A DNA stretch of 64,000 nt, taken from contig JAUYAM010000002.1 of assembly GCA_030693425.1 (NCBI GenBank), forward strand, positions 81,151 through 145,150. Direction: 5' to 3'. The notes beneath the pieces are model-generated. The model saw only the letters and a list, made by a program, of their open reading frames with translations, searched no databases and was not told where the DNA came from. The stretch is from a bacterium. GTDB taxonomy: Bacteria; Patescibacteriota; Minisyncoccia; Minisyncoccales; GWA2-46-15. The position numbers were made by a program, and so were the translations under genes. Below, one piece after another: positions 1 through 64,000 of this stretch (within the stretch, counting starts at the first letter, position 1; each line of letters opens with the position of its first letter).

Positions 1-74
1 TAAGCTAAAAACCACCATTGCCGTCAGGATAAAAATAGTGGTTTTGTGGTAAAAACTGAAGGACATTTGAATTT

Positions 75-758
75 TTAGGTTTTTTGAGGCTTCTCTGGTT
101 CTTCGGCCGGCTCTCCTTTCTTTTCTTTCTCGAGAACCTGCACTTCTTCAACTTTCTCTTCGGCGGGCTTGGCCAATTCTTCCTCAATCTTTTCCGGAGG
201 CAGCACCTGGGCGACGATCTCCTCCGGCTGCCTGATGATTTTCACTCCTTGAGGCAGGACGAGGTCTTTTATCAGAATCGTTTTTTCCAGTTCATCGAGG
301 GCGTTGAGCTCAACTTTGATTTCATGAGGGAGATTTTGGGGCAGGGCTTGGACCTGGACTTCCTGGATGTTTTTGACCAAAGTGCCGCCGAAAGTCTTGA
401 CCGCTCCGGCTTCTCCTTCGAAGGCGAGGGGAACTTTGACTTTTATTTCTTTGGTGGCAGACGGCTGGTAAAAATCAACGTGGGACAAAGACAGAGTCAA
501 AGGGTCTTTTTGGATGTCGTGGACCAGGACCAGGAAAGCCAGCGGTTTTTTGAGGTCTGGACCCTCGACTTCGAGCTGAAGGAAAGAAGTTCTGCCGGTC
601 TCCTGAAAAACATTAATAAACTCCTTGGAATCCATTTCCAAATTGAAGTTTTCCTTGAGCCCCGGGCCATATAAGACAGCCGGAAGCTTTCCTTCTTTTC
701 TCAAATCTTCAGTTTTCTTTCCGAGAACGGATCTAATCCTAACTTTGAGGTTAAGCAT
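75..758 (-). CDS. rplY: 50S ribosomal protein L25 / Ctc family
   Basis: Track ORF 75..794. The conserved L25/Ctc N-terminus starts at an internal Met (MLNLKVRIR...GKLPAVLYG), followed by a Glu/Lys-rich tail. Start trimmed to the ATG at 758, 2 nt after the ferredoxin stop. Confidence 0.85.
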   Translation of the reverse strand: MLNLKVRIRSVLGKKTEDLRKEGKLPAVLYGPGLKENFNLEMDSKEFINVFQETGRTSFLQLEVEGPDLKKPLAFLVLVHDIQKDPLTLSLSHVDFYQPSATKEIKVKVPLAFEGEAGAVKTFGGTLVKNIQEVQVQALPQNLPHEIKVELNALDELEKTILIKDLVLPQGVKIIRQPEEIVAQVLPPEKIEEELAKPAEEKVEEVQVLEKEKKGEPAEEPEKPQKT

Positions 759-760
759 AG

Positions 761-955
761 TTATTTCATAACACGAATGACCTGGACAGGGCAAGCCTCG
801 GCCGCGCTTTCAGCGCACTCAATCAGCTCTTTTGAATTTTTGAGGTTTTTCTTTACCTCTGATTTGCCGTCTTCGGCCATTTCAAAAACGGCGGGGCAGA
901 TAGCGGCGCAGCTGCCGCAGCCGATGCACTTTTCTTTATCGACGACGATTTTCAT
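761..955 (-). CDS. small 4Fe-4S ferredoxin
   Basis: 64 aa with the CIGCGSCAAICP cluster motif plus a distal Cys-Pro (EACP). Confidence 0.8.
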   Translation of the reverse strand: MKIVVDKEKCIGCGSCAAICPAVFEMAEDGKSEVKKNLKNSKELIECAESAAEACPVQVIRVMK

Positions 956-1703
956 TCTTGTTGAAAATAATCTCTTTTAAATCCTTGGTAATTTCTAAAG
1001 GCCTAAGGTGTTGCCAGACGTTTCTGCCGACGGCAACACCGATAGCTCCTGCCGACATGATCTCTTTGACGGTTTTTAAGAACACTCGTTCCGTAATCTT
1101 CGGACCGCCAGCCATCATCACCTTGGTTTTGCCTGCCGCCCTGACAGCTTGGGCAAAGCAGTTTTTAGAGCCACAGTACTTTACTTTAACAATGTCGGCC
1201 CCGAGCTCCAATCCTACCCGAGCGGCATAGATGACATTGTCTGGGTAAAACTCATCTTTGATGTTTTTGCCCCTGGGATAACACCAGGCAATTACCGGAA
1301 GGCTAATTCCATGGGCCTGTTCTACGATTTTGCCGAATTCAGCCATCATAATTGATTCGTGCTCGCTGCCGATATAAATGGTATATCCGACAGCGCTGGC
1401 CCCTAAATCCAAAGCCTCTTTAACTGAGCAAACCTGGCGGGAGACCGGGTCTCCTGAAACCAGTTCTGTTTTGCCGTTCAGTTTTAAGATTAAGGGAACA
1501 TGGTATTTTTCTTTTGAATAGTATTTTTCGGCAATCCCTTTTTGCAGGATAATGGCGTTATAGCCTCCTTTTTCGGCGATCTCCAAAACGGTTTTTGGGT
1601 CAATGGCCGCCTCGCCAACGTCATCGGGCCCTAATTCTAATCCCTGATCATAGGCCAGAAAAAGAGCTTTTCCCTTGGTGGTAATTTTGTTTAAGCTGAC
1701 CAT
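936..1703 (-). CDS. class I fructose-bisphosphate aldolase, DhnA/FbaB archaeal type (DeoC/LacD superfamily)
   Basis: 255 aa. ILKLNG, PVIAWCYPRG and GADIVKVKY regions resemble DhnA-type aldolases. The related ADH synthase (AroA') cannot be excluded. Confidence 0.65.
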   Translation of the reverse strand: MVSLNKITTKGKALFLAYDQGLELGPDDVGEAAIDPKTVLEIAEKGGYNAIILQKGIAEKYYSKEKYHVPLILKLNGKTELVSGDPVSRQVCSVKEALDLGASAVGYTIYIGSEHESIMMAEFGKIVEQAHGISLPVIAWCYPRGKNIKDEFYPDNVIYAARVGLELGADIVKVKYCGSKNCFAQAVRAAGKTKVMMAGGPKITERVFLKTVKEIMSAGAIGVAVGRNVWQHLRPLEITKDLKEIIFNKNENRRR

Positions 1704-2680
1704 GCTCTTTTTCTAACCTTAATTTTTAGCAGGGGCTGGCCTTTTTTCAAGAGCCCCTGGTTTGCCCCGACCACGAGGATGTTACTGATAGCGTTTGACA
1801 TGGCTAACTTCAAGGCCCTTTCAATAATCCGTGGGAGGTCGGACCTCCCATGCTTTGCGGTCAGGCCGGCGACAAATCCCGACCCGAAAGAATCTCCGGC
1901 CCCGGTGGCGTCGACGACTTTGACTAAAGGAGCGGGTACATTGTAGATAAACTTTCCGTCGCAGGCTAGAGCTCCCTTTTTCCCTCGAGTGACAACAACA
2001 TAATGTTTAACCTCAGGGGTTAAACAGTTCGGGGCGAGTTTTTGGAAGATTGCTTTTTCCTTGAAGGGTTTGATGCCGGTCAGAAACGAAGCCTCGTCGT
2101 CATTCAATATTAAAACATCAATTTTTTCTAAAATCTGGCCAATGTTTTTTAAAACCAACTGATCAAGGCTTGGATTCAAAGCTATTTTTACCTTGTTTTG
2201 GTAAGCAAAATTAACTAGTTTTTCAGTTAAAGCGGCAGCTTGTTCCCACAAGGGCGCCAAATACAGCCATTTGGCATTTTTAAGCCCTTGCCAATCAATG
2301 TCTTTTTCATTTAGGGTTCTAGAGGCCCCGTGAAAAAGCAAGATAGTCCTTTCGATCTGGGCGTGTAAAATCAAGCCAATGTCGGTTTTTTCGCGGCTTT
2401 TGACTCTTACCATGCTCGCGTCAATGCCTTTTTTATTTAACTCGTCAATTATTTCCTGGCCGGCCAAATCTTGGCCCAAAACCCCGCAAAATCCGGTTTT
2501 TAGGCCCTGTAAAGCAAAAGTCGTGGCCGCGTTCAATCCCCCGCCCCCGGAAAAATAGCGGATGTTTTTTAATTCAATTTTTTCACCCAAAGGCAATACT
2601 AAATTATCGTGTTTTTGTAGGTCTTTGGCGTCCAAAAAAATATCTTTGGTGGCCGATCCAACGGCAATAATATCCAACAT
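1691..2680 (-). CDS. PfkB-family carbohydrate kinase
   Basis: PfkB signatures GGGGLNAA and DATGAGDSFGSGF. The track start at 2692 is a TTG; the ATG at 2680 (MLDIIAVG) is preferred. Confidence 0.75.
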   Translation of the reverse strand: MLDIIAVGSATKDIFLDAKDLQKHDNLVLPLGEKIELKNIRYFSGGGGLNAATTFALQGLKTGFCGVLGQDLAGQEIIDELNKKGIDASMVRVKSREKTDIGLILHAQIERTILLFHGASRTLNEKDIDWQGLKNAKWLYLAPLWEQAAALTEKLVNFAYQNKVKIALNPSLDQLVLKNIGQILEKIDVLILNDDEASFLTGIKPFKEKAIFQKLAPNCLTPEVKHYVVVTRGKKGALACDGKFIYNVPAPLVKVVDATGAGDSFGSGFVAGLTAKHGRSDLPRIIERALKLAMSNAISNILVVGANQGLLKKGQPLLKIKVRKRAWSA

Positions 2681-2905
2681 TTCGCTTGACAACTTTAAGT
2701 TTGTATGTTATTATGTTTTTGCGAGGAAAAAAACAGGTCGATCTCTCTTTGAAATTTCATTGAGAATCGGCTGAAAGATGGCAAATTTGAAAAGGGGCAA
2801 TCAGCGCGGGCATCGTCCCGCCCGCCCCAATAGGGAATTTTTTCCCCTCCTCCCTTCCGGAGGAGCTATAAAATAGCCCGCCTCGCTCTGGCTAATACCA
2901 ACCCT

Positions 2906-5404
2906 TCAATTTTTTTGAGGGGCTGTGTTTTTTTCAACTTCGTTGACTTTCATGATCGTTTTTATTACGCTGTCAGGATTGACGGAAATTGATTCGATCC
3001 CCTCTTTGACTAGGAATTCGACAAAATCGGGAAAGTTCGCTGACGCTTCGCCGCAGATGCCGACGTATTTGTTTTTCTTTTGGCAGGCTTTGATAATTTG
3101 CGAAATCATTTGTTTTACGGCCTCGTTTCTTTCGTCGCCGATTTTGCTCAATTCAGCGTTGTCGCGGTCTAATCCCAAAACCAGCTGGGCTAAGTCATTT
3201 GATCCGATTGACATGCCGTCAAATATATTCAGGAATTCGTCGGCAAGCAAAATGTTTGAAGGAATTTCCGCCATGACCAATACCTTGAGTTTTTCCTCGC
3301 CCGCCGTAGCTTTAGCGGCTTCAGCAGAAGTGGGTTTCAAGCCATTTTTCGCCAAGAGATCCAGAACTTTCTTGCCTTCTTTCGGGGTGCGGCAAAAAGG
3401 CACCATCAGCCAAATATTCTTCAAGCCGAATTCATTGATTGCTTTTTTAATCGCTTGACACTCCATTTCAAAAGCCGGCTGGAATTTTTGGCTGTAATAT
3501 CTGGAAGCGCCGCGCAATCCTATCATTGGGTTTTGTTCCTCCGGCTCGAATAATTCTCCGCCAATCAAATTCCGGTACTCATTAGTTTTGAGGTCTGACA
3601 AACGGAGAATTATTGGCCTTGGCCAAAAGGCGGCGGCAATTTGTGAAATTCCCTCGGCCAGTTCATCGACAAAATATTCTTTTTTATCTTTATAACCAAC
3701 CGTTATTTCGTCTATTTGCTTGATTATTGTTTTTAATTTGGGATTTTGAATTTGGGATTTGTTTGGAACTTGGAACTTAGAACTTGGAACCTTGAGCTCT
3801 TTGTAGTGATAAAGAGCGAGCGGATGTATCTTTATCTTTTCCGCCAAAATGAACTCTGTTCTTGCCAGTCCCACGCCCGCAGCCGGCAGGAATGACGTTT
3901 TATAAGCGATTTCCGGGGCGCCGATATTAACCATTATCTTTGTTTTTGTTTCTGGTAGCTTCCGGAGATCCGATCTCCGGAAGCTAAAGGGAATTTTGCC
4001 CTTGAAAATCCGACCTTCTCCGGACGAACAATCAATGGTGGTTTCTTTGCCGGTTTTCAGCATTTTGGTTCCGGTTTTTGTTCCGACAACCGCAGGAATG
4101 CCTAGTTCCCGTGAAACAATAGCGGCGTGGGAGGTCCGACCTCCTTCGTCTGTGACGAGAGCTGAGGCGATTCGCATTGCCGGCAGCCAATCAGGATCAG
4201 TCATCTTCGTCACCAACACTTCGCCCTGTCTGAAATGGCTGATTTCGGCCGTGCTCTTTATAATTTTCGCCCTGCCTTGGCCGATTTTACTGCCGATGGC
4301 GATTCCTTTAAGAATCGGCTTTTGGCTGGTTTTTATTTCATACTCTTCAAAATAGTTCTGTGATTTGATTGCCTGGACTGTTTCCGGCCTTGATTGGACA
4401 ACGAACAATTTTCCGGTCTTGCCGTCCTTGGCCCATTCAATGTCCTGGGGCTGGCCATAGTGTTTTTCAATCAGGCAGGCCCACTTGGCCAGGGTCAGGA
4501 CTTCTTCTTCTGTCAGGGAAAATCTGGCTTGTTCGCCAGGAGACACCGCCATTTCTTTTAGGCCGCCTTTTTCATCAAAGACGTATTTTCTTGTTTTCCG
4601 GCCGAGATTTTTGACGATGACCGGCCGATAATCTTTGAGAGTTGGTTTGAAAACGCAGAATTCATCCGGAGTAATTTTTCCTTTGACGATTAGTTCTCCG
4701 ACGCCGTAGATTGAGTTAACTAGGACGACGTTTCTAAAACCGCTTTCCGTATCCAGAGTGAAAATGATGCCCGAGCTGGCCAGATCCGACCGAACCATTT
4801 TTTGAACGCCGACCGAAAGAGCGAATTTCAACTGGGGAATTTTGTTCTGTTCGCGGTAGGCAATGGCTCGGTCGGTGAAAATCGAGATCAGACTTTGTTT
4901 GACAGCCCAAAGCAGTTTTTCTTCGCCTTTGACGTTGAGAAAAGTTTCGAATTGTCCGGCAAAAGAAGCAGTCGGACTGTCTTCGGCCACGCCCGAGGTT
5001 CTGACGGCAACCTCGATTTCTTTTGAGCCGTATTTTTCTGACAGTTGTTGGTAGAATTTCCTCGTTTCATTTTCCAGGTCAGCTGGGATTCTGCTCTGTA
5101 AAATCAGCCGGCGGCAGAATTTTCCGGTTTTCTGCAGGCTGACAATGTTTTGCGGATTAAAATCCTTAAAAGCGCTCTCCAGTTTTTTCTGCAGGTGGTT
5201 TTCTTTTATGAAGCGCCAATAAGCCCGGCTGGTCAAGGCAAAGCCGTTCGGAACATTAATCCCCTGCCTACCGGCAGGCAGGCTTTTTCTGGTCAATTCG
5301 GAAAACATTTCCCCCAAAGAAGCGTTTTTTCCGCCCACCAGCGACACGTCTTTAATAGAAATATCTTTGAACCATAAAATCAATTTTTCTGTTTTCTTTT
5401 TCAT
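2906..5404 (-). CDS. ppsA: phosphoenolpyruvate synthase (pyruvate, water dikinase)
   Basis: 832 aa. N-terminal VGGKNASLGEM, phosphohistidine region GGRTSHAAIVSRELGIPAV, C-terminal PEP-utilising domain (GSNDLAQL). Confidence 0.9.
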   Translation of the reverse strand: MKKKTEKLILWFKDISIKDVSLVGGKNASLGEMFSELTRKSLPAGRQGINVPNGFALTSRAYWRFIKENHLQKKLESAFKDFNPQNIVSLQKTGKFCRRLILQSRIPADLENETRKFYQQLSEKYGSKEIEVAVRTSGVAEDSPTASFAGQFETFLNVKGEEKLLWAVKQSLISIFTDRAIAYREQNKIPQLKFALSVGVQKMVRSDLASSGIIFTLDTESGFRNVVLVNSIYGVGELIVKGKITPDEFCVFKPTLKDYRPVIVKNLGRKTRKYVFDEKGGLKEMAVSPGEQARFSLTEEEVLTLAKWACLIEKHYGQPQDIEWAKDGKTGKLFVVQSRPETVQAIKSQNYFEEYEIKTSQKPILKGIAIGSKIGQGRAKIIKSTAEISHFRQGEVLVTKMTDPDWLPAMRIASALVTDEGGRTSHAAIVSRELGIPAVVGTKTGTKMLKTGKETTIDCSSGEGRIFKGKIPFSFRRSDLRKLPETKTKIMVNIGAPEIAYKTSFLPAAGVGLARTEFILAEKIKIHPLALYHYKELKVPSSKFQVPNKSQIQNPKLKTIIKQIDEITVGYKDKKEYFVDELAEGISQIAAAFWPRPIILRLSDLKTNEYRNLIGGELFEPEEQNPMIGLRGASRYYSQKFQPAFEMECQAIKKAINEFGLKNIWLMVPFCRTPKEGKKVLDLLAKNGLKPTSAEAAKATAGEEKLKVLVMAEIPSNILLADEFLNIFDGMSIGSNDLAQLVLGLDRDNAELSKIGDERNEAVKQMISQIIKACQKKNKYVGICGEASANFPDFVEFLVKEGIESISVNPDSVIKTIMKVNEVEKNTAPQKN
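3737..3792. repeat. tandem heptamer array inside ppsA (about 4x TTTGGGA-like followed by 4x GGAACTT-like)
   Basis: Read directly: tttggga ttttgaa tttggga tttgttt ggaactt ggaactt agaactt ggaacct. Encodes the low-complexity insert KVPSSKFQVPNKSQIQNPKL. Confidence 0.85.
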
Positions 5405-5410
5405 TTTTTG

Positions 5411-5440
5411 TCACTCTACTGCTACGTAGCAGTAGAGTGA
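5411..5440. repeat. perfect 30-bp palindrome, core CTGCTACGTAGCAG (family member 1)
   Basis: tcactctactgctac|gtagcagtagagtga. Lies between the acs stop (5445) and the ppsA start (5404). Confidence 0.9.
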
Positions 5441-5444
5441 GCGG

Positions 5445-7355
5445 TTAATTGGGTTTAACTTGAGCTTTGATTTTTTCTACGATTTCGGGATTGGCCAGGG
5501 TGGAAAGATCGCCCAACTCTTCGCCGATCAGAAGTTTCTTTAAGATTCTTCGCATAATCTTTCCCGAGCGGGTCTTGGGCAAATCTTCAACAATGTAAAT
5601 TTGTTTTGGCAGGGCGATCGGTCCGATCTCTTTTTTAATTTGGTCAATCACCGCTTGTTTTAATTCGTTTTCATTGGGATTTAACTTACCTTGGGTATCT
5701 GAGGTGCTGAAAAACGGGCCTTTTTCCCTGACGGCGAAAACAACAATCGCTTCTCCTTTTATCTCGTCGGGAACGCCGACGACAGCTGTCTCGCCTAAAA
5801 ATTCGTGTTTGTTGACAGCGTTTTCCAGTTCGCCAGTTGAAATCCGGTGGCCAGCCACTTTTAAAACATCGTCAACCCGGCCCAGGATTCTGACTAACCC
5901 TTCTTTGTTTTTGAAAGCCGCGTCAGAAGTAAAATAGGTTTTACCGCCATACTGCGACCAGTAAGTTTGACGGTATTTTTCGTCGTTGTTATAAATGCCG
6001 CGTAGCATGCCTGGAGGAAAAGGCGGCAGGATTACTAGATTGCCGGATTTTCCGGCCGGGCAAGATTGGCCTTGTTCGTCTAAAATGTCGGCTTTGACGC
6101 CGGGGAAAGGCAGTCCGGCAAAAGCGGGCTTAAAAGGGCCTATTCCGGGCAAGGAGCTGATCAAAATACCGCCGGTTTCTGTTTGCCACCAGGTGTCAAC
6201 GATTTCGCATTTGCTTTTGCCGACATTTTCAAAATACCACAGCCAGGCCGCTTCGTCGATCGGCTCTCCCACCGAACCCAAAAGGCGCAGGCTGGAAAGA
6301 TTTTCTTCCTTGATTTCTGCCTCGCCGTATTTTTGGAACATTCTGATGGCAGTGGGAGCGGTGTAAAAAATCGTGATTTTGTGTTTTTCAATGGTTTTTG
6401 CCCAGCGGTCAGGAGCGGGCCAGTCAGGCGCGCCCTCAAACATCAAAGTGGCGATGCCGTTGAGCAGAGGCGAGTAAACGCCGTAAGTATGGCCGGTCAC
6501 CCAACCTATATCGGCGGTGCACCAAAAAATATCATCATCTTTGAAATCGAAAATCCATTTGCCGGTAGCTTGAGCCTGGACCGCGTAGCCGCCGCAGGTG
6601 TGCAAAATTCCTTTGGGTTGGCCCGTCGAGCCGCTCGTATATAAGATAAAAAATGGGTCTTCGCTGTCCATTGTCTCTGGGGAGCATTCCGGCTTTTCTT
6701 TGGTTATAAGTTCATGCCACCAGAAATCGCGGTTTTCCTGCCAAGAAATCTCATTGCCCGCTCTTTTGACGAGAATCACTTTTTCAACTGAAGTTTCCCC
6801 GACGCCTTGGTCAGCCGCGGCTTTGAGATTGATGACTTGACCCCTTCTATAGTAGCCGTCGGCAGTAATCAGGATTTTGGCGCCGGTGTCTTGAATCCGG
6901 GCTTGCAGGGCAGTGGGCGAAAAGGCGGAAAAAACCACCGAATGGACAGCCCCGATTCTGGCGCAGGCGAGCATGGAAACAACGGTTTCCGGGATCATCG
7001 GCATATAGATCGCCACTCTATCCCCCTTTTTGACACCAAGCTTTTTTAAGGCATTGGCAAATTTACAAACTTCGGCAAAAAGCTGGCCGTAAGTAATTAG
7101 TTTTAGCTTTTCTTCAAGAGGTTCCGGTTCCCAGATCAGGGCGGTTTTGTCCCCCTTGTCTTTTAAATGCCGGTCAAGACAGGATTCGGTGATATTGAGC
7201 TTGCCGCCAATAAACCACTTAAAGTAGGGCGGCTCATGAACAAAAGCTTTTCCCCATTTTTTCTGCCAGGAGATTTCTGAAGCCAAATCCTCCCAGAACC
7301 CAATTGGGTCTTTGCTTGCCTTTTCGTATATTGGTTTGTCCTTTTTGATTTCCAT
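5445..7355 (-). CDS. acs: acetyl-CoA synthetase (AMP-forming)
   Basis: Motifs YTSGSTGQPKG, WWQTETGG and SGKIMRR. Start trimmed from 7460 to the internal Met (MEIKKDKPIYE). Confidence 0.9.
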   Translation of the reverse strand: MEIKKDKPIYEKASKDPIGFWEDLASEISWQKKWGKAFVHEPPYFKWFIGGKLNITESCLDRHLKDKGDKTALIWEPEPLEEKLKLITYGQLFAEVCKFANALKKLGVKKGDRVAIYMPMIPETVVSMLACARIGAVHSVVFSAFSPTALQARIQDTGAKILITADGYYRRGQVINLKAAADQGVGETSVEKVILVKRAGNEISWQENRDFWWHELITKEKPECSPETMDSEDPFFILYTSGSTGQPKGILHTCGGYAVQAQATGKWIFDFKDDDIFWCTADIGWVTGHTYGVYSPLLNGIATLMFEGAPDWPAPDRWAKTIEKHKITIFYTAPTAIRMFQKYGEAEIKEENLSSLRLLGSVGEPIDEAAWLWYFENVGKSKCEIVDTWWQTETGGILISSLPGIGPFKPAFAGLPFPGVKADILDEQGQSCPAGKSGNLVILPPFPPGMLRGIYNNDEKYRQTYWSQYGGKTYFTSDAAFKNKEGLVRILGRVDDVLKVAGHRISTGELENAVNKHEFLGETAVVGVPDEIKGEAIVVFAVREKGPFFSTSDTQGKLNPNENELKQAVIDQIKKEIGPIALPKQIYIVEDLPKTRSGKIMRRILKKLLIGEELGDLSTLANPEIVEKIKAQVKPN

Positions 7356-7477
7356 ATTTTCATTGTACCTTAAAAAGCGCCTCAAAGCACGTGAAAAAGC
7401 CGGCTGGACAAGATGCGGAAATTGTGAGAGATTGATATTGTTTAAATTTTTCAAAACCATAGGAAAGAGAGGATAGA

Positions 7478-7735
7478 ATGCTAATCATTAAGGCAAAGGA
7501 AGTCGACGCGAATGAGCGTCGCACCCTCGGGGATCAAAAGCTCTTATACACTGCTGAGGAAGGCTGGCTCGTTCTTTTTACTGGGCCGATCGCGGATAAG
7601 GATGAAGGTCCAGCCAAAGTAGCTGCTCGAAAACAGGTGGCTGCGAATTTCAATGTCAAGTTTGACGACATTGAAGCGGTGATTATTCCGTGGAATGCGG
7701 CGGTCATCTTGGTGAGAGGAGCAAAGAGGAGGTAG
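7478..7735 (+). CDS. hypothetical small protein (85 aa)
   Basis: ORF with a purine-rich stretch (gagagga) upstream and locally higher GC. No recognisable motif. Confidence 0.35.
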   Translation: MLIIKAKEVDANERRTLGDQKLLYTAEEGWLVLFTGPIADKDEGPAKVAARKQVAANFNVKFDDIEAVIIPWNAAVILVRGAKRR

Positions 7736-7751
7736 AATTCGTAAAGACCAA

Positions 7752-7775
7752 AAGATCGCCCCCGCGGGCGATCTT
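7752..7775. terminator. bidirectional hairpin between convergent genes
   Basis: aagatcgccc-ccgc-gggcgatctt, a 10-bp perfect stem. On the minus strand it is followed by uugguCUUU. Lies between ORF 7478..7735 and the gap stop. Confidence 0.5.
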
Positions 7776-7800
7776 AAGTTTCCGAAAAAGTTAGTTATTC

Positions 7801-8841
7801 TTAGAGTCTTTTAGCGACGAATTCCGTCAGTTCTACCAGCCGGCAGGAATAGCCCCATTCGTTGTCATACCAGGCCACCACCCTGACCAGGTTTTGATCT
7901 TTGACTTTGGGCAAATTTATGACTTCGGTCAAAGGCAGATCGACAATCGCGGAAAAAGTCGTGCCGATAATGTCACTGGATACCAGATTTTCTTCAGAAA
8001 CTTCGAGAATTCCCTTCAATTCGCCTTTTGCGGCTTTTTCGAAAACCTTATTAACTTCCTCGACGCTCGTTTCTCTTTTTATCTGGGCGACGATCTCTAG
8101 GACAGATCCGGCAAGAACCGGCACCCTAAAAGCAGATCCCGAGATTTTTCCTTCGAGTTCCGGCAGGACCCTGACAACGGCTTCGCCGGCTCCGGTTGAG
8201 GCCGGAATAATATTATTGAAAGCAGCTCGGCCTTCTCGCAGATCTTTCTTCGGAGCATCCACCAAGCTTTGGCTGGCAGTGACGGCGTGGATCGTCGTCA
8301 TCTGGGCTTTTTCAATCCCAAAATCTTTATCCAGAACCTTCATTACTGGTGCGGCGCAATTAGTAGTGCAGGAGCAATTGGCGATTATCTGGTGTTTTTT
8401 AGGATTGTAGAGTTTTTCGTTGACTCCTAAAACGACGGAAAGATCGGCGTCTTTTGAATTGGCGGAGATAATCACTTTTTTAGCTCCGGCCTCCAAATGT
8501 TTTTGGGCCTCTTTTCTGGCCGTGAATTTCCCGGTTGATTCGATGACAACCTGGACGCCGAGTTCTTCCCAGGGCAGGCTCAAGGGGTCAGTTTTATCTA
8601 AAACCAGGATAGATTTCCCGTTGATTGACAAGGCCCCGATCGCCCCCTTTATCCCCTTTCTCAAAGAGATTTCTTTTTTCCAGGTTCCGTAGACAGAATC
8701 GTGCTTTAAGAGATAAGCGATGTTGTCCAGGCTGGCGAGATCGTTGACAGCCGCCACCTCTAAATCCGGGTGATTTTCCAAAATCCGTCGCAACGTTAAT
8801 CGGCCTATTCTACCAAAACCATTAATAGCGATTTTTATCAT
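7801..8841 (-). CDS. gap: glyceraldehyde-3-phosphate dehydrogenase
   Basis: INGFGRIGR NAD-binding fold and the active-site motif SCTTNCAAP. Confidence 0.95.
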   Translation of the reverse strand: MIKIAINGFGRIGRLTLRRILENHPDLEVAAVNDLASLDNIAYLLKHDSVYGTWKKEISLRKGIKGAIGALSINGKSILVLDKTDPLSLPWEELGVQVVIESTGKFTARKEAQKHLEAGAKKVIISANSKDADLSVVLGVNEKLYNPKKHQIIANCSCTTNCAAPVMKVLDKDFGIEKAQMTTIHAVTASQSLVDAPKKDLREGRAAFNNIIPASTGAGEAVVRVLPELEGKISGSAFRVPVLAGSVLEIVAQIKRETSVEEVNKVFEKAAKGELKGILEVSEENLVSSDIIGTTFSAIVDLPLTEVINLPKVKDQNLVRVVAWYDNEWGYSCRLVELTEFVAKRL

Positions 8842-8862
8842 AGTTTTTTAGAGGCCAACTTG

Positions 8863-8891
8863 CCCCGTAGCGAACTTGTTCTGCTACGGGG
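8863..8891. repeat. hairpin CCCCGTAGC-N11-GCTACGGGG
   Basis: 9-bp stem sharing the GCTACG/CGTAGC core with the palindrome family. Intergenic between the glutaredoxin-like gene and gap. Confidence 0.6.
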
Positions 8892-8996
8892 TTCTTCCAA
8901 AACCGTTAATTGCTACTTTAGTCATAATAGTTATCAGCATTAATCAACATATTGCCCTGGCCACTGATTTATGCCGATTTCGCCGATTTATGCTGA

Positions 8997-9239
8997 TTAT
9001 TCTATGTTCAACAACTTACTTATTTTCTCTTTATCAAAGCCGACAATCCACTGATCGTCGATGTCGATGACCGGAACGCCGAACTGCCCGGTCTTTTTAA
9101 CCATTTCCTCAAGAGCTATTTCGTTTTGGGAAACGTCGATGTCTTCAAACTCAAAGCTCTTTTCTTTCAAGAATTCTTTTAAGGTGACGCAGTAAGGGCA
9201 GGTCGGGGTGCTAAATATCCTAATTTTAGGTTTTATCAT
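8997..9239 (-). CDS. glutaredoxin-like protein (NrdH/Grx family)
   Basis: 80 aa. CPYC redox motif near the N-terminus and a thioredoxin-fold pattern (GVPVIDID). Confidence 0.8.
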   Translation of the reverse strand: MIKPKIRIFSTPTCPYCVTLKEFLKEKSFEFEDIDVSQNEIALEEMVKKTGQFGVPVIDIDDQWIVGFDKEKISKLLNIE

Positions 9240-9256
9240 TTCTTCTAAATGATCTA

Positions 9257-10231
9257 TTACTCGCAGCTGCCGCCAGATCCAGAGCCGGCTCCTTCTCCAA
9301 AGCCCGAGGCAGGCACATCGTTAGAAAGCTGTTGGCCGCATTTTTCGGGCGGATTGACAAAGGCCTGGCAGACTATATTTTTGAAGGCTTCCGGAGACCT
9401 AAGGCTGACCTTGGCCTCTTTGCTGTTGATGATTACTGTCGGCGACCCGCCGACTCCGTATTCTTGGTTGAGGTCTTCGTGGACAGTGAATTTCGGGTAG
9501 CGGCCGCTCATCCAAGTATTCTTGTCGTTGTAAAGAGCGGTTATTTTGAATTCAGCGTCGGTTTTGGCAACGCAGTCTGAAAGTTTGCCTTGATCGACTT
9601 TGGCTTCCTGAATGCAGGTTTCGGCAGAGCCGTTTTTGACAAAACAACTCAAGTAATTTGCGAATTTTTCCTTGTTTTCGCTTTGAATGCAGTATTGTCT
9701 CAGGTTTTCGTCGATCTCTTTCTTTTCGTGCATGATGTAGTTGACAAAATAGATGCCGAAATCAGCTTTATCCTTCAATAATTCATAGACAGGCAAATAT
9801 GCCTTTTCCATTTGCAGGCCAAAAGGACAGTAAGACATGACAAAGACTTTGACATTAGGTTTTTCAGCTTTTGGCGGTTCTTGGTTCGAAGAAGGCGTCG
9901 GGCTGGCTTTGAGTTCATCCAGATTGAAAACTTGGGTAAAAAGGAGCTTGCCGTCTTTGCTAACGTAAACCTCGGGTTTATCCGGCCCTATTTCAAGAAC
10001 GAGCTTGTAAAGAGAGCTTTCGCTGGAAATCTTTGAAAGAGTGGCGGCTGTTCCCGGAGGCAGAAGGTTTGTATTGATGAACTTGAGAGCTTTTTCGGCT
10101 GTTTGCTGCCCTCTCGGATTCAGTAGCAGAGTTGGAAGGCTGATCTTGCCCAATTTTGCCTGCCAGAAAATAAAAAACCCTCCGGCAAGAACTAAGATGG
10201 CGATAGCTAGAATATAGTACTTTTGCTTCAT
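9257..10231 (-). CDS. membrane-anchored thioredoxin-fold (DsbA-like) protein
   Basis: N-terminal TM helix and a CPFG redox-type motif (VFVMSYCPFGLQ). Gly/Ser-rich C-terminus ending in Cys. Confidence 0.55.
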   Translation of the reverse strand: MKQKYYILAIAILVLAGGFFIFWQAKLGKISLPTLLLNPRGQQTAEKALKFINTNLLPPGTAATLSKISSESSLYKLVLEIGPDKPEVYVSKDGKLLFTQVFNLDELKASPTPSSNQEPPKAEKPNVKVFVMSYCPFGLQMEKAYLPVYELLKDKADFGIYFVNYIMHEKKEIDENLRQYCIQSENKEKFANYLSCFVKNGSAETCIQEAKVDQGKLSDCVAKTDAEFKITALYNDKNTWMSGRYPKFTVHEDLNQEYGVGGSPTVIINSKEAKVSLRSPEAFKNIVCQAFVNPPEKCGQQLSNDVPASGFGEGAGSGSGGSCE

Positions 10232-10258
10232 GTTTTAGCTTAATTAGTTTTAGGGTTG

Positions 10259-11470
10259 TTATCCTTCAGAAGTTAGATTTTTAACTAGGGGAAGAATTTT
10301 CAGGTTTTTGACTTGGCCGAGATTTCCCTTGAGACAGCCGGATTCTGTGAATTTGGCGCCTGGATTGTGTTTTTTCGGCAAGCCCCAGATTAAAAGCGGG
10401 ATCGGTCCTTTGGCGTGGGTCTTGGTTTGGCAGGAAGTGGCGTGGTCTGCAGTAATAACGAGCAGGGTATGCTTTAAATCTTTGAAAATTTTTAGTTCTT
10501 TGTCAACTTTTTCAATGAATTTTTTCTTGCCTAAAAAGTCACCGTTCTCGGCCAGGAGATCTGCGCCTTTGACGTGGCAGAAAACAAAGTCGTATTTTTT
10601 CAGGGCGTTTTTGGCGGCGTAAAACTTGTTTTTGAGATACGCCGAGGAAAAAGGATCCCCTTGCTTCTCTTTAATTATAGCCATTCCTAGGAATTTGGCT
10701 ATGCCTCGGTACAGCGCCCCCAAAGAAAGGCAGCCGGATTTCAGCCCCCACTTTTTTTGGAAACTTTCAACGTTTTTAAGTTTGCCCGCTCCTCTTAACA
10801 AGATGAAATTAGCCGGCATTTTTCCTTGCTTTTGCCTTTTCAAATTGAGAGGATGGTTTTCCAAAATCGGGTTTGCGGTTTTGAGAAACTCGTTGACAAC
10901 CCGGGCGGTAAAGCAAGCTTTGTCATTGTTTTTGCCCAGAGGCAGGCAGGGCCTGGTTTTCTTGATGAATTTTTCATCGGTGTCAGAAATTCTTTCTGAC
11001 AATCCCCTGCCTCGCAAAATCACGGCTAGGCGGTGGCCGTAGACCGGCTTGATTAAGAACTTCACTCCTTTAATTTTCAAGCCGTTCAGGGATTCAGCCA
11101 GAACTTTTGCTTCGCCGCTTTGTATCCGGCCGGCCCGGCGGTCAAGCACCAAACCGTTTTTATCAATGGTGGCAAGATTTCCCCGCAAAACAATGTCTTT
11201 GGGCAAAAGCTTGACGCCGCAGCCAATCGCTTCCAAAACGCCGCGGCCTGGCAGGAATTTTTTCGGGTCGTAGCCAAAAAGGGCAAAATGGACTTCTTCA
11301 GAATCAGGCAGTTTGCCTAAGAACAGAGGTTTGAAAAAAGCCAAAAGCCCGTTTCGGGCAAAACAATCAAGGTTTATTCGCCGCGCCGCTTCCAGCGGCG
11401 TCTTATTTCCCAGGGCCGGAATTTTATCGTCCGGCAGACCGTCAATCACCAAAAAGAGAATTTTTTTCAT
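10259..11470 (-). CDS. apgM: 2,3-bisphosphoglycerate-independent phosphoglycerate mutase, archaeal type
   Basis: 403 aa. N-terminal ILFLVIDGLPD and C-terminal ITADHATS metalloenzyme motifs typical of ApgM. Confidence 0.8.
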   Translation of the reverse strand: MKKILFLVIDGLPDDKIPALGNKTPLEAARRINLDCFARNGLLAFFKPLFLGKLPDSEEVHFALFGYDPKKFLPGRGVLEAIGCGVKLLPKDIVLRGNLATIDKNGLVLDRRAGRIQSGEAKVLAESLNGLKIKGVKFLIKPVYGHRLAVILRGRGLSERISDTDEKFIKKTRPCLPLGKNNDKACFTARVVNEFLKTANPILENHPLNLKRQKQGKMPANFILLRGAGKLKNVESFQKKWGLKSGCLSLGALYRGIAKFLGMAIIKEKQGDPFSSAYLKNKFYAAKNALKKYDFVFCHVKGADLLAENGDFLGKKKFIEKVDKELKIFKDLKHTLLVITADHATSCQTKTHAKGPIPLLIWGLPKKHNPGAKFTESGCLKGNLGQVKNLKILPLVKNLTSEG

Positions 11471-13083
11471 GACAGCGGCAGTTCAACGTAAAACGTCGCG
11501 CCTTTGCCCTCGCCCTCAGACTCGGCCCAAATCTTGCCCCGGTGCGCTTTGACGATTTCTTTGGCGATGTAGAGGCCGAGGCCGGTGCCGAGGGTGTTTC
11601 TTAATTTAGGATCGCGGCTAAATTGATTGAAAATCGTCCCGATGATTTCCGGACGAATGCCGACTCCGGAATCTTTGACCTCAACAACGGCCTTGTCTCC
11701 GGTTTTTGTTCTCTCGATTTTTACTTTCACTTCACCTTCGGGAGTATATTTAATGGCGTTGTCAACCAGGTTTTGGATCACCTGTCTTAATCTTTGTTCG
11801 TCGGCTTTCAGATCGATTGTGATCTCATTAGTTTGCAGTCCCAGCTCTAAACCCTTCTGTTGGCCAACGATTTTGTATTCTTCAAAGACGCTTTTGGCCA
11901 AAGCAACTAAATTGATGGTTTTGAATTCATAGTCCATTCTGTCTTCCTCGATCTTTCTTAAATCCAGGAAGTCGTCAACCAACTTGATCAGTCTTCGGGA
12001 GTTTTCTTTGATTCCCCAGACTGCCTTGCTGACGCCGCCATTGATCTGGCCATAGCTGCCTTCGGATATTAAATCGGCATAGCCATTGATGACGGTCAAA
12101 GGTCCTTTTATTTGGTGAGAGGCGAAAGACAGAAATTGCGATTTGAGTTCGTCTAATTTTTCCAGCCGCGCATTGGTGGTTTCCAGTTCGGCGGTCAATT
12201 TTTCCAATCTTTCTCTCTGCTCGACTTCGCGCAGGACGCCGCGAATTAGAAGAATACCAAACGTAAGAACAAAAATAAAAATCGAGCTTCGATAAATAAC
12301 TAACCCTAAATCTTGAGCAAAAATCACCTCGGAAAAAGTGACTACCGAGAGCAAAAACACTAATATCGCCGTTCCCGCCACTCGGATGTTAAAAAGCTTG
12401 TGCCTTAAAATCGCATAGGAAGTGAAAATAACAAACGGAAAAGTAAAAACGGCGCCAAAAGGAACAAACTTAGGATTATTGAAAAAGGCTGGAAGTACGA
12501 AGTTTAGAGGCAAAATAAGAGCAAATGTTATTGCCACACCAATTAATAAAAGTAAGAATTTTCTTTTATCTTGACCAGAAGCTTTTAGTGTTTTTCGTAA
12601 GAGAATCCAAAAACTGGATAAGATTAAACCGAATACGGTTAAGCCAAAAAAAACTATACCGGCTTCTGCTTTTAATGTTAAGATTTGACCTTCTTTTGAA
12701 ACAGTTTCGACCCCAGAAAATACGAACGGTGTAAGTGTAAGTAAAGAAACAGTTACAACCACGGGAATTAGCATTACGGTATACCAACGATGAAACTTCA
12801 GCCTCTCATTTGGAAAAACATAGAGTAGTTGAAAAATCATAAACGAGTGCCATATTCCCAAGAAGATCTCGATCCGCAGAAACCAGAAAGCAAGATTGAG
12901 ATCAACAATCCTATAACTCATGAGGTTAAAAAATCCCCAAAAGGCAGTCAGAATCGAAAAAACGAAGAATGTTTTATTTGTTATGCTCTTCGGGTTATTT
13001 AAAAGAACGCTAAAGCCAAGCACTACCGTAGACGCAATAGCTATCCCCACAGACAATAGATCTAGATTAGATAACACATTCAT
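11467..13083 (-). CDS. sensor histidine kinase with multi-TM N-terminal domain
   Basis: About 9 predicted TM helices, a coiled coil, HisKA (FASHQIKGPL) and HATPase_c (GTGLGLYIAKEIVKAHRG). The 4-nt overlap with apgM suggests co-transcription. Confidence 0.85.
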   Translation of the reverse strand: MNVLSNLDLLSVGIAIASTVVLGFSVLLNNPKSITNKTFFVFSILTAFWGFFNLMSYRIVDLNLAFWFLRIEIFLGIWHSFMIFQLLYVFPNERLKFHRWYTVMLIPVVVTVSLLTLTPFVFSGVETVSKEGQILTLKAEAGIVFFGLTVFGLILSSFWILLRKTLKASGQDKRKFLLLLIGVAITFALILPLNFVLPAFFNNPKFVPFGAVFTFPFVIFTSYAILRHKLFNIRVAGTAILVFLLSVVTFSEVIFAQDLGLVIYRSSIFIFVLTFGILLIRGVLREVEQRERLEKLTAELETTNARLEKLDELKSQFLSFASHQIKGPLTVINGYADLISEGSYGQINGGVSKAVWGIKENSRRLIKLVDDFLDLRKIEEDRMDYEFKTINLVALAKSVFEEYKIVGQQKGLELGLQTNEITIDLKADEQRLRQVIQNLVDNAIKYTPEGEVKVKIERTKTGDKAVVEVKDSGVGIRPEIIGTIFNQFSRDPKLRNTLGTGLGLYIAKEIVKAHRGKIWAESEGEGKGATFYVELPLS

Positions 13084-13127
13084 AAGATTAAAGTAATAAG
13101 TGTTCAGGAAGACTAATACGATTCTAA

Positions 13128-14132
13128 TTAACCGTTAATTAATGAATCTAGATTTAAATAATATCTTCCTGATGGTACCAGACAATTCGTCGCAATCTGC
13201 CTAGCAAAATAACAAAGCATTGCTCCCCGTAAAAACGAGGATTCGCTTGTTTGAGGAATGCCAACTAACCCCTTTCCCACTAAGTCAAAGGATTGTCTCA
13301 GTCTCTCGGTTAAAAATTCTGCGCCCATAAAGTCGCGCGCCAACATAACTCTTTCTTGCATGGGCGTAGTATCAACTAAAGCAGATACTTTATTTATAAC
13401 GTCCTCTTTCAAATAACCATTTAGTAATGGTAAATCCGGCTCCAAGTCAAAACGTTCAACGTCAATTATCAAACCGGGCCCATTGCCGGTAACCATTAAC
13501 ACTGGGATTTTATAATACTTGGCCCTTTCTCTAATTTTGATTTTTAATGGCAGATTATCCATTTCCTCGATCAATAAATCAATTCTTGGTTGAGTTAAGA
13601 ACCGGTCAGTATTGTCTTCGGATATCCCCTTGTCAAAAATTTCTATATCAATAAAAGGGTCAATTTCATAGGCTTGACGGGCCGACAGTACCGCTTTATT
13701 AACACCCAAATCACCCAAACTGGCCCTGAACCTGTTTAAGTTGGATAATTCTAAAACATCATTATCAGCAAATTTCATTTTTTCTGCTCCGCCTTCAAGA
13801 ATAATACAAAGAGCGCCTGGATTGCCCACATTTAAACCGGCAATTCCGATTGTTTGGCGAGAGAATTTTTCCTGTTCTTCATCGGTTATCAAGTTCTTAT
13901 TGCGCGAAAGCCTTAATAGACGATAATCTTCTTTGTTCACAATGCGGACTAATGCTCGATTCCACGGATAATAAACCCAGACATCGATTAGTTCGCTCGA
14001 AACCATCTTTTTTATTTTACTTAACTCCTTTATTTGATCGTCCAAAAAATCAACCACTCTGACATTGCTGTCTTGCTTCAACTTTTCTATCCTTTCTTTA
14101 TCTGTTATAGGATTAAGTATTTCTGGTTGCAT
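13128..14132 (-). CDS. ThiF/E1-like adenylyltransferase-fold protein (resembles the N-terminal half of Rv1355c/MoeY-type proteins)
   Basis: Degenerate Rossmann loop IGIAGLNVGN followed by ELSNLNRF, as in ThiF/MoeB/E1 enzymes. Also a WVYYPW motif. Family assignment is from memory. Confidence 0.6.
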   Translation of the reverse strand: MQPEILNPITDKERIEKLKQDSNVRVVDFLDDQIKELSKIKKMVSSELIDVWVYYPWNRALVRIVNKEDYRLLRLSRNKNLITDEEQEKFSRQTIGIAGLNVGNPGALCIILEGGAEKMKFADNDVLELSNLNRFRASLGDLGVNKAVLSARQAYEIDPFIDIEIFDKGISEDNTDRFLTQPRIDLLIEEMDNLPLKIKIRERAKYYKIPVLMVTGNGPGLIIDVERFDLEPDLPLLNGYLKEDVINKVSALVDTTPMQERVMLARDFMGAEFLTERLRQSFDLVGKGLVGIPQTSESSFLRGAMLCYFARQIATNCLVPSGRYYLNLDSLING

Positions 14133-14140
14133 AGCATTAA

Positions 14141-15169
14141 TTAAGAAATTACTTTTTTTGTTAATTCATGTCTTGGTGTTGCTTGGTGCAATAAATCAAC
14201 TTTTCCCACAACGAATAGGAATTGCGGTATTTGGTCGGTGCCAACAACTTTCTTAATCTCACTTTGTAGATATCCCATTTCCACCGCTGCCACGAAAATA
14301 GAAGTCTGCCAACCAAAACTATTAAATTCTAGCATAAGCCTTTCGGCTAATAGGCCTACCTTAAGCCAAGTGTTTTGATTGTCTTTGGTTGCCGTAATTA
14401 CAGTAACCAGCGGCGCCGAACTCAAGCTTTTGTAATTTAATTTAGACAATAAACCACCCAGATTGAACCACTTAACCAAAGTTGGCAACACAAAAGACAA
14501 CAACAATGGCATTCTCAGAGCATAACCGGGCAAGCCATCTTTGTTTTTCGTTAAACTGTGGTGCATCCACCGCGACATCTCCCTACGAAAAGCGGGGCGG
14601 CGATAAGCAATCTTTAACCCCTCGACGGTTAGCCTAGACAACTTAATTATCTTGTCTTTATCCGTTACCCAGTGCACATTTATCCCTTCAACTAAGTAAT
14701 GCTGTGTTGCTGACGATATAAGATTGATCAGATTGGTTGGTACCGGTTCTGACGAAAACAAACCACGAGCATTTATTCTTTTGGTGATAGTATCAAGAAT
14801 TCTTTTATATTCATCATTTCTCGCGCCCGTATATTTTTTAAAGCGTATAGCGGCCAGTTGTTCCTTATCTTCAAACGGACCATAACTAATAGAGTCAAAA
14901 ATATTAAAATATGTAGCAGCTAAAATTAAGTTTTCTATGGCGCAGCCAATACTGATATGCAGATCTCTGGTTTTAGGATCAGCTTCCGGCAATAGTAATT
15001 TCGGATCATAATATATTTGGCATTCCGGCGCTTTTATCTTAAATAACCAAGGTTGACTATTATGGGTAGATGGCGCCAAAATAGCATAACTTAAAGCAAA
15101 TTTTATATGCTCCTGCAGATCGCCATTTCTAGGGAATTCTTCCGGATTGATTAATCTAATGTCTTGCAC
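14141..15169 (-). CDS. Acg-family nitroreductase-fold FMN-binding protein
   Basis: 342 aa, double-lobed size. APSTHNSQPW motif and a C-terminal ATPR motif, as I recall for M. tuberculosis Acg-like proteins. Confidence 0.65.
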   Translation of the reverse strand: MQDIRLINPEEFPRNGDLQEHIKFALSYAILAPSTHNSQPWLFKIKAPECQIYYDPKLLLPEADPKTRDLHISIGCAIENLILAATYFNIFDSISYGPFEDKEQLAAIRFKKYTGARNDEYKRILDTITKRINARGLFSSEPVPTNLINLISSATQHYLVEGINVHWVTDKDKIIKLSRLTVEGLKIAYRRPAFRREMSRWMHHSLTKNKDGLPGYALRMPLLLSFVLPTLVKWFNLGGLLSKLNYKSLSSAPLVTVITATKDNQNTWLKVGLLAERLMLEFNSFGWQTSIFVAAVEMGYLQSEIKKVVGTDQIPQFLFVVGKVDLLHQATPRHELTKKVIS

Positions 15170-15191
15170 GGTATTAATTTAAAATAAAATT

Positions 15192-16688
15192 TCATTTCTT
15201 TACCCACCTTTGTTTAATTCCCAGTTTAAAATATTTTGGATCTTCAGCCGGCCAAAACTGCAAGCGCGGCAAGGCGCGTTTGCCGAGGAATTTATGGAGC
15301 TCGCGATATTCAGAATTCTTGAGTTGCAACTGTTCAACAATGACGCTAAGAGTCGCCTGCTTGATAGCCCGAGGCACGATGTCATTGCGGGATTTACGCA
15401 TTTCCAAATGAATCAGGAGATATTGATTTTGCTTGCTGTTAAACCGCGTTTCTAAGGTAAATTTCCCTGTTAAATAGGCGCTTAATGGCTTTTTAAGCAA
15501 CGCTTCCCGTATTGGCTCGGGATAAACCTGCAGGCCGTAGAGATTGGTAGAAAAGTCGGCTCGTTCGTAGACATAAACAAAAGGAAGTTCGTGCCAAAAT
15601 TTTTCTATCCCCGCCTTTTTTGCCTCCTTTTTCAAGTCTACTCCTAATTCGCTTAACTTCTTTGTAAGTTCCCGGAAAGAATAAACCCCGCCGTGATCTC
15701 CTAAAGCGTATCTTATGAGCGGCATCGTGTTGTTGCCGCTTACCAAGAGATCATCACCTTCGGCGTCAAACGAAATAAAAGAGGGTATGTATTGGCCTAA
15801 AGTCGGGGTCTTTTGAATTTTTTTGAAGATTGCTTCAAACAACTTTTGATTTTTGGCGCAAAGCCGGCGAATCAAAATTGCCAGGGGCGTCTCAAAAGCC
15901 ATGGCTCCGAGGTCGGCGGTGCCGTAAATATTCATCGTATCAATGAAAGAATTTCTCATATTAACCGCTCTGGAGACATATTCCCGGAAATCCTCGGTAA
16001 AAACTTCTGCTGCAAAAAGCAAGCGGACGCGGAATTTCCGCCAATCAATGCCGCGGGACGGCGCTTCGTCAATAATGTCTTTGATGAGCGGCGGATAACC
16101 GACTAAAATAATATTTTTGTATGATCTTCCAAGGTCCTTCAGCGACTTAAAGATTTCCTCTTTGTTAATGCCCGGGGTGATTAAAGAAACATTATAGCCC
16201 CTCTCCTGAAGCAAGTGGAATGCCTGATAAGTAATCAGGCCGCCGATCCAAACACCCATGCCGAAACAGACAATCACCAGTACTGGTTCTTCTTTTTCGT
16301 ACTGGCCCTGGAGATAAAATAATTCGTGGATAACCGAAGTTTGTAAATCTAAGTCGAAAGATCGATGAAAATAAAAAGGGGTACCGGTGGCTCCGGAAGT
16401 AGAGGTAAAAACAAGCGGTTTATCAATACGCCCGTCAATGGTCAATTCAGATAAAGGATATCTGCGCAGATAATTTTTCTTATCAATCGCCGGCAATAAC
16501 CGAAGATCAGCAACGGTTTTAATATTTTCTGGCTTAACTTTATTATTCCGTAAAAAATCCTGATAAGCAGGAACTTGTCCACTAAGCAAACGAAAGAGAT
16601 TTAAAACACTCTCGCCTCTAATTTTTTCCCAAAACAAACTCTCCCGCGTCTTAATTTGTTGAATAATCCGACTGGCTTTTGTCTTCAT
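15192..16688 (-). CDS. PaaK/CapK/F390-synthetase-like adenylate-forming enzyme
   Basis: 498 aa. TSTSGATGTPFYF (AMP-binding P-loop equivalent of SSGTTGKP) preceded by LPAIDKKNYLRRYP, typical of phenylacetate-CoA ligase-like proteins. Confidence 0.65.
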   Translation of the reverse strand: MKTKASRIIQQIKTRESLFWEKIRGESVLNLFRLLSGQVPAYQDFLRNNKVKPENIKTVADLRLLPAIDKKNYLRRYPLSELTIDGRIDKPLVFTSTSGATGTPFYFHRSFDLDLQTSVIHELFYLQGQYEKEEPVLVIVCFGMGVWIGGLITYQAFHLLQERGYNVSLITPGINKEEIFKSLKDLGRSYKNIILVGYPPLIKDIIDEAPSRGIDWRKFRVRLLFAAEVFTEDFREYVSRAVNMRNSFIDTMNIYGTADLGAMAFETPLAILIRRLCAKNQKLFEAIFKKIQKTPTLGQYIPSFISFDAEGDDLLVSGNNTMPLIRYALGDHGGVYSFRELTKKLSELGVDLKKEAKKAGIEKFWHELPFVYVYERADFSTNLYGLQVYPEPIREALLKKPLSAYLTGKFTLETRFNSKQNQYLLIHLEMRKSRNDIVPRAIKQATLSVIVEQLQLKNSEYRELHKFLGKRALPRLQFWPAEDPKYFKLGIKQRWVKK

Positions 16689-16712
16689 TGTCTGCTAAAA
16701 TTATACCATAAT

Positions 16713-18083
16713 ATGGTGGCAACAACAAAACAATTTAATATATTGGCCACAATAAGGCGGGAATTAACAGGACAGTTGTTAGCAAGAGTGGATAAAGGGG
16801 CAAATCCTTTAAGAGCTAATGCTTTGATTTGGAGTGAGTATGCAGATAGGTGTAATAAAGAAGGCTTGCCAGTTATTGGCGCGAATTTAAGTTTAGGCAA
16901 TATTGATGCGAGCAGCTTTGATCGTGAGCCGGGACATTGGCATTTGTCTCAAGCGTTGGGAATTCACCCTGATGGTGAAATATATAGGCAAATTAGTCTG
17001 ACTAAAGAAAAGTTAAATAGAGAGTATTATTTTTCAGGTAGATCGCTGGCGAAATATGGCGATTTTACCGGTATAGAAGAAGCGAGACTGGCTTTTTCAA
17101 AATATTTAGCCCAGTGGGGCGGAGTGATGATCAGTAAAGAAGAAACGTTTTTTTCTAGTGGCGGAACTTCAGATGCGGCTCAAAGAGAAATGGGAGCTTT
17201 GGTTTTATGGTTAGATAAGAAGCAACTAGAGGCTAACTTTTTAACCACTGTCCCTGGATACACGCCGGTAATTAATATGGCTAGAAGAGCGGGGATGCGA
17301 GTGATAACTTTAGAATGTGGCGAGACGGATAGTTATTTTTTACAGGCGGACCAGGCGCGTCAGATAGTACAAGATCAAAACATAGGAGTATTTTATATCG
17401 TACCGATTAACAATCCGACTGGGACGATGATTCCGGCGGATCAGCTAAGTCGGGTAGTAAAGCAAAGCTATGAAGCAAATACGGCAATAATTTTTTTAGT
17501 GGATTTGGCTTATATTACTACGGTGCCTGAAGAACAGGCGCGCGCGATGTTGGCAGTATTCAATAACAAAGAGATTTTAAGACAGACCGTGTTTTTAACC
17601 TCTTTGTCTAAATCTCACGCAATTCCCGGGCAGCGGCTGGGAGCTTGTCATACAATAGTAGCCGGAATGAACGAGTGTTTGCGCGCGGCCACCGAGGCCG
17701 GCAATCCCTGTCATTCAGCCGCGGCAATGCTGGAAGCGGTAGCGGTGCTGGAAAATGTTAGCAAGGAGGCAGTGCGGCAAACTGCGGCAGTGTATAGGCG
17801 GCGTAGAGAGGTAACAGTTGATGTTTTAAGAGACATTAATCGATTAACTGATAGAGAATTGTTTATTGATTTAGACCAGTTGAAAACTGACGGGGCGTTG
17901 TATGTTTATCCGCGACTAGGAAAAAGTAAAACTAGTTTGGATCTTTTTGTTCAGACTGGAATGTGGGGAATTGGGGGAAGATTTTTTGGGGCGGGTGACA
18001 ATGATCAACGAGTGCGCTTGGCAATAGGAGTTAATTCCAGTTTGGAAATTCAAGGCATTCCTTCACAACTAGATCTGTCTTAA
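16713..18083 (+). CDS. class I/II PLP-dependent aminotransferase
   Basis: INNPTGT and SLSKSHAIPGQRLG (PLP-lysine) motifs. Start trimmed from 16656 to MVATTKQ to remove overlap with the divergent gene. Confidence 0.8.
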   Translation: MVATTKQFNILATIRRELTGQLLARVDKGANPLRANALIWSEYADRCNKEGLPVIGANLSLGNIDASSFDREPGHWHLSQALGIHPDGEIYRQISLTKEKLNREYYFSGRSLAKYGDFTGIEEARLAFSKYLAQWGGVMISKEETFFSSGGTSDAAQREMGALVLWLDKKQLEANFLTTVPGYTPVINMARRAGMRVITLECGETDSYFLQADQARQIVQDQNIGVFYIVPINNPTGTMIPADQLSRVVKQSYEANTAIIFLVDLAYITTVPEEQARAMLAVFNNKEILRQTVFLTSLSKSHAIPGQRLGACHTIVAGMNECLRAATEAGNPCHSAAAMLEAVAVLENVSKEAVRQTAAVYRRRREVTVDVLRDINRLTDRELFIDLDQLKTDGALYVYPRLGKSKTSLDLFVQTGMWGIGGRFFGAGDNDQRVRLAIGVNSSLEIQGIPSQLDLS

Positions 18084-18155
18084 CCAATAGATAATTTTTC
18101 TGCGCCGCGGGCTTCTCGGATATTTTGAAAACCGTCTTTTTTCAAGAATTGCACC
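17983..18155. repeat. 173-bp direct repeat, copy 1 (aminotransferase 3' end plus antisense pyrD 3'-end fragment)
   Basis: Hand alignment to 25129..25301 gives 7 mismatches. This copy supplies the functional aminotransferase 3' end. Confidence 0.9.
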
Positions 18156-18210
18156 TGAAAAAGGCACCTGAAAAAGGTACCTGGTCCCTTTTCCCCTGGT
18201 CCCTTTTCCC
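18152..18210. repeat. junction tandem repeats (2x13 nt and 2x15 nt)
   Basis: cacctgaaaaagg x2, then ctggtcccttttccc x2. The two pairs are imperfect reverse complements of each other. They sit exactly where pyrD homology ends. Confidence 0.85.
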
Positions 18211-18224
18211 CTTGTCAATCCTAA

Positions 18225-18370
18225 TCATATTGGTAGTTCAATATAAAAAGAGGTGCCTTTGTTTTTTCCGGCCGATTCAACTCTGATATCTCCGCCGTGG
18301 AGCTTGACGAATTTCTGGGCGATGTAAAGGCCCAACCCGACTCCTTCGGTCCAGTAGCGGTCGCCGGCGT
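18225..18370 (-). pseudogene. orphan 3' fragment of sensor histidine kinase (fragment A)
   Basis: Encodes ...DRYWTEGVGLGLYIAQKFVKLHGGDIRVESAGKNKGTSFYIELPI (HATPase_c tail only). The upstream part of the 86-aa ORF is unrelated sequence. Confidence 0.85.
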
Positions 18371-18623
18371 TGCTGGTGCTGGTTGGTCTTACCATGACTG
18401 AATTTGAGACACTCGGGTCGAGGTCTAAAAATGTGAATATCTCAGTTTTTATAGTTTTGTTCGGAAAATGAGACAAATGAGACATGAAAAGACGCGTTCC
18501 GCTTTACCGGAACCAGATTATGCAGGGATTGAGAGCGTGGCAAGCGTTGAAAAACGAAACAATTGCTATTCTATAACATCTACCCGTCCTTCTACTCACT
18601 ATATTTAAGGCAATATCCTATCT

Positions 18624-19265
18624 CTAGGACGTTTCAATAGAGTCCATGAAGGTTTCTTCTTTGAACTTAATTAAAGCCTTATCCATTTTTTCCATGCGCT
18701 CTTTCGCAATATTTTTGCTACTTTTAAAAAATAATTCTCCGCTTTTTCTAATTTTGTCCTGTCTGTCAAAACTAAAATAATAATCAATCGCTTCTTTGAT
18801 ATCTTGATTATGTTTTCCAGCGTAAACCGCAAGTCTCCAAAAATTAAGCATTCCTATCTCGTCCAAATTATCCGCATCGTGGACTATTTTACTTTCAGTT
18901 AAATCAAATTTCTTATTTGAAAAATCTACTATCAATTTTATGACATAATCTTTATCGTTTTCATTTTTTATGAAGGGCACAATAAACTCCTCAAAAAGCA
19001 CAATGTTATTCTTATCGTGTTCGTCTAAAAAAAGTCTTTTTTCTAAAGCCAGTTTTTTATTTTTTCCAATATCGTGAAATAGAGACAAAATAATAGTACA
19101 ACCTATGCTTACTTTTTCTTGTAATACCTCAGATTTAATTATTCTTTCAGATAATTTTAATACCCTTAAAGGATGGTAATAGCGATAGTTTTTACCATCT
19201 TTTTCATCCTCAGAGTTATAATTGATTTCCTTAAAAAAGTTTAGTACCTGTTCTTTATTTTCCAT
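18624..19265 (-). CDS. HD-domain phosphohydrolase
   Basis: H...HD...D pattern: YHPLRV, LFHDIGK, HDADNLDEIG. AT-rich. Confidence 0.7.
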   Translation of the reverse strand: MENKEQVLNFFKEINYNSEDEKDGKNYRYYHPLRVLKLSERIIKSEVLQEKVSIGCTIILSLFHDIGKNKKLALEKRLFLDEHDKNNIVLFEEFIVPFIKNENDKDYVIKLIVDFSNKKFDLTESKIVHDADNLDEIGMLNFWRLAVYAGKHNQDIKEAIDYYFSFDRQDKIRKSGELFFKSSKNIAKERMEKMDKALIKFKEETFMDSIETS

Positions 19266-19308
19266 GTTTTTATGTTTAAAATAGGTGGCTAAAAGGATGG
19301 GAGAGGCT

Positions 19309-19902
19309 TTATTCCTCTCCCATCTTTTCTAGGACGACTCTCATAATTTCACTATGGATTTCAAGAGGTTTCTTTTCGCCATCCAGAATCACCCAGCCCT
19401 CGGCACAAGCCAGCGTTTCGTAGGCTTCGGCCATACGGGCATGGTATTCTAGATCCTTACCGTCAAAGAAATCTCTTCCACGAGCTTCAGTGCGTAATCC
19501 TGCCCTTTCTGGAGAAATCTTCAGAAGGAAAGTCAGATCTGGCTTTTTACCCTCAAAGGCAATCTTGTTTAATCTTCTTCTCAGGCCCTCATCCTGAGAC
19601 AAAAGACCAAATTGAGAGTGGTATGCCAAGTATGACTCATCCCACCGGTCTGCAAGGACGATTTGCCCAGCTCCCAGGGCCTCCGTGGCTTTTACGAACT
19701 GCTGGCGATGCAAAGCCTGAAAAGCCAGTGTGATAGCGACATCGTCCCAGTACAAGAAGAAATGAGATAGACCCTCCTTCTCTGCCTCATCATATGCCTT
19801 AGAGATAAATATTCTAAGTCCTTTTCTCTCCAAGACTTCTCGTAAAAGATAGATCTGCGTACCCTTTCCGCAACCATCAATTCCAGTTATACAGATTAAC
19901 AT
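19309..19902 (-). CDS. thymidylate kinase-like P-loop kinase
   Basis: GIDGCGKGT P-loop, ADRWDESYLAYH (DR motif region) and a PDLTFLLKISPERAGLR lid-like region. Clearly GC-richer than its neighbours and has a GGAGG SD 6 nt upstream. Confidence 0.65.
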   Translation of the reverse strand: MLICITGIDGCGKGTQIYLLREVLERKGLRIFISKAYDEAEKEGLSHFFLYWDDVAITLAFQALHRQQFVKATEALGAGQIVLADRWDESYLAYHSQFGLLSQDEGLRRRLNKIAFEGKKPDLTFLLKISPERAGLRTEARGRDFFDGKDLEYHARMAEAYETLACAEGWVILDGEKKPLEIHSEIMRVVLEKMGEE

Positions 19903-19943
19903 CGGAAGCCTCCTTCCTTCTCTCGAGCCTATGTTCTAGACAA

Positions 19944-20864
19944 TTAATGATCTATATAACAATAACACAAACCTGTTCTCAAAGCAACTCTTGGGCGCCA
20001 TTTGGTCAATTCATTAATCTTTTTTATATCTGCTCTAATAATAGAAGAATCTAATATTCTTTGTCTTAGTTTTACAGATTTTAGTTCAAACCTTTTTCCC
20101 GAGATATTATTTAAAATTCCAAATACCTGCTCTACCGACCATGCCTTGCCGGTTCCTACATTGAAAATCTGATTTTTACAATTAGTCTTAGTAAGGCTAA
20201 TTACGATGGCTCTTACAACATCCTCCACCCAAATATAATCCCTTCTACTTTTGAGATTACCTAGTTTTACCTCTTTATCTGCTTTCATTTGTTTGATTAT
20301 CTCGGGAATCAAGTGCGATGTTGTATCGTTTGGGCCGTACACATTAAATAGCCTCAAGGCCGTATAATCAATTCCGAATATGGGACTTAAAGTTCCTATT
20401 ATTTTCTCCCCTAATATTTTTGAAGCTCCATATATATCTAAAGATCCAACCTTATCAGTTTCTTTATGGGGCTTATTGCTGGGATAATAAACAGACGCTG
20501 AGGAAGAAAATATAAGTCTCTTTATGCCGTATTTTTTCATTAAAACAAGGATATTAAGGGTTCCGATTACATTTGTTTCAATCGTTTCTTTTTTATGGGC
20601 TTGACAATAAGGCATATAATGCTTTGCTGCTAAATGAATAATTGTGTCTATCTTCTCTTTTTTGAATACGTCCTCCAGTAGATTGCTCTTATATATATCT
20701 ACTTTATAAAATTTTACTTCGTTATTGATAAACGGTTTTCTTTCAGAAGACAGGTCATCAATTACAATTACCTTATACCCTAATTTTATAAGACTATTAA
20801 CCAAAAAGCTTCCTATAAATCCGCATCCTCCCGTCACAAGAATATTACTCTGTTTTCTTTTCAT
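19944..20864 (-). CDS. NAD-dependent nucleotide-sugar epimerase/dehydratase (SDR)
   Basis: VTGGCGFIGS Rossmann motif and catalytic YGASK. Confidence 0.8.
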   Translation of the reverse strand: MKRKQSNILVTGGCGFIGSFLVNSLIKLGYKVIVIDDLSSERKPFINNEVKFYKVDIYKSNLLEDVFKKEKIDTIIHLAAKHYMPYCQAHKKETIETNVIGTLNILVLMKKYGIKRLIFSSSASVYYPSNKPHKETDKVGSLDIYGASKILGEKIIGTLSPIFGIDYTALRLFNVYGPNDTTSHLIPEIIKQMKADKEVKLGNLKSRRDYIWVEDVVRAIVISLTKTNCKNQIFNVGTGKAWSVEQVFGILNNISGKRFELKSVKLRQRILDSSIIRADIKKINELTKWRPRVALRTGLCYCYIDH

Positions 20865-21420
20865 ATATAAGTTTTTCTATTAAGTTTCTGATTATTTTTT
20901 CTTCTACAAATGCACTATCTTTAAAAACATTTAAACTTTTAGTGTTGTCTTTACCAAATAGCATTTCGCAATAAAGTTTTAAATTTCGATTATAATTTCT
21001 GACAAGTTTATCATTAATCAGAATAAATTCTTTTAAATCCTTATTATCAAGAGATTTAGTTCCTATAAGGTAATCTTTATAGTTTATGTTAAAAATAATA
21101 CATAGGTCAAAGTTTTTATACGCCAAAAATCTCTCGTCTGCAATTAGTTTTCGTACGAGCGCATCTTTACTATCTCTACTTTTTATAAAAGATAGAGTAG
21201 AAGCAACAGACCTTTCTAAAACAACATCTGATTCCACTTCCATAGCCTTTTCTAAATTTTCTAAGTGCTTGTCATAATACCATCTATCTAGATCGGTTTT
21301 TTCTAATTTATGCTTTTTATGATCTGGCTCTCTTATAAATACAAAATCGTGCTTTTTTTCCAGAAATTCGCAAGCCAAGGTTTTTCCCAAAGCCCATAGG
21401 CCTTCAATTACGATTTTCAT
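20845..21420 (-). CDS. P-loop nucleoside/nucleotide kinase-like protein (deoxynucleoside kinase-like)
   Basis: Walker A GLWALGKT, REPD, and an ERS motif (VLERSVAS) as in dNK-family kinases. Weak assignment. Confidence 0.45.
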   Translation of the reverse strand: MKIVIEGLWALGKTLACEFLEKKHDFVFIREPDHKKHKLEKTDLDRWYYDKHLENLEKAMEVESDVVLERSVASTLSFIKSRDSKDALVRKLIADERFLAYKNFDLCIIFNINYKDYLIGTKSLDNKDLKEFILINDKLVRNYNRNLKLYCEMLFGKDNTKSLNVFKDSAFVEEKIIRNLIEKLIYEKKTE

Positions 21421-22636
21421 AATTTAAAGTTATATAATCTGGAACAGTAGACGAAAATTTTACTCTTTTTTCTTCCAGCCACATAGGTAGGGGCGATAGT
21501 CGTTGAAAAAAAATTTTATTCTTTTTCTCCTTATCCTTAACCCCAAGAACGAAAGAGCTTCTTTTTTTCTTAAATTTTGTTTTCTTGTAAAGCTTAATTA
21601 CTTTCTCGGCTATAAAATCAAATGAAAACTTTTTGCAAACTATTTCCCGCGCTTTTTTACTTTGTTCGGTTGCTACTTTCAGGTCATCCAATAGTTTCTC
21701 AACTAATTTCGGATATTTAGTGATATCATTTTCAATAATTGCAATATTGCGTGGATAACCTGAAATTCCCATTTCAGTAGATACTATAGGAAGCCCTGAG
21801 GCCGCGTAATTTAAAAGTTTTACTTTCATTCCAGAACCTTCAAAGACCGGTGCTATTGCAATAGAAGATTCTTTCAAAAAGGGCCTAATATCATCCACCC
21901 CTCCAGTAAAAACAACCTTGTCGGAAGAGAATTTCCTGCGGAAAGAATCTTCTACCATGCCAATACACAACAGTCTGGCATTGATATGGGGCACTATCAT
22001 TTTAATTGCTATTTCTGCAGCATTTCTGTTTGGTTCATAGAACATATTCCCCAGAAAAATAATTTGTCTTTTAGGTAAATTAGGAGAATTATACTTAAAA
22101 TAATCAGTATCTATACCGTTCGGTATTAAATTTATTTTATCCTTGAGTATGCCCATGTGAATGAATTCTTTTTTATCTTTAGGCGTCATACATATTACCT
22201 CATGAGAAAGATAGCCGGCAGAATATTGTATAAATTCTGAAATATCAATATCCTGTCTATCGCACCCGAGAGTCTTCTTTATAATTGCGTCACAATCATG
22301 CATCTCTGTAACAAGCGGAATTCTTAATTCATTAGAATAATATGCCCCGTACGAAAGCACCGATGAAGAGTTATTCACTTGGATAATGTCTGGCTTTTCT
22401 TTGCTAATAACGTTTTTTACGAAGTCTATCTTTTTATAAAAAACTTCTGGTGAAAATATATGAAATACAAAAGGTTCCTTTTTTAGGTCGTTATGGGAAA
22501 CCCATCCTCTCTCGCAAAGAAACATTACAACTCTAACCCCCTTTTCTTCAAGTTTTTTAGATAAATAGTACAGACGAAAGGCTACACCGCTTTTGGGAGG
22601 TATTTCAATGCCATCAAAGATTATACCTATTTTCAT
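21404..22636 (-). CDS. GT-B glycosyltransferase (family 4/1-like)
   Basis: 410 aa with two Rossmann-like halves. C-terminal EGSGMKVKLLNYAASGLPIVST matches the GT4 E-x7-E region. Confidence 0.75.
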   Translation of the reverse strand: MKIGIIFDGIEIPPKSGVAFRLYYLSKKLEEKGVRVVMFLCERGWVSHNDLKKEPFVFHIFSPEVFYKKIDFVKNVISKEKPDIIQVNNSSSVLSYGAYYSNELRIPLVTEMHDCDAIIKKTLGCDRQDIDISEFIQYSAGYLSHEVICMTPKDKKEFIHMGILKDKINLIPNGIDTDYFKYNSPNLPKRQIIFLGNMFYEPNRNAAEIAIKMIVPHINARLLCIGMVEDSFRRKFSSDKVVFTGGVDDIRPFLKESSIAIAPVFEGSGMKVKLLNYAASGLPIVSTEMGISGYPRNIAIIENDITKYPKLVEKLLDDLKVATEQSKKAREIVCKKFSFDFIAEKVIKLYKKTKFKKKRSSFVLGVKDKEKKNKIFFQRLSPLPMWLEEKRVKFSSTVPDYITLNYENRN

Positions 22637-22872
22637 GATAGAAGATGTTCTTTCTTAAAATATTTATAATGATTCCTTTCCTTTTTGCTATGATTTGATC
22701 TACCAGCATTTTCATCTCCAAAAAAAGAAGCAAGCAGCCTTGCCAACCCTTTATTAAAGCAATACACTCTCCTGTTTTTGTAATTATAAATGTAAATTTT
22801 GTCGTTTATCTCTTTTGCTATTATCATAATTGTCGTCGTTTTTATATTTATGCTATTTCCTTCAGAATCCAT
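22633..22872 (-). CDS. hypothetical small protein (79 aa)
   Basis: ATGA overlap with the glycosyltransferase gene. Faint resemblance of KIYIYNYKNRRVYCFNKGLARLL to PqqD-like peptide-binding domains, which is not enough to call. Confidence 0.3.
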   Translation of the reverse strand: MDSEGNSINIKTTTIMIIAKEINDKIYIYNYKNRRVYCFNKGLARLLASFFGDENAGRSNHSKKERNHYKYFKKEHLLS

Positions 22873-22975
22873 AAGGTTACTTGTAATAATCTTGTTTTTC
22901 CAACATTAAAGCAGTTTTTAGTAGCAAACTCGAGCTTTGCAATTTCTGGCCTCCGACGCCAAAGACCACTTCTAT

Positions 22976-23299
22976 TCATATTACTACCTCTGAAACATTC
23001 TCGGGAGTTAAATCTCCTCCCCTAGTAAAGATATTGGGCTTTATTTTCTCCAGTGTCTTAATTACTGTTCTGTGTTTGTCTATTGATAATACTGCTTCGT
23101 CCACCCACTTAATTGCTTTCACTATTTCAAATTTCTCTTTTCCTATCATAAAAGGCGCGCTTCCCTTTAATTTCACCTGTTCATCATTGTTCACTATCAC
23201 TATCAATTTATCTCCAAGCTTCTTGGCACCTCTTAAATATTTTAAATGTCCTATATGAATTGGATTAAAATATCCGCTGGCAACAACTATTTTCATCAT
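22976..23299 (-). CDS. cytidylyltransferase-fold nucleotidyltransferase, ends at an in-frame TGA (see finding)
   Basis: GYFNPIHIGH (HxGH) nucleotidyltransferase motif. 107 aa is short for the family. The same frame continues for 32 protein-like codons after the TGA. Confidence 0.65.
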   Translation of the reverse strand: MMKIVVASGYFNPIHIGHLKYLRGAKKLGDKLIVIVNNDEQVKLKGSAPFMIGKEKFEIVKAIKWVDEAVLSIDKHRTVIKTLEKIKPNIFTRGGDLTPENVSEVVI

Positions 23300-23362
23300 T
23301 TTGATCTTATGAAAATAACCCTGTAAATCTAAAATTTTTATGATTATCTATAAAGAGTTTAA

Positions 23363-24079
23363 CTAGAAATATCCATCTATTTCTTTGTCTAGTCGTTTAA
23401 AAAAATCTGCCATAAATTTATGCCTATCTATCGCCATTTTTTTACCTTCTTCTGTAAGCATTCTGTCTTTAATTTTACAAAGCTTAACACTAAATTCTCT
23501 ATAGGCAGTATCCTCTTTCGTATATGGCTTGGTTTTTTCCAGATCAATATCTTTATTATGAAGTCTGGCTCCGATTTCCCCAGAAAACAGAAAAGCCCTT
23601 CCTATGCCACAAGCTCCAATGGCATCAAGTTTATCCGCATCAAATAAGATTTGGGCCTCTCTACTCTGCGGGAAATTATTGCTTCTAAATCTGTGCGTTT
23701 TTATACAAGAAATAATTTTTTCTATTTTTTCTTGATCAATGTTATGTTTTTCTAAAAGTTCTTTGGCCAAAATCGCTCCCTTTTTGGCGTGACAAACCTT
23801 TCCATTTGACTTATATTCTTCTTCTCTGCCTATATCGTGTAAAATCGCGGCCATCCCTAGAACCTCTGTATCTACATTTTCCAAGCTACCTATTTTAATA
23901 CAAAGATTATAAACTCTTAAAGTATGGTCCCAGTTGTGGCTTCCTCTAGAATTTATAAAAAACTTCCTTGCTTCTTTTTTGATTCCCGACCAATCAAGAG
24001 TCAATCCATTCTTCTTATAAATTTTTCCTTTTTGCTGCCCTATTTCTTTGGGACTCCCTTTAAACGTTTTTATTTCCAT
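23363..24079 (-). CDS. HD-domain phosphohydrolase
   Basis: WDHTLRV, AAILHDIGR, FDADKLDAIG. Confidence 0.75.
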   Translation of the reverse strand: MEIKTFKGSPKEIGQQKGKIYKKNGLTLDWSGIKKEARKFFINSRGSHNWDHTLRVYNLCIKIGSLENVDTEVLGMAAILHDIGREEEYKSNGKVCHAKKGAILAKELLEKHNIDQEKIEKIISCIKTHRFRSNNFPQSREAQILFDADKLDAIGACGIGRAFLFSGEIGARLHNKDIDLEKTKPYTKEDTAYREFSVKLCKIKDRMLTEEGKKMAIDRHKFMADFFKRLDKEIDGYF

Positions 24080-24356
24080 ACAAATAAATTAGATTTAGTG
24101 TTTAAATTTATCGCAGAGCTACTCGAGTCACAGCTCTCTCGCGATCACTCGGGTCTGCACGATAAGAAATGGTCGTGGCGGGACACTCGGGTTAAGTGCC
24201 CAGGGTAGCCACATTTTTAAGAACATTATAGGTCTTTTTAGGCGATTTTGCCAGGGTTGAATTATTTCAATTGGCTGGTTTATATTAAACCCATCAGGCA
24301 CTGGGTTACGCACATCCCGAGAGTTCGTACACACTTTCACCTAATTTGTTATAACC

Positions 24357-24922
24357 GTGATATTATTATTAATAATAGATAAGTATTTTTTAATTTTAAT
24401 TTTATTTTACCTAATATTCTTAGGAGCCCTTTTTGAAGCCCCTTGGCTTCCTACAATGAAAAAGAACTTCGATAGAATAGCAAAATTAGCGGGTCTGCAA
24501 CCAGGCATGTTGTTTTATGATCTGGGTAGCGGTAGCGGTGAATTGTTATTTTGCTTATCAAAGAAATATGATGTGAATTGTATCGGGATAGAGATTTCAC
24601 CGCTTCTGTACTTGTATTCAAAAATCAAATCTTTATTTTTTAACAAAGTAAAAATTAGATACGGCAATTTTTACAAATACGATTTATCAAAAGCAGATGC
24701 GGTTTATGTTTTTCTATTCCCAAAAGCTTACTATAGATTAAAAACCAAAATTAGCTCGGGACTAAAAAAGGAGCAAGGGTAATATTATCTTACTGGCCCT
24801 TTGAATACTGGGAACCAACCGAAATAAGCGAAAAAGAAAATTCAGTCACCTATTATTTATATATTGTGCAAAAAGAAAAGGAAGGTTATTTTTTGTCAGT
24901 TAAAGCGGGAAGTTCAATATAA
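24357..24922 (+). pseudogene. TM-anchored class I SAM-dependent methyltransferase, frameshifted at an A6 run
   Basis: Track ORF 24357..24782 (GTG start) has motif I, FYDLGSGSGELL. After the A-run at about 24764-24769 the next frame reads KKGARVILSYWPFEYW, the expected continuation. Confidence 0.55.
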
Positions 24923-25137
24923 AAAGAGGTGCCTTTGTTTTTTCCGGCCGATTCAACTCTGATATCTCCGCCGTGGAGCCTGACGAATTTCTGGGCGATG
25001 TAAAGGCCAAGACCGGCTCCTTCGGTCCAGTATTTTCCGTCGGCCTGGCCTCTGGAAAAGCTTCGGAAAAGCTCTTTTAAGTCTTGTTTACTGATGCCCG
25101 CTCCCGTGTCTTTTATTTCTATGACGACTTTTTGGGG
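24886..25137 (-). pseudogene. orphan 3' fragment of sensor histidine kinase (fragment B), fused to antisense aminotransferase sequence
   Basis: Encodes VVIEIKDTGAGISKQDLKELFRSFSRG...GLGLYIAQKFVRLHGGDIRVESAGKNKGTSFYIELP. The N-terminal MPSALVDHCHPP of the 94-aa ORF is antisense to the repeat copy. Confidence 0.85.
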
Positions 25138-25301
25138 CGGGTGACAATGATCAACGAGTGCGCTTGGCAATAGGAGTTAATTCCAGTTTGGAAATTCAAG
25201 GCATTTCTTCACAATTAGATCTGTCTTAACTAATAGATAATTTTTCTGCGCCTCGGGCTTCTCGGATATTTTGAAAGCCGTCTTTTTTCAAAAGTTGCAC
25301 C
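25129..25301. repeat. 173-bp direct repeat, copy 2 (antisense-orphan aminotransferase 3' fragment plus functional pyrD 3' end)
   Basis: Hand alignment to 17983..18155 gives 7 mismatches. Confidence 0.9.
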
Positions 25302-26356
25302 AAACCGCGATTGATTTCGCTGATGAACTGCGGGCCCTCAAAAATCATTCCGGTAATGAGTTGGACCAGCGAAGCGCCCGCTTTAATTTTTGTATAGGCG
25401 TCAATGGCTGAAAAAATGCCGCCGCAGCCAATAATAATATATTTTCCACCGCTTTTCCGATAAATGAAGCGAATTTGAGCGTTGGACAACTCTTCTGTTG
25501 GCTTTCCGCTAATGCCGCCTTTTTCTGGAACTATCTGATCGCCCATTTTTAACGCGCTTCTATTTTTAGTAAGATTGCCGCAGATAAATCCATGAATGCG
25601 GTGGTTCTCGCATACTCGGAGGATAGCGTCAATCTGTTCTTCGCTTAGATCAGGAGACATTTTTAAAAAGATGGGTTTCTTCGTAGAAACGGCGTCAATT
25701 GCTAAAAGAAGACGGTTGAGTCGATCGGGTTCGGTAAAGGGCTCGCCGCCAAAAGCGTTCGGGCAGCTAATGTTGATGGTAAAGTAATGACCAATATCAA
25801 CAAACTGGCGAAACGCTTTTAGATAATCGTTAATTCCGGCTTCGGTTTCAACCGTGGCTAAACTATTAGTCTTGGCAATACTTGTTCCGAGAGGGATTTT
25901 GAAATTTTTTGAGCGTAACCGGCCAGCTATTTTTTCACATCCTTGATTCTTTAATCCGTAATATACTAGGAGAGAGCGCGATTCTTTCAAACGCCATAAC
26001 CGCGGCTTAGGATTGCCTTCGCACGGTTCACCGGTGATGGATCCTACTTCCGCAAATCCAAACCCAACGCAAGGAAGAATGTCAGTGAGCAAGGCGTCTT
26101 TATCAAAGCCAGCAGCCAATCCCACTGGATTAGGAAAATGTATTCCGAGGAGATTTTGTTCCAGCATCGGATGAGTAAAAGAAAATGACAGCGACGTTGC
26201 CTTTCTTGTAATCGCGCGTTGTCCGAGAAACTTGCCTATCCGCGTCATGGCGTTGTGAACTTCTTCCGGATCGAGGCGAAAATAAATAGGTTTTAATATA
26301 TTGGCGTAAAAAAAGTGAAACAATTTGTTTCGCGCCGCTATCGTCAAATTATTCAT
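25226..26356 (-). CDS. pyrD: dihydroorotate dehydrogenase, class 2 (quinone-type)
   Basis: 376 aa. N-terminal extension typical of class 2, plus GLAAGFDKDA and GCGGIFSAIDAY motifs. Confidence 0.85.
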   Translation of the reverse strand: MNNLTIAARNKLFHFFYANILKPIYFRLDPEEVHNAMTRIGKFLGQRAITRKATSLSFSFTHPMLEQNLLGIHFPNPVGLAAGFDKDALLTDILPCVGFGFAEVGSITGEPCEGNPKPRLWRLKESRSLLVYYGLKNQGCEKIAGRLRSKNFKIPLGTSIAKTNSLATVETEAGINDYLKAFRQFVDIGHYFTINISCPNAFGGEPFTEPDRLNRLLLAIDAVSTKKPIFLKMSPDLSEEQIDAILRVCENHRIHGFICGNLTKNRSALKMGDQIVPEKGGISGKPTEELSNAQIRFIYRKSGGKYIIIGCGGIFSAIDAYTKIKAGASLVQLITGMIFEGPQFISEINRGLVQLLKKDGFQNIREARGAEKLSIS

Positions 26357-26432
26357 AGTCCATTTCTTAGTTTTATTTCTAAAGGCGACTGTCGCCTTAT
26401 AGCAAGAAGAAAATCGTCAGTAAAATAATCGT

Positions 26433-27764
26433 TTAGGGTGAAAACTGGCTGGCGACTCGAGCAAAATCCCAGATTCCCGTCCGATTCGACTCCCCTATTT
26501 TCAAATGGTCCAAGCAATGATTCTCCCTTAGCTTTTTGATGAGATGAGCGGTGTAAGCCGGGGCGCCGGTGGCGCCGGGGGAGTTAAAGTTCAAGACGTG
26601 GAAGGATCTGTGACCGAAAATTTCCAATGCTTCTTTGACGAATTTCCCCTGACGATCAATGACCGGACTGCGAATGCCGGCCGAGCCTTTCTTCGTTAGA
26701 TATTCTGGTTTGACGCCGGGTAAAAACTTCCTGACTCGTCGGACCATTGCTTCCTTAAAAAAAGAACTTTGCCACTCTTCCAGGGCCAAGCGCAGAAACT
26801 CATGATTCATCATCAGTTTGATTTTATTTGCCAGGGGCATTTCAAAAACTTTCTTTAAGCCGGAAAGCGGATTCTCGAAAAATCCTTTATAGGCGTAAGG
26901 GCCCAGAACCGGCACGGCCGTTGGGCCGATCTCAACTTGATCGTCCCAACGGCTGATCCAGTGCGGGTCGAGAAAAGGAAATTCCGAGTGGCGCGGCACC
27001 GAGTAGATATTATGATTGGCCAAACCGGCTCGCGCCGGATCAACGATCCAGTATTCTCCGCGGAAATTTAAGTCGGTTAAATCTCGCGCCACGCCCAGAA
27101 GATGGGCAATTTTTACGGCTTGGCCGCCGGCGCAGTTCAGCACATATTTGGCCGAAAGATTTTTGCCGTTAGCAAGGGCGAGGTCAAGACAGCCGCCGGT
27201 TTTTTTGATTTTTTTAACCTCGCATTCCAGCAAAAATTCAACCCCGTCGTTTTCCGCGTCGCTTCTTAAACTTTTTGTCAATGCGTAAAAATCGGTGGCA
27301 ACGTCCGTTTTGCAGAAAAAAGCTCCTCGGCACTCTATATTCGGCTCCATTTTCTTTGCCTCCGCCGAATCCAGAAGCTCGATTTCCTTTTCGTCCATTC
27401 CGTTCTCCGCCGACCATTTCTGGTATTTCTTGAGGGTCAGCAGATCGGCCTCGTTAAGAGCCACCTCGAGCGTTCCCCTTTTGACCCAGGGGAGCTGTTT
27501 CAGCGAAGCGTATTTTTCCCAGAGCGGAAAAGACAAGAGAGCCGAGCGGGCGAAAATTTTCTTTTTTTCCGGATCGAGGTAAAACGGCCGGTGGACAACT
27601 CCGGTATTACGCTTGGTGGCGTGCAGGCCGGTGTCGTTCTCTTTTTCTATGACGACAATCCCCCCTGTTTCGTAAATGGTTGCCAGCCAATAAGCCAGGG
27701 TTGTTCCCAGAATTCCTCCGCCTACGATCGCCAGATTGTATGTTTTGCTTTTTGGCAGATCCAT
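26433..27764 (-). CDS. FAD-dependent oxidoreductase, L-2-hydroxyglutarate oxidase (LhgO)-like
   Basis: IVGGGILGT dinucleotide fold, with FRGEYW and NFNSPGATGAPA motifs as in the LhgO/DAO family. Confidence 0.6.
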   Translation of the reverse strand: MDLPKSKTYNLAIVGGGILGTTLAYWLATIYETGGIVVIEKENDTGLHATKRNTGVVHRPFYLDPEKKKIFARSALLSFPLWEKYASLKQLPWVKRGTLEVALNEADLLTLKKYQKWSAENGMDEKEIELLDSAEAKKMEPNIECRGAFFCKTDVATDFYALTKSLRSDAENDGVEFLLECEVKKIKKTGGCLDLALANGKNLSAKYVLNCAGGQAVKIAHLLGVARDLTDLNFRGEYWIVDPARAGLANHNIYSVPRHSEFPFLDPHWISRWDDQVEIGPTAVPVLGPYAYKGFFENPLSGLKKVFEMPLANKIKLMMNHEFLRLALEEWQSSFFKEAMVRRVRKFLPGVKPEYLTKKGSAGIRSPVIDRQGKFVKEALEIFGHRSFHVLNFNSPGATGAPAYTAHLIKKLRENHCLDHLKIGESNRTGIWDFARVASQFSP

Positions 27765-27795
27765 TCTTGCTGTTTTTTGGCCCAGTCGGCTCCTC

Positions 27796-30039
27796 TCAGC
27801 GGTCTCGACTTGTTTTGCTTAGGATTAGATTCCCTATTTCATTTTTGTCTGCTGCCATCGGCAGATCAATGTAAAAAGAGGTGCCTTTGTTTTTTCCGGC
27901 TGATTCGGCGCGGATATCGCCGCCGTGGAGCTTGACGAATTTCTGGGCGATGTAAAGGCCCAACCCGGCTCCTTCGGTCCAGTAGCGGTCGCCGGCGTGG
28001 CCTCTAGAAAAGCTTTTGAAAAGGTCTTTGAGGTCTTTTTTGCTGATACCCGCCCCGGTGTCTTTTATTTCAATGACGACTTTTTGGGATAGTCCCCGGC
28101 TTTGACTGGCTTCGACGGTAATGTTTCCCTTTTGGGTGTAGAGGATGGCGTTGTCAATGATAATAATAAGCACCTGCCTGATTTTTTCCTTGTCCATAAG
28201 AATTTGGGGCAACGGCTCTTTCTCCTCTTTGTAGGCTAAAACTAGGTTCTTTCCCTTGGCTTCGGTTTTTAGGGCTTCGATGACGCTGGTAATCAGTTCT
28301 TTGAGCGAGCTCTTTTCCAGGTTTAGTTCGATTCGGCCGGCTTCTATTCTGGAAACTGTTAAAATATCTCCGACCAGCTTTATTAACCTCTCGTTTGTCT
28401 GAAAAACTCTTTGGATAGGCTCTTTCATTCTCCCGGGCATGTTTCCGTAGGTTCCTTCAACGGCCATCGACAAATACCCCTTGATAATACTCAAAGGAGT
28501 TCTTAGTTGGTGCGAAGCAATGGAGATAAACTCCGATTTTGCCTCGTCTAGTTTTTTGAGCTCTTCGTAAGCCTCTTTTAATTCTCTGGTTTGTTCATCA
28601 ACCTTGGCTTGGAGGTTTTTTGACAAGTCTTGAACTTGGGAATAAAGCTTGGCGTTTTGCAGGGCAATCGAGGCCTGATGCGACAGGGCCGTGAGCAGGT
28701 CCAAGTCCTCTTTGGAATAGGAATCTCCGGAAATCTTGTTGCCCAGGACGATGATGCCGATAATTTTATCTTCGATTAAAAGCGGCAGGCAGAGGCTGGC
28801 CTCAATCCTTTTCATGTTTTGCTTCAGCTTTTCGAGATCGGTTTTTTCCGTCATTTTGCTGTCTCTAATGACCAAAGACAATTCCTCATAAACCAAGGCT
28901 CTTTTGGTTTTCTCGAGATATGAGGTTAAGAAATCGTCCCTGACCAAAGAGATGCCGTTTTCCTCTCTGAATCCGATATTCTTTTTGATCTGGTAGTCTC
29001 CGGTTTGAGGATCCCTTAAAAGGATGACCGTTCTGTCTAACTTCATGGTTTCTACCAGGGTGCTGGTGATTAAAGAAGCTAACTGATCAAGGTCTAATAC
29101 TCGGGTCAATTTTCTTCCCATGTTGATGATGACCGTTTGATACGAATAGAATGTGTAATAGAAATATTTTGAAGCCAGGTTTTCAAAAAAACGGTAGACC
29201 GGTTGAAATAAAAGGATGCTTAAAAAAATAATTAATGGTCCTAAAACATTGAAAGTTGCTGGTTGCTCTAATTTGTTATTCAGAATGATTGTCAAAGAAG
29301 CCAGACCGATGACGACAAGGAAGGAAAGAAAATAAACCGCGCTTTTGCCGATGACAAAACGGATATCCATTAGTTGATAGACCATGACGGCGTAAGAAAC
29401 AAAACCGACCATGAAAAGAGTTGCCACCTGGCCAAGCCAATTAAAGCGGAAATCACCGATGGTCGGCAGGAATAAATTAAAGATTGATCCCAGAACAATG
29501 GAAAGGCTGGTCCCCAAGAGCATATACCTGACTTGTGATTTTAGGATCCCATGAGACTTTATATATCTTTTAAAAAGATTCCAAAGAGCCCAGGTGAAAT
29601 AGCTGGAAATGTAGACCGTATAAAGGAGATAAGCTGGTCCCCAAAGAATTTCTTTTTCTTGGCCAAGATGAACTTTTACATCTTTGATAATCATTCCTTT
29701 CAAAGCTACCAAGACGACTACAATAATCATTGGCAAGACAATCAAGAGACATTCTCTTTTTGTGATTTTCCATTCTCCGTGGGGGTAGATAAAGGTAAAA
29801 TATAAGAAAGAGATCGGAATAAGGGTGGCCGAAACATAAAGAATCTGGCACCAAATAACAGAAGTTTCTTGCGGCGAGGATCTGTAGAGAATCATCGAGG
29901 CTATCCAGAGGATGACTGCTCCGATAACAGTGCTCCAAATCAAATTTACTTTTCCTCTTTTGCTTTTAAAATAACTGAAAAATGCCAAAGCAAAATTAGC
30001 AATCAGGACAATTACAAGAATAGTATTTTTCCAGTCCAT
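27796..30039 (-). CDS. sensor histidine kinase (7TM N-terminal domain, GAF-like, HisKA, HATPase_c)
   Basis: 747 aa. About 7 TM helices, HisKA SIASHQLRTPL, HATPase GAGLGLYIAQKFVKLHGGDIRAESAGKNKGTSFYIDLP. This is the intact source-like copy of the repeated 3' segment. Confidence 0.9.
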   Translation of the reverse strand: MDWKNTILVIVLIANFALAFFSYFKSKRGKVNLIWSTVIGAVILWIASMILYRSSPQETSVIWCQILYVSATLIPISFLYFTFIYPHGEWKITKRECLLIVLPMIIVVVLVALKGMIIKDVKVHLGQEKEILWGPAYLLYTVYISSYFTWALWNLFKRYIKSHGILKSQVRYMLLGTSLSIVLGSIFNLFLPTIGDFRFNWLGQVATLFMVGFVSYAVMVYQLMDIRFVIGKSAVYFLSFLVVIGLASLTIILNNKLEQPATFNVLGPLIIFLSILLFQPVYRFFENLASKYFYYTFYSYQTVIINMGRKLTRVLDLDQLASLITSTLVETMKLDRTVILLRDPQTGDYQIKKNIGFREENGISLVRDDFLTSYLEKTKRALVYEELSLVIRDSKMTEKTDLEKLKQNMKRIEASLCLPLLIEDKIIGIIVLGNKISGDSYSKEDLDLLTALSHQASIALQNAKLYSQVQDLSKNLQAKVDEQTRELKEAYEELKKLDEAKSEFISIASHQLRTPLSIIKGYLSMAVEGTYGNMPGRMKEPIQRVFQTNERLIKLVGDILTVSRIEAGRIELNLEKSSLKELITSVIEALKTEAKGKNLVLAYKEEKEPLPQILMDKEKIRQVLIIIIDNAILYTQKGNITVEASQSRGLSQKVVIEIKDTGAGISKKDLKDLFKSFSRGHAGDRYWTEGAGLGLYIAQKFVKLHGGDIRAESAGKNKGTSFYIDLPMAADKNEIGNLILSKTSRDR

Positions 30040-30093
30040 ATTGATTTATATTACCACCAAAAGTTTTGAAAATCAAAAGTGAGCCCTTGTCAG

Positions 30094-31098
30094 CTAGAGC
30101 TCACTTTGATGTTCGACTATGGGTGCCGTAAACCCAAGCATCCTTGCGGCATTATTGAATCGCTGCTGGTCATCAATCTTAGCGTTATCGGCAGCGATAA
30201 CAATCGCCTCGACGCAGCACCCTGGCAGCCAAGTAGGTTTCCATTTCGGAAGCCGTGGCATAAAGATGCTCCCTTTTAGCGTCAGGGTGGCCTTGATCAC
30301 TCTGCCCTCCTTTCTTTTTATAGCTGCGACCAAGCGCTTGGGCAATTGAGGGTGCGTATCATCAACGACGATGACCCCGTTATCCAAATGGTCAATTACG
30401 GTTTCCATCTGTTCTCCTCTTGCGGTCAGGACAACCACGACATTGCATCCAGAAACCGCTGCTGGATCACGAGCCCTCCGCTTATCGGCGCGAGGATCAA
30501 TAGCGACTACTTTCCAGGTTTCTTTGAGGGTATTGACCACTCGGGAACCAAGGTATCCATAACCTCCCAAGACGCCGATCTTGACCTGTTCTGGGCTAAG
30601 ACCGGCATCGGCGATAGCTTGTTGTGTGACGGCAACAACAGTGTAGGTTGAGCCCATGTTGCCGGCCACAATCGGCGCGGGTAAGCTACTATAGCCGTTT
30701 TGGAGCAGTACGCTAGGAAGCCGTCCGGCTAGGGCGACTGCCTTAGCGCCGATGGCATCGGCGAGGCTTTTAACCTCTTTAACCATCCTTTCAAGTCTTT
30801 GATGTCGATGACCTGCGTCTTCCATTTCCTCGATCGTGCGAGGGATGGTGACTACCAGTCCAGGGTACCTTCCTTTTATTACGCCGATGACCGAGATCAT
30901 TGGCGCAATTTCCCGGTACCACAGAGGCGCATAGCCGCGCACTTGATCTAAGGTTCCGGGGTAAACCAGGAATATGAACCGGAAGACTGGTCGGCCAAGT
31001 TTTTTTGCCACCCTGAGGGGCATTAAAACGATTGGCCAAAGCAGGTTCATCGTGAAATAGGCCGCAAACCGGCCCAAGAACCACAATTGTCGTTTCAT
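30094..31098 (-). CDS. NAD(P)-binding oxidoreductase, acyl-ACP reductase-like / COG5322-type (tentative)
   Basis: 334 aa, GC-rich. AGNMGSTYTV...IGVLGGYGYLGSRV...VVVLTARGEQ parallels the cyanobacterial acyl-ACP reductase layout as I recall it. N-terminal hydrophobic segment. GGAGG SD 6 nt upstream. Confidence 0.45.
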   Translation of the reverse strand: MKRQLWFLGRFAAYFTMNLLWPIVLMPLRVAKKLGRPVFRFIFLVYPGTLDQVRGYAPLWYREIAPMISVIGVIKGRYPGLVVTIPRTIEEMEDAGHRHQRLERMVKEVKSLADAIGAKAVALAGRLPSVLLQNGYSSLPAPIVAGNMGSTYTVVAVTQQAIADAGLSPEQVKIGVLGGYGYLGSRVVNTLKETWKVVAIDPRADKRRARDPAAVSGCNVVVVLTARGEQMETVIDHLDNGVIVVDDTHPQLPKRLVAAIKRKEGRVIKATLTLKGSIFMPRLPKWKPTWLPGCCVEAIVIAADNAKIDDQQRFNNAARMLGFTAPIVEHQSEL

Positions 31099-31249
31099 CT
31101 GCCACCTCCTGGGTGATTTTCGTAAAGGTCTGCTGACAAGACCTTATTGACAATGTTGCTAATTTATTTATAGCAGAAGTCGAGCAAAAAGAAAAGAGGC
31201 CTCAGCAACTATGTGTGAGGTCTCTTTTAGGTGAAGGGGCGCCGGTCAT

Positions 31250-31459
31250 CTATGCGCCGTGACCGCCTTGCATGACCGCCCTGATGCCGAGAATCGCGCC
31301 GGCAATGACTGCTCCGGCAAACGCCAGCCCTATAACTAGCGGGCTGATGTTCATTTCGGCGGTAACAGCACCGATGATCCCAATTGCTGCGACAGCAATT
31401 ACGATCAATCCTAACCCCCTAACCAAGGGCACTACGATCCAAATCCAAAACTCGTTCAT
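31250..31459 (-). CDS. small two-TM membrane protein (69 aa)
   Basis: Start trimmed to MNEFWIWIVVPL, with GGAG 6 nt upstream. Gly/Ala/Ile-rich TM helices. Confidence 0.55.
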   Translation of the reverse strand: MNEFWIWIVVPLVRGLGLIVIAVAAIGIIGAVTAEMNISPLVIGLAFAGAVIAGAILGIRAVMQGGHGA

Positions 31460-31585
31460 GGTAATCTCCTTTTCCTTTCCTTGGAATAGTTCGAATATGC
31501 TGATTTTTTCATAACACAAGTTAGTCGAAAAGAAAAGACCCGGCGCGCTTTGATGAGCGGCCGGGACTTTCTTCCGTGCGGCTGG

Positions 31586-31726
31586 CTAACATACCAGCGC
31601 GCACAGGGGCAAGGGCGGGAATTCATAATAGAATCGCAGCCAGATCATGCCGGCCGCGATCACCACGATCGCCAAGCCGAAGGCGATCGGCACCACCCTC
31701 GCCGGGAGGGAAAGTTTATTGACCAT
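31586..31726 (-). CDS. small membrane protein (46 aa), below the ORF-track threshold
   Basis: Hand translation: MVNKLSLPARVVPIAFGLAIVVIAAGMIWLRFYYEFPPLPLCALVC. AAGGAGG lies 6 nt upstream of the ATG. Confidence 0.45.
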   Translation of the reverse strand: MVNKLSLPARVVPIAFGLAIVVIAAGMIWLRFYYEFPPLPLCALVC

Positions 31727-31791
31727 CACGCACCTCCTTGTGCTATCTATATTAAATCAGAAAACGTTCAGAAGATCAATTAAAATTTAGT

Positions 31792-31863
31792 CATCGGCAG
31801 TTCAACGTAAAAAGCGGTGCCTTTGTTTTTTCCCGCTGATTCGGCGCGGATATCGCCGCCGTG
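31792..31863 (-). pseudogene. orphan 3' fragment of sensor histidine kinase (fragment D)
   Basis: Encodes HGGDIRAESAGKNKGTAFYVELP. About 5 mismatches over 72 nt to 27856-27927. Shares an exact cggcagttcaacgtaaaa with the 3' end of the kinase at 11467. Confidence 0.8.
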
Positions 31864-31960
31864 GCCAGAGATAAAATGTCCGAGGATAACGAATTTCATT
31901 ATTAGACAAATCTCCTTTAACTGCTTATTATTTTAGCACGATAGCTGGGGTTGCCAAGCC

Positions 31961-31989
31961 TTGACTTTCCCTACAGGGCGTGGTATAAT
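31961..31989 (+). promoter_or_regulatory. near-consensus sigma70-type promoter (TTGACT-17 nt-TATAAT, with TGn extended -10)
   Basis: ttgact ttccctacagggcgtgg tataat. Lies 79 nt upstream of the ATG at 32068. Confidence 0.6.
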
Positions 31990-32067
31990 TGAGGTGTTGT
32001 ACACTGTCAATCCCGCTGAGGCGTTATGCCGGAAGCGGGAAAAATATTCAGAAAAGGAGAAGTACAG

Positions 32068-32682
32068 ATGAATACGACGAATTTGCAACAAGCTTTGCAA
32101 GAGGCTCGGGAACGAGCCGAACAGGCCGAACGGGCTCGTGTCGAAGCCGAGACCCAAGCGAAGCTCTTCGGAGTTTTGGCCCGGGTAGCCCAGGCCGATG
32201 TCAAGGCCACTCAGGCCGTGGTCGATGTCAAAGAGACCGAGGCTACTTGGCGGAAAGCCGGCGAAAACGAGGCAATCGCCTCCGAGGCCAAAACCAAGGC
32301 CGAGGCCGGAAAGACCGAGGCCGAGAAGAAATTGGTCCAGGCCAAAGCTGACTTCAAGGTCGCCGAGGCCAGTGAGGTTCAGGCCAAGGATATTCTGGTT
32401 GCAGCCGCCAAGGTGGCTCAGGCCATGGCTATTGCCAAGGCCGATGCTGACAAGGATCTGGCCGTGGCCCGAGCAGAGCTGGAAAAAATCCAGCCTCTGG
32501 CCCCCGCCCCCGAGCCCACTCCAGTTCCCGTTCTCGACTCCGTTCCGGCCAAAGCCCATGTCGGATTTTGGGCCAAGTTGTTTGGGGGTCAATCAACCGT
32601 CAAATGCCCGAGCTGCGGGCAGATGACGCCTCAGGGGCCATTCTGCGTTAACTGCAGCGGGGCACTAGGAGGTGTTGCATGA
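32068..32682 (+). CDS. Ala/Glu/Lys-rich coiled-coil protein with C-terminal zinc ribbon
   Basis: Start trimmed to MNTTNLQQ, with a GGAG SD 8 nt upstream. C-terminal CPSCG...CVNC. About 60% GC. Confidence 0.65.
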   Translation: MNTTNLQQALQEARERAEQAERARVEAETQAKLFGVLARVAQADVKATQAVVDVKETEATWRKAGENEAIASEAKTKAEAGKTEAEKKLVQAKADFKVAEASEVQAKDILVAAAKVAQAMAIAKADADKDLAVARAELEKIQPLAPAPEPTPVPVLDSVPAKAHVGFWAKLFGGQSTVKCPSCGQMTPQGPFCVNCSGALGGVA

Positions 32683-33545
32683 CCTCCCTTACTTGCCCTG
32701 GCTGTGGCCAGCCGGTTCGGGTCGGCTGGAAGTTCTGCGGCAGTTGTCGCACTCCATTGTCCGCCCCGCCCGCCGCCGCTACCCCCGCCCAGCCTGCGCC
32801 TCAGGCCACGCCCCGGATCCCGTTTCGCGTGCGGATCCGGAAGAACTGGCCCCTGTGGGTGGGCCTGGCGGTCATCGGGTCGTGCTGCATGTGCGGGGCC
32901 CTGCTAGTCTCGGCCCTTTGGCTCGAGACGCTGAAATCCACTGTTCAAACAGTGGCTCAGCAGCAGGTCGAGCCGCCGGCATCGTATGTGCCGACGCAGG
33001 CCCCGGCCGTGGTCCCTCAACCTGATTCTGGGGCCCAGCCCCAGCCCGGGACATCTGATCCCGGGATCGCACCTCTCGCGCCCCTGTCGCTCCCGCCCGC
33101 CCTGTCCGGCCAATACCAGGTGGTGGATCCTGACGGAAATTACCTCGTCGGGACCATCACTTTCGCCGATGGGGCCGGCTGCTACGACGGGTGCGGGTCT
33201 TTCTCAGCGAATATCACGCCGAGAGAAGTCCAGGCCATGGACGACGGCACGATCGTCTTCCACTTCCAGATCGATTTTCTGGAGGTCAGCGGCAATCCAT
33301 ATTTCCGGCAGGAGTTCTTGAACGCCACAATGTATATCAACAACGTGGAGTTCAAGCCCACCGGCAGTTCTCTCCCAAGTCAGGTTACCCCGGAATTAGT
33401 GGGGAAACCACTGATGGGGTACCTGACATTCCCGGGACGGATTCTCGCGGTGGATCCAGCGAATTCACCGGAGTATAGTTTCCGGCTCGAGATTCCCCTT
33501 CTCAATCAGCCACTAGTAGGAGGGTGGCTGAAACCAAAGAGCTAG
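32679..33545 (+). CDS. zinc-ribbon / Pro-rich / single-TM protein with extracytoplasmic domain
   Basis: N-terminal CPGCG...CGSC, a Pro/Ala linker and the TM helix WPLWVGLAVIGSCCMCGALLVSALWL. ATGA overlap with the upstream gene. Confidence 0.65.
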   Translation: MTSLTCPGCGQPVRVGWKFCGSCRTPLSAPPAAATPAQPAPQATPRIPFRVRIRKNWPLWVGLAVIGSCCMCGALLVSALWLETLKSTVQTVAQQQVEPPASYVPTQAPAVVPQPDSGAQPQPGTSDPGIAPLAPLSLPPALSGQYQVVDPDGNYLVGTITFADGAGCYDGCGSFSANITPREVQAMDDGTIVFHFQIDFLEVSGNPYFRQEFLNATMYINNVEFKPTGSSLPSQVTPELVGKPLMGYLTFPGRILAVDPANSPEYSFRLEIPLLNQPLVGGWLKPKS

Positions 33546-33715
33546 GAAGGTAGCTCAAATGAGAAAAAAAGTGCCCAAAGTATATGCCCAAAGCGTATGC
33601 GGCGGGCACTTTTTCATTAGCATTTCGATCAGACAGTTCCTCTTTATTACAACGCCGCCGGGGCGCGTTGTGTTAAACTTCACTTCGTACAAGATCATTT
33701 CAAAAACAACCATAC

Positions 33716-33741
33716 AAAAAATCCACGATCGTGGATTTTTT
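33716..33741. terminator. bidirectional intrinsic terminator
   Basis: aaaaaatccac-gatc-gtggatttttt: a perfect stem flanked by an A-tract and a T-tract, between convergent genes. Confidence 0.75.
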
Positions 33742-33769
33742 GTAATCTTGGCATTTCATCTTCCGGTCT

Positions 33770-34045
33770 TTATTCAGTCGGCAGGTTGCCCGGCGGTTCG
33801 GGGTCTTTTGAGGCTAATAGCCGAGGTTCTTGGCCAGCCGGCAAAGAAACTGGCGCTGGCGTTGGTGCCTGGCTCACCTGCCTCTTTGCGAGCTCGGGTG
33901 TTTTCTCTGGTTTTGACTCCATGACAGGTTCAGCCTTTATTTTCGGCAAGCTGGGCTTAATAATTGGTTTTTGCTTTCTTTGGAAACGCTGAAAAGCAAA
34001 GATAGTCAGACAAACCGCCAGAAGGATTAAGAAAAAAAGTGTCAT
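33770..34045 (-). CDS. membrane-anchored Pro/Lys-rich hypothetical protein
   Basis: Start trimmed to MTLFFLILLAVCL (TM helix), followed by a low-complexity tail. Confidence 0.4.
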   Translation of the reverse strand: MTLFFLILLAVCLTIFAFQRFQRKQKPIIKPSLPKIKAEPVMESKPEKTPELAKRQVSQAPTPAPVSLPAGQEPRLLASKDPEPPGNLPTE

Positions 34046-34116
34046 GTTTTTTGTGAGTTGCTTAACCCGGTTAAGCAACAGACCCTTTATATTTTATCCG
34101 CGCACCAGTCCCGCTT

Positions 34117-35595
34117 TTAGCGGGACGGTGCGGGATTCCGCTCCACGCGTAAGCGTGGGAGGAATCCCGTAGCGGAGAAGATACCACGCGCTTGCGCGTG
34201 GAGCTTCATTTTCTTCTTTTCTGTTTTGCCTGTCAATAAAAGCGATAAGTTATAGATATCCCCTGCCCCCATGATAACCAGAACTTCGTTGCCTGTCAGG
34301 TTTTTCTTTAAGTAAGTGACAATTTTTCGGGCAGTCGGAATATAAAAGATCTTTGTATTTCGTATATCGTATTTTGTATCTAGTATTTGTTGGACGGCGA
34401 CGGCGAGCTTTTGAGAATCGACTTTCTTTTTAATAGCCTGGCTTTCGCGGCCAGCCACGCTGTAAATTGGCGCCAAAATGAGCTTATTAATAGGAGCCGC
34501 AGCCAAAACTTTGACAAAATCTTTGAACAAATAATATGTCCTTTGATATTGGTGAGGCTGGAAAACGCAAAAGATTTTCTTTTTCGGATATTTTTCCCTA
34601 ACAGCTTTAAGAGTGACTTCGATTTCTTTTGGGTGATGGGCGTAGTCGGAAATTAGTTTATAGTTTATAGTTTTTAGTTTAATAGTTCTTTCTTCAAAGC
34701 GGCGCCAGGCGCCGCGATATTCGCTTAACGCCTGAAAGCTGGTTTTGTCCGGGATTTTTAAGATTCTGGCAACTGAAAGGGCTGCCAAAGCATCAGCAAC
34801 TATATGTTCGCCAGGTATTTTCAGTATTTTTCTTAGTTTTTCTGCTTCTTTCAATTTTCTATCAAATAATACCGTGTTTTTCACGGCCGTGAAAAAGATG
34901 GTTTTCTCATTTATGTTTGTTACCAGCCAGCCATGTTTTGGCAAATGCCCGACGAATTTTCTGAAAGTCTTGATAATATTGCCTAAGGTTTTAAAGTAAT
35001 CCAAGTGGTCTTTATCAATCGTTGTCAGAACGATGATTTGGGGCCAGTAGTTCAAAAAAGAAGAGGCGTATTCATCGGCTTCGATGACGAGTATTTTGTA
35101 TTTAGTATTTAGTATCTTGTATCCGAATTTTTTCCCAAGGCGGAAGTTACTATCGCCGAATTCTTTTAGTTTTGTGCCGATGATCACGGTCGGGTCAAGG
35201 CCGGCCTTTATCAGGATCAAAGAAATCATCGCGGTGGTCGTGCCTTTGCCGTGAGTGCCGCAGACGGCAATGGTAAAGTATTGTTTAGTCAGCTTGCCAA
35301 GCGCTTCGGGATATGATTGGCGCTTAATCCTCCATTCCTTCGCCGCTTTTAACTCTGGGTTGTTTGGTTGAACCGCCGGGCTGTAAATCACCAAATCCGG
35401 CAACTGTTTAACCTCAGGGGTTAAACATTGGGGGTTGTGTTTGCCGATTCGAACTCTGGCTCCTAATTTTTCTAAGGCCTTGGTTATTTCAGACTCAGCC
35501 AAATCAGACCCTGAAACCTGGTGGCCTTGTGAAAGATAATATCTGGCTAGAGCTGAAACGCCGATGCCGCCAATGCCAATGAAGTGAACTCTCAT
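34117..35595 (-). CDS. murC: UDP-N-acetylmuramate--L-alanine ligase
   Basis: FIGIGGIGVSALA, GTHGKGTTT and EADEYASSF motifs. Carries three in-frame heptamer-array inserts and a ~35-aa C-terminal extension encoded by GC-rich hairpins. Confidence 0.9.
   Translation of the reverse strand: MRVHFIGIGGIGVSALARYYLSQGHQVSGSDLAESEITKALEKLGARVRIGKHNPQCLTPEVKQLPDLVIYSPAVQPNNPELKAAKEWRIKRQSYPEALGKLTKQYFTIAVCGTHGKGTTTAMISLILIKAGLDPTVIIGTKLKEFGDSNFRLGKKFGYKILNTKYKILVIEADEYASSFLNYWPQIIVLTTIDKDHLDYFKTLGNIIKTFRKFVGHLPKHGWLVTNINEKTIFFTAVKNTVLFDRKLKEAEKLRKILKIPGEHIVADALAALSVARILKIPDKTSFQALSEYRGAWRRFEERTIKLKTINYKLISDYAHHPKEIEVTLKAVREKYPKKKIFCVFQPHQYQRTYYLFKDFVKVLAAAPINKLILAPIYSVAGRESQAIKKKVDSQKLAVAVQQILDTKYDIRNTKIFYIPTARKIVTYLKKNLTGNEVLVIMGAGDIYNLSLLLTGKTEKKKMKLHAQARGIFSATGFLPRLRVERNPAPSR
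34354..34388. repeat. 5 x 7-nt tandem array, GTAT type, in frame in murC
   Basis: tgtattt cgtatat cgtattt tgtatct agtattt. Encodes DTKYDIRNTKI. Confidence 0.85.
34654..34688. repeat. about 5 x 7-nt tandem array, TAGTTTA type, in frame in murC
   Basis: tagttta tagttta tagtttt tagttta atagttc. Encodes KLKTINYKLIS. Confidence 0.8.
35090..35124. repeat. 5 x 7-nt tandem array, GTAT type, in frame in murC
   Basis: agtattt tgtattt agtattt agtatct tgtatcc. Encodes YKILNTKYKIL immediately before the conserved EADE motif. Confidence 0.85.
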
Positions 35596-35647
35596 AAAGC
35601 GGAAAGTTTAGAACTGGAGTTTTGACTTTTAAATTATGATTTTGCCC

Positions 35648-36244
35648 TTAGCTTGAGAGCGGACAGCTTTCAAGAATTGAATATTCCGGCCCTTCTTTTG
35701 CCAGCTCGCTTTCCATGACTTCAATTGATTCAACCGGGATTTTCAGAGAAATTTCCTTGTCGATTTCCGGAATTTCTTCCAATTCCATTTCCCGGAACTG
35801 CCATTGTTTGATTCTGGCCAGAGTGACGTGGGGAGAAAATTGATTGTCTTTGGAGTCTTTCACCACTTTTTCAAAAAGGGAGTTTTCTAAGTCCTGCCGA
35901 AGAGCAGAAAGCTCTTTGACTGCTTTTCCGCTCGCCCAGACCATACGCGGCAGCTTTCCTGCCCCGTGGAGGCCTTGCTTCTTTTCGGGATTCCCCGGCG
36001 GTCCGTAAGAGATCCTGTTCAGCTCAAAGACAAAAGGTTTGTGTATTGAGCAAGTTTTCCTGACGATTTCGCAGGTTTCCAGGAGTTCTTCGTCGCTGGC
36101 GTACCCTAAGAACAAGAGCGTTAAATGGAGGTTCTCCTTCTTTGTCCACCTGCAGGGCAGTTCCGGAAACTCGTCTCTGGTTCTGTTCAGGCTTTCCTTG
36201 ACGTCTTTTGGGAAGTTGACGGCGATAAAAATTCTGTGTCCCAT
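35648..36244 (-). CDS. thpR: RNA 2',3'-cyclic phosphodiesterase (2H phosphoesterase, LigT/ThpR)
   Basis: Two H-x-T-x motifs: HLTLLFLG and HVTLARI. Confidence 0.75.
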   Translation of the reverse strand: MGHRIFIAVNFPKDVKESLNRTRDEFPELPCRWTKKENLHLTLLFLGYASDEELLETCEIVRKTCSIHKPFVFELNRISYGPPGNPEKKQGLHGAGKLPRMVWASGKAVKELSALRQDLENSLFEKVVKDSKDNQFSPHVTLARIKQWQFREMELEEIPEIDKEISLKIPVESIEVMESELAKEGPEYSILESCPLSS

Positions 36245-36284
36245 ATTTTTGAATTATAGCAGAAAAAGCATTATAATTGAATAA

Positions 36285-37349
36285 ATGAGAGAAGCTTTAG
36301 TTTACGAAAAACTGAAAGAAGGTTTGGTCCGCTGTCAGGTTTGCCAGAGGCGGTGTTTGGTTGCAGAGGGCAAGACCGGCTTTTGCTTGACAAAGAGAAA
36401 TAAAGGCGGAAAACTAGTCAGCCTGAATTACGGCCTGATCCGAGGAGTCCAATTGGACCCGATTGAGAAAAAGCCTTTTTACCATTTCCGTCCGGGCGCC
36501 TGGGTTCCTTCGATCGGAAACTTTGGCTGCAATTTTAGGTGCAAGCAGTGCCTGAACTGGTGGTGCTCCTGGGGCGAGCCCGCCCAAATTTTGCTCCGCA
36601 AAATTCTGGCGGGTGAACCGGCTGAAATAATTAAACCAGAGCAGCTTATATCTGATTTTAAAAAAGCCGGTTACAAAAGTATTGCTTTCACTTACAACGA
36701 GCCGGTTGTCTGGGCAGAATACGTTTTAGACGCTTCAAAGCTGGCAAAACAGGAAGGTTTTTTTACCGTCTTTGTCACCAACGGCTCCTGGACTAAGGAA
36801 ACCTTAGATAAGATCGGCAAGTTCATTGACGCCGCCAACATCGATTTCAAAGGCTTTTCTGATAAGACTTACAGCAAAATGGGCGCTTTTTTCGGGCAGG
36901 TTCCCGAGATGGCAAAGTACGCCCAGGAAAAACACAAAATCTTTATTGAGATTACCACTCTCTTGATTCCTGGAATCAACGACGGCAAGGAAGAGTTGGA
37001 AGAAATGACAAGATGGATGGTAAAGCACTTGGGCCCAAAGACTCCCTGGCATCTAAGCCGTTTTGACCCGGATCTTGCTCCCGACAAAAGCTTTCAGGCC
37101 CTGCCCCAGACTTCGGTTAAAGATTTAGACAAGGCTGCGGCCATCGGCAAGAAGTCGGGATTGAAGTTTATCTATATCTGGGCGCCGGGTCAGAATTTAC
37201 CCGGAGGCCTCTATGCCCAGGGCAATACCTTTTGTCCGAAGTGCGGCCAGCTGGCGATAGAAAGAACTGCCTGGCAGCCAAAGCTGGTTGGCATAGACAA
37301 AAATGGCTGTTGCTCAAATTGCCAAGAGGATTTAAATGTTAAATTATAA
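36285..37349 (+). CDS. amrS: AmmeMemoRadiSam system radical SAM enzyme
   Basis: CNFRCKQC (CxxxCxxC) cluster motif, N-terminal CQVCQRRC and C-terminal CPKCG...CSNC. PFL-activase-like architecture. Confidence 0.75.
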   Translation: MREALVYEKLKEGLVRCQVCQRRCLVAEGKTGFCLTKRNKGGKLVSLNYGLIRGVQLDPIEKKPFYHFRPGAWVPSIGNFGCNFRCKQCLNWWCSWGEPAQILLRKILAGEPAEIIKPEQLISDFKKAGYKSIAFTYNEPVVWAEYVLDASKLAKQEGFFTVFVTNGSWTKETLDKIGKFIDAANIDFKGFSDKTYSKMGAFFGQVPEMAKYAQEKHKIFIEITTLLIPGINDGKEELEEMTRWMVKHLGPKTPWHLSRFDPDLAPDKSFQALPQTSVKDLDKAAAIGKKSGLKFIYIWAPGQNLPGGLYAQGNTFCPKCGQLAIERTAWQPKLVGIDKNGCCSNCQEDLNVKL

Positions 37350-37353
37350 TTCC

Positions 37354-37971
37354 ATGATTTCCTTCGCCTGTTTTTCGCCTCATCCGCCGCTTCTGCTTCC
37401 CTACATCGGCTCTATTGACGACAGGATTAAGGTCAAAAAGACGCTCCAGGCCCTAGAGTCTTTGGCGAAACAATTTAAGGAAGCTGAAATAGACGAGATT
37501 GTCATTTCCTCTCCTCATTCTGACTGGGGCTTTAACGTTCCCCTTTATTTTTTAGCCAACAACTTTAAAGGAAAGACTACTCCTTACTTGCTGGAATCGG
37601 AACCTCCGAGGTTTTATTTCAAAGAAGCAGAAAAACTGTATAGATCTAAGATTTCTAATTTAAAGTCTAAGGTTGCCTTAATTGCCTCCGGGGATACCTC
37701 CCATTGTTTGAAAAAAGACGGTCCCTACGGCCTTCATGCCGAAGGCCCAAAATTTGACAGAGACTTGATCAGCTATTTGAAAGAGAAAAACATTGAAAAG
37801 ATCTTAAGTCTAGCTGAGATTTATCCCAATGCCGCAGAATGCGGCTTGAGATCTTTTTCCTTTATCCTGGGCATTCTTGAAGCCTCTGGGATAGACTGGC
37901 AATCGGAGATCTTGTCCTACGAGGGTCCTTTGGGAGTCGGCTACCTCGTCGCCAATTTTAAACTTAATTGA
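37354..37971 (+). CDS. LigB-fold (class III extradiol dioxygenase B-like / Memo-related) protein, probable partner of AMMECR1
   Basis: ACFSPHPPLLLP, ISSPHSD, ASGDTSHCL and AAECGLRS motifs typical of the LigB-like domains found with AMMECR1. Start trimmed to MISFACF. Confidence 0.6.
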   Translation: MISFACFSPHPPLLLPYIGSIDDRIKVKKTLQALESLAKQFKEAEIDEIVISSPHSDWGFNVPLYFLANNFKGKTTPYLLESEPPRFYFKEAEKLYRSKISNLKSKVALIASGDTSHCLKKDGPYGLHAEGPKFDRDLISYLKEKNIEKILSLAEIYPNAAECGLRSFSFILGILEASGIDWQSEILSYEGPLGVGYLVANFKLN

Positions 37972-38018
37972 AGAAAAGAAGCCGTTTTGTCAAATCAAAA
38001 AGACTGCCATTTAATTTT

Positions 38019-38050
38019 CTCACTTCACTGCTACGTAGCAGTGAAGTGAG
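38019..38050. repeat. perfect 32-bp palindrome, core CTGCTACGTAGCAG (family member 2)
   Basis: ctcacttcactgctac|gtagcagtgaagtgag, 48 nt after the stop at 37971. Confidence 0.9.
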
Positions 38051-38111
38051 GATTGTGTCATTATAATTTTAGGACGATATTAAATTAGGTTTAAAAGTAA
38101 AATAGAAAACT

Positions 38112-38630
38112 ATGGCTAGATATTCGCAAATTACTAATCAAGAAAAACAAGAATTACTTAGCGATTTCTGCGAAGCCTTAGCAGTTTTAAAAACTGCCGA
38201 CGAGGCAATGAAATTTCTTACCGATCTGCTAGGGCGTCAGGAAATTATCGCTTTGGCAAAAAGAATAAAAATCGCTAAACTTCTCTTAGCCAGCAAAGAT
38301 TACCGCGAAATAGCGCGCCTTCTAAAAGTGAGCCATGCTACGATTGCCAAGGTGAGCCAGTGGTTGATGGAGTCGGGTGAGGGCTTTAAGCTGGTGGCGG
38401 AGAGGACAAAAGACAAGAAACGCAAGCAAATTACCGGTTCTGCCGAATTGAGAAAGATAGAGTGGGATAATTTTAAAAAGGGTCATCCTCTGATGTTCTG
38501 GCCTGAGTTATTGATCAAGGATGTTATTAAAACAATGGATAGAAAACAAAAAGATAAAATAAAAGCGGCGTTGGCTAAAATTGATTATAAATCAAGCCTG
38601 TATAGGCGGATTAATCGTTTGCTGAAATAG
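38112..38630 (+). CDS. TrpR-like YerC/YecD-family DNA-binding protein with C-terminal extension
   Basis: The N-terminal ~100 aa (FLTDLLGRQEIIALAKRIKIAKLL...YREIARLLKVSHATIAKVS) matches the TrpR-related HTH pattern. Confidence 0.6.
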   Translation: MARYSQITNQEKQELLSDFCEALAVLKTADEAMKFLTDLLGRQEIIALAKRIKIAKLLLASKDYREIARLLKVSHATIAKVSQWLMESGEGFKLVAERTKDKKRKQITGSAELRKIEWDNFKKGHPLMFWPELLIKDVIKTMDRKQKDKIKAALAKIDYKSSLYRRINRLLK

Positions 38631-38633
38631 TCG

Positions 38634-38663
38634 TCAGTATACTGCTACGTAGCAGTATACTGA
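38634..38663. repeat. perfect 30-bp palindrome, core CTGCTACGTAGCAG (family member 3)
   Basis: tcagtatactgctac|gtagcagtatactga, 4 nt after the stop at 38630. Confidence 0.9.
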
Positions 38664-38681
38664 TGAGAGACGGCAAGGAAC

Positions 38682-39029
38682 GTGAGTTCGAATCGTATAG
38701 AAGTAAAGAAGGAGATTGTGGAAAAGGAACGTTTATTTAACAAAATCAGAAAAGTTGTGGCCAGAATTCCTAAGGGCAAAGTAACGACTTACGGGGCGAT
38801 CGCTAGATTTTTAGGGTTGCGAGACAGCCGGTTAGTAGGCTACGCTCTTTGGGGAAACCAAGATTCTAAAATTCCTTGCCACAGGGTGGTTAAAAAAGAC
38901 GGTTCTCTGGCCAAAGACTATTCTCTCGGCGGCTGGCAAGAGCAGAAACGAAGATTAGAAAAAGAAGGAGTAAAGTTCTTGAAGGAAAATCAGGCAAACC
39001 TTAAAAAACATTATTGGCAGCCCCGTTAG
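38682..39029 (+). CDS. MGMT-family protein (methylated-DNA-protein-cysteine methyltransferase DNA-binding domain)
   Basis: IPKGKVTTYGAIA and PCHRVV active-site-type motifs. GTG start in the track. Confidence 0.7.
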   Translation: MSSNRIEVKKEIVEKERLFNKIRKVVARIPKGKVTTYGAIARFLGLRDSRLVGYALWGNQDSKIPCHRVVKKDGSLAKDYSLGGWQEQKRRLEKEGVKFLKENQANLKKHYWQPR

Positions 39030-39178
39030 GAAAACACAGGGGTTTTCGTGGAATTCCAAGAAGCGAAATATCTTCGTCTGAAAACCCCTCTAACTATTTT
39101 TAAATAATGCCTTATGATATATGAAAATTTAAACATTCTAACCACGGAAGATATTTAATTTCCTACGGGGCAGCCTAA

Positions 39179-39745
39179 ATGAACATAGCCAAATTAGCGA
39201 GAATAGCGGTTGAAACATATATTAGAGAGGGCAAGGTTGCAGATATTCCGAAAAACCTTCCGGAGGAATTCTTGATGGAAAAAGCCGGGGTTTTCGTGTC
39301 GATCTTTCGATCTCCACGCGGAACTGACGCTGAACAAAAACGCGGAACCGACGCTGAAAAAGAATTACGAGGTTGTGTCGGCACTTATTTGCCTGTCAGA
39401 GAAAACATTGCCCAGGAAACGATCCATAACGCCGTTGCTTCGGCCAGCCAGGATCCCAGGTTTTCTCCGGTCTCAAAAGAAGACTTAGGCCAGCTTTCTT
39501 ACTCCGTTTATATCCTGGGAGAACCGAAACAAATGGAAAGGCTTGAAGAACTCGATCCGAAAAAGTATGGTATTATAGTGAAGGCCAGAGATTTTCCTTC
39601 AAAAACCGGACTTTTGCTCCCCGGCCTTAAGGGCATTGACAGCGTTGACGCCCAGATTTATATCGCCTCCCAGAAAGCTGGCATTGACCTCAAAAAAGAA
39701 GAAATCTTAATTTACCGGTTCGAAGTCGAAAAATACCATGACTGA
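39179..39745 (+). CDS. amrA: AMMECR1-domain protein (AmmeMemoRadiSam system protein A)
   Basis: LRGCVGTY core motif and DPRFSPV. Contains an in-frame 2x24-nt tandem duplication (RGTDAEQK/RGTDAEKE). Confidence 0.8.
   Translation: MNIAKLARIAVETYIREGKVADIPKNLPEEFLMEKAGVFVSIFRSPRGTDAEQKRGTDAEKELRGCVGTYLPVRENIAQETIHNAVASASQDPRFSPVSKEDLGQLSYSVYILGEPKQMERLEELDPKKYGIIVKARDFPSKTGLLLPGLKGIDSVDAQIYIASQKAGIDLKKEEILIYRFEVEKYHD
39317..39364 (+). repeat. 2 x 24-nt in-frame tandem duplication in amrA
   Basis: cgcggaactgacgctgaacaaaaa / cgcggaaccgacgctgaaaaagaa. Confidence 0.85.
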
Positions 39746-40205
39746 GAAAACCAACCAACGTCTTGAGAAAAAACGCCGAAAGAAAAGAAAAGAGGAAACC
39801 GAGATCCAAAAGATCGTCAACCACTATTTCTATACCAAAGGCTTGACTTTGGAGCGGATCAAGAAAGACGCCAGAAAAAAGAAAATCATCTATTCTAGGT
39901 TTACCCGGCCGGCAAAGCAGCTGTTGATTTTGGCCGGATCTGTCAGAAAGGCCAAAGCCGCCATTACCAGAGTCGCCGACTGGGCAAAATCAAGGAAATT
40001 GGACTATGCCATAGAAACTGTTTTTAAGAAATGGCTGGAGTTGGACAAGCTGAAGCCCAAGGAAATCGTCAAGAAACCTTATTTCCAGGGAGATCCGATG
40101 GTTTGGTCGGAAAGCAAAAGAAAATGGTACGTTGTCACCAAAGACGGCGACTGGCTGGAATTCGCCGGCAAAGACGACGAAGTTGAGTGGAGAATCGTCA
40201 AATAG
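39738..40205 (+). CDS. hypothetical basic protein (155 aa)
   Basis: Lys/Arg-rich N-terminus. 8-nt overlap with amrA. No recognised motif. Confidence 0.4.
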   Translation: MTEKTNQRLEKKRRKKRKEETEIQKIVNHYFYTKGLTLERIKKDARKKKIIYSRFTRPAKQLLILAGSVRKAKAAITRVADWAKSRKLDYAIETVFKKWLELDKLKPKEIVKKPYFQGDPMVWSESKRKWYVVTKDGDWLEFAGKDDEVEWRIVK

Positions 40206-40222
40206 CCAAAGATTTCAGTAAG

Positions 40223-41194
40223 ATGAAGATTGTTTTTTTCGGAACGCCGGATTTTGCGGCCACTATTTTAGAGAAACTTGTCAAAAATAATTTCAAGCCG
40301 GTTTTGGTTGTGACTTCTCAGGATAAACCCATTGGTCGCCGGCAGGAGCTAACTCCCCCGTCGGTCAAGATTGAAGCGCAAAAATACGGCCTTCCGGTTT
40401 TGCAGCCGGAATCTTTTGACATTCCCGAATTCCGCCAGGTCCTTTTTAATTCTCAACCAGACTTTATTGTTTTGGCCGCTTTTGGCCCGCCTTTCTTGGA
40501 CAAAAAGATTTTGAATATCCCAAAGTACGGTTGCCTCAACGTTCATCCCTCTCTTTTGCCAAAGTACCGGGGCGCCTCCCCTATTCCCCAGGCGATTTTA
40601 AATGGCGAAAAGGAAACCGGAGTGACTATTATCAGAATGTCGGAAAAAATCGACCAGGGCGACATCCTTTCTCAGGAAAAATTGGAGATTTTGCCGGTAG
40701 ACACGGCTTTAACACTAACAAATAAACTGGCTGGTTTGGGCGGCAGCCTTTTGGTGAAAACCATTTCTGCTCTGGTTGGAAGCGGGATTTTTCCCCGGCC
40801 CCAAGGAGAATCCCCTACGCCCTATTGCCCCCAGCTTAAAAAAGAAGACGGTAGAATTAACTGGGATTGTCCGGCCGACTACATTGAAAGGCAGACCAGA
40901 GCTTTTGATCCCTGGCCGGGAACTTATACGTTTTTTGAAAAAAAGATCTTGAAAATCCTGAAAACCCATGTTATAACGGACAGAATGTCCGATATATCGT
41001 CGCACGCTATAAATGAGAATGAACCGGAGAGAAAAGCAGGTTTTGTTTTTTTGACCAGAGACGGCAAGTTGGCGGTTCAGGCCCAGAAAGGCTCTTTGGT
41101 TGTCGAGATTCTGCAGCTCGAAGGGAAAAAGCCCGTGCCCGTCCAAGACTTTTTAAGGGGACACCGGGACATTGTCGGTGCCACCCTGGAATAG
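40223..41194 (+). CDS. fmt: methionyl-tRNA formyltransferase
   Basis: Start trimmed to MKIVFFGTPDFA. Motifs NVHPSLLPKYRGASPI and a C-terminal Fmt domain. Confidence 0.9.
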   Translation: MKIVFFGTPDFAATILEKLVKNNFKPVLVVTSQDKPIGRRQELTPPSVKIEAQKYGLPVLQPESFDIPEFRQVLFNSQPDFIVLAAFGPPFLDKKILNIPKYGCLNVHPSLLPKYRGASPIPQAILNGEKETGVTIIRMSEKIDQGDILSQEKLEILPVDTALTLTNKLAGLGGSLLVKTISALVGSGIFPRPQGESPTPYCPQLKKEDGRINWDCPADYIERQTRAFDPWPGTYTFFEKKILKILKTHVITDRMSDISSHAINENEPERKAGFVFLTRDGKLAVQAQKGSLVVEILQLEGKKPVPVQDFLRGHRDIVGATLE

Positions 41195-41196
41195 TT

Positions 41197-41231
41197 TCAT
41201 ACTAAATACCAGATACTAAATACTATATACT
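41197..41231. repeat. 5 x 7-nt tandem array, GTAT type, intergenic (opposite orientation)
   Basis: ATAC recurs every 7 nt (about 41199, 41206, 41213, 41220, 41227). Shares actaaataccagatact with the reverse complement of the dnaX array. Confidence 0.85.
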
Positions 41232-41238
41232 ATAATTT

Positions 41239-41805
41239 ATGTTGGGTTATTTCGATTTAAGAAGAGGCATCCAGTTCATTTATGAAGGCCAGCCTTACGA
41301 GGTTTTAGATTTCAACCAGATGAAAAAAGCCCAGCGAGAAGGAATTGCCCAAGTGAAAATGAGAAACTTAATTACCGGCAAGGTTATTGAGCAGGGTTTC
41401 CATTCGAGCGATCACTTTGAGGAGGCCGATCTCCAGAGATTGAGGGCAAAGTATCTTTACAATCACCGGGGCAGGTTTTTCTTTTCCGAAGAGAAAGATT
41501 CGAGCAAGAGGCTTGAGTTGAGTCAAGAACAAGTTGGCCAGGGATCAAGGTTTCTGAAGGCCGGGCAAGTCATTGACACCATCATCTTTGAAGAAAAGAT
41601 TATCACCGTTTCTTTGCCGATCAAAGTCCAGTTAAAAGTGACCGAAGCCCCTCCGGGCGTTCAGGGCGATCGGGCCCAGGGCGGAGTCAAGTCAGCCGTT
41701 TTGGAAACCGGAGCCTCCATTAATGTTCCCCTATTCATTGAAGAAGGAGATCTTATTGAAGTCAACACCGAAACAGGAGAATATGCCAAGAGAGCAAATG
41801 AATAA
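41239..41805 (+). CDS. efp: elongation factor P
   Basis: 188 aa with the three-domain EF-P pattern (KVTEAPPGVQGDRAQGGVKSAVLETG). Confidence 0.9.
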   Translation: MLGYFDLRRGIQFIYEGQPYEVLDFNQMKKAQREGIAQVKMRNLITGKVIEQGFHSSDHFEEADLQRLRAKYLYNHRGRFFFSEEKDSSKRLELSQEQVGQGSRFLKAGQVIDTIIFEEKIITVSLPIKVQLKVTEAPPGVQGDRAQGGVKSAVLETGASINVPLFIEEGDLIEVNTETGEYAKRANE

Positions 41806-41818
41806 AATTATGTTAAGC

Positions 41819-41849
41819 AAAAACGTCCCGCTTCAAGCGGGACGTTTTT
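41819..41849. terminator. bidirectional intrinsic terminator
   Basis: aaaaacgtcccgct-tca-agcgggacgttttt, between convergent efp and the 41858 gene. Confidence 0.8.
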
Positions 41850-41857
41850 GTTATGTT

Positions 41858-42931
41858 CTAATCGGAAACGTTATTCAACTCTTCAATTAAAAGACTGACA
41901 AAGGCATTGGCGTTGGCCAAGTTGAATCCGTCGATGCCGCTATTCGATTCTGGCGTGGCAAAATTGACGCTGTGAATCTTGAGAAACCGGTCTAAAATAT
42001 CTCGGCTGATGTAAATTGCCTGGATTCTAGACAAGGGTACGGAAGTTTCTTGTTTTTTGGTCGTTCCCTGGCGAATGATTATGTTTTTATCTTGTGTCAG
42101 GTCGTAAAAATATGAGCTGTAGGACGATTTTTCCCTTAACAATTTGGCGAGTAAATAAACGCCAAAAAAGACTAGCGGAAAGGCGGCGAACAAAACGATA
42201 GGTAAATTCAGTGCCCCCTTGCTTGCCGAAGGAGAAATTATCATCAAAGCCCAGGCGAGCCAGCCGAAAAATATCAAATATGTCTCTGATCGGCCAGATA
42301 TTCTCTTGGCAATTACCCGTTTTTCTCGCGGGTAGCGATAACTCAAAATTTCTTGTCCGGTATAGTCTCGAGGCGCGGGTTTTTTGTTTTGGCTTGACGC
42401 CCGTCTGATTTCTTCGACCGCCTTTTCTTTTAAAGCGGCGGCGTTTGTGGCGTTCAAGCCATCAATGCGTGCTTGCAGATAAGAACCGGCAAGATTAAGC
42501 GAAAACCGGATGTCATAGAGTTTAAAAATCCTGTTTCCAATATCTTGGTCAAGATAGACATCTTGAACTTTTGTTAGAGGCACAATAATTTCTTTTCTTG
42601 AAAACAAACCGCTTTTAATAATAAGCATGTTGTCTTTGATATCGTAAAACACAGAGCGGTAATTGAGCCGGTCCAAAACATAACTTCCCAGCAGCGCAGC
42701 ACTCAATATGAAAAGAAGGGCGAGGAAAGACTTTAACTCGTTAGGGCCGAATTTGGATATCTCTTCCGGTCCCATTTGCCCTAATATCCAGACGACCATC
42801 AGGCCAGATATTATCACCGAGGTTATCGTACCCATTCCCAGAAAAGGCTTGATAAGATCCTTAATGATTTTTCTTTTCTCCAGCGGATACTGATGGCAAA
42901 GAGTCCCTTCTTTGCAATATATTTGATCCAT
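41858..42931 (-). CDS. membrane protein with two bacterial PH (bPH_2, YdbS/YdbT-like) domains
   Basis: Two repeats of a TM hairpin followed by a (L/I)IIKSG..R.E..VPL.K(V/I)Q-type segment. Confidence 0.6.
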   Translation of the reverse strand: MDQIYCKEGTLCHQYPLEKRKIIKDLIKPFLGMGTITSVIISGLMVVWILGQMGPEEISKFGPNELKSFLALLFILSAALLGSYVLDRLNYRSVFYDIKDNMLIIKSGLFSRKEIIVPLTKVQDVYLDQDIGNRIFKLYDIRFSLNLAGSYLQARIDGLNATNAAALKEKAVEEIRRASSQNKKPAPRDYTGQEILSYRYPREKRVIAKRISGRSETYLIFFGWLAWALMIISPSASKGALNLPIVLFAAFPLVFFGVYLLAKLLREKSSYSSYFYDLTQDKNIIIRQGTTKKQETSVPLSRIQAIYISRDILDRFLKIHSVNFATPESNSGIDGFNLANANAFVSLLIEELNNVSD

Positions 42932-42949
42932 AGTTTTCTTCCAGTTTGG

Positions 42950-43546
42950 TTATTTCTCGACGGTGACGCTTTCCATAACTACCGGCGTCAGAGGTCTATC
43001 ATTTGGTCCGACCAGGACTTCTCCGATTTCATCGACCACTTCCTGTCCTGAAATTACTTTGCCGAAAATAGTGTAGAGATGCGGCAAAGAAGCGTCTTTG
43101 AGGACGATGAAAAACTGGCTGCCGTTGGTATTTGGGCCGGCGTTGGCCATCGCCACCACTCCTTTTTTGTAGCCGGTCTGGTAGGATTCGGTTTCGGGAT
43201 TCAGTTCGTCTTCAAAAGTATAGCCCGGGCCGCCGGTGCCGTCGCCATTGGGATCTCCGCCCTGGATGACAAAGTCTTTAACGACCCGGTGGAAAGTCAG
43301 GTTGTCGTAAAAGTTTTTCTCGACGAGTTTGATAAAATTCTCAACGGTTTTCGGGGCGTCGTCATCATAGGTTTGAATCCTGATTTCGCCCATATTGGTC
43401 TTGATTTTGACGATGTTCATGTTTTTTGGCGTGTTTTCCGGTTGATTATTTTGCGGCTCCTGATTCAAAGCTCGCCAGCTTAAAGCGCCGGCAGCAAAAA
43501 AGAAGGCGAGGATCAGGACTGTTTTAACAAGTTTGTTTTTTCCCAT
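42950..43546 (-). CDS. cyclophilin-type peptidyl-prolyl cis-trans isomerase, membrane-anchored
   Basis: FHRVVKDFVIQGGDP and GSQFFIV motifs, plus an N-terminal TM/signal segment. Confidence 0.85.
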   Translation of the reverse strand: MGKNKLVKTVLILAFFFAAGALSWRALNQEPQNNQPENTPKNMNIVKIKTNMGEIRIQTYDDDAPKTVENFIKLVEKNFYDNLTFHRVVKDFVIQGGDPNGDGTGGPGYTFEDELNPETESYQTGYKKGVVAMANAGPNTNGSQFFIVLKDASLPHLYTIFGKVISGQEVVDEIGEVLVGPNDRPLTPVVMESVTVEK

Positions 43547-43655
43547 GGGAGATTAATTATATTTTCTTAATAATAACTCAGTCTTGCATAAATTAGAATA
43601 CTGAACTTTAAGGGGCGGACTTGTTTTGTCCGCCCCTTAGGTCTTTCATCTTCTC

Positions 43656-45152
43656 CTAGAGATTGTAGACTTGGCTGTACTTTTCCTCCAAGTATGCCAG
43701 ATAGGGACCGGGATTCAGATCTTCCCCGGTCAGACTTCTGACCAGGGCTGGCATTTCGTAAGCCATGCCCCAGTCGTGGATATGATCTTTCAGCCACGCT
43801 TTGACGGCCAAGAGTTTCCCTGACCCGATTTCAGCCGTGAGGCTCATGTCGGTTTCCATCCTTTCGCGGATCATGGCAGTCATCAGGTTGCCCAGCAAAT
43901 AGGAAGGAAAGTAGCCGATGTAGCCGACCGACCAGTGCACATCCTGGAGACAACCCACGGCGTCATTCTCGGGCGTGATTCCAAGATATTCTTTCATTTT
44001 GGCGTTCCAGGCCGCAGGCAGGTCAGCAGGGTCCAGTTCGCCGGAAAGCAAAGCAAGCTCCAATTCAAATCTCAGAAGGATATGGAGGCCGTATGTAACC
44101 TCGTCCGCCTCCGTCCTGATGAGCGAGGGTTTGGAAGCATTGATCGCTTTCCAAAAGGCGTCCAGCGGCACCTCTTGGAACTCCGGCATGATGGCTTTGA
44201 GGAACGGGAAGAAGTATTCCCAGAAAGCCATGCTGCGGCCGACGACGTTTTCCCAGAACCGCGACTGGGACTCATGCGTGGCCATGGAGTAAGCAAGGCC
44301 GCCGATGTCAAACCAGAGCCAGTCAAAGTCAGAGGCTGCCCCTTGGCAGTAGAGGCCGTGTCCTCCCTCGTGCATGGTGCCAAAAAGGCAGATCTTTATG
44401 TCGTTGGGTTTGATCTTGGTTGTGAGCCGGATGTCGTTGGGGCCGACAGTGATGGTCATTGGATGGCCAGGAACGGCGATCAGTCTGCCGGACCCGAAAT
44501 CAAATCCCATGCGAGCCAGGATGAGCCGGCTGAATATTTCCTGGCGGTCGGGCGCAAAGAATCCCTGTATACAGGATTCGTCCACTGGCTTCGCCTCAGC
44601 AATCCTTCTGACCAGGTCAGTCAGAGGCTGTCGCAGCGGAAATAGGACTCTCTTCGTTTCCTCCGCTGTTATGCCAGGCTCAAAGTCGGGTGCGAGGTCG
44701 TCGTACGGGTGATGTCCAGAGCCCAATGCGCTGGCTCTTTCTTTGGCCAGGTTAAGGACTTGCCTCAAGCTGGGCAGAAAGACGTCGAAGTTGGCTCTAT
44801 CTTTAGCTTGTGTCCAATCACGATGGGCCTGGGAGGTGGCCTTGGCAAGGGCGCTGACGAGATGTAGCGGAACTGCCTTGGCTCGCGTATAGCCTCGCTC
44901 AATCATCCGGACAAGATTGGCGCGGCCTGGGTCAAGATCGGTAACGCTGGCCAATTGAGCCAGCACTTCTCCGATTTCCGGCCGGGTGAACATTTCGGCT
45001 GCTTTTCCTGCCATGAAAGCCTTGATTTCGTCGCGCCCGGGGCCGGCATTGTTTGGCAGCATAGTTTCCCTGTCTGCGTCAAAGAGGGACAGGGTGTGGC
45101 CGTAATAGGCCACCTCTTTCAAGAGAAGTAGTAATTCTTCCCATTTAGTCAT
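43656..45152 (-). CDS. M32-family carboxypeptidase (Taq-type)
   Basis: HEGGHGLY zinc motif, about 500 aa, GC-rich. GGAGG SD 5 nt upstream. Confidence 0.8.
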   Translation of the reverse strand: MTKWEELLLLLKEVAYYGHTLSLFDADRETMLPNNAGPGRDEIKAFMAGKAAEMFTRPEIGEVLAQLASVTDLDPGRANLVRMIERGYTRAKAVPLHLVSALAKATSQAHRDWTQAKDRANFDVFLPSLRQVLNLAKERASALGSGHHPYDDLAPDFEPGITAEETKRVLFPLRQPLTDLVRRIAEAKPVDESCIQGFFAPDRQEIFSRLILARMGFDFGSGRLIAVPGHPMTITVGPNDIRLTTKIKPNDIKICLFGTMHEGGHGLYCQGAASDFDWLWFDIGGLAYSMATHESQSRFWENVVGRSMAFWEYFFPFLKAIMPEFQEVPLDAFWKAINASKPSLIRTEADEVTYGLHILLRFELELALLSGELDPADLPAAWNAKMKEYLGITPENDAVGCLQDVHWSVGYIGYFPSYLLGNLMTAMIRERMETDMSLTAEIGSGKLLAVKAWLKDHIHDWGMAYEMPALVRSLTGEDLNPGPYLAYLEEKYSQVYNL

Positions 45153-45319
45153 TTCATCCTCCGATCTGTTATCTAAGAGATAAGGTGTCTTTTTGAGAAT
45201 CTTGTTATGCGAAAGGGCTGATAAGCCTCCTTTTTCAGGATCGTGAACGCGATCCCTATAATAAAATACTAAAACGGTCTGACTAAAGTGTCAAACAGAA
45301 AAATAGATCTTTGATGGGA

Positions 45320-45874
45320 CTAATTTAGGGAACTCGGATTTTTGTCCAGGAAATCTTTCATCTTGACGAGGGCGATTTTGCGCATCGATATTCTGTCCTT
45401 TTCTTCCGGGGTTATTTGGGCAAAGGTTTTAGTAAGCCCCTGGGGCATGAAAATCGGATCCCAGCCAAAGCCGTTCTGGCCCAGAGGTTTTTCCGGCATC
45501 TTGCCCCTAATTTCCCCGCAAAAGACCATTGATTCTTTGCCGTTATACAGGCAAACGCAGGTTTTAGCTATGACTGTCCGATTTTTATCCTGGAGAAGCC
45601 GGCAAAGACCGTCGTTTCCCAGAGTTTTGAGAACCCATTTGATCAAAGCTCCGGGAAAGCCTTTCCACGCTTCAATATAAAAACCGGTGTCTTCAACCAT
45701 CACCGGTTTTCTTGCCAGATCAAACGCTTTTTCAGCCTTGTCTTTGACTATTTCTTCAACGTCAAGGCTCTGGATTTCTTTGATATCCAAATTGACTTTG
45801 TCGATTTTAAAGCCCAAGATGCTTTCCGCTTCCTTGAGTTTATTTTCGCTTGAAGTGACAAAACAGAGCCGCAT
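45320..45874 (-). CDS. rdgB: non-canonical purine NTP pyrophosphatase (RdgB/HAM1)
   Basis: 184 aa. FVTSSENK, EDTGFYI and GFGWDPIF motifs. Confidence 0.8.
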   Translation of the reverse strand: MRLCFVTSSENKLKEAESILGFKIDKVNLDIKEIQSLDVEEIVKDKAEKAFDLARKPVMVEDTGFYIEAWKGFPGALIKWVLKTLGNDGLCRLLQDKNRTVIAKTCVCLYNGKESMVFCGEIRGKMPEKPLGQNGFGWDPIFMPQGLTKTFAQITPEEKDRISMRKIALVKMKDFLDKNPSSLN

Positions 45875-45891
45875 GCTATTTTAGGACGGAA

Positions 45892-46452
45892 TCAATATAT
45901 AAAAGGAATAATTAAGGCAACTTTTTTCCTGTAGTCTAGATATTCTTTATCAAATTTATTATTCAGCTCTTGCTCTTCGATTCTGGCCCTGTAGATCAGC
46001 AGTCCGGATATCAGCGCGGCCAACCCAAGCAGAACGTATGAGCGGACCACGAGCAGGCAGCCGAGGAGCATTACCATATTGGCAAAGTACATCGGGTGTC
46101 TGACTATTGAGTACGGACCCTTGGTTATTAATTCGTGATCTTTGACTATTCTGGCCGGGCCGCTCCATTGCTTTCCTAAAATCTTTCTCGCCCATTCATT
46201 GAACAGAACGCCAGAAACGATTAACGTCATCCCGATTAGGAATGGCCAGATCTCCAGGGATTTCGGCATGATCAGACAGATGGCCAGAAGATAGAATAAT
46301 ATTGACAGGAATAGCGGTAGCTCCCCGATTATCTTCAGTTTCTCTTTCTCAGCCGGTTTCTGGCGGCGTTTTTTCCCCATAATAAGCGGGATCCTGACCA
46401 GGAGCCAATAGGCGGTTATGAATAGAATAAAAATTATCTTCGGAATTTCCAC
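45892..46452 (-). CDS. isoprenylcysteine carboxyl methyltransferase (ICMT/PEMT)-family membrane protein
   Basis: Multi-TM protein with GPYSIVRHPMY and RIEEQEL motifs. Confidence 0.7.
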   Translation of the reverse strand: MEIPKIIFILFITAYWLLVRIPLIMGKKRRQKPAEKEKLKIIGELPLFLSILFYLLAICLIMPKSLEIWPFLIGMTLIVSGVLFNEWARKILGKQWSGPARIVKDHELITKGPYSIVRHPMYFANMVMLLGCLLVVRSYVLLGLAALISGLLIYRARIEEQELNNKFDKEYLDYRKKVALIIPFIY

Positions 46453-46925
46453 CTCAACTTTTCTATTAGCTTCTTATCCAGCGGCTGGGATTTCTTCCAG
46501 ATATTATTGAAGTAGGCGGCCGTCATCTTTGCGAAATCTCTGTCTTTTATCAATATGTTTAAGAGTTCGTTCTTTGGCATCGGAAATTCGAGCAAAACTG
46601 TCTTTCTGTCGCGGACAGAAACGCTGAATCCGTGATGAGGAAAATGCCTTACTTCAATCCCCTGTTCCAGTCTTTTTAAATTCTTTTCAAGGCTGGCTTT
46701 ATTCGAAATGTTTTCGATAAACTTAACAGTGACCTTATCTTTCTTCAAAAACTTTCCTCTTTTGCTCTCGGCGGTCTTAATCCTCTTTTTTGGAGTGGTT
46801 TCCGGCGCGACGATAACAAGACTTTCTTTCTCGGTCTCTTCCCAGTTCCCTATTCTTAAAGCGATCGCTTTCTTGATTCCGAAAAAGAGCCCTATATTTT
46901 TACTTGGAATAAAGGTTTTTCCCAT
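46434..46925 (-). CDS. hypothetical protein (163 aa)
   Basis: ORF in an operon-like overlap with the downstream gene. No recognised motif. Confidence 0.4.
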   Translation of the reverse strand: MGKTFIPSKNIGLFFGIKKAIALRIGNWEETEKESLVIVAPETTPKKRIKTAESKRGKFLKKDKVTVKFIENISNKASLEKNLKRLEQGIEVRHFPHHGFSVSVRDRKTVLLEFPMPKNELLNILIKDRDFAKMTAAYFNNIWKKSQPLDKKLIEKLRWKFRR

Positions 46926-47130
46926 GATTAGATATTAAAGAAGTTGTTTTTTTGGAATTTGGAAAGATATCAAGTGATATAAGATTAAACTTTTAAGTAT
47001 TCATTTTAGCCATAAACCCGAAACTCCAAAATGCCTGATTTAATTCTACAATAATCAGAAGAATTTCTCTAGGCGGAATTATTTGAAAGGTGACTGTCAC
47101 CCATTCACTACCCATTCACTATCATCTCTA

Positions 47131-47165
47131 ACAAAAAACTCAGTGCGTCCTCCATCGCACCGAGT
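47131..47165 (-). terminator. intrinsic terminator downstream of the M20 peptidase gene
   Basis: Minus strand: ACUCGGUGCG-AUGGAGGA-CGCACUGAGU followed by UUUUUUGU. Confidence 0.75.
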
Positions 47166-47186
47166 TATCTATGATCTTCATGAAAT

Positions 47187-48428
47187 TTAGATGCTCATTC
47201 TGGAGTAGCGCCTGATCATATTAAGTATGATTGGAGGCACCAGCTCGAGCTCATCAACGACCAGGAACTCCTTTGGGCCGTGTAAATTCCTGGCCCCTGC
47301 CCCTATATTGGGAGCCGGCAGGTCCGGATAGAGCATGTTTAGGGCAGCACCGTCCGTTCCCCCACGGACATCACCCAACTTTGGTTCAAGGCCCAAGGCG
47401 CGATGGGCATCAATTGCCGGCTGAACCAGGTCCATGTGCTTGTCAACGGCCAGGCGGGTATTAATACAGCTTAGTTTATCATCAACAGTAGCCGTACACC
47501 CGTACCGGTGAGCGCAGCGTTCGGCAAGCGTCCGGAGCGTTTGTGCCATCTGCTCTAATTCTGCCGTGTCAAACGATCGAGGCACGCAGGTGACTGATGC
47601 CAGAGTCGCGTCGCCCTTTATCTCCACGACATAATAAAATGGTCGTTGTCCGCTGGCGGTCATTGGCGTCGGATACTCCTCAGCCAGCCTTGCTACAAAT
47701 TTGGCGGCAGCGTAGTGAGCTGGTTTGATTCTATCGCCCTGAAGACCAGGATGCGCCGTTTCGCCCTTGAAGCTGATTACGGTCAGATGGCTGGCAAGAC
47801 AGCCGACGTCAATCAACCCTGCCTGTTCCCCATCTACGGTCCAAAATATACTCCAGGACCTAACCGTTTCTGCGGGCACGGCTTCAAAGTCCAGGCCACC
47901 GGTTTCCTCATCTACGCAAAACCAAAACGTGAGAGGCCCGTGTTCGATGCTGTCAGCCAGAAGTGATCGAATAACCACGACGAGAGCAGCAACGCCAGCC
48001 TTGTCATCCGCGCCAAGGAGCGTGCTGCCGTCAGCGGTGACGATCCTTTTGCCTCCTCCTAGCCCGGCAAGATCATTCGCCGAAATTATCACTCCTCCTT
48101 GAGGAAGAACAATATCCCCGCCTCTGTAATAGTGAACGATCGGGCAAGCTTTGCCGGGAAAGCTATAGTGAGTGTCAAGGTGAACCGCATAAACAACATG
48201 CGGAGCTCCTTGTGAACCTGGCGTGGCCGAGAAATTGACCAGGAACGAACCATCCCGAAGGGGTATGAGTTGATCGAATCCCAAACCCGCTTCAAGAAGT
48301 TGGCGTTGGATTAACTCACCAAGAACTTTCTGCCCGGCTGAGCTTGGGTGTTGACTGCTCCCCATGACAGACCTGGTGTCAATCCAAACGTATTGTAAAA
48401 AAAGATCTAAAAGACTTATTTGTGCCAT
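47187..48428 (-). CDS. M20-family metallopeptidase (peptidase T-like)
   Basis: HLDTH, GADDKAGVAAL and DEETGG motifs. GC-rich. Start moved to the second ATG (MAQISLL), giving 9-nt spacing from the GGAG. Confidence 0.75.
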   Translation of the reverse strand: MAQISLLDLFLQYVWIDTRSVMGSSQHPSSAGQKVLGELIQRQLLEAGLGFDQLIPLRDGSFLVNFSATPGSQGAPHVVYAVHLDTHYSFPGKACPIVHYYRGGDIVLPQGGVIISANDLAGLGGGKRIVTADGSTLLGADDKAGVAALVVVIRSLLADSIEHGPLTFWFCVDEETGGLDFEAVPAETVRSWSIFWTVDGEQAGLIDVGCLASHLTVISFKGETAHPGLQGDRIKPAHYAAAKFVARLAEEYPTPMTASGQRPFYYVVEIKGDATLASVTCVPRSFDTAELEQMAQTLRTLAERCAHRYGCTATVDDKLSCINTRLAVDKHMDLVQPAIDAHRALGLEPKLGDVRGGTDGAALNMLYPDLPAPNIGAGARNLHGPKEFLVVDELELVPPIILNMIRRYSRMSI

Positions 48429-48560
48429 TGGGCACATCTCCTTTTCTAGCTCGTCTGAGAGCTATCTCTAGCCAAACAGAAAAAGTTCTTTCAGTCAAGA
48501 GTCAATTACAAAAAACCCTGTCAAAAAAACAAGGTTGTCTATAGAATAAATCTAAAGAAA

Positions 48561-48593
48561 ACAAAAAAAGAGTCACTAAAAAAAAGTGACTCT
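48561..48593 (-). terminator. intrinsic terminator about 280 nt downstream of the DedA-like gene
   Basis: Minus strand: AGAGUCAC-U8A-GUGACUCU followed by UUUUUUGU. Confidence 0.65.
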
Positions 48594-48869
48594 CCCAACT
48601 TCTCTTTTCCGCGCTGGCGGGCGTTTGGTCGACATGCTCATCGTGCGCTTGTACTTCAAATGGTACTTCCACGCCCGGAGCCTCGGAAAAGAATCAACAT
48701 TGAGAGAGCCACAAATTAGCCACCTTTAGCTAAAAAGACGACCACTTTGCGACTCTCCCAACGATATGTTTAAGGAGCTATATTTACACAAGCAAATTCC
48801 AAAAAGTTTGTCAACAGTCCCGGCGGTTTTGGGCGTAGCAATCGGACATCGTTTGTTCGGAGGTTATTA

Positions 48870-49385
48870 TTAAATAATCTTTCCAAACGATACGATGCCA
48901 AATCCCAATATAATAAACCGAACGAATTTGCCCAAAAACATAGGAAGAACAAAACTTTTATAAGGAAATTCCAAATAGCCGGCGACAAAGCCGATTATAT
49001 CGTAAGGTATTGGAATCAAAGACCAAACAAAAAAAGCGATCGGGCCAAATTTGTGGATGCTTGCTTCTATTTTCTCCACTTTTTTGGAACGGGGCATAAT
49101 CACGTCCCCGCTTCTGCCCACCAGCCAACTGACGCTGTCGTTTAACGACATTCCCAGAGCCGAGGCCAGGGCCAACCAAAAAATGTTCATGTGCTTGGCT
49201 AGCGAAAATACCAGTAAAGTCCCGGGGCCGAACAAGTTGAAAACAAAAACGCCGCTATAGCCAAATTTCAGAAACGGCTTTGGATCAAGCGAGATGACAA
49301 GAGTTAAAACAAAAAATAAAATACCCAAGATAATGGTTATTTCTTTAAATCTTCGCGATTGGAAAATTTTTGCTAACTTGCTCAT
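48870..49385 (-). CDS. DedA/VTT-domain (YqaA-like) membrane protein
   Basis: 171 aa, multi-TM. SLIPIPYDIIGFVAGYL pattern. Confidence 0.6.
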   Translation of the reverse strand: MSKLAKIFQSRRFKEITIILGILFFVLTLVISLDPKPFLKFGYSGVFVFNLFGPGTLLVFSLAKHMNIFWLALASALGMSLNDSVSWLVGRSGDVIMPRSKKVEKIEASIHKFGPIAFFVWSLIPIPYDIIGFVAGYLEFPYKSFVLPMFLGKFVRFIILGFGIVSFGKII

Positions 49386-49491
49386 TATCTCAAAATTGCC
49401 CGAATGCCCTGAGTTTATCGAAGGACTACTACCGGGAAAGGGGAATTTTAGCGATTTTAGCTATTCCCTAATGACGCGTTTCGGTCGTGGG

Positions 49492-50079
49492 TTATTTCAA
49501 TAAATTTAAGTCTGCAGTAATTCTTTTGGTTAATTCATTTTTTCCTTCATTTGTTTTGGCCGAATATCGCAAAACTGGTATATCTCGCGCTTCTTTTTGG
49601 ATTAACGAAAGCTGTTTTTCCGCGGCGCCTTTAGCTAATTTATCAATTTTGTTTGCAATAATGATAACTTGGTGTTTGTTTGCTTCAAGAATTTTTATCA
49701 TATCCCGATCAAGGGCAGTCAAACCGACGTTGGCATCAATAATTAAAAAAATTGCCTTTGGCCTCGCTTTGGAAAACTCCACATACCAAAGAATCCTTTT
49801 GATCATTTTGTTGCGTTCCAATATCGAACACTTCGCATATCCGTATCCGGGAAAATCAACTAAATAAAAAGAATCATTGATGCGGAAAAAATTCGCTTCA
49901 CGCGTTTTCCCCGGCGTCTTGCTCACTTTTACAAAGTCTTTTTTACCGACTAAAGAGTTAATTACGCTTGATTTCCCCGCATTGGAACGGCCAAAAAAAG
50001 CGATATGCGGCAAATTATCTTCCATGCCGTAATTGTCTCCGATAACACCTTTGACAAATTCTACTTTTGATATTTTCAT
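49492..50079 (-). CDS. engB: ribosome biogenesis GTP-binding protein YsxC/EngB
   Basis: GRSNAGKSS (G1), DFPGYG (G3) and NKIDK (G4). Confidence 0.85.
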   Translation of the reverse strand: MKISKVEFVKGVIGDNYGMEDNLPHIAFFGRSNAGKSSVINSLVGKKDFVKVSKTPGKTREANFFRINDSFYLVDFPGYGYAKCSILERNKMIKRILWYVEFSKARPKAIFLIIDANVGLTALDRDMIKILEANKHQVIIIANKIDKLAKGAAEKQLSLIQKEARDIPVLRYSAKTNEGKNELTKRITADLNLLK

Positions 50080-50280
50080 ATTTATAATTTCTTCCTATCA
50101 TTCCTTCCTGTTCTATCGAAACGAAAAACACTCTCTATGTATATTAGGATTTTAGCACAAAATGAGGCAAATGAGACACGGAAAGCGGTATTTCGGCGTG
50201 TGCGGGGCTCGGATTCGAACCGGTCATGGTTTAGCGCTGAAGATTTCTCCGCCGTTCTTTTTTGTGATATGGTACTCTAT

Positions 50281-51459
50281 ATGGATCAATCTTTGGGTTT
50301 TTACAGCCTTGGCATCGCCCCAAACATATTACAGATACTTGATAGACTTAATTTCAAAGTTCCCACTCCTATTCAGGAAAAATCGATTCCTCCGGCGATA
50401 GAGGGAAAAGATATGATCGGCATCGCCCAGACCGGCACCGGAAAGACGCTGGCTTTCGGCGTGCCCATGATTCAGGCCGCGCTCCGAGGAAAACAGGGGC
50501 TCGTCGTCTTGCCGACAAGAGAGCTCGCCCTCCAAATAAATGAAGTCTTCCATAAGATCGGATCTCCCCTCGGCGTGCGGACGGCGGTTTTGATCGGCGG
50601 CGAACCCATTGGCCGCCAGATTCAAGCGCTCCGTAGGAATCCTCAGATTGTGATTGGCACCCCGGGAAGGGTCATCGATCATCTTGGGCAAAAGACGGTT
50701 TCGTTCAAATCCATTGCCGTTCTGGTTCTCGACGAGGCAGATCGGATGCTTGATATGGGTTTTGCGCCACAGTTGAAGCGGATACTCCAGGTACTGCCTC
50801 GCGATCGGCAAACCATGCTTTTCTCGGCGACAATGCCTCAAGACATCGTTATTATGGCGCGCTCGTATATGAAATTTCCTGTTCGTATTGAGATCGCTCC
50901 ACCGGGTACTCCGCCCGAGAAGATTACGCAAGAACTTTTCTTCGTGCAGAAACAGGACAAGCCGCGGCTTCTAGAAAAAATTTTAACGGAATATCGCGGA
51001 TCCGTGCTTATATTTTCCCGCACGAAATTCGGCGCGAGAAAAATTACCAGAAACATCCGCGCTTTGGGCCAGACCGCGGCAGAAATTCACTCAAATAGGT
51101 CGCTTAACCAGCGCCGGGAGGCACTCGAAGGATTTCGGAACGGAACTTATCGAATTCTCGTGGCCACCGACATTGCCGCTCGCGGCATAGACGTGAGGGG
51201 CATCGAGCTGGTGCTAAACTACGATCTTCCCCATAGCCCGGAGGACTACGTTCATCGCATCGGACGGACGGGACGGGTAGGTGATGCTGGCCATGCTATC
51301 TCTTTTGCCATGCCAGAGGAGAAAAGCGATGTCTGGGGGATCGAGCGGCTGATCCGAGAAACTTTACCGCTCTCGAAACTTCCCCAGCTTCCACTCGTCC
51401 GCCCGGCCATATTTGTGCCAAGATATTCAAGGCCGGGACGGTTCAGACGACAGAGATAG
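50281..51459 (+). CDS. DEAD-box ATP-dependent RNA helicase
   Basis: Q motif (PTPIQ), AQTGTGKT, DEAD, SAT and HRIGRTGR. Start trimmed to MDQSLGF. Confidence 0.9.
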   Translation: MDQSLGFYSLGIAPNILQILDRLNFKVPTPIQEKSIPPAIEGKDMIGIAQTGTGKTLAFGVPMIQAALRGKQGLVVLPTRELALQINEVFHKIGSPLGVRTAVLIGGEPIGRQIQALRRNPQIVIGTPGRVIDHLGQKTVSFKSIAVLVLDEADRMLDMGFAPQLKRILQVLPRDRQTMLFSATMPQDIVIMARSYMKFPVRIEIAPPGTPPEKITQELFFVQKQDKPRLLEKILTEYRGSVLIFSRTKFGARKITRNIRALGQTAAEIHSNRSLNQRREALEGFRNGTYRILVATDIAARGIDVRGIELVLNYDLPHSPEDYVHRIGRTGRVGDAGHAISFAMPEEKSDVWGIERLIRETLPLSKLPQLPLVRPAIFVPRYSRPGRFRRQR

Positions 51460-51465
51460 TTCTTG

Positions 51466-52428
51466 TCATTTTTTAGCCTTGATGTCGTTCAGGATCTTTT
51501 CTACATTTTTTATGCTTTCCGTATCGTTCACAGAAATCGCTATCACATAGGGATCTATTTTTTTGAGCGCCGATAATTTTTTATTGAGATCTTTCGGCAT
51601 TACCAGATCGCTCTTTGTTAGAAAAAGACGTTCTGGTTTTTTAAGGAGCGCCATGTTCCACGCGCCTAGTTCTTGGCGGATGATCTGGTAGTCTTTCAGG
51701 GGAGCTGCAGATTCCGTTGAAATAAAGTGGAAAAGAATATGCGTCCGCTCAATGTGGCGGAGGAATTTGATACCCAGCCCTCGACCGCTTGATGATCCCT
51801 CGATGAGCCCGGGAATATCCGCGAGGATAAGTTCGTAGTATGCGCCTAAGTTGGGTTCAAGCGTGGTAAATGGATAATTGGCTACTTTGCTTTTGGCATT
51901 CGTAAGCTCATTGAGCCAGCTTGATTTGCCGACATTTGGAAGTCCCACGAAACCGATATCGGCAATAAACTTGAGCTCGAGCCGGAAGGCAAAATGCTCT
52001 CCGGGCAGACCCGGTTGCGCTTGTTTCGGCGTGGTGTTGCGTGAAGAACGAAACTGGAAATTGCCTTTTCCGCCGAGGCCGCCTTTGGCGAGGAGGATCC
52101 GCTCGCCGGTCTTTTCAAAGTTAATTTCGCTGCCGTTTGTAAGGTTGTGGGCGACGGTTCCGATTGGAAGTTTCAGGACGAGATCACTTGCGTTGTAACC
52201 GTCGCGGAACTGACCGCGGCCGTCCCGGCCGTCCTCCGCCGAAAACACCTTTTTAAAGCGGAACTGCCGGAGCGCCGTGAGATCGGAGACGCCTTCGCCA
52301 TAGACGCTGCCGCCCTTGCCGCCCGACCCTCCGACCGGCCCGAGGCTTTTCATGTTTTTATTAAACGCCACCGCGCCCTTTCCGCCATGGCCAGCCTTTA
52401 TTTCTATTTCAACGTCGTCAATAAGCAT
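51466..52428 (-). CDS. obg: GTPase Obg/CgtA
   Basis: Obg fold (KAGHGGKGAVAF, glycine-rich repeats) plus a GTPase domain (GLPNVGKSS, DIPGLIEG). Confidence 0.9.
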   Translation of the reverse strand: MLIDDVEIEIKAGHGGKGAVAFNKNMKSLGPVGGSGGKGGSVYGEGVSDLTALRQFRFKKVFSAEDGRDGRGQFRDGYNASDLVLKLPIGTVAHNLTNGSEINFEKTGERILLAKGGLGGKGNFQFRSSRNTTPKQAQPGLPGEHFAFRLELKFIADIGFVGLPNVGKSSWLNELTNAKSKVANYPFTTLEPNLGAYYELILADIPGLIEGSSSGRGLGIKFLRHIERTHILFHFISTESAAPLKDYQIIRQELGAWNMALLKKPERLFLTKSDLVMPKDLNKKLSALKKIDPYVIAISVNDTESIKNVEKILNDIKAKK

Positions 52429-52498
52429 TGCTTTTGTGTCACCTTGAATTCTTGAATTTTAACACAAAACAGATTCCCACGGGCAAGCCCGTGGGAAT

Positions 52499-52756
52499 CT
52501 ATGAATAAAGTTCTGAATGGGATCCAATGGTGATAAATATGGAGATTTTCTCTTTGGCTTGGAAAATCGCTCTGTAATTCCCTGTTATGTTGATGCTTCG
52601 GCATCCGGGGAACGCCCGCCCTACAAAATGATTGTTAAGGGATGGATCGAAGGGGTTATTTAGAAATATATCGAGGCGTTTTTGGAATTGCGTCTTGATA
52701 TTATTCGGCAGTTTACTAAACTTCTTTTTGAAATTTTTATGGAAAACAGCCTCCAT
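52499..52756 (-). CDS. type II toxin, RelE/YafQ-family mRNA interferase
   Basis: 85 aa. KKFSKLP...RLD.FL.NPFDPSL..H...G....RSINITGNYRAIF pattern. 4-nt gap to the upstream antitoxin. Confidence 0.7.
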   Translation of the reverse strand: MEAVFHKNFKKKFSKLPNNIKTQFQKRLDIFLNNPFDPSLNNHFVGRAFPGCRSINITGNYRAIFQAKEKISIFITIGSHSELYS

Positions 52757-52760
52757 GATT

Positions 52761-53036
52761 CTAACGCTTCAAATATGTCAGGGCTTTCTTCGCGTCTTTA
52801 AAAGCGGGAGAAAGATTTTTATTCCTTTTGATGTCTTGAGTCGCTTGTTCTATTTCTTGCTTGGTGTTTTGATTAAACGCAAGATCGTGACCCAAGATAA
52901 TATTGAGCTTATTCTCCGCGTACGCTTTCGCGGCAAGCTTAAGAATCATTGAAAAAGGCACGCCATCGGCTTGCGCTTTTTTCATGGCGCGCTCTTTGAT
53001 TTGCGAATCAATGCTGAAAATCATTTTGCTTGTCAT
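52761..53036 (-). CDS. type II antitoxin, RelB/DinJ-like (ribbon-helix-helix)
   Basis: 91 aa. An N-terminal beta-strand and helices (FSIDSQIKERAMKKAQADGVPFSMILKLAAKAYA) resemble DinJ. Confidence 0.65.
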   Translation of the reverse strand: MTSKMIFSIDSQIKERAMKKAQADGVPFSMILKLAAKAYAENKLNIILGHDLAFNQNTKQEIEQATQDIKRNKNLSPAFKDAKKALTYLKR

Positions 53037-53113
53037 ATATCGATTATATATCTACCATATATACATGTCAACCCATTCGATAAACTCAGGGTTGACCCTG
53101 AAGAAAAATAGTG

Positions 53114-53365
53114 TCAACTCTGATTTTTTATCAAATTAAGTTTCTTCTCACGGCGCCACCCCTTTATTTCTGATTCATAGCGCCTAGCGTCTTTAAGGGT
53201 GTTGAACTCCTTTGAAAACTTCAAAACCACAGGTCTTCTTAATTTTGTATAATGCGCGCCCCATTTTGAATTATTATGTTGTCTTATCCGTTTTGTTAAA
53301 TCATTCGTACATCCAACATATAATGACTGGTCTGCGCACTCAACTATGTAAACGTAATATGACAT
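53114..53365 (-). CDS. GIY-YIG nuclease-family protein (UPF0213-like), copy B
   Basis: Start trimmed to MSYYVYIVECADQSLYVGCTNDLTKRIRQHN. The longer track ORF reads through the tRNA gene. Confidence 0.8.
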   Translation of the reverse strand: MSYYVYIVECADQSLYVGCTNDLTKRIRQHNNSKWGAHYTKLRRPVVLKFSKEFNTLKDARRYESEIKGWRREKKLNLIKNQS

Positions 53366-53485
53366 GGCACTTCGTCGCCAAGGCTCCTCAGTGTCTTCAA
53401 TTTTCTGTATATTAAATTGGTCGAAATCCTGAGTGCAGCGAAGGATGTAGACTCTGAAATTTGAGCAGAAGCGAAAATTGAAGAG

Positions 53486-53556
53486 CTGCCGGGGAACGAA
53501 TCGAACGTTCATTAGAGCTTTCAAAGAGCTCCGTCCTACCATTAGACGACCCGGCA
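53486..53556 (-). tRNA. tRNA-Gln(UUG): tRNA-Gln (anticodon UUG)
   Basis: Hand-folded cloverleaf: TGCCGGG TC GTCT AATGGTA GGAC G GAGCT CTTTGAA AGCTC TAAT GAACG TTCGATT CGTTC CCCGGCA G. U1:A72 and G73 as in bacterial tRNA-Gln. CCA is not encoded. Confidence 0.9.
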
Positions 53557-53579
53557 ATATCTATTGCGCACTTAAAGCA

Positions 53580-53816
53580 TCAAAATATCTTCTTTAAAAA
53601 TTTACGGCCGCTGGCAGATTTCAAGTATTTTTCTCTTTTTCTGGCACCAATGAAGTTATTAAACTTTTCCGTATAAATAATTGTCCACGGCATGTATCTT
53701 TTTGTGTAAGCATGTTTTCCAGAATTATGTTCCTCTAGTCTTCTCTTAATATCATTAGTTACTCCAATATAGCTTTTATTAGCAATATCGCTTTTGAGCA
53801 GATAAACGATAAACAT
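53580..53816 (-). CDS. GIY-YIG nuclease-family protein (UPF0213-like), copy A
   Basis: Start trimmed to MFIVYLLKSDIANKSYIGVTNDIKRRLEEHN. The longer track ORF reads through the tRNA-derived sequence. Confidence 0.8.
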   Translation of the reverse strand: MFIVYLLKSDIANKSYIGVTNDIKRRLEEHNSGKHAYTKRYMPWTIIYTEKFNNFIGARKREKYLKSASGRKFLKKIF

Positions 53817-53824
53817 ATTTTTTG

Positions 53825-53887
53825 GTCCTACCATTAGACCCGCCTCGCATCGACGAGCGAATGCGAGTCGAGGCGGGCGACCCGGCA
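53825..53887 (-). pseudogene. partial duplicate of the tRNA-Gln 5' part (nt 1-24) interrupted by a 39-nt hairpin
   Basis: TGCCGGGTCG [cccgcctcgactcgcattcgctcgtcgatgcgaggcggg] TCTAATGGTAGGAC. Identical to the acceptor 5' strand plus D-arm of the intact gene. Confidence 0.85.
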
Positions 53888-53911
53888 ATGTCAAAACCCA
53901 AATACCAAAAA

Positions 53912-55084
53912 CTATTCAACTCCGCAATACTCGACAATTGCCAGCTCCAGGGGCAATTGCAAGATTGGCGAAGATTTCATTCGGTTCTGGGCGTCTAAAA
54001 ACAGATTTATGAGCTTTCTTAAATCCTCCTCTTTAAACTTTTGCGCTTGGTTTTTGAGGTTTTTGAATTCCTCATCGGTCAAGCCGTCGGTCAAAGGATT
54101 GTGTAGGCTTTCTCCTCCGATTTTGAACATCAGGCTGGCGTGGAGGTACTTCACCGTTTCTGAAACAAATTCCTGCAGGTCTATCCCCTCTTCAAAAACC
54201 TGACCTAAAAAGCTTAAGGCGTTTTTGGCGTCTTTGTCCAAGATGAAACCAACAAATCTTGAAACCTTTTGGATGCCCACCATTCCCAGCATTTCCCTCA
54301 GATCCTCTGTTTTGATGACGGTTTCCCTGCCTTGTTTTGAGCAAAAAGTGGCGGCCTGGTCAAGAATGCTTTCTGCGTCCCTGAAAGAGCCTCCGGAGTT
54401 TAAAGCGATGAGCTCCAAAGCTGATTTTTCTATCTTTAGATCCTCTTTTTTTGAAATGATTTCCAGGCGTTTTATAATCTCGGGCATTTTCAGCCTTTTG
54501 AAGTCAAACCTCTGGCATCTGGAAATGATGGTCGGGATCATTTTATGGATTTCGGTGGTGGCTAAAATAAAAATAGCGTGGCTAGGAGGTTCTTCTAAAG
54601 TTTTTAAAAGGGCGTTTGAGGCTTCTTTTGTCAGCTGGTGACTTTCGTCAATGATAAAAACCTTGTATTTTGACTTTGTTGGGGAGTACTTAATCCCCTC
54701 TTTTAATTCCCTGATTTCGTCAATACCCCTATGAGAAGCAGCGTCAATCTCAATCAAGTCAATGGCTCTGCCGTCATTAACCTCAAGACAGCTTGAGCAT
54801 TTGTTGCAAGGCTCGAAACTAGTATCTAGTATCTGGTATTTAGTATCTGGTATTCTTTTTGATTCTGCTTCTGCGGTTTTTTTGTTTCTAGTTTCGCAAT
54901 TAAGGGCTTTCGCGAACAATCTGGCTATTGTGGTTTTCCCCGATCCTTTTGGACCAGAAAACAAATATCCTTGGGAAAGAATTTTTGAGCTCAAGGCGTT
55001 AGTCAGGGTTTTGACGATGTGCTCCTGGCCGATAACTTCGCCAAAAGTCTTTGGCCGGTATTTTCTGTAAAAAACCTGGTTCAT
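53912..55084 (-). CDS. dnaX: DNA polymerase III subunit gamma/tau (short form)
   Basis: GPKGSGKTT Walker A, DESHQLT, SRCQRF. 390 aa, domains I-III only. A heptamer-array insert lies in the zinc-module loop. Confidence 0.9.
   Translation of the reverse strand: MNQVFYRKYRPKTFGEVIGQEHIVKTLTNALSSKILSQGYLFSGPKGSGKTTIARLFAKALNCETRNKKTAEAESKRIPDTKYQILDTSFEPCNKCSSCLEVNDGRAIDLIEIDAASHRGIDEIRELKEGIKYSPTKSKYKVFIIDESHQLTKEASNALLKTLEEPPSHAIFILATTEIHKMIPTIISRCQRFDFKRLKMPEIIKRLEIISKKEDLKIEKSALELIALNSGGSFRDAESILDQAATFCSKQGRETVIKTEDLREMLGMVGIQKVSRFVGFILDKDAKNALSFLGQVFEEGIDLQEFVSETVKYLHASLMFKIGGESLHNPLTDGLTDEEFKNLKNQAQKFKEEDLRKLINLFLDAQNRMKSSPILQLPLELAIVEYCGVE
54821..54855. repeat. 5 x 7-nt tandem array, GTAT type, in frame in dnaX
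   Basis: agtatct agtatct ggtattt agtatct ggtattc. Encodes PDTKYQILDTS between the first Cys and the CNKCSSC of the Zn module. Confidence 0.85.
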
Positions 55085-55677
55085 TATTTAAACACGATGA
55101 ATTTGTAACCTAAGAAATTCCAGATGAGACCGGCAGCGCTGCCCATTAAAGCACCGACATTAGCCCAGGTCTTAACTGTCAGGCCCGCTTGCGGCCCGAT
55201 CAGATTGACTATAAAGGAGGCGGCGCCGACGTTAATAAAGAAACCGATGACGCTGATAACCAGGAACTGGTGGAATTTGCCCTTGCCGGATCCAAAAGTC
55301 CAGAGTTTGTTCCAAAAGTAGGAATTGGTGGTGGCAATCAGAAAGGAAACGCCTTTGAAAACAGAATACCAAAGTCCAGAGCTTATTCCAGCAGCAAGGA
55401 TTAAAAGATTTAAAATTCCTAAGTCAACCAAAGTATTCATGCCTCCGACCAGGAAGAACTTGGCAAACTGGTAAAGAGTCAACAGTTTTTCTTTAAAGAG
55501 CAGGGCAACGATCATTCCCCCGCCGCACAGGATCGGGAAAGTAATCGGCAGCAGCCACCAAAACTTGAAGTCCTGGACGAGGTTTTTGGAAATGGCCAGT
55601 GCCAGCCAGGCCGAGATTTCACCGATGGCAAGGGAGGCAATAAGATCTTTTTTCTTTGAAGAAATGTTTAAAGTCAT
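55084..55677 (-). CDS. GtrA-family membrane protein
   Basis: FAKFFLVGGMNTLVDLGILNLL and WNKLWTF motifs. Shares its stop/start nucleotide region with dnaX. Confidence 0.7.
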   Translation of the reverse strand: MTLNISSKKKDLIASLAIGEISAWLALAISKNLVQDFKFWWLLPITFPILCGGGMIVALLFKEKLLTLYQFAKFFLVGGMNTLVDLGILNLLILAAGISSGLWYSVFKGVSFLIATTNSYFWNKLWTFGSGKGKFHQFLVISVIGFFINVGAASFIVNLIGPQAGLTVKTWANVGALMGSAAGLIWNFLGYKFIVFK

Positions 55678-55776
55678 ATTATTCTAGGATATCACGCCTC
55701 TTGCGAAAAATAAAGGCATTTGCTATTCTGCGCATGCGTTTAAATATCCGGTTTTCTATTCACGAAGGAGGTCCTA

Positions 55777-56082
55777 ATGCCACAAGCTCTTTTTTACGGT
55801 TCGCTTGACGAAGATAAGCGCAGTTACCTGCGGCAGAGGGTCGAGGTTTCACGTGTCAATGTTGATTTTGTCCAGTTCGTGATCGCTTCTGGCAGTCTAG
55901 ATGTCGGTTTGAGTTATTTGGGTCGAGCCGCTGGCGATCGTCATCTGACGAAGACTTATTTGACGATTGTGATATGGTACAGTTCCGAGGCAATTGGACT
56001 TTCGATATCAGAAGAGTTCCATTCCCAGGGCGCGGATCACGTTGCCTGGGATCCGTCAGACGCAGTCCGGTTCCTCAGGTGA
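55777..56082 (+). CDS. hypothetical protein (101 aa)
   Basis: GGAGG SD 5 nt upstream. Followed by two hairpins (56102-56129, and 56154-56180 with a T6 tract). Confidence 0.45.
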   Translation: MPQALFYGSLDEDKRSYLRQRVEVSRVNVDFVQFVIASGSLDVGLSYLGRAAGDRHLTKTYLTIVIWYSSEAIGLSISEEFHSQGADHVAWDPSDAVRFLR

Positions 56083-56153
56083 ACACGAATCAATTTTCGA
56101 CAAAACTCCGGCCACTATGGCGGAGTTTTAGTTTCTAAATAGATAAAGTATTA

Positions 56154-56180
56154 GTTGGACATCGCATGTCCGACTTTTTT
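56154..56180 (+). terminator. intrinsic terminator
   Basis: gttggacat-cgc-atgtccgac followed by tttttt. Confidence 0.75.
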
Positions 56181-56186
56181 ATTCGC

Positions 56187-56216
56187 TTGACAAAATGCTC
56201 ACAGAAAAGGTATGAC
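56187..56216 (+). promoter_or_regulatory. candidate promoter (TTGACA-18-TATGAC) with conserved leader, copy 1
   Basis: cTTGACAAAAT...ggTATGACC...gcacacaaaaGGAGGtgc then ATG. Paralogous to 56681-56736. Confidence 0.4.
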
Positions 56217-56244
56217 CGAAGTGGCACACAAAAGGAGGTGCGAG

Positions 56245-56592
56245 ATGGACAATAAGGTTTTGAAATTCTATCTCTGGAAACCCTTTCCAGACATAGAGGG
56301 TGCGTTCATAGCTGAGCAAGTGTCTTGCAAAGGCGGCATCATGTGGGACAGCCAGCATGGAGCAAACATCATATTCGCCTACGTGGCAAGGGGGCCGGCA
56401 GTGATCGAGGAAGTGAGGCGAAGTAACGGTCGAGCTGTCCTCGTCGCTCTGATTAAGCGAGGAGGTAGCGGCGACTTAAAACAAAGGTGCCTTGCTGCCG
56501 GTGCGAGCGTGGGTTTCTATATGCCTACACACGCGCGGGGGTTTAAACAAATGTTCACGCGTCTCGATGCGCTCTATGCGCAAAAACCATAA
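56245..56592 (+). CDS. hypothetical protein (115 aa)
   Basis: Start trimmed to MDNKVLKF, 6 nt after the GGAGG. The C-terminal half is faintly receiver-domain-like (AAGASVGFYMP), which is not enough to call. Confidence 0.45.
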   Translation: MDNKVLKFYLWKPFPDIEGAFIAEQVSCKGGIMWDSQHGANIIFAYVARGPAVIEEVRRSNGRAVLVALIKRGGSGDLKQRCLAAGASVGFYMPTHARGFKQMFTRLDALYAQKP

Positions 56593-56680
56593 GAATGTTT
56601 ATTGGATCAAAGCCCTCTCGCCAACGCGTGAAGAGGGTTTTGCATTTTATGAACGCACAATATTGAACCAATACAGGAAC

Positions 56681-56709
56681 TTGACAAAATACTTTTTTGG
56701 GGGTATGAC
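56681..56709 (+). promoter_or_regulatory. candidate promoter (TTGACA-17-TATGAC) with conserved leader, copy 2
   Basis: cTTGACAAAAT...ggTATGACC...gcacacaaaGGAGGtgc then ATG at 56737. Confidence 0.4.
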
Positions 56710-56736
56710 CAAATTAGCACACAAAGGAGGTGCCCC

Positions 56737-56943
56737 ATGGGTGACGTGACTAGTGATATGGACAATCATGTGATTGGCAAGACGGAAACCAAACTTATAG
56801 TTGGTTTGCATCGCGCTATTTATCATTGCAAGGCAGGCGATGCCGTGGCCGCTTACATCGGTGACAAACTGGAATGGTTTGACACCATAAAAGCCCTTGA
56901 GAAATATCTGCAGGAAACCGAGGGAGACCTCGTGGCAGCATAG
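56737..56943 (+). CDS. hypothetical small protein (68 aa)
   Basis: GGAGG SD 6 nt upstream. Terminator-like hairpin plus a T8 tract at about 56963-56998. Confidence 0.45.
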   Translation: MGDVTSDMDNHVIGKTETKLIVGLHRAIYHCKAGDAVAAYIGDKLEWFDTIKALEKYLQETEGDLVAA

Positions 56944-56962
56944 ATCTCATCATTAGTAGAGT

Positions 56963-56998
56963 GCCGACCCCAAAGGAGTCGGCGCTTCTATTTTTTTT
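56963..56998 (+). terminator. intrinsic terminator
   Basis: gccgac...gtcggc stem followed by cttctaTTTTTTTT. Confidence 0.6.
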
Positions 56999-57046
56999 CA
57001 CGACTATCTTTGATTAAAACGGGTTAATATAGTAAAATTAGGTAAA

Positions 57047-58465
57047 ATGATCAAACTTTACAACACTCTCACCAGAAAGCTCGAGGATTTCAAGCCTATA
57101 AAAAATGGCTTTGTCGGCATTTATTCTTGCGGGCCCACGGTTTACTGGAATCAGCACATCGGCCATATGTACGCTTACGTCCAGTGGGATGCCTTGATTA
57201 GATTTTTAGGCTATTCCGGGTTCAAAACTAAATGGGTGATGAATATCACTGATGTCGGCCACATGACTTCTGATGAAGATACCGGCCAAGACAAAATGGA
57301 AAAAGGCGCCAAAAGAGAGAATCTTTCCGTCTGGGAGATCGCTGACAAATACATTAAGCAATTCACAGAAAGTTTGGACTTGCTGAATATTAAAAGGCCC
57401 GATATTCTTTGCCGGGCAACCGGCCATATCAAAGAGCAGATTGATTTAATCAAGAAAATTGAGAAAAATGGGTTTGCGTATAAAACCAAAACCGGTTTGG
57501 TTTTTGACACTTCAAGGTTTCCAGGATATGCCAAGTTTGCTCGGCTCAACCTCAAAGACCAATTTGCCGGCGCCAGGACCGAAATTGACAAAGAAAAGAA
57601 AAAACCCTGGGATTTCCTTTTGTGGGTGACCAACCAACCGAACCACATTATGCAATGGGATAGCCCTTGGAACCGCGGTTTTCCCGGCTGGCATATTGAA
57701 TGCACGGCCATGTCAACCAAGCACCTGGGCAAAGTTTTTGACATTCATACCGGCGGCAAAGAGCACATCCCGATCCACCATACCAACGAGATCGCCCAGG
57801 CTTTCGGCGCCTTCGGCAAGCGGACGGCTAATTTCTGGCTCCATAACGAGTGGCTGACGTTGGAAGGAGAGAAAATGTCAAAGAGCTTGGGAAATAATGT
57901 TTTAGTCACAGACCTAATTGCCAAAGGCTTTAATCCTTTAGCTCTGAGATATCTCATCATGACTTCCCATTACCGCCAGGGGTTAAACTTTACCTGGCGG
58001 AGTTTAAAGGGGGCAGAAAAAGCACTGATCGGTTTATATATGACGGCAGCTCGTTTATGGGAAGAATCTTCTGGTTCCAAATCGCCAAAAGATAATCCAT
58101 TATTAAGAAAAAAATATACAGAGGAATTTGTTGCCTATTTATCTGATGATCTGAATGTGGCAAAATGTCTTGGATTGATCTGGAAAGTTTTAAAGGACAA
58201 AAATCTTTCGTTTAAAGATAGATATGAATTGTCAATAAATTTTGATAAAGTATTTGGTCTCAGAATTGCGGAGAATAGCAGACCGTCTCCTTCGATGCCG
58301 CCTATTGTGATACCGTCAGAAGTGGAAAAATTAGTTGAACAAAGAGAAAATTTGAGGAAAGAAAAACAATGGCAGGAAGCAGACCAAATCAGAAAAGAGG
58401 TGGAAAGACTCGGTTGGCAGATTGAAGATGCGACCGAGGGACCAAAGATCAAACCAAAATCGTAG
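57047..58465 (+). CDS. cysS: cysteinyl-tRNA synthetase
   Basis: HIGH region (NQHIGHM) and KMSKS (GEKMSKSLGN). 472 aa. Confidence 0.95.
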   Translation: MIKLYNTLTRKLEDFKPIKNGFVGIYSCGPTVYWNQHIGHMYAYVQWDALIRFLGYSGFKTKWVMNITDVGHMTSDEDTGQDKMEKGAKRENLSVWEIADKYIKQFTESLDLLNIKRPDILCRATGHIKEQIDLIKKIEKNGFAYKTKTGLVFDTSRFPGYAKFARLNLKDQFAGARTEIDKEKKKPWDFLLWVTNQPNHIMQWDSPWNRGFPGWHIECTAMSTKHLGKVFDIHTGGKEHIPIHHTNEIAQAFGAFGKRTANFWLHNEWLTLEGEKMSKSLGNNVLVTDLIAKGFNPLALRYLIMTSHYRQGLNFTWRSLKGAEKALIGLYMTAARLWEESSGSKSPKDNPLLRKKYTEEFVAYLSDDLNVAKCLGLIWKVLKDKNLSFKDRYELSINFDKVFGLRIAENSRPSPSMPPIVIPSEVEKLVEQRENLRKEKQWQEADQIRKEVERLGWQIEDATEGPKIKPKS

Positions 58466-58482
58466 ATTGCTTCCAATCAAAA

Positions 58483-58505
58483 CAGGACAGATTATTTCTG
58501 TCCTG
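58483..58505. terminator. bidirectional hairpin terminator
   Basis: caggacag-attattt-ctgtcctg. U-rich sequence follows on both strands. Confidence 0.55.
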
Positions 58506-58532
58506 CTTTGTCTGACGACGATAGGTTATTCC

Positions 58533-58676
58533 TTATTTCTCCTCTCTTGGTGCTGTTTTATTTTCCGCCTCGTTCGCGTCCGGTTTTTTGAGTAACCGCC
58601 ACCGGAGTAAAACGATAAAGGCGAAGATGATGAGAGCCAACGGCAACAACAAGATGTCACAGAGCTCTTGGAACAT
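58533..58676 (-). CDS. small membrane protein (47 aa), below the ORF-track threshold
   Basis: Hand translation: MFQELCDILLLPLALIIFAFIVLLRWRLLKKPDANEAENKTAPREEK. AAGGAGG lies 6 nt upstream. Confidence 0.4.
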   Translation of the reverse strand: MFQELCDILLLPLALIIFAFIVLLRWRLLKKPDANEAENKTAPREEK

Positions 58677-58776
58677 AACAGGCCTCCTTTTTTCTGACTA
58701 GGGATTGTATGTGTGGATTATAAGGGGATTTCTTTTAGTTGTCAAAGGCTTCTAGTTTTGTTAGTTTTAAAGTATC

Positions 58777-60138
58777 ATGCCGGACCAGCTTTCAGACAAA
58801 CTTCCTCCGCAGAATCTTGAGGCCGAACAATCAGTTTTGGGCAGTCTTTTGATCGACAACAACGCCATCGTCAAGGTGATTGATTTTTTGCAACCAAAGG
58901 ATTTTTACAAGCCAGACCACCAGGAGATTTACCGGGTGATGGCCGAGCTTTTCGAGAAGAGCGAGCCGATTGATCTGCTTTCGGTTTCCATCAGGCTTAA
59001 GGAAACTGACAAGCTTGAAGAAGTCGGAGGCAATGCCTACTTGACCCAGCTGGTGAATACCGTGCCGACGGCGGCCCATACTCTAAATTATGCCAAAATA
59101 GTCCAGCGCAAAAGGATTTTAAGGGACCTGATCGACGCCAGCCACGAGATCGGCCAGATGGGTTACAACGAATCCGAGGACGTCGAGATTCTGCTCGATC
59201 AGGCCGAGAAAAGAATTTTCAGCATCACTCAGAAATCCCTGACCCAAAAATTCCTGCCTATCAAGGCCAGTCTTGAGGAAGCTTTTGACCGGATCGACCG
59301 GCTTTCCAAACACGAAGGCGGCCCCAGAGGGGTGCCGACCGGCTTTGTTGACTTAGACAACATGCTTTCCGGGCTCCAGAAGTCTGACCTGATAATCTTA
59401 GCTTCCCGGCCTTCAATGGGAAAATCCTCTCTGGCCATGGATTTTGTCAAGCACGTGGCCGTAAATGAAAAACTGCCCGTCGGCGTTTTCAGCCTGGAAA
59501 TGTCAATGGACCAGGTAGTTGACAGACTTATCGCCTCCCAGTCAGGAGTTGATCTCTGGAAAATCAGGACAGGGACGCTTTCTTCAAAAGGAGAGGACAA
59601 CGACTTTAGCAAAATCCAGGCAGCTTTAGGAGTTTTGGCTGAAGCCCCTATTTTTATTGACGACGCTGCCACTTCCAATGTTCTTCAAATGAGGGCCATG
59701 GCCAGAAGATTGCAGGCAGAGCACGGGCTCGGCCTGTTAGTCATTGACTATCTTCAGCTGGTTGAGCCGAGAACCGGAACAGAGAGCATGGTTCAGCAGA
59801 TCACCGAAATCTCCAGATCTTTAAAGGGTTTGGGCCGGGAATTGAATGTGCCGGTAGTGGCTATTTCCCAGCTTTCAAGGGCAGTTGAGCAAAGGTCTCC
59901 CCAAATACCAAGGCTGGCCGATCTAAGAGAGTCAGGCTCGCTGGAACAGGATGCGGACGTGGTCTTATTTATATACAGAGAGGATCGCTACCGCCAAGAC
60001 AGCGATAAAAAGAACATCGCTGATATTATTATTGCTAAGCACCGAAACGGCCCGGTCGGCAAGATAGAGCTCTATTTTGACGAAAGGATAGTCAGCTTCA
60101 GGAGCTTGGCAAAGGAAGAAAGAGAGTTTTTGACTTAG
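58777..60138 (+). CDS. dnaB: replicative DNA helicase
   Basis: LPPQNLEAEQSVLGSLL N-terminus, Walker A SRPSMGKSS, and SQLSRAVEQR. Confidence 0.95.
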   Translation: MPDQLSDKLPPQNLEAEQSVLGSLLIDNNAIVKVIDFLQPKDFYKPDHQEIYRVMAELFEKSEPIDLLSVSIRLKETDKLEEVGGNAYLTQLVNTVPTAAHTLNYAKIVQRKRILRDLIDASHEIGQMGYNESEDVEILLDQAEKRIFSITQKSLTQKFLPIKASLEEAFDRIDRLSKHEGGPRGVPTGFVDLDNMLSGLQKSDLIILASRPSMGKSSLAMDFVKHVAVNEKLPVGVFSLEMSMDQVVDRLIASQSGVDLWKIRTGTLSSKGEDNDFSKIQAALGVLAEAPIFIDDAATSNVLQMRAMARRLQAEHGLGLLVIDYLQLVEPRTGTESMVQQITEISRSLKGLGRELNVPVVAISQLSRAVEQRSPQIPRLADLRESGSLEQDADVVLFIYREDRYRQDSDKKNIADIIIAKHRNGPVGKIELYFDERIVSFRSLAKEEREFLT

Positions 60139-60140
60139 AA

Positions 60141-60764
60141 ATGTTTTCTCCAAAGATTCAAAAGCTGATCGGAATCTTTTCCCATTTTCCGGGCGTGGGG
60201 CCGAAAACCGCCTCGCGTTTTGTTTTCTATCTTTTAAGAAAGCCGGAATCCCAGATAGAGGAGATTTTGGGATCGATTGCCGACTTGAAGAAAATTGTCA
60301 GAATCTGCCAATTCTGCCTGAACCCTTTTGAACCGAAAGCCAAAGAGCTTCTCTGTCCGATTTGCCTTGATCCCGGCCGTGACAAAAGCCTGCTCTGCCT
60401 GGTCGAAAAAGAAGCAGATCTTGATTTGCTGGAGAAAACCAGGAAATACCGAGGCCTCTATTTCATACTCGGGGGCCTGCTTTCTCCTCTGAAAAAGAGA
60501 GAAACGGAAAAACTGATAATCGACAGCCTTTTGGAAAGGCTGAAAAACCCGGCCAGTTTTGGCTTGTCCAAGGCCGATTTCAAGGAAATTATTATTGCCA
60601 TCAGCTACACGACCGAAGGCATTGCCACTTCCCTGTATCTGGAAAGGGTTTTAAAGCCCCTGAATAAAAAAATCACCCGCTTGGGCCAGGGCTTGCCGAT
60701 TGGAGCTGAAATCGAATACGCCGACGAAGAAACTTTATCTTCTGCTCTGGAAGGTAGAAAATAG
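60141..60764 (+). CDS. recR: recombination protein RecR
   Basis: HhH N-terminus (PGVGPKTASR), C4 zinc finger (CQFC...CPIC) and a Toprim domain. Confidence 0.9.
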   Translation: MFSPKIQKLIGIFSHFPGVGPKTASRFVFYLLRKPESQIEEILGSIADLKKIVRICQFCLNPFEPKAKELLCPICLDPGRDKSLLCLVEKEADLDLLEKTRKYRGLYFILGGLLSPLKKRETEKLIIDSLLERLKNPASFGLSKADFKEIIIAISYTTEGIATSLYLERVLKPLNKKITRLGQGLPIGAEIEYADEETLSSALEGRK

Positions 60765-60850
60765 CAAAGATAAAAAAACATTCGGACAAACTAATCGATT
60801 AGATTAATCGGTTAGTCTAATCGATATAAATAGGCATAAAAATTTTGTTC

Positions 60851-60878
60851 TCCTGTGCAAGCATATGCTTGCACAGGA
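60851..60878. repeat. perfect 28-bp palindrome upstream of the PaaX-like gene
   Basis: tcctgtgcaagcat|atgcttgcacagga. A degenerate copy lies at about 61516-61545, downstream of the gene. Confidence 0.9.
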
Positions 60879-60910
60879 AATGAACAAGTTTATAATGAAT
60901 AAATGAATAT

Positions 60911-61477
60911 ATGAAAGAAAGATACGGAGAACTTGCTAAGGATATTTTGACGGGACTGGTTATTGCCGGTGCTGTGGCGGTGGCGGCTACCTCGCCATAT
61001 TTTTTATTGAATCTTGCTAAGCAAGTTTTACGGAACCAAAAATATTTTGAAAAAGAATGGGAGAAAATAAAATTTAAGAGAGCGCTTGAAAAATTAAAGA
61101 AAAACCGTTTAGTAATTCTTCGGGAAAAAGAAGGCAAATTTACCGTCGAGCTTACCGAAAAGGGAAAGAGAAAAACAAAAGAAATCCAACTCGATGGTCT
61201 GAAGGTTGAAAAACCGCAAACCTGGGATGGAAAATGGCGGATTGTGATTTTTGATATTCCCAATAGATTCGGTCGCGCAAGAGACGCCTTAAGGGAAAGA
61301 CTGAAAGACTTGGGTTTTTATCAGTTCCAAAAAAGCGCTTGGATTATTCCATACCCCTGCGAAAAAGAAGTAGAATTTTTAGCCGAATTTTTTGATATAT
61401 ATTCTTATCTCAATATCGTAGAAACAGAGAGAATTTCTAATGATCTTAGGTTAAAAAGGCATTTCAGATTATTGTAA
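60911..61477 (+). CDS. TM-anchored winged-helix / PaaX-like (Cas2-fold middle domain) protein
   Basis: WDGKWRIVIFDIPNRFGRARDALRERLKDLGFYQFQKSAWIIPYP matches the PaaX-family pattern. It is preceded by a wHTH-like segment (LEKLKKNRLVILREKEGKFTVELTEKG). Confidence 0.55.
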   Translation: MKERYGELAKDILTGLVIAGAVAVAATSPYFLLNLAKQVLRNQKYFEKEWEKIKFKRALEKLKKNRLVILREKEGKFTVELTEKGKRKTKEIQLDGLKVEKPQTWDGKWRIVIFDIPNRFGRARDALRERLKDLGFYQFQKSAWIIPYPCEKEVEFLAEFFDIYSYLNIVETERISNDLRLKRHFRLL

Positions 61478-61627
61478 AAAGTCGTGGAAATCCTCCGTAT
61501 TATTATGTTAGATATTCTTCTGTGCACGCATATGCTTGTACAAGGGATATAAAAATACAATGGAAAATAAGATTTTAAAGATGCAAGCGAAGGTCTTAAA
61601 GACGCAAGAGCGAGACGGTTATTAAAC

Positions 61628-62117
61628 CTAAACGGATTGGCCGAAGAGTTTTTGATAGAATTGGGCGTAAATTAGAGGAACGAACCTGGGCAGGTTTTGA
61701 TGTTCTTTTCTGAAAGTTAAAAACAGCCATTTATGTGTAGGAATGGCAAGAAAAGCGGCGAAAATATCCCAAAGGGGCGGGACAACAATAATAACGTTCT
61801 CCCCCCACTCTTTTGAGTTCTTGGTAAAATCTTTTCGGGTCGTCGACATGTTCAATCGTGTGTGAACAAAGAACGTATTTGAATTGTTTGTCGGTGAAAG
61901 GAAGGTTATAAACATCTTTAATCAAAACAAAATCGGGTAAATCTTTATGTTTTTTGATGTCGGCGTTGACTCCGCCACCGTCCGTTCTGCCGCAGCAAAT
62001 ATTCAAACCCCACTTTCTTTTCTTGAGAGTTTTGTTTTTGAGGATTGTATAACTGAAATAATGAGCCAGGAAAAGATAGGTAAGAAAAATGCCGGTCGCA
62101 ATAAAAACTGTCTGCAT
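61628..62117 (-). pseudogene. TM-anchored class I SAM-dependent methyltransferase, frameshifted at a G6 run
   Basis: ORF 61731..62117 ends ...HVDDPKRFYQELKRVGGERYYCC. Removing one G from the run at about 61801-61806 gives ...RVGENVIIVVPPLWDIF..., which continues ORF 61628..61915. Confidence 0.6.
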
Positions 62118-62120
62118 ATT

Positions 62121-62522
62121 TTAGCTTTCAATGCTTTCAATCTCGACTTCGGTATAGGGCTGGCGGTGGCCCATTTTTTTATGGTACCTGGTTTTGGGCT
62201 TGAACTTTAAAATAATCACTTTCTTGCCTTTTCCCTGCGTCAAAACTTTGGCTTTAACTTTGGCATTTTCCACCAAAGGCGTGCCGATTTTCGTTTTTTC
62301 GTTTTCAACCACCAGAAGAACTTCGTTGAAAACGATTTCCTGGCCGACTTCTTTTTCGATTTTCTCGATCTTTAGTTTCTGTCCGGGCCTGACTATGTAT
62401 TGCTTGCCGCCGGTTCTTATCACGGCAAAATCTATCTTGTTTTTGCCGCCGGCCTGCCCCGTAGGTCCCGCCGAGACGGGATCCTTCGGGGTTTTTATCA
62501 CAGCTAATGTTGAGTTGCTCAT
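62121..62522 (-). CDS. rplU: 50S ribosomal protein L21 (with N-terminal extension)
   Basis: FAVIRTGGKQYIVRPGQKLKIEKI core and a KKMGHRQPYT tail. Confidence 0.9.
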   Translation of the reverse strand: MSNSTLAVIKTPKDPVSAGPTGQAGGKNKIDFAVIRTGGKQYIVRPGQKLKIEKIEKEVGQEIVFNEVLLVVENEKTKIGTPLVENAKVKAKVLTQGKGKKVIILKFKPKTRYHKKMGHRQPYTEVEIESIES

Positions 62523-62528
62523 AAAAGA

Positions 62529-63542
62529 TTATTCTTTTTGATTATTACTTTCTAATTTTTTAGTTTCGTCAATTTCAATTAGTTTTTCAACCTTTTCTTC
62601 AAACAGAGTCAGCCTTTTTTCCGAGCTGTCATAGGCTGAGGAAGCGTTTCTCAAGTGGCTGCCAAGTTTGCGAAAATCTTCCATTAGTTTTTCCCCGTCC
62701 TGGTAGATTTTCCCTAATCTTTTTAAGATTTGCTGGGTTTGTTTTGAAATCTGGGTATCTTTGAACCAATGTTCAATTGTTCTTAAAGTTAAATAAATTG
62801 TGTTTGGCGAAGCAATAATAATTTTTCTTGACCAGGCAAAGCCGGTAATATCAATTTCCTTGGCAACGTTATTGATCATTTCATAATAAATGGCTTCAGC
62901 CGGGATAAACATTAGGGCAAAATCAGTGGTGCCCTCCCCTGGTATAATATACTTTTGGGAAATAGACAAGACCTGAGCTTTAATATCTTCCAGGAACGCT
63001 TTTTTGAAGAATTCCTTTTCAATGTCGGTGGCGGCAGCTACCATTTTCTGGAAGTTTTCTGTAGAAAACTTGGAATCAATCGGCACGACTTTGCCATTCG
63101 GCAGTTTTAAGATAAAATCCACTGCTTCTCCGGAATTAAACAGATATTGGCTTTGATAAAGCTCTCTGGGAAAATGCTGGGCTAAAATATGTTCCAACTG
63201 GGCTTCTCCCCAAGTACCTCTTAATTTTGGAGATTTGAAAATATCCTGGAAACTTGAAACGTCAGAAACTTTGTTTTGAATCTGCTTTATATTTTCACTT
63301 ATTTCTGTCGCTTCTTTGGTAAAAGAGCGTATTTGGTCGTGCATTTCTTTGGAAGTGTTGTCAACGCTCCCCCTGATCTCTTTTAACTGCTGGCTCATTA
63401 GATCGGTGAGCCTTCTTTCAAGGTTTAAAATCGATTCGCTTTGATTTTTGTCGGTTTGAGAATTTTTAATAAGGAAGAAAACCACTACTGCAGCGGCAAT
63501 GATTACGGCTACGATTGCAAGGGCAAAATAAAAAACCGGCAT
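62529..63542 (-). CDS. rmuC: DNA recombination protein RmuC
   Basis: N-terminal TM helix, a coiled coil and a RmuC nuclease-like C-terminal domain (VPIDSKF, FALMFIPAEAIYYE). Confidence 0.85.
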   Translation of the reverse strand: MPVFYFALAIVAVIIAAAVVVFFLIKNSQTDKNQSESILNLERRLTDLMSQQLKEIRGSVDNTSKEMHDQIRSFTKEATEISENIKQIQNKVSDVSSFQDIFKSPKLRGTWGEAQLEHILAQHFPRELYQSQYLFNSGEAVDFILKLPNGKVVPIDSKFSTENFQKMVAAATDIEKEFFKKAFLEDIKAQVLSISQKYIIPGEGTTDFALMFIPAEAIYYEMINNVAKEIDITGFAWSRKIIIASPNTIYLTLRTIEHWFKDTQISKQTQQILKRLGKIYQDGEKLMEDFRKLGSHLRNASSAYDSSEKRLTLFEEKVEKLIEIDETKKLESNNQKE

Positions 63543-63589
63543 TAGCCTATTCTAGCAAAGCTCATTCCGCATTTCAAGCTCGGAGGAGA

Positions 63590-64000
63590 TTATCCGCGCC
63601 TTAAGAAAATTTCAGAGAGCAAAAAGGCAATATAAATTCCGAGGAGGAAAAAGGCCTCTTTTCTGGTTATCTTCTTTCCTGACCTCAAAAATACCAGAAA
63701 GAAAACCGCTGAAATCACCAGGAATATCCTGGCCATCAGATACGGAGAAAAATCAGTTATTATGATCGGAGAAATGAGAACGACTATTCCCAAAACCAGG
63801 GTGGCGCAATTAATAACACTTCCCATCAAATCTCCCAAAATCAGCCATGACTGTCCTTTTTTAGCAGAAATGATGCTGAAATAGATCTCTGGCATGCAGT
63901 TGCCCAAGCCGACAATCAAAATGCCGATTAAGCCTATCGACATTCCCAAAAACTCGGCAAAAAATAAGGCAGAGGTAACCATTCCCTGAGAGCCGATTAC
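63590..64000 (-). CDS. Ca2+/cation antiporter (CaCA/YrbG-like), C-terminal part; runs off the window
   Basis: GLGNCMPEIYFSI (alpha-repeat, cf. GTSLPE) and multiple TM helices. The frame stays open to the window edge. Confidence 0.6.
   Translation of the reverse strand, partial: VIGSQGMVTSALFFAEFLGMSIGLIGILIVGLGNCMPEIYFSIISAKKGQSWLILGDLMGSVINCATLVLGIVVLISPIIITDFSPYLMARIFLVISAVFFLVFLRSGKKITRKEAFFLLGIYIAFLLSEIFLRRG

Follow-up and report, generated by a model that had tools for sequence, protein, structure and literature searches.

An island of predicted sugar-modification genes lodged between two convergent housekeeping genes of a Falkowbacteria-like bacterium

The occupied locus and its empty counterpart

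Two intact housekeeping genes face each other across an island of about 6.97 kb (18156–25128) in the 64,000-nt stretch of DNA analysed here, hereafter the window: a class I/II aminotransferase gene (AT; 16713–18083, plus strand; Pfam Aminotran_1_2) and pyrD, encoding a quinone-dependent dihydroorotate dehydrogenase (25226–26356, minus strand; Pfam DHO_dh). Behind pyrD, on the same strand, follow a gene for an FAD-dependent oxidoreductase of the DAO family (26433–27764) and an intact gene, HK1, for a 7TM-GAF-HisKA-HATPase histidine kinase (27796–30039). The host is an uncultured, groundwater-type, Falkowbacteria-like CPR bacterium, represented by a metagenome-assembled genome found in one sample only.

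In the nearest sequenced relative, Falkowbacteria GW2011_GWA2_39_24, the site is empty. There pyrD and AT abut, and synteny carries on through AT, a 498-aa gene, a nitroreductase gene, ThiF and a second histidine kinase. Identity between the orthologues is 80% for the AT protein across all 456 residues and 85% for PyrD. The convergent AT/pyrD junction has no spacer at all, as both stop codons overlap in TTAA, and the same 179 nt of the relative's junction (L004 6566–6744) align to both copies of a direct repeat that flanks the island. The first-pass annotation had read this repeat as the trace of an ancestral convergent junction; comparison with a related genome in which the genes still abut gives that reading direct support. 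The empty site also means that the window carries a true insertion, one that is genuine and not very recent. Absence from the relative's syntenic site together with deviating GC content is the usual picture of a horizontally acquired island.

Duplicated gene ends, joints and kinase fragments

The direct repeats, at 17983–18155 and 25129–25301, are 173 nt long and differ at exactly 7 sites (18060, 18069, 18085, 18107, 18131, 18146 and 18148; 4% divergence), which reproduces the coordinates and the hand count first given for them. The first 77 nt are identical, and the chance that all seven differences fall within the last 96 nt is about 0.015. Each copy consists of the last 101 nt of AT, including the stop codon, followed by the final 72 nt of pyrD in antisense. 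Copy 1 holds the real AT end and a dead 72-nt pyrD fragment; copy 2 holds a dead 101-nt AT fragment and the real pyrD end. The duplication leaves both genes whole. Given the overlapping stop codons, a plain insertion would truncate one gene, so that only an event duplicating the junction would be survivable. The outgroup state is mostly kept in the functional halves of the repeats, while derived changes sit in the dead halves, most of them in the pyrD part of copy 1, a distribution that fits decay in place.

The outer limits of the repeat, at its left and right edges, are two chimeric joints, J2 and J1 respectively. At J1 (18151–18216), the left joint, the pentamer GCACC, common to pyrD, is followed by the 13-nt and 15-nt tandem repeats already noticed at this breakpoint. 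Tandem Repeats Finder places them at 18151–18183 (period 13) and 18180–18216 (period 15), with 2.5 copies each, suggestive of slippage or filler DNA; neither unit occurs again in the window. At J2 (25129–25136), the right joint, a kinase fragment passes into the AT fragment through the octamer TTTTTGGG, which stands at the corresponding points of intact HK1 (28081–28088) and intact AT (17983–17990) and of which the window contains just 9 copies, counting both strands. The chimeric kinase–AT junction with an 8-nt microhomology, proposed from reading the letters, is thus confirmed. Microhomology is present at both joints, 5 nt at J1 and 8 nt at J2. A further joint, J4 (18375/18376), marks the end of fragment A homology.

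Inside the repeats lie the two kinase-gene fragments that the first-pass annotation had described, both on the minus strand. Each matches HATPase_c and aligns to the 3' end of the intact kinase gene (27842–28088), the source type of the fragments. Fragment B (24890–25136) retains 82 intact codons ending in FYIELPALTDKK and a stop, runs into the TTTTTGGG microhomology, and shares 86% nucleotide and 84% amino acid identity with HK1. Fragment A (about 18214–18375) has roughly 150 nt of homology ending in FYIELPI and a stop. It is a mosaic, B-type from 18237 to 18303 and HK1-type from 18304 to 18372, with all 8 diagnostic sites of one kind preceding all 11 of the other, an order with a chance of about 1 in 75,000. 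As direct repeats, A and B are 95% identical over 125 nt, 69 of them in an exact run, and bracket 6,676 bp.

Among 5.8 billion proteins, the best match of the HK fragments is the HK gene only 2.7 kb away, at 84% and 90% amino acid identity, with the next best at 66–77%. This closeness to the resident gene argues for local origin or homology-guided entry. Fragment B differs from HK1 by about 14% with its frame intact (dS ~0.50, dN/dS ~0.20); the HK fragments evolved under purifying selection. The homology of B to HK1 stops at the natural end of HK genes, as seen in the homologue P0175.

The mosaicism of fragments A and B, the divergence of B and a fourth HK 3' remnant had escaped earlier notice. 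This remnant, fragment D (31792–31864, minus strand), is 95% identical to HK1 27856–27928 and borders a high-GC block. Fragments A, B and D lie within 14 kb, each at an edge of compositionally foreign DNA.

Cargo and the search for mobility functions

The cargo operon (18624–24340, minus strand) comprises nine ORFs: an HD hydrolase (18624–19265), a dTMP-kinase-like protein (19309–19902), a GalE-like epimerase (19944–20864), a dNK-like P-loop kinase (20845–21420), a GT4 glycosyltransferase (21404–22636), a 79-aa ORF, an RfaE-II-like nucleotidyltransferase with an in-frame TGA (22976–23299), a second HD hydrolase (23363–24079) and a 70-aa ORF. On the plus strand, convergent with fragment B, follows a small SAM-methyltransferase-like ORF (24357–24782). 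We count 10–11 ORFs between the repeat copies, where nine genes had been reported. The 3' untranslated stretch of the operon (18376–18623, minus strand), otherwise unassigned, contains a terminator-like hairpin at 18513–18496.

The description of an AT-rich insertion of about 7 kb holds: GC content is 28–35% in most island genes versus 42–50% in the flanks, the exceptions being the dTMP-kinase-like gene (46%) and the 70-aa ORF (47%). The core of the cargo (GT4, P-loop kinase, epimerase and dTMP-kinase-like genes) is collinear with an operon of other CPR bacteria at 32–53% identity, and there it sits amid housekeeping genes and is not island-like. No cargo protein exceeds 54% identity to any known homologue, a value set by the closest glycosyltransferase. 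The glycosyltransferase cluster counts just one protein, from a single contig, so the assembly shows no second copy. The cassette's occurrence elsewhere across the CPR, the 54% ceiling and the low GC content mark it as horizontally acquired. The cargo genes are foreign, predicted sugar-modification genes, a putative multi-gene envelope-glycosylation cassette.

We found no integrase in any island ORF in Pfam, NCBIfam, PHROGs and PADLOC scans, and the PHROGs matches were to generic metabolic families only. The statement that the window lacks integrase and transposase genes stands for the scanned part, 1 to 49.4 kb, where Pfam scans of the larger ORFs (at least 100–120 aa) returned neither. Searches of the island yielded no Rfam match, no genes for replication, partition or integration, and no relatives among plasmids, phages or viruses. 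No tRNA lies near it, the sole tRNA being at 53485. There are no terminal inverted repeats; around the ends, where the DNA is AT-rich, the best pair reaches 29 nt at 72%. We rejected a transposon or IS element on the lack of a transposase and of such repeats, and on a 173-bp duplication where a short target duplication (2–14 bp) is expected. The island looks like a product of the cell's own recombination and repair machinery and not like a self-mobile element.

How the island may have arisen

J2 unites points of HK1 and AT that bear the same octamer, with HK position 28088 joined to AT position 17983 through TTTTTGGG. A tandem duplication leaves just such a joint, and the implied unit (25129–28088, including the DAO gene) measures 2,960 bp. 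Repeat edges formed by J2 and J1 are likewise expected if the repeat is the remainder of a larger duplicated unit. Our preferred reading, to which we give a probability of about 0.45, is that microhomology mediated a tandem duplication of 2.96 kb, from which both the chimeric joint and the repeats stem, and that foreign DNA later took the place of the redundant pyrD-DAO copy. Illegitimate recombination between the TTTTTGGG octamers in the AT and HK 3' ends would have duplicated the unit (AT 3' end, pyrD, DAO gene, HK 3' end), generating J2 and a spare pyrD-DAO copy. The interior of this copy, some 2.54 kb, would then have been swapped for a low-GC nucleotide-sugar/glycosyltransferase cassette that originated in another Patescibacterium and probably arrived as free DNA. 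The incoming DNA may have paired on its right side through HK 3'-end homology and joined illegitimately on its left at GCACC, with polymerase slippage giving rise to the 13- and 15-nt units. Of the first unit copy, the initial 173 nt would survive as repeat copy 1 and the final 247 nt as fragment B. Later, the HK 3' copies would have undergone gene conversion with one another, alongside decay by point changes. As in known microhomology-mediated, RecA-independent tandem segmental duplications, the distal HK 3' end is joined to the proximal AT start through 8 nt and both unit ends are present twice; unlike in those, the interior of one copy has been replaced by foreign DNA. Of the two interpretations originally offered for the layout, duplication with illegitimate recombination fits the joints well, whereas a Campbell-type circle carrying the 173-bp homology gained no specific support.

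Several observations weigh against duplication followed by replacement. The copies do not look equal in age: the first is reduced to 173 nt plus 247 nt, and whereas its AT/pyrD end differs from the matching sequence by 4%, the HK end that survives differs by about 14%, so that fragment B is not a simple same-age copy of present HK1. Fragment B may have been overwritten by the donor during homology-anchored entry, or the HK1 3' end may have been converted later, possibly by the paralogue from which fragment D derives. A further event is demanded by fragment A, which opens with 67 nt of B-type sequence and continues with 70 nt of HK1-type. The postulated spare copy left no remnant, and the collections searched contained neither an intermediate nor a donor genome.

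A one-step insertion with target duplication is a rival that we consider possible but doubtful. A stalled or broken replication end would have departed from the chromosome at the GCACC near the end of pyrD and, after initial slippage, copied an ectopic or incoming template consisting of fragment A, the island and the first 247 nt of an HK' gene. It would have returned at TTTTTGGG, 173 nt behind its departure, whether by template switching at microhomology or by double illegitimate recombination (bioRxiv 10.1101/2023.11.22.568220 deals with the short-patch form). The microhomology at both joints and the slippage-type units at the left are consistent with such a route. The run from fragment B through the spacer and the methyltransferase ORF to the island looks like a natural gene neighborhood, and B homology ceases at a natural gene end. 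The divergence of B under purifying selection fits an origin in a separate, functional HK' gene. However, landing 2.7 kb from the sole close relative of the HK fragments would be a coincidence of well below 1% unless homology-guided, a figure based on the typical CPR genome size of about 1 Mb and not on a measurement of this genome. The HK1-type segment of fragment A would still require later conversion, and the source locus is in no database, the glycosyltransferase cluster being confined to its one contig.

Campbell-type insertion, by single crossover of a circle carrying the 173-bp AT/pyrD segment beside the island, is improbable. It would yield direct repeats around the whole insert, as observed here and in insertion-duplication generally. 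In a variant, a 6.68-kb circle with one HK 3' fragment recombined into an HK fragment already at the site, which would suit the direct-repeat arrangement of A and B; the identical first 77 nt of the long repeat could be a crossover conversion tract. Yet a circle with the 173 bp already needs both illegitimate joints and presupposes the events to be explained. The island differs from an integrating circle in lacking replicon, maintenance and integration functions, in its illegitimate-joint edges and in the nested second repeat pair of HK fragments. In addition, homologous recombination would have had little to act on in a stretch of 173 nt, and the HK flanks point to local origin.

Mis-assembly is very unlikely. 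The concern, that exact repeats of 77 or 69 nt led the contig astray and that the island has its true place elsewhere or in another strain, arises from a metagenome-assembled genome of a single sample. We compared the window with an independent k=31 assembly (Logan contigs) of run SRR13727538; this largely answers the earlier worry about a mis-assembly at the repeats, on the strength of contigs and not of mapped reads. The contigs match 25176–27949 and 18310–24940 at 100% and stop exactly where the k=31 graph of the window predicts, with no extra branches. J1 and J2 are unique sequences of a kind that assemblers do not make from 5–8 nt overlaps, a truncated gene end beside an intact convergent partner at each joint implies duplication in real molecules, and the 7 differing sites follow the functional and dead halves of the repeat. 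At worst, threading through the A/B repeat would resolve into a chromosome with the scar and a separate 6.68-kb circle. Hardly credible, too, is a degenerate, site-specific integrative element (the remnant of a prophage, or a genomic island) that lost its integrase and whose attL and attR would be the repeats: direct repeats, low GC and accessory-type cargo would suit it, but the 173-nt repeat, although it spans two gene 3' ends, is bounded by chimeric joints to unrelated gene fragments and apparently not by an att core, there is no integrase in 1–49.4 kb and no tRNA target, the PHROGs matches are generic, and the cassette is not island-like in other CPR genomes.

Duplication followed by replacement has partial parallels. 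Homology-facilitated illegitimate recombination, which occurs during natural transformation in Acinetobacter, Pseudomonas stutzeri and Streptococcus pneumoniae, is one, together with double illegitimate recombination. As there, foreign DNA free of mobility genes would have been joined by homology on one side and by a microhomology of a few bases on the other, with recipient DNA lost between; HK 3' homology at the right, GCACC with slippage at the left and low-GC cargo between would fit this pattern. Here, however, the anchor would be a 247-nt, ~85%-identical gene fragment, and the process is read from a natural genome, with transformation in the organism assumed. Minimal mobile elements of Neisseria are cassettes between conserved flanking genes, exchanged by transformation and homologous recombination. 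The island resembles them as an integrase-less cassette between conserved housekeeping genes, which in a relative adjoin with nothing between. Here only one occupied and one empty state are known, and those elements are not known to have flanking duplications and chimeric joints.

CPR bacteria (Patescibacteria) have tiny genomes with few recognisable mobile elements and are thought to depend on DNA uptake, and their gene acquisition is poorly documented. The locus appears to be a well-preserved, base-resolved scar of how a putative envelope-glycosylation cassette entered without integrase or transposase, through microhomology joints and short stretches of homology, local duplication having permitted insertion into a junction with no base to spare. 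It is instructive rather than extraordinary and reveals no new kind of system; for annotators, it illustrates that an island flanked by long repeats need not be a mobile element. A broader conjecture, which we hold to be a long shot, is that the conserved 3' end of this 7TM-GAF histidine-kinase family repeatedly offers CPR bacteria a handle of homology by which cassettes are exchanged without an integrase. An island would then carry a short HK 3' fragment along, perhaps closed into a circle of about 6.7 kb after uptake, and could enter at any HK 3' end by host homologous recombination, leaving behind a string of HK remnants such as A, B and D.

The duplicated aminotransferase-pyrD junction

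The island (18156-25128) is bracketed by 173-nt direct repeats (17983-18155 and 25129-25301) with 7 mismatches, on which a repeat search and a base-by-base comparison agree with the first-pass annotation. The copies agree completely over their first 77 nt; all 7 mismatches fall within the remaining 96 nt. Each copy holds the final 101 nt of a class I/II aminotransferase gene, stop codon included, and, on the opposite strand, the final 72 nt of pyrD, which encodes dihydroorotate dehydrogenase. The left copy completes the intact aminotransferase gene (16713-18083), while the right copy completes the intact pyrD (25226-26356). Because the stop codons of the two genes overlap in TTAA, a plain insertion of any kind would cut one of them short; an event at this site would be tolerable only if it duplicated the junction. 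The halves of the repeats that belong to functional genes keep the states of the outgroup, whereas the dead halves have changed.

It had been proposed that an ancestral convergent junction underlies this arrangement and that a related genome should be compared. That comparison revealed an empty site in the sole relative with common synteny, Candidatus Falkowbacteria GW2011_GWA2_39_24 (pyrD 85% amino acid identity). There, pyrD abuts the aminotransferase gene with no spacer in four independent contigs, and the order of aminotransferase, ~499-aa gene, nitroreductase, ThiF and second kinase is as in the window. Positions 6566-6744 of the relative align by blastn to both repeat copies. Given the abutting genes and this double alignment, adjacency of the aminotransferase gene and pyrD is, by comparison with this relative, the ancestral state, and 18156-25128 was inserted.

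The pyrD, glycosyltransferase and kinase proteins form single-member clusters, found in one NCBI metagenome-assembled genome (a 453-kb contig) and in Logan assemblies of run SRR13727538, for which a literature search found no paper. The closest pyrD relatives are CPR/Patescibacteria. A search of the genome contig collection with the aminotransferase protein recovered no relative, so that collection contains neither the source genome nor its near relatives. An aminotransferase-alignment search of metagenome contigs re-found the GWA2_39_24 contigs and nothing else. At the pyrD loci of two other close relatives (L003, 88%; L008, 83%), the pyrD neighborhoods are completely different and similarity to the window stops at the borders of the pyrD gene, which indicates repeated relocation of pyrD in this group.

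Kinase remnants and the two joints

Two HATPase_c-encoding stretches bear out the earlier report of kinase fragments inside the repeats. Fragments A (about 18214-18375) and B (24890-25136) are 3' fragments of a histidine kinase gene in the orientation of the intact copy, HK1 (27796-30039). A fourth 3' remnant, fragment D (31792-31864), is 73 nt long, shares 95% identity with HK1 27856-27928 and codes for ...FYVELPMTKF followed by a stop codon; it is cut off at 31864/31865 beside a high-GC block of compositionally foreign DNA. Among homologs retrieved from 5.8 billion proteins, HK1 is the best match of both A and B (90% and 84% amino acid identity), with the next best at 66-77%, pointing to an origin of the fragments that is local or in a very close relative. 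Fragment B, whose frame is intact through 82 codons, differs from HK1 with dS 0.50 and dN 0.10 (dN/dS 0.2) and therefore diverged while part of a functional gene.

Fragment A is identical to B over 18237-18303, with 8 differences from HK1 (fragment D is HK1-type there), and identical to HK1 over 18304-18372, with 11 differences from B; past 18375 it runs into unrelated sequence. None of the 11 sites of the second kind comes before any of the 8 of the first, an order with a chance probability of ~1 in 75,000. Judging from this pattern, A, B and HK1 are mosaic, and at least one recombination or conversion event must have occurred among the kinase copies.

Like A and B, homologous kinases stop within a few residues of ...ELP. 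HK1 is longer at its C-terminus by ~15 aa, NEIGNLILSKTSRDR (27796-27841), an extension missing from A, B, D and the homolog P0175. By this distribution the extension is derived, and its absence from these other copies hints that the kinase's own 3' flank was rearranged. The contig index contained no exact match to the HK1 protein, and a search of the genome contig collection for a common kinase 3' motif gave 0 matches. The closest HK1 homolog (66% amino acid identity) lies in another lineage (L016, 5024-12067, GCA_039739295.1), preceded by a homolog of the window's 334-aa gene (64% amino acid identity) and followed by a cassette for a 1570-aa RHS/YD-repeat protein, so the region downstream of the kinase is variable there too. 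When this locus was used to test the idea that kinase 3' ends may serve as homology handles for cassette exchange, no kinase remnant was found downstream of the orthologous kinase.

The tandem repeats noted at the left breakpoint are real: the 13-nt and 15-nt units are present in 2.5 copies each and, within the window, at this breakpoint only. The right joint is the chimera that had been described, with fragment B passing into the aminotransferase fragment through an 8-nt microhomology. This octamer, TTTTTGGG, stands at exactly corresponding points of the intact kinase (28081-28088) and the intact aminotransferase gene (17983-17990), and has only 9 occurrences in the window with both strands counted.

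Origin of the island

This is a real, moderately old, integrase-less island, and the repeats at its flanks look like by-products of a duplication and of illegitimate joining. In line with the first-pass claim, no integrase or transposase was found among the larger ORFs (at least 100-120 aa) of 1-49.4 kb; likewise, no tRNA, Rfam family or terminal inverted repeats were found for the island, no plasmid, phage or viral relatives matched it, and viral contigs gave no match by protein or by motif.

We favor, with a probability of roughly 45%, a duplication followed by replacement of a spare copy of pyrD and the adjacent FAD-dependent oxidoreductase gene (DAO, 26433-27764). If 25129-28088, a unit of 2,960 bp, was duplicated in tandem through TTTTTGGG, the right joint is exactly the product to be expected; the first copy would survive as the 173-nt repeat at one end and as fragment B at the other. 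Replacing the redundant pyrD-DAO interior would then have cost nothing. The incoming DNA plausibly paired on the right through kinase 3' homology, and its left end would have joined at GCACC, with slippage. Such a route would explain why both joints show microhomology, why the repeat edges coincide with them, why the fragments are so close to HK1, and why the functional halves of the repeats are outgroup-like and the dead halves changed. Its main weakness is unequal divergence, as the repeats differ by 4% and B differs from HK1 by ~14%; either B would have been overwritten by donor sequence or the end of HK1 converted later. Fragment A would need a separate event, and blastn and tblastx detected no remnants of the postulated spare copy inside the island. 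Homology-facilitated recombination on full HK1 without prior duplication was rejected because it would delete pyrD and DAO, both of which are intact.

The locus has the joint signature of microhomology-mediated tandem duplication, but not the equal ages expected of it. It is compatible with homology-facilitated illegitimate recombination, an event that one genome cannot prove, and is like the integrase-less cassettes lying between conserved genes of naturally transformable bacteria. We regard it as a new instance of an event type already known, though seldom documented in this lineage.

Insertion in one step, through template switching or two illegitimate joinings, is a possible but rather unlikely alternative. 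Of the two routes first suggested, duplication with illegitimate joining is retained as the preferred one; Campbell-type integration of a circle, including a 6.68-kb circle entering via a kinase fragment, is improbable. Mis-assembly of the contig is more improbable still. Over 25176-27949 and 18310-24940, the window is matched at 100% by two Logan contigs, whose ends are exactly those of the unitigs that a k=31 de Bruijn graph of the window by itself predicts. This agreement implies that the reads contain both variants of the repeat as well as the kinase repeats, and that neither interval has extra branches. Moreover, both joints are unique sequences, which an assembler could not be made to invent by overlaps of 5-8 nt; the small residual doubt mainly concerns another threading through the 69-nt exact repeat common to A and B. 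The locus lacks the integrase of integrase-borne islands and the defining features of transposons, and a degenerate site-specific element is the least probable origin of all.

Cargo and variable regions nearby

The minus-strand genes of the island encode an HD hydrolase, a dTMP-kinase-like protein (19309-19902, 46% GC), a GalE-like epimerase, a dNK-like P-loop kinase, a GT4 glycosyltransferase (21404-22636), a 79-aa ORF, an RfaE-domain-II-like nucleotidyltransferase (22880-23299 including read-through), a second HD hydrolase and a 70-aa ORF (24128-24340, 47% GC); the plus strand carries a small methyltransferase-like ORF. Most island genes have a GC content of 28-35%, and the flanks 42-50%. 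The dTMP-kinase-like gene and the 70-aa ORF are host-like in GC, making the island compositionally mosaic. In Shapirobacteria and one further CPR genome, an operon that sits among housekeeping genes is collinear with the island's glycosyltransferase, P-loop kinase, epimerase and dTMP-kinase-like genes, at 32-53% amino acid identity. No donor was found, the best glycosyltransferase homolog being 54% identical. Some glycosyltransferase homologs fuse the two domains, as in several CPR metagenome proteins of ~620 aa (P0138 and P0139 among them) that join GT4 to a dNK-like kinase domain. These fusions suggest that the neighboring glycosyltransferase and P-loop kinase of the cassette may work together. 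Domain matches to a defense system were weak and generic only, and this role was rejected.

The nucleotidyltransferase gene contains an in-frame TGA at codon 108 (22976-22978, minus strand), past which the homologous C-terminus continues; read-through yields the full-length 140 aa with the expected C-terminal ...SSS motif. The TGA is probably a nonsense mutation, and at least one cargo gene would thus be decaying. A code-25 donor (UGA = Gly) was rejected, as the TGA is unique among recognizable island genes and the nearest cassette homologs come from code-11 lineages.

Beyond pyrD, the stretch 26357-34402 takes the place of two small GWA2_39_24 genes, so both sides of pyrD are variable. It includes the high-GC block (32026-33545; up to 68% in 300-nt windows against a background of ~45%), which encodes two zinc-ribbon proteins, one of them Ala/Glu/Lys-rich. 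Farther along, a block of radical SAM, LigB/Memo-like, Trp-repressor-like and AMMECR1 genes (36285-39745) falls in a gap of blastn similarity to the GWA2_39_24 contig (36256-39767). Within it, the Trp-repressor-like gene (38112-38630) lies between two 33-nt near-perfect palindromes (38020-38052 and 38634-38666; TCACTTCACTGCTACGTAGCAGTGAAGTGAGGA and a 79% variant).

Follow-up and report, generated by a model that had tools for sequence, protein, structure and literature searches.

Well-known members of the GT4 glycosyltransferase family, such as MshA and sucrose-phosphate synthase, glycosylate small phosphorylated acceptors before a phosphatase acts. The glucosylation of hydroxymethylcytosine in T-even phages offers a formal parallel for a locus that combines an NTP pyrophosphohydrolase, a dNMP kinase and a glycosyltransferase. 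Among nucleotide hydrolases, the YpgQ/YedJ group includes YpgQ, which acts as a (d)NTP pyrophosphohydrolase, and the nucleoside 5'-monophosphatase PenF (PMC8177086, PMC11592144). The island examined in this study (positions 18624-24922 of the window, that is, of the whole 64,000-nt stretch of DNA analysed) carries two HD phosphohydrolases, two kinases, a nucleotidyltransferase, an epimerase and a glycosyltransferase in one gene string. A sequence-only reading had described this combination as not a textbook NDP-sugar pathway, and the comparisons below bear it out as a non-textbook set that co-occurs as one set.

Enzymes encoded in the island

The minus-strand order is a 238-aa HD phosphohydrolase (HD238), an HxGH nucleotidyltransferase, a 79-aa protein, a GT4 glycosyltransferase, a dNK-family kinase, a GalE-type SDR, a Tmk-family kinase and a 213-aa HD phosphohydrolase (HD213), and a methyltransferase gene lies on the plus strand. 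Searches against Pfam and NCBIfam confirmed all nine gene assignments of the sequence-only reading. HD213 (18624..19265, minus strand; Pfam HD, 2e-7) retains an intact H...HD...D motif and matched Lin1889 (3b57, 3e-6) among PDB sequences. HD238 (23363..24079, minus strand; PF01966, 9e-16; PRK10119, 3e-26) matched 2pq7 (5e-26), YpgQ (5dqv, 5e-21) and YedJ (3gw7, 2e-20). Both thus fall into the YpgQ/YedJ group of nucleotide hydrolases, a membership that the sequence-only reading had missed together with the host lineage and the flanking duplications.

The Tmk-family kinase (197 aa; 19309..19902, minus strand) matched PF02223 (Thymidylate_kin) at 7e-19 and scored 72 against TIGR00041, for which the cut-off is 83. 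It falls in a Patescibacteria Tmk subfamily whose DRWD and AYH signatures were derived from 117 sequences, and in which the Gln that canonically contacts the base, as well as an Arg, has given way to invariant His. Given the roles of these residues in Tmk structures, the nucleotide of this subfamily may not be dTMP. The other kinase (191 aa; 20845..21420, minus strand) is a P-loop protein of the dNK/Tmk fold that matched dNK at 2.3e-5, under the Pfam cut-off. It carries EP and ERS motifs among its invariant residues and has no Arg-rich lid of dNK enzymes. The best folds for its AlphaFold model (pLDDT 90) were thymidylate kinases and the Mycoplasma mycoides deoxyadenosine kinase, with TM scores up to 0.72; together with the EP and ERS motifs, this modelled fold points to a nucleotide as candidate substrate. 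The protein is rare, with only 162 relatives in 1.84 billion representatives.

The SDR (306 aa; 19944..20864, minus strand; PF01370, 2.5e-60) had been called an epimerase/dehydratase, and only the epimerase part of that label stood: the best NCBIfam model is galE, the closest solved relative is the Thermotoga maritima UDP-glucose 4-epimerase (4zrm, 2e-46), and the translation contains the GalE-type motifs SSSASVY and YGASK, as in NDP-hexose 4-epimerase-like extended SDRs. The GT4 glycosyltransferase (410 aa; 21404..22636, minus strand) matched PF13439 and PF13692, both over the cut-off, and its gene overlaps the small ORF at its start codon and the kinase gene at its stop. The product of that small ORF (79 aa; 22633..22872, minus strand) had no family match in Pfam, NCBIfam, PADLOC or PHROGs; its AlphaFold prediction (pLDDT 60) gave no usable model and the fold search no match. 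An ORF of 59-60 aa occupies the equivalent position in relatives, one of which (59 aa, locus L017) is a weak match (32% identity, 9e-5).

The nucleotidyltransferase (22877..23299, minus strand; RfaE domain II-like) is a pseudogene. Its 107-aa product matched CTP_transf_like (PF01467) at 4e-17, was closest in NCBIfam to the heptose-1-phosphate adenylyltransferase domain, and scored 76 against TIGR02199 (cut-off 181). The reading frame is interrupted by a TGA at 22976-22978, and read-through adds 32 codons that include a GGQKLQSSS motif. The methyltransferase (24357..24922, plus strand), a small class I enzyme with a hydrophobic segment at its N-terminus and weak Pfam/NCBIfam matches to DOT1, CMAS and archaeal lysine methyltransferases, is likewise a pseudogene; a frameshift lies in or close to the A-run 24764-24769, and reading resumes in another frame. 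Between the divergent genes lies a locally GC-richer promoter/leader spacer (24080..24356), the minus strand of which folds unusually well (z = -4.0; none of 200 shuffles was equally stable); it had no match in Rfam and no homologue in any fetched locus.

Conserved gene order, fusions and a proposed pathway

The set was found together in other Patescibacteria loci, of which 14 were seen in context (L004-L009 and L011-L018, several being near-duplicate contigs), so that the possibility that these genes do not co-occur elsewhere, raised in the sequence-only reading, falls. On a Shapirobacteria chromosome contig (L016), the genes for the small protein, GT4, dNK-like kinase, GalE-type SDR and Tmk-like kinase follow in the same order (identities to the island: GT4 53%, as also in L017; kinase 32%; SDR 43%; Tmk 51%). 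This cluster has native GC and sits among housekeeping genes (ftsK, an mreB-like gene and alaS), and its genes overlap; the overlaps in L016 and the window span 4 to 38 nt. In L017 and L018, the order HAD, small ORF, GT4 and SDR adjoins a Tmk gene and a kinase::NUDIX fusion. Five other loci (L004, L005, L006, L009 and L011) share the order kinase, Tmk, HD213 and GT2, in which the GT2 is a multi-pass membrane protein of the polymer/lipid synthase type (Glyco_trans_2_3). HD213 orthologues with 44-47% identity adjoin the kinase pair in four of these (L004, L005, L009 and L011), and L011 additionally has an HxGH transferase and an HD238 orthologue (35% identical) after GT2. L016 and L017 lack both the nucleotidyltransferase and HD238, which are therefore accessory and not core. 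The enzymes are also joined in single proteins, namely P0270 (SDR, GT4 and kinase) and P0344 (GT4 and kinase). Kinase relatives of 300-360 aa made up 41 of 148, and all eight sampled combined the kinase with a NUDIX domain; these domains resemble NudB, NudI and NudG, and the HAD protein of L017 resembles pyrimidine 5'-nucleotidases. By these sequence comparisons, the gene set is no chance assortment but an undescribed operon conserved in Patescibacteria.

The locus is best explained, with a probability of about 0.5, as a foreign insertion carrying a conserved one-unit operon that links pyrimidine nucleoside/nucleotide salvage to the making, epimerising and transfer of an NDP-hexose. The insertion, the assignments to families and folds, the conserved gene order, the fusions and the lesions are shown by the comparisons; the substrates, direction of flux and acceptor, which we infer, would be as follows. 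The dNK-type kinase would convert a salvaged nucleoside to a pyrimidine (deoxy)nucleoside monophosphate, the Tmk-type kinase would raise this to the diphosphate, and general enzymes would make the triphosphate. The YpgQ-type HD enzymes, in whose place relatives have NUDIX domains, would convert (d)NTP back to (d)NMP, thereby setting the pool. The nucleotidyltransferase would load a sugar phosphate onto the nucleotide, the SDR would 4-epimerise the NDP-hexose, and GT4 (GT2 in other loci) would transfer the sugar to an acceptor, probably in the envelope. The sequence-only reading had offered two functions, a nucleotide-linked sugar for the envelope and phage hypermodification or defence; on the inferred substrates and acceptor, the former is the more likely.

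Alternative functions

Leloir glycosyltransferases release NDP, and the supply of nucleotides by salvage therefore fails to explain why a nucleoside kinase is fused to GT4. The fusions of the kinase to GT4 and SDR in P0270 and P0344 would be accounted for directly if the product were a nucleoside or nucleotide bearing a sugar. The dNK-type kinase would then phosphorylate a nucleoside, GT4 would use the nucleotide (or the nucleoside) as acceptor in the manner of MshA and sucrose-phosphate synthase, the SDR would supply an epimerised donor, and the Tmk-like kinase with the HD, NUDIX and HAD enzymes would tune the phosphorylation of the conjugate. Such a product would also explain the accompanying phosphatases and pyrophosphatases of three folds, and the invariant His at the base-reading positions of canonical Tmk is compatible with an unusual nucleotide. 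However, the multi-pass membrane GT2 of other loci is more in keeping with envelope glycans than with a soluble metabolite, the set has no conserved tailoring or export genes alongside it, and Patescibacteria are not known to make such a product; we regard this possibility as doubtful.

It is unlikely, and somewhat more so, that the operon merely houses two unrelated housekeeping functions, thymidylate/pyrimidine salvage (nucleoside kinase, Tmk and dUTPase-like pyrophosphatase) and an envelope glycosylation pair of GalE and GT4. Patescibacterial genomes are compact, which makes heterogeneous operons possible. In Patescibacteria, the Tmk-like subfamily comprises over 120 clusters annotated as dTMP kinase, no glycosyltransferase accompanies the Tmk-like genes and NUDIX fusion of L013-L015, and the housekeeping surroundings of the L016 cluster are in keeping with such an arrangement. 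Against this stand the existing fusion proteins, the gene overlaps, and the fact that a glycosyltransferase stays with the kinase pair even when GT4 is exchanged for GT2.

A DNA- or nucleotide-modifying or anti-phage module is improbable. Following T4-like logic, the pyrophosphatase would deplete a canonical dNTP, the kinases would build a modified dNTP and the glycosyltransferase would decorate DNA. The parts list formally resembles that of the T-even system, the His substitutions in the Tmk subfamily could point to a modified base, and in PADLOC the Tmk-like protein weakly matched the candidate PDC-M51B (1e-9) and the methyltransferase matched mad2 (2e-10). However, the PADLOC and PHROGs matches are generic and at family level only, neither the island nor any related locus encodes a hydroxymethylase or other base-modifying enzyme, and the Shapirobacteria cluster is chromosomal. 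In IMG/VR viral contigs, the 191-aa kinase and GT4 had no relative and the Tmk subfamily only generic matches of 24-25%. Neither these searches nor the locus contexts revealed an association with phage or defence, and this half of the sequence-only reading was not upheld.

Insertion into a Falkowbacteria-like host

The host is a Falkowbacteria-like Patescibacterium (candidate phyla radiation), as its dihydroorotate dehydrogenase is 85% identical to a Ca. Falkowbacteria protein and further matches are to other Patescibacteria. A relative (L020/L021) is collinear with the window at 12076-18154 and 25123-26357, and its dihydroorotate dehydrogenase and aminotransferase genes abut directly and convergently, as an empty site. 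Window positions 18156-25122 (6,967 bp) are therefore an insertion, located between the convergent 3' ends of the aminotransferase and the quinone-dependent dihydroorotate dehydrogenase genes. A 179-bp junction sequence occurs once in L020 (6566-6744) and, as empty-site and repeat comparisons showed, twice in the window. The left copy (17977..18155), 95% identical to the right one (25123..25301), contains the aminotransferase 3' end (plus strand) and a 76-nt piece of the dihydroorotate dehydrogenase 3' end (minus strand); the right copy contains the true dihydroorotate dehydrogenase 3' end and an aminotransferase 3' fragment. Next to the left copy lies a filler (18156..18228), absent at the empty site of L020, with two short tandem duplications read from the alignment (GCACCTGAAAAAG and CTGGTCCCTTTTCCC, each twice). 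Inside the insertion, the AT-rich core lies between two host-like 3' fragments of histidine-kinase genes. The left one (18225..18485, minus strand; 46% GC; homology over 18229-18370) is 92% identical to the 3' end of a full-length kinase (27857-27998) and 95% identical to 24908-25032. The right one (24886..25170, minus strand; 47% GC; HATPase_c, 3e-18) is 86% identical to 27860-28088 and joins the right target copy at the microhomology TTTTTGGG. Given the target duplication, the junction microhomology and filler, and the lack of an integrase in the insertion, illegitimate recombination would have placed it.

The island has 34.0% GC against 45.2% for the remaining window. The drop noticed in the sequence-only reading is thus real, whereas its estimate of 20-30% overstates it, because the mean is 34% and only single 100-bp windows reach such values. 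Its AT-rich genes have 28-35% GC (GC3 0.23-0.32) and host genes in the flanks 38-50% (GC3 0.36-0.58). The tmk-like gene is, as had been noted, a GC-rich cassette (46% GC, GC3 0.45) and the only one among the nine island and nine neighbouring host genes checked to have a strong SD (GGAAGGAGG); a terminator-like hairpin lies 3' of its stop codon, and the nearest relative of its product is 86% identical. The island copy is a mosaic of a tmk allele of the host lineage and otherwise foreign genes. The earlier view of a compositionally foreign, mosaic and partly decayed island is supported, and the empty-site comparison adds a true insertion.

It is hardly credible that the assembler joined contigs of different genomes through 125-230-bp repeats, so that the island is not at this site. 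In favour of such a join, the GC of the island is unlike that of the host, and a Logan assembly made from the same run splits the region exactly where the repeats lie, into three contigs (L003 up to 18012, L001 over 18310-24940 and L002 from 25176 onwards). Against it, 9 of 179 positions distinguish the two target copies, and each copy runs on into unique junction sequence (filler and kinase fragment on the left, kinase fragment joined at the microhomology on the right), which must exist in real molecules; moreover, the insert embeds the host-like kinase fragments and tmk allele, and the contig as deposited measures 453 kb. Two pseudogenes mark this copy of the operon as partly decayed, and the organism probably lacks an intact version of the full pathway. 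Both lesions, which the sequence-only reading had taken as signs of decay or mosaicism, are also present in the independent Logan assembly, where L001 is an exact match to window positions 18310-24940.

Composition and gene content of the island

The GC content of the island (18624–24922) was 34.0%, as compared to 45.2% for the remainder of the window. Its AT-rich genes showed GC contents of 28–35% with GC3 values of 0.23–0.32, and the flanking genes showed 38–50% and 0.36–0.58, respectively. The 20–30% GC proposed in the sequence-only reading was found in some 100-bp stretches but, as a mean, was overstated. All the gene assignments of that reading were borne out by Pfam and NCBIfam searches. 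In minus-strand order, the island encodes an HD protein of 238 aa (HD238, 23363–24079), an HxGH nucleotidyltransferase of 107 aa up to a TGA, a 79-aa orphan protein, a GT4 glycosyltransferase of 410 aa, a dNK-like P-loop protein of 191 aa with a weak match (the kinase), an extended SDR of 306 aa, a thymidylate-kinase family protein of 197 aa (Tmk-like), and a second HD protein of 213 aa (HD213, 18624–19265); a methyltransferase gene is divergent. No paralogues of these proteins were found in the rest of the window, and Rfam searches of the island at E ≤ 1 and of the whole window at gathering scores returned a tRNA-Gln at 53485 as the sole match. The spacer upstream of the operon (24085–24350) was locally GC-richer (52% at 24100–24199), and its minus strand folded far better than shuffled sequences (z = −4.0, 0/200; plus strand, z = −2.5). 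This spacer matched no Rfam family and had homologues in none of the fetched loci; it may represent a leader RNA or a relic of other DNA.

The kinase scored 24.7 bits against the Pfam dNK family (PF01712; cut-off, 27), with the match confined to residues 3–52. The structures of dNKs feature a P-loop, a Glu-Pro catalytic-base motif, a Glu-Arg-Ser motif, and an Arg-rich lid. EGLWAxGKT, E31-P32, and E69-R70-S71 were invariant among five aligned family members; the Arg-rich lid was absent, and the matching helix of the five members carried invariant N142-Y143 and N146-L147 and no conserved Arg. The AlphaFold model (pLDDT 90) matched thymidylate kinases and the deoxyadenosine kinase 2jas in Foldseek with a probability of 1.0 (TM 0.60–0.72), and the kinase is thus confidently predicted to adopt a Tmk/dNK-type fold. 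The Tmk-like protein scored 68.6 bits against PF02223 (cut-off, 27) and 72.1 bits against TIGR00041 (cut-off, 83.25). The P-loop GIDGCGKGT, D85-R86-W87 at the DR(Y/H/F) motif, and the lid arginines R137 and R141 were conserved among 117 members of its subfamily, which comprises more than 120 clusters and in which every source name bearing a lineage was Patescibacterial. DRWD and AYH motifs were invariant in this subfamily, and His occupied the thymine-reading positions (H65 in 95% and H95 in 100%) in place of the thymine readers of Tmk structures, the Arg after the stacking Phe and the Gln of the AYQ motif. These replacements suggest that the preferred nucleotide may be one other than dTMP.

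HD213 and HD238 both aligned with solved members of the YpgQ/YedJ group, and the H...HD...D metal ligands were present in both translations. Against NF007515 (YedJ/YpgQ-type; cut-off, 286), HD238 scored 92 bits and HD213 16 bits, and neither reached the PRK10119 cut-off. HD213 is a distant member of the group: its E value was 3e-6 with Lin1889 and no better than 0.09 with YpgQ. Of the group members with known activity, YpgQ hydrolyses (d)NTPs as a Mn-dependent pyrophosphohydrolase, and PenF acts as a nucleoside 5'-monophosphatase (PMC8177086, PMC11592144).

The SDR scored 185 bits against the GalE model TIGR01179 (equivalog cut-off, 262), its best solved relative was a UDP-glucose 4-epimerase (2e-46), and it contained the Rossmann motif GGCGFIG together with SSSASVY and YGASK at the Ser...YxxxK triad. 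The best-scoring models, the nearest solved structure, and these motifs all indicate a GalE-like enzyme; a role as an NDP-sugar dehydratase was rejected on the motifs and closest relatives. Both half-domains of the GT4 protein (GT-B, retaining) passed their cut-offs (PF13439, 62.9 bits vs 28.5; PF13692, 62.7 bits vs 27), and a PDB sequence search found no solved close relative. The nucleotidyltransferase contained a HIGH motif and was closest to the heptose-1-phosphate adenylyltransferase domain, that is, to the sugar-phosphate branch of HxGH enzymes, with a score of 76 bits to TIGR02199 (RfaE domain II/HldC), which did not reach the cut-off of 181.5. The 79-aa protein may be a PqqD-like peptide-binding domain; its single-sequence AlphaFold model was poor (pLDDT 60) and gave no significant fold match.

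Recurrence of the gene set and fusion proteins

The family of the 191-aa kinase is very rare: among 1.84 billion representative proteins, a profile search retrieved 162 relatives with E ≤ 1e-3, of which 60 had E ≤ 1e-10, and scans for the kinase in GTDB species representatives and JGI metagenomes gave a single short contig and two loci, respectively. On a Shapirobacteria chromosome (L016), a 60-aa ORF was followed by genes for GT4 (53% identical), the kinase (32%), the SDR (43%), and the Tmk-like protein (51%). The gene order there matched that of the window, the genes overlapped, the GC content was native, and the neighbours were housekeeping genes. In a further locus (L008), the start of the kinase gene was overlapped by the GT4 C-terminus exactly as in the window. 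In L017/L018, the order HAD, 59-aa ORF, GT4, and SDR adjoined a Tmk-like gene and a kinase::NUDIX fusion gene, and the HAD protein of L017 resembled pyrimidine 5'-nucleotidases. Five loci (L004, L005, L006, L009, and L011) carried the kinase, Tmk-like, and HD213 orthologue (44–47%) genes followed by a membrane GT2 gene, and in L011 these were joined by genes for an orthologue of HD238 (35%) and for a fusion of an HxGH transferase with a P-loop domain.

Among the relatives of the kinase, a 904-aa protein (P0270) was a fusion of SDR, GT4, and kinase, and a 625-aa protein (P0344) was a fusion of GT4 and kinase. Relatives of 300–360 aa made up 41 of 148, and all eight that were scanned consisted of kinase and NUDIX domains, the latter resembling NudB, NudI, and NudG. 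Taken together, the conserved order, gene overlaps, swap of glycosyltransferase family, and fusions argue for a gene set that acts as one functional system. No description of this set was found in the searchable literature. All its enzymes belong to known superfamilies; what seems new is their conserved, partly fused combination in Patescibacteria, an operon of the nucleotide-sugar/glycosylation kind in which dNK/Tmk-type kinases and nucleotide pyrophosphatases accompany a glycosyltransferase and an epimerase of GalE type.

Several of the related loci had further neighbours. In other Patescibacteria (L013, 1199–4491; also L014 and L015), two more genes came after one of the Tmk-like subfamily, namely another, divergent Tmk-like gene (184 aa) and one for a NUDIX-methyltransferase-CYTH fusion (509–571 aa), and a glycosyltransferase was lacking. 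Downstream of the kinase-Tmk-HD-GT2 set in L004 (6102–9157), a TPP-dependent decarboxylase of the phosphonopyruvate/sulfopyruvate type was split into separate genes for its N- and C-terminal halves, accompanied by a methyltransferase and a 364-aa orphan; these neighbours hint at phosphonate or sulfonate decoration. An rve-family integrase fragment (393–1001) lay just upstream of the set on L005/L010, a 6.5-kb contig of 33% GC binned as 'uncultured Gammaproteobacteria', which points either to a doubtful bin assignment or to mobility of the set.

Candidate function and comparison with known systems

From the observed family and fold assignments, linkage, and fusions, we infer substrates and flux as follows. 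The unit would couple pyrimidine nucleoside salvage to NDP-hexose synthesis, 4-epimerisation, and transfer to an acceptor, probably in the envelope, a reading to which we assign a probability of about 0.5. A salvage chain would convert nucleoside to NMP and then to NDP, the pyrophosphohydrolases would set the nucleotide pool, and an NDP-hexose would be made and 4-epimerised before its sugar is passed to the acceptor. Patescibacteria constitute a large part of bacterial diversity and scavenge nucleotides and other building blocks; to our knowledge, next to nothing is known of the way in which their surfaces are made.

The main rival, which we regard as considerably less probable, is that the nucleotide itself is the acceptor. 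The dNK-type kinase, the Tmk with altered base readers, the HD/NUDIX NTP pyrophosphohydrolase, the GalE-type epimerase, and GT4, fused in some relatives, would then form an undescribed Patescibacterial enzyme system yielding a glycosylated (deoxy)nucleoside or nucleotide. This would account better for the kinase-GT4 fusions but fits less well with the membrane GT2 of other loci. Such a product would be a metabolite or cofactor of a new kind or else a precursor of modified nucleic acid in a cellular lineage, and would raise the interest of the set sharply. A conserved, sometimes fused unit would mean either a lineage-specific coupling of nucleotide salvage to glycans or a glycosylated-nucleotide pathway, and both readings are directly testable with four or five small soluble proteins. 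That the genes merely share an operon is somewhat less likely again, being weakened by the fusion proteins. The role in phage-like DNA hypermodification or defence that had been considered earlier is improbable: no base-modifying enzyme (e.g. dNMP hydroxymethylase) is present, PADLOC and PHROGs scans gave only generic, family-level matches, and neither GT4 nor profiles of the kinase and of the Tmk subfamily retrieved a subfamily member from the viral contigs scanned in IMG/VR, leaving the set with neither a phage nor a defence association.

The set can be compared with several known systems. Like the ADP-heptose/LPS core pathway (HldE/HldC, HldD, and heptosyltransferase), the island combines an HxGH nucleotidyltransferase for sugar 1-phosphates with an extended SDR that would epimerise the NDP-sugar and with a glycosyltransferase; its transferase matches RfaE domain II best, and its SDR also matches the heptose 6-epimerase model. 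However, the scores are far under the equivalog cut-offs, the SDR is nearer to GalE, the kinases have dNK/Tmk folds instead of being PfkB or GHMP sugar kinases, GmhA/GmhB are lacking, and the glycosyltransferase is GT4 or GT2, not GT9. Adjacent dNK/Tmk-fold P-loop kinases are shared with the deoxynucleoside salvage of Mollicutes and Lactobacillus, in which dNK-family kinases, partly heterodimeric from tandem genes, occur with thymidylate kinase. The kinase of the island has the EP and ERS motifs, M. mycoides deoxyadenosine kinase is among its best fold matches, and the carriers in both cases are salvage-dependent bacteria with small genomes. It differs from these dNKs in lacking the Arg-rich lid, in its Pfam dNK score below the cut-off, and in its tiny family (162 representatives); moreover, we know of no fusions of classical dNKs to NUDIX, GT4, or SDR domains such as those in the kinase family. 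The glucosylation of hydroxymethylcytosine in T-even phages (dCTPase, dNMP kinase, and alpha/beta-glucosyltransferases) shares the logic of nucleotide pyrophosphatase, nucleotide kinase, and glycosyltransferase, whereas the island lacks a hydroxymethylase, its kinase and glycosyltransferase families differ, and the set is cellular, conserved, and chromosomal. NAD salvage by NadR or NadM-Nudix is analogous in that a P-loop nucleoside kinase, an HxGH nucleotidyltransferase, and NUDIX are fused or adjacent, and AAA_28 and NMNAT models gave weak, sub-threshold matches; in contrast, the second kinase of the island is clearly of the Tmk family, and GT4 and SDR have no counterpart there.

Insertion, probable mosaicism and decay of the locus

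The window is part of a 453-kb contig of a metagenome-assembled genome. Its dihydroorotate dehydrogenase was 85% identical to that of Candidatus Falkowbacteria, and further matches of this enzyme were from other Patescibacteria. The locus of a relative (L020/L021) was collinear with window positions 12076–18154 and 25123–26357, and the dehydrogenase and aminotransferase genes there were directly convergent with no DNA between them. The 179 bp around this junction occurred twice in the window (17977–18155 and 25123–25301), the two copies being 95% identical. This empty site and the doubled 179 bp indicate that 18156–25122 (6,967 bp) is an insertion with a 179-bp target duplication, owing to which both flanking genes stay intact. 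Within the insertion, two host-like histidine-kinase 3'-end fragments (18229–18370 and 24908–25136) lie on either side of the AT-rich core; they are 86–95% identical to one another and to the full-length kinase at 27796–30039. The right junction lay at a microhomology, TTTTTGGG. The left junction (18156–18228) contained two adjoining short tandem duplications, GCACCTGAAAAAG twice and then CTGGTCCCTTTTCCC twice, of which the former opens on the final bases of the target duplication; they look like a slippage or template-switch scar.

No integrase, transposase, or recombinase was found among the island ORFs and no tRNA nearby, the only one in the window being that at 53485. The locus does not fit an integrase-mediated genomic island, and the flanks, with their 179-bp duplication and microhomology and filler junctions, suggest that illegitimate or short-homology recombination made the insertion, perhaps in two steps. 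The Logan contigs from the same sequencing run end exactly at the repeats of both junctions, which leaves some room for a chimeric assembly join, but the divergence of the repeat copies and the unique junction sequences point to a real structure and make such a join very improbable. Near-identical C-terminal coding sequence is found at four places, in the full-length genes of two 7TM-type histidine kinases (11467–13083 and 27796–30039) and in the two 3' fragments (18225–18485 and 24886–25170), and these repeats may drive rearrangement in the host genome.

The nearest relatives of the AT-rich genes showed only 53–62% identity, and the tmk allele had a relative at 86%, the level of host housekeeping genes. 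The tmk-like gene is GC-richer (46%, with host-like GC3) and carries a strong SD, as had been noted from the sequence; it is the only one with such an SD among the 18 island and host genes checked, and a terminator-like hairpin lies 3' of its stop codon. These differences suggest a mosaic island, in which a tmk cassette of the host lineage is combined with a foreign gene cluster. Insertion in itself is ordinary biology, well documented here; with the empty site in a relative, the long target duplication, and the mosaic allele, the locus provides a clean case of gene transfer between Patescibacteria without mobile-element machinery.

The two lesions that had been described were both present. 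A TGA at 22976–22978 cuts the nucleotidyltransferase frame ahead of the C-terminal SSS motif, and the frame runs on for 32 codons with this expected motif; in the methyltransferase gene, coding resumes in a different frame past an A-run at 24764–24769. The Logan assembly, made independently from the same run, reproduced the island exactly, including both lesions. UGA recoding (code 4 or 25) was rejected as an explanation of the TGA, since code 11 gives intact ORFs for all eight other genes of the island. With the nucleotidyltransferase and methyltransferase inactivated, the pathway is probably incomplete in this copy.

Two further features of the window were observed. A non-orthologous replacement is apparent after a 7TM histidine kinase gene, where a cofactor-independent phosphoglycerate mutase of 403 aa is encoded in the window (10259–11470) and a His_Phos_1 protein of 225 aa at the syntenic position of the relative (L020, 13271–13948). 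A sharp GC-rich patch at 32000–33500 (58–66% vs about 45%), seemingly a further compositional anomaly besides the island, contains long ORFs overlapping on both strands, including those for an Ala/Glu-rich protein with a terminal zinc ribbon and a Pro/Ala-rich, membrane-anchored zinc-ribbon protein.

Follow-up and report, generated by a model that had tools for sequence, protein, structure and literature searches.

Gene content of the window

The window is a 64-kb stretch of DNA from a CPR bacterium, a Nealsonbacteria-like member of the Parcubacteria, whose MurC finds its best matches in Nealsonbacteria/Patescibacteria MAGs at up to 59% identity. Its GC content is ~44%, with a peak of 62-63% at 32.0-33.5 kb, in line with the roughly 60% first estimated for the block at 30.1-33.5 kb. 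Among the 65 curated genes scored here, the housekeeping genes are tightly packed. Pfam confirmed the identities of gap, murC, ppsA, dnaB, cysS and efp, and duplex energies bear out the initial annotation's view that none of the six has a Shine-Dalgarno (SD) site. The efp gene adjoins the M32 carboxypeptidase gene or lies a few kb off, in the window as in relatives L141 and L143. The features discussed below are collected in Table 1.

Table 1. Features of the window (dG, anti-SD duplex energy in kcal/mol).
Feature	Position	Strand	Details
Twelve SD-led starts	19902-, 31098-, 31459-, 31726-, 32068+, 32679+, 45152-, 48428-, 55777+, 56245+, 56737+, 58676-		Called from anti-SD duplex energy
Thymidylate-kinase-like (tmk-like) gene, 46% GC, SD-led	19309..19902	-	In ~30% GC island; SD AAGGAGG at 19909-19915, dG -12.3; Pfam
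Acyl-ACP-reductase-like Rossmann gene, 334 aa, 52.6% GC	30094..31098	-	SD AGGAGGTG at 31103-31110, dG -15.0
Two-helix membrane protein, 69 aa, 55% GC, SD-led orphan	31250..31459	-	SD AAGGAG at 31466-31471, dG -8.9
Hydrophobic peptide, 46 aa, 59% GC, GC3 0.80, SD-led orphan	31586..31726	-	SD AAGGAGGTG at 31731-31739, dG -14.9
73-nt copy (94.5%) of histidine-kinase gene 3' end	31792..31864	-	Embedded in 39-aa ORF 31780-31899
Putative divergent sigma-70-like promoters	31930..31989	.	Consensus match only; TTGACT-17-TATAAT (+, zinc-ribbon pair), TTGGCA-16-TAAAAT (-)
Coiled-coil protein with C-terminal zinc ribbon, 204 aa, 60% GC, SD-led	32068..32682	+	SD AAGGAG at 32054-32059; Pfam Zn_ribbon_3, weak
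Zinc-ribbon/transmembrane/extracytoplasmic-domain protein, 288 aa, 62% GC, GC3 0.73, SD-led	32679..33545	+	SD AGGAGGTG at 32667-32674, dG -14.1
Hairpin terminators	33539..33744	.	Separate the zinc-ribbon cassette from the convergent core gene 33770-34045(-), a P-rich membrane gene that follows murC
Core-style example, 40-nt divergent spacer	36245..36284	.	TATAAT ends 8 nt upstream of ATG 36244(-) and 7 nt upstream of ATG 36285(+); starts of leaderless type, no SD
M32 carboxypeptidase, 55% GC, GC3 0.66, SD-led	43656..45152	-	SD GGAGG at 45158-45162; Pfam E=1e-150
M20-family peptidase, 54% GC, GC3 0.53 (core range), SD-led	47187..48428	-	SD AAGGAG at 48438-48443; Pfam
Three small SD-led orphans, 55777-56082, 56245-56592, 56737-56943	55777..56943	+	SDs at 55765-55772, 56232-56240, 56724-56732
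Orphan between cysS and dnaB, 47 aa, 47.5% GC, SD-led	58533..58676	-	SD AAGGAGG at 58683-58689

The first gene of the GC-rich block, 30094-31098, holds a conserved place as upstream partner to the histidine kinase gene 27796-30039. Foldseek matches its predicted structure (AF2 pLDDT 92.5) best to the cyanobacterial acyl-ACP reductase (AAR, 6jzq) and the carmabin TAD reductase (9e50), whose fold it is predicted to share (TM 0.66-0.70). Unlike these enzymes, to which it is only ~16% identical, the product belongs to no Pfam family and has a long N-terminal helix, and in CPR genomes a 7TM histidine kinase invariably accompanies it. The family shares an invariant Pro-Gly-Cys motif, which falls at residue 294 in the window's member. 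Of the two small neighbours, the 31250-31459 product has no Pfam match and sits in a protein cluster containing this genome alone, and the 31586-31726 peptide is absent from the protein collection searched. The kinase-gene copy at 31792-31864 divides the GC-rich block in two. Beyond it, 32068-32682 opens a conserved two-gene cassette; the second gene overlaps it by 4 nt and encodes a protein with full-length homologs (P0209, P0210). Among independent Logan contigs, one spans the composition boundary at 30.05 kb and one stops at the palindrome 33713-33744; none bridges 31662-31728 and none reaches past 33742.

The orphans at 55777-56943 each have a promoter-like TTGACA/TTGCGA motif upstream, picked out by eye, and a hairpin terminator, and two of the three share a duplicated module of promoter, SD and MDN. 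We found no viral relatives for them. In the close relative L140 this block is absent (the cysS-gtrA spacing is 44 nt), and the 128-nt cysS-dnaB gap has no room for 58533-58676. These four small genes may be newer, and among the eight SD-led genes compared with relatives' loci only they could be recent gains.

SD sites and their coupling to GC content

A canonical A-AGGAGGTG site lies 4-9 nt upstream of the ATG in 12 of the 65 genes, at the starts and positions originally given. Anti-SD duplex energies are bimodal, with these 12 genes at -8.9 to -15.5 kcal/mol and the others mostly above -5, so the proposal of two initiation styles within one window stands: 53 genes sit at background SD energy. 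AGGAGG occurs 28 times, counting both strands, and eight copies fall 4-13 nt upstream of curated starts, where 0.14 would be expected.

The initial annotation had coupled SD strength to GC content, and the computed scores do differ between GC classes: SD sites precede 9 of the 12 genes with >=50% GC and 3 of the 53 with less (Fisher p=1e-6). Mean GC is 53.6% in SD-led genes and 42.6% in the rest (Mann-Whitney p=6e-7), or 54.3% and 44.2% once the AT-rich island is set aside (p=1e-6). The stronger wording, that every GC-rich gene has an SD, goes too far, as it fails for four housekeeping genes near 50% GC. These are the FAD oxidoreductase 26433-27764 (50%), the DEAD helicase 50137-51459 (52%), Obg 51466-52428 (51%) and DnaB (50%), which have no convincing SD and keep an AT-rich upstream region. 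Nor are all the genes originally listed GC-rich: the tmk-like gene, 56737 (48%) and 58533 fall short.

GC3 stays within the core range for roughly half of the SD-led genes, whose GC excess lies at codon positions 1 and 2 because the proteins are rich in Ala, Gly, Arg and Pro and poor in Lys, Ile and Asn. GC3 is raised in 31586, 32068, 32679 and the M32 gene. The SD-led genes also have more strongly folded 5' regions (-12.0 against -6.1 kcal/mol over -30 to +33, p=1e-4). Ten of the 12 have an upstream spacer of 99-441 nt, and a consensus promoter or hairpin terminator can be recognised at several; most core genes are separated from the upstream neighbour by no more than a few tens of nt.

Core genes start differently. 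At about ten non-SD genes, mostly the first of their transcription unit, a -10 box ends 6-11 nt upstream of the ATG, so that their mRNAs are probably leaderless, an assignment read from consensus motifs. The remaining core genes, all operon-internal ones included, have A-rich, G-poor, weakly folded upstream DNA with no SD. Across non-SD starts, A reaches 0.58 at -3, and G is mostly 0.08-0.19 over -14 to -1 and 0.04 at -1.

SD sites and GC excess are inherited in four traceable genes

Four of the 12 SD-led genes can be traced to orthologs, and the closest relative lacks four others. For most metagenomic homologs, taxonomy was inferred from gene context and composition rather than from labels. 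The 30094-31098 protein has 76 homologs, and those with names are Patescibacteria. Of the 16 distinct low-GC CPR loci with an ortholog, 15 have a HisKA_7TM kinase gene as its immediate downstream neighbour, and in the sixteenth the contig ends first. An SD (dG <= -8.5) precedes 12 of the 16, where each ortholog was given whichever start had the best SD no more than 75 nt from the predicted one, a choice that inflates detection somewhat. In all but one of the loci the ortholog exceeds its flank by 4 to 16 GC points; dGC3 is about +0.03 to +0.26 in 9 of 11 scored cases, and the remaining two stand at about 0 and -0.06.

The other traced genes behave alike. In L145, the same overlapping zinc-ribbon pair adjoins the same P-rich gene and murC, at 54-64% GC in flanks of 23-48%, with SDs AAGGAG and GAGGTGA; orthologs of 32068-32682 in L144 and L145 begin at the same MNT... 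residues. M32 orthologs have 54-55% GC inside genomes of 39-47%, with dGC3 of +0.12 to +0.34. Their SD is present in L140 and L141, and the L141 context, GGAGGatgaaATG, is identical to the window's. In a neighbour-joining tree the window's M32 groups with CPR-context sequences, and every named non-CPR phylum falls outside.

Overall, orthologs of the four genes nearly all exceed the surrounding DNA by 4-21 GC points, an excess that extends to third codon positions (dGC3 +0.03 to +0.34 in 12 of 14 scored), at amino-acid identities of only 28-64%, which points to long residence. The combination of SD and GC excess is thus inherited in these genes. Since neighbours and GC excess persist in the orthologs, and the SD in most of them, the coupling is a trait that this class of genes has maintained and not the scar of an unameliorated recent import.

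The split is wider than these families. Among 343 genes in 27 CPR loci, all outside the two query families, SDs occur in 7% (internal control 4%), which agrees with the initial view of a largely SD-independent recipient. SD-led genes make up 34.6% of the GC-rich genes and 5.0% of the others, with internal controls of 7.7% and 3.8%.

Two probable initiation regimes and alternative explanations

We consider it probable that the window genome, from a Nealsonbacteria-related member of the CPR Parcubacteria, maintains two native translation-initiation regimes. In the core regime, about ten mRNAs would be leaderless and the other core genes would start from A-rich, G-poor, weakly folded upstream DNA. 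The SD-led regime would comprise mostly stand-alone units, GC-richer and with more strongly folded 5' regions, that encode Ala/Gly/Arg/Pro-rich proteins and whose A-AGGAGGTG sites would be expected to pair with the 3' end of a standard 16S rRNA. The SD-led GC-rich genes may originally have come from an ancient transfer. We infer, from correlation, that the SD is kept because leadered, GC-rich, structured mRNAs cannot take the leaderless or AU-rich route; which genes are leadered is itself predicted from consensus motifs.

A rather unlikely alternative is that the genes entered a Parcubacteria ancestor from GC-rich, SD-using bacteria and have kept two functionally unlinked traits, SD and composition, through inertia or purifying selection. 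The AAR-like family does have a second, distant clade (~30% identity) in genomes of 66-72% GC, M32 occurs widely across other phyla (40-45% identity), and a large part of the GC excess falls at codon positions 1 and 2 and thus in amino-acid composition. Inertia, however, fits poorly with the raised GC3 of 12 of the 14 scored orthologs, since neutral sites should have equilibrated long ago. SD sites would be expected to decay without use, yet most orthologs keep them, one M32 ortholog with identical spacing, and the same coupling recurs in unrelated gene families of relatives.

The initial annotation had proposed recent acquisition from an SD-dependent, higher-GC donor, with genes yet to ameliorate to an SD-independent, AT-richer recipient. 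This we judge improbable overall, and it fails for every traceable gene. Like a classical genomic island, the block has atypical GC (up to 63% in a 44% window) and codon usage, and holds accessory genes or genes of unknown function; GC3 is elevated in three of its genes and in M32. Gene content varies at its site between murC and the kinase gene, where L001 and L096 carry other genes; the kinase-gene fragments attest to local rearrangement, the orphans at 55777-56943 and 58533-58676 are absent from L140, and the distant AAR-like clade lives in high-GC genomes. Unlike such islands, the block has no integrase, transposase, tRNA or att-type sequence at its borders, and diverged relatives carry its genes at matching loci and with a matching deviation. 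Same-neighbourhood orthologs in CPR genomes, most with an SD, refute recent import of 30094-31098, 32068-33545 and M32 by the test that the initial annotation itself had named, kinship with orthologs from close relatives, and their divergence points the same way. For the orphans, homology searches gave no donor-like homolog, and roughly half of the SD-led genes have a host-like GC3.

That start-codon choice, chance GGAGG in GC-rich DNA or chimeric assembly produced the pattern is hardly credible: NCBI annotation picked other starts for three of the SD-led genes, Logan coverage breaks at 31662-31728 and 33742, and GC-rich DNA does yield more SD-like matches (of control windows inside genes 8% reach -8.5, and 19% within genes >=50% GC), but SDs are present in 75% of genes >=50% GC, eight genes against 4 of 195 control windows reach -11 or below, the motifs lengthen to AGGAGGTG at a fixed spacing, and ortholog N-termini, the Logan contig across 30.05 kb and the independent zinc-ribbon cassette beside murC in L145 effectively refute it.

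Two native regimes also accord in part with known initiation systems. GeneMarkS-2 distinguishes group C (leaderless plus RBS), group B (non-SD, A-rich) and group X (weak signals) (PMC6028130). Like such mixed regimes, the window has a Pribnow box ~10 nt before some starts, mostly of first genes, and most of its genes are A-rich upstream and non-SD; unlike group C, its operon-internal genes have no SD. That scheme does not describe a compositionally distinct, GC- and Ala-rich SD-led minority whose traced members are conserved across orthologs. For Parcubacteria, the same phylum-level group, Tsurumaki et al. (2022, RNA 28:1041, PMC9297842) found an anti-SD motif in just 48% of 16S sequences and report that many members can dispense with SD pairing, which the 53 of 65 genes without an SD fit. 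Beyond that study, whose scope did not extend to which genes keep an SD, the window retains strong extended AGGAGGTG sites in 12 genes and most traced orthologs, which implies, judging by these motifs, a presumably functional anti-SD in this lineage. A comparable case is Bacteroides ovatus, with ~3% SD genes and an intact anti-SD: there, as in the window, a few genes carry true SDs on an SD-poor background.

Two classes of gene start

The window has a GC content of 44.1% and holds a single tRNA gene, at 53.5 kb. No rRNA was found in it or in 146 fetched loci. Pfam bore out the core gene names of the initial annotation: named genes include those for bL25, DeoC, PfkB, PpsA, Acs, GAPDH, iPGM, EF-P, Fmt, MurC, CysS, DnaB, RecR, Obg, DnaX and bL21, together with a second 7TM histidine kinase. 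MurC finds its best matches, at no more than 59% identity, in Candidatus Nealsonbacteria and other Patescibacteria MAGs. On this sequence evidence, the Pfam gene set and the relatives of MurC place the host in the Parcubacteria, among CPR bacteria with small genomes.

Canonical Shine-Dalgarno (SD) sites are purine-rich, complementary to CCUCC at the 16S 3′ end, and placed 4-10 nt 5′ of the start codon; CACCUCCU at the 16S rRNA 3′ end would support functional SD pairing. We scored 65 curated genes by duplexing the 19 nt ending 3 nt 5′ of each start with GAUCACCUCCUUU. The resulting energies are bimodal, with 12 starts at -8.9 to -15.5 kcal/mol and the remainder mostly above -5. These 12 are exactly the genes first listed as SD-led. 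Their motifs range from AAGGAG to AAGGAGGTG, with 4-9 nt between motif and ATG. AGGAGG occurs 28 times over both strands; eight of these copies fall 4-13 nt 5′ of a curated start, a placement expected for 0.14 of them. Gene-internal control windows reach the SD threshold in 8% of cases overall, and in 19% for genes with at least 50% GC. Motif and spacing, positional enrichment and conservation in orthologs are all as expected of canonical SD-led initiation, which these genes appear to use.

The coupling between SD sites and GC content in the window is real. Among genes with at least 50% GC, 9/12 are SD-led, compared with 3/53 below that value (Fisher p=1.3e-6), and mean GC is 53.6% in SD-led genes versus 42.6% in the others (p=6e-7). 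A GC of about 60% had been proposed for the block at 30.1-33.5 kb, and 62-63% was measured at 32.0-33.5 kb. The claim that every GC-rich gene has an SD site went too far, as the genes for an FAD oxidoreductase, a DEAD helicase, Obg and DnaB have 50-52% GC and no convincing site. Third-position GC stays inside the core range for about half of the SD-led genes, whose excess lies in codon positions 1 and 2. Of the residues in their products, 30-32% are Gly, Ala, Arg or Pro (23% in core proteins) and 21-22% are Phe, Tyr, Met, Ile, Asn or Lys (31% in core proteins).

The two classes also have different architectures, the non-SD genes being closely packed along the window. About 10 of the non-SD genes, mostly first in their transcription unit, have a TATAAT-like hexamer (at least 5/6 positions) ending 6-11 nt 5′ of the ATG, the motif signature of mRNAs that are probably leaderless. 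Mixed initiation regimes are already known as GeneMarkS-2 groups B, C and X (PMC6028130). The regions upstream of 52 non-SD genes are A-rich and G-poor (A 0.58 at -3; G mostly 0.08-0.19 from -14 to -1), a pattern that could point to the non-SD, Bacteroidetes-like group B, in a genome that is AT-rich in any case. First-of-unit genes with a -10 box near the start match the group C motif, but the closely spaced internal core genes lack SD sites, unlike the internal operon genes of group C, which have SD-type ribosome-binding sites.

SD-led genes mostly stand alone, with an upstream spacer of 99-441 nt in 10/12, and several have a consensus promoter (for example TTGACT-17-TATAAT) or a hairpin terminator. 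Predicted fold energy from -30 to +33 is -12.0 kcal/mol for SD-led genes versus -6.1 kcal/mol for the others (p=1e-4). A strict biophysical rule, by which GC-rich coding sequence needs an SD site, is broken by the four SD-less genes at 50-52% GC, which retain AT-rich, weakly folded start regions. High-expression codon selection does not explain high third-position GC (GC3), as ribosomal proteins, EF-P and GAPDH reach only 0.52-0.56, below M32 (0.66) and the second gene of the zinc-ribbon pair (0.73).

Features of the window discussed in the text
Feature	Position	Strand	Remark
Direct repeats	18232-18356, 24908-25032		125 nt, 95% identical; copies of kinase 3′ end
AT-rich island	18.4-24.9 kb		about 30% GC
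tmk-like gene	19309-19902		
HisKA_7TM histidine kinase gene	27796-30039		
Other kinase 3′ end sites	27796-28088, 31792-31864		
AAR-like gene	30094-31098	-	
Two small membrane genes	31250-31459, 31586-31726	-	
39-aa ORF	31780-31899	-	C-terminal two thirds = kinase HATPase_c end (GHGGDIRAESAGKNKGTAFYVELP)
Consensus promoter	31961-31989		
Zinc-ribbon pair	32068-32682, 32679-33545	+	
Variable slot	31100-34078		
Proline-rich membrane gene	33770-34045		
murC	34117-35595	-	
Divergent spacer, leaderless-type example	36245-36284	both	40 nt; -10 hexamers near ATG
M32 carboxypeptidase gene	43656-45152	-	
M20 peptidase gene	47187-48428		
Orphan genes	55777-56082, 56245-56592, 56737-56943	+	
Orphan gene, 47-aa ORF	58533-58676	-	
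Duplicated module	56186-56248, 56680-56740	+	about 60 nt; TTGACAAAAT, then GGTATGACC, then GCACACAAAGGAGGTGC, then ATG..GACAAT

Orthologs of the GC-rich genes in CPR genomes

The AAR-like protein is identical to a MAG protein at NCBI (locus tag Q8N16_00990, on a 453-kb contig). Its structure is predicted with a pLDDT of 92.5, and Foldseek matches the model to 6jzq, 6jzz and 9e50 (E=1e-13 to 1e-14, TM 0.64-0.70). The predicted fold resembles cyanobacterial acyl-ACP reductase and the carmabin TAD reductase and is of the AAR type, with a nucleotide-binding domain. Pfam gives the protein only sub-threshold matches, to DapB_N and 2-Hacid_dh_C, and a Pro-Gly-Cys (PGC) motif at residues 292-294 is invariant across the family. 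Homologs are rare, numbering only 76 among 5.8 billion protein clusters, and those with a named source are Patescibacteria.

On CPR contigs the AAR-like ortholog lies immediately upstream of a HisKA_7TM histidine kinase gene, as in the window. A metagenome scan yielded 52 loci, of which 16 distinct low-GC (32-45%) loci were compared. The kinase follows in 15 of these, and the 16th contig ends before that position. An SD site of -8.5 kcal/mol or stronger precedes 12 of the 16 orthologs and three more have sites at -6.5 to -8.1, where the strongest SD site up to 75 nt from the predicted start decided which start was used, a choice that favours detection. SD sites are rare in neighbouring genes. 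All but one ortholog exceed their flanks by 4-16 GC points, and GC3 is in excess by about 0.03-0.26 in 9 of 11 scored orthologs, with differences of about 0 and -0.06 for the two that remain. These traits persist among proteins that are just 28-64% identical. A second clade, at about 30% identity, occurs without the kinase in genomes of 66-72% GC, so an ancient transfer of the AAR-like gene is possible, though not a recent one.

The zinc-ribbon pair comprises the most GC-rich genes in the window. Both genes had at first passed for orphans. For the 288-aa product of the second, an exhaustive HMMER search gave about eight real relatives, some full-length; a word-index search with this protein had missed even the query, a failure of sensitivity. 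Both relatives that could be placed on contigs form a two-gene cassette with a 4-nt overlap, as in the window, and the homologs with most context lie in a CPR-like setting. In locus L145 the arrangement of the window recurs, with the cassette next to the murC end and an orthologous proline-rich membrane gene. The L145 cassette has 54-64% GC between flanks of 23-48%, and its SD sites are AAGGAG and GAGGTGA.

The nearest homologs of M32 are 47-62% identical and include one Candidatus Parcubacteria protein; named proteins from other phyla reach at most 45%. In a neighbour-joining tree the window sequence groups with two CPR-context sequences next to a Parcubacteria clade, and every named non-CPR phylum falls outside this grouping. 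The contigs of three relatives carry typical CPR genes, and in two relatives (L141 and L143) the gene lies beside or a few kb from efp, as in the window. In genomes with 39-47% GC, the relatives' M32 genes stand at 54-55% GC, with GC3 at 0.63-0.65. The SD site is AAAGGAG in L140, and L141 shares the GGAGGatgaaATG context of the window.

Beyond these families, we pooled 343 genes from 27 non-redundant CPR loci, leaving out two query families. SD sites precede 7.3% of these genes, against 4.1% in the internal control. For genes that exceed the median of their locus by more than 5 GC points the figure is 34.6%, versus 5.0% of the rest (internal controls 7.7% and 3.8%). With the taxonomy of most metagenomic homologs deduced from gene context, the coupling of GC content and SD sites belongs, on this comparison, to the lineage rather than to the window alone.

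Deviating composition together with a foreign-looking ribosome-binding site is a standard heuristic for horizontal gene transfer (HGT). It underlay the proposal of a recent acquisition from a GC-rich, SD-using donor, and the block at 30094-33545 does deviate, at 51-63% GC versus 44% for the window. The heuristic misleads here, since orthologs in diverged CPR genomes share both traits. Screens for HGT in CPR and other lineages poor in SD sites would call too many islands. The AAR-like, zinc-ribbon and M32 orthologs lie in CPR, most of them SD-led and nearly all GC-rich, which contradicts the proposal for these genes. Nor is the block absent from relatives at the same locus: the AAR-like gene and kinase occur together in L081, L084, L086, L096 and others, and the zinc-ribbon cassette sits beside murC in L145. 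No integrase or transposase domains were found for the block, no tRNA borders it, and the closest homologs are not those of a plausible donor lineage, the nearest AAR-like and M32 ones being in CPR contexts. The kinase fragment at 31792-31864 was considered as an att-type flank and lies inside the block, not at its ends.

A probable dual initiation regime

The best-supported reading is a maintained dual initiation regime. The bulk of genes would use leaderless or AU-rich, SD-independent initiation, and a minority of leadered, structured, GC- and Ala-rich, mostly stand-alone genes would use canonical SD pairing. From the correlation with fold energy, we infer that 5′ structure and the need for an SD site are linked. 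Because SD sites persist in most orthologs, a functional anti-SD in this lineage is implied, which would be notable given that the anti-SD motif was detected in just 48% of Parcubacteria 16S sequences (PMC9297842). The SD-led genes offer a concrete set on which to test whether SD:anti-SD pairing still works in Parcubacteria, and why gene-specific GC lasts at synonymous sites. The literature searched yielded no account of an SD-led minority set apart by its composition and conserved in that state across orthologs.

A more far-reaching reading, which we consider unlikely, is that SD-less Parcubacteria retain a small, vertically inherited, SD-dependent gene set whose whole coding sequences, synonymous sites included, are held GC-rich. 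Selection or a biased process would then keep their GC above that of the rest of the genome. If true, these genes would make up a translation class that can be addressed separately, gated for instance by anti-SD availability as in Bacteroidetes, or in need of SD pairing to open structured mRNAs, and their GC composition would be a stable, gene-specific equilibrium rather than a scar of transfer.

Orphan genes, variable cargo and kinase-end repeats

Part of the SD-led set may be newer. In the close relative L140 (DnaB 84%, CysS 73% and GtrA 79% identical), the cysS-gtrA junction measures 44 nt versus 1.37 kb in the window, where it holds three SD-led orphan genes, and the cysS-dnaB junction, which holds the 47-aa SD-led ORF in the window, measures 128 nt. 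No relatives of the four orphans were detected in the protein clusters checked, and they may be newer additions. Viral-contig scans with the products of 55777-56082 and 56245-56592 found no relatives, leaving a phage origin of these two genes unsupported. The duplicated module, a tandem promoter + SD + MDN unit, would drive two unrelated-looking small orphan genes, each with a 3′ hairpin terminator. Local tblastn gave no matches for the M20, tmk-like and two small membrane genes.

In the public annotation the 288-aa gene measures 140 aa (MDP3093324.1), lengths of 218 and 89 aa are given for the 204-aa and 69-aa genes respectively, and the 46-aa ORF at 31586-31726 is not in the protein collection. 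The SD-proximal starts are backed by ortholog N-termini. One possible contributor to the misannotation of the three genes is a single start model fitted to the SD-less, AT-richer majority.

The 3′ end of the kinase gene recurs in three truncated same-strand copies, two of them flanking the AT-rich island, which encodes HD proteins, a tmk-like kinase, an epimerase, a GT4 glycosyltransferase and a cytidylyltransferase, and in which no integrase was seen. The copies suggest serial events, by insertion or recombination, at the 3′ ends of kinase genes. The 39-aa ORF follows directly after a predicted promoter, with AAGGAG 13 nt 5′ of its ATG, and could be a relic or an expressed micro-protein. Independent Logan contigs span only 27938-31661 and 31729-33742, breaking at hairpins, which leaves the MAG assembly as the basis for the junctions at about 31.7 and 33.74 kb; the right-hand arrangement is backed independently by L145.

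A slot with different cargo in each relative separates the MurC-linked proline-rich membrane gene from the kinase. This slot holds a glycosyltransferase and an SD-led, GC-richer methyltransferase gene in L001 (11435-13677), and a TrmB-like regulator and the AAR-like gene in L096 (2634-3830). Part of the cargo is SD-led and GC-rich in both the window and L001.

The AAR-like protein and its HisKA_7TM kinase, which often has a GAF domain, hint at a putative lipid-related sensing module. In L081 a PlsC-type acyltransferase gene precedes the AAR-like gene. In L011 an SD-led (dG -17.8) 389-aa gene (15874-17043) adjoins an SD-led 349-aa gene (17388-18437) whose product has an AAR-like sequence pattern. 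Both are GC-richer than their locus, and the pair may be a further instance of the same SD-led, GC-rich class.
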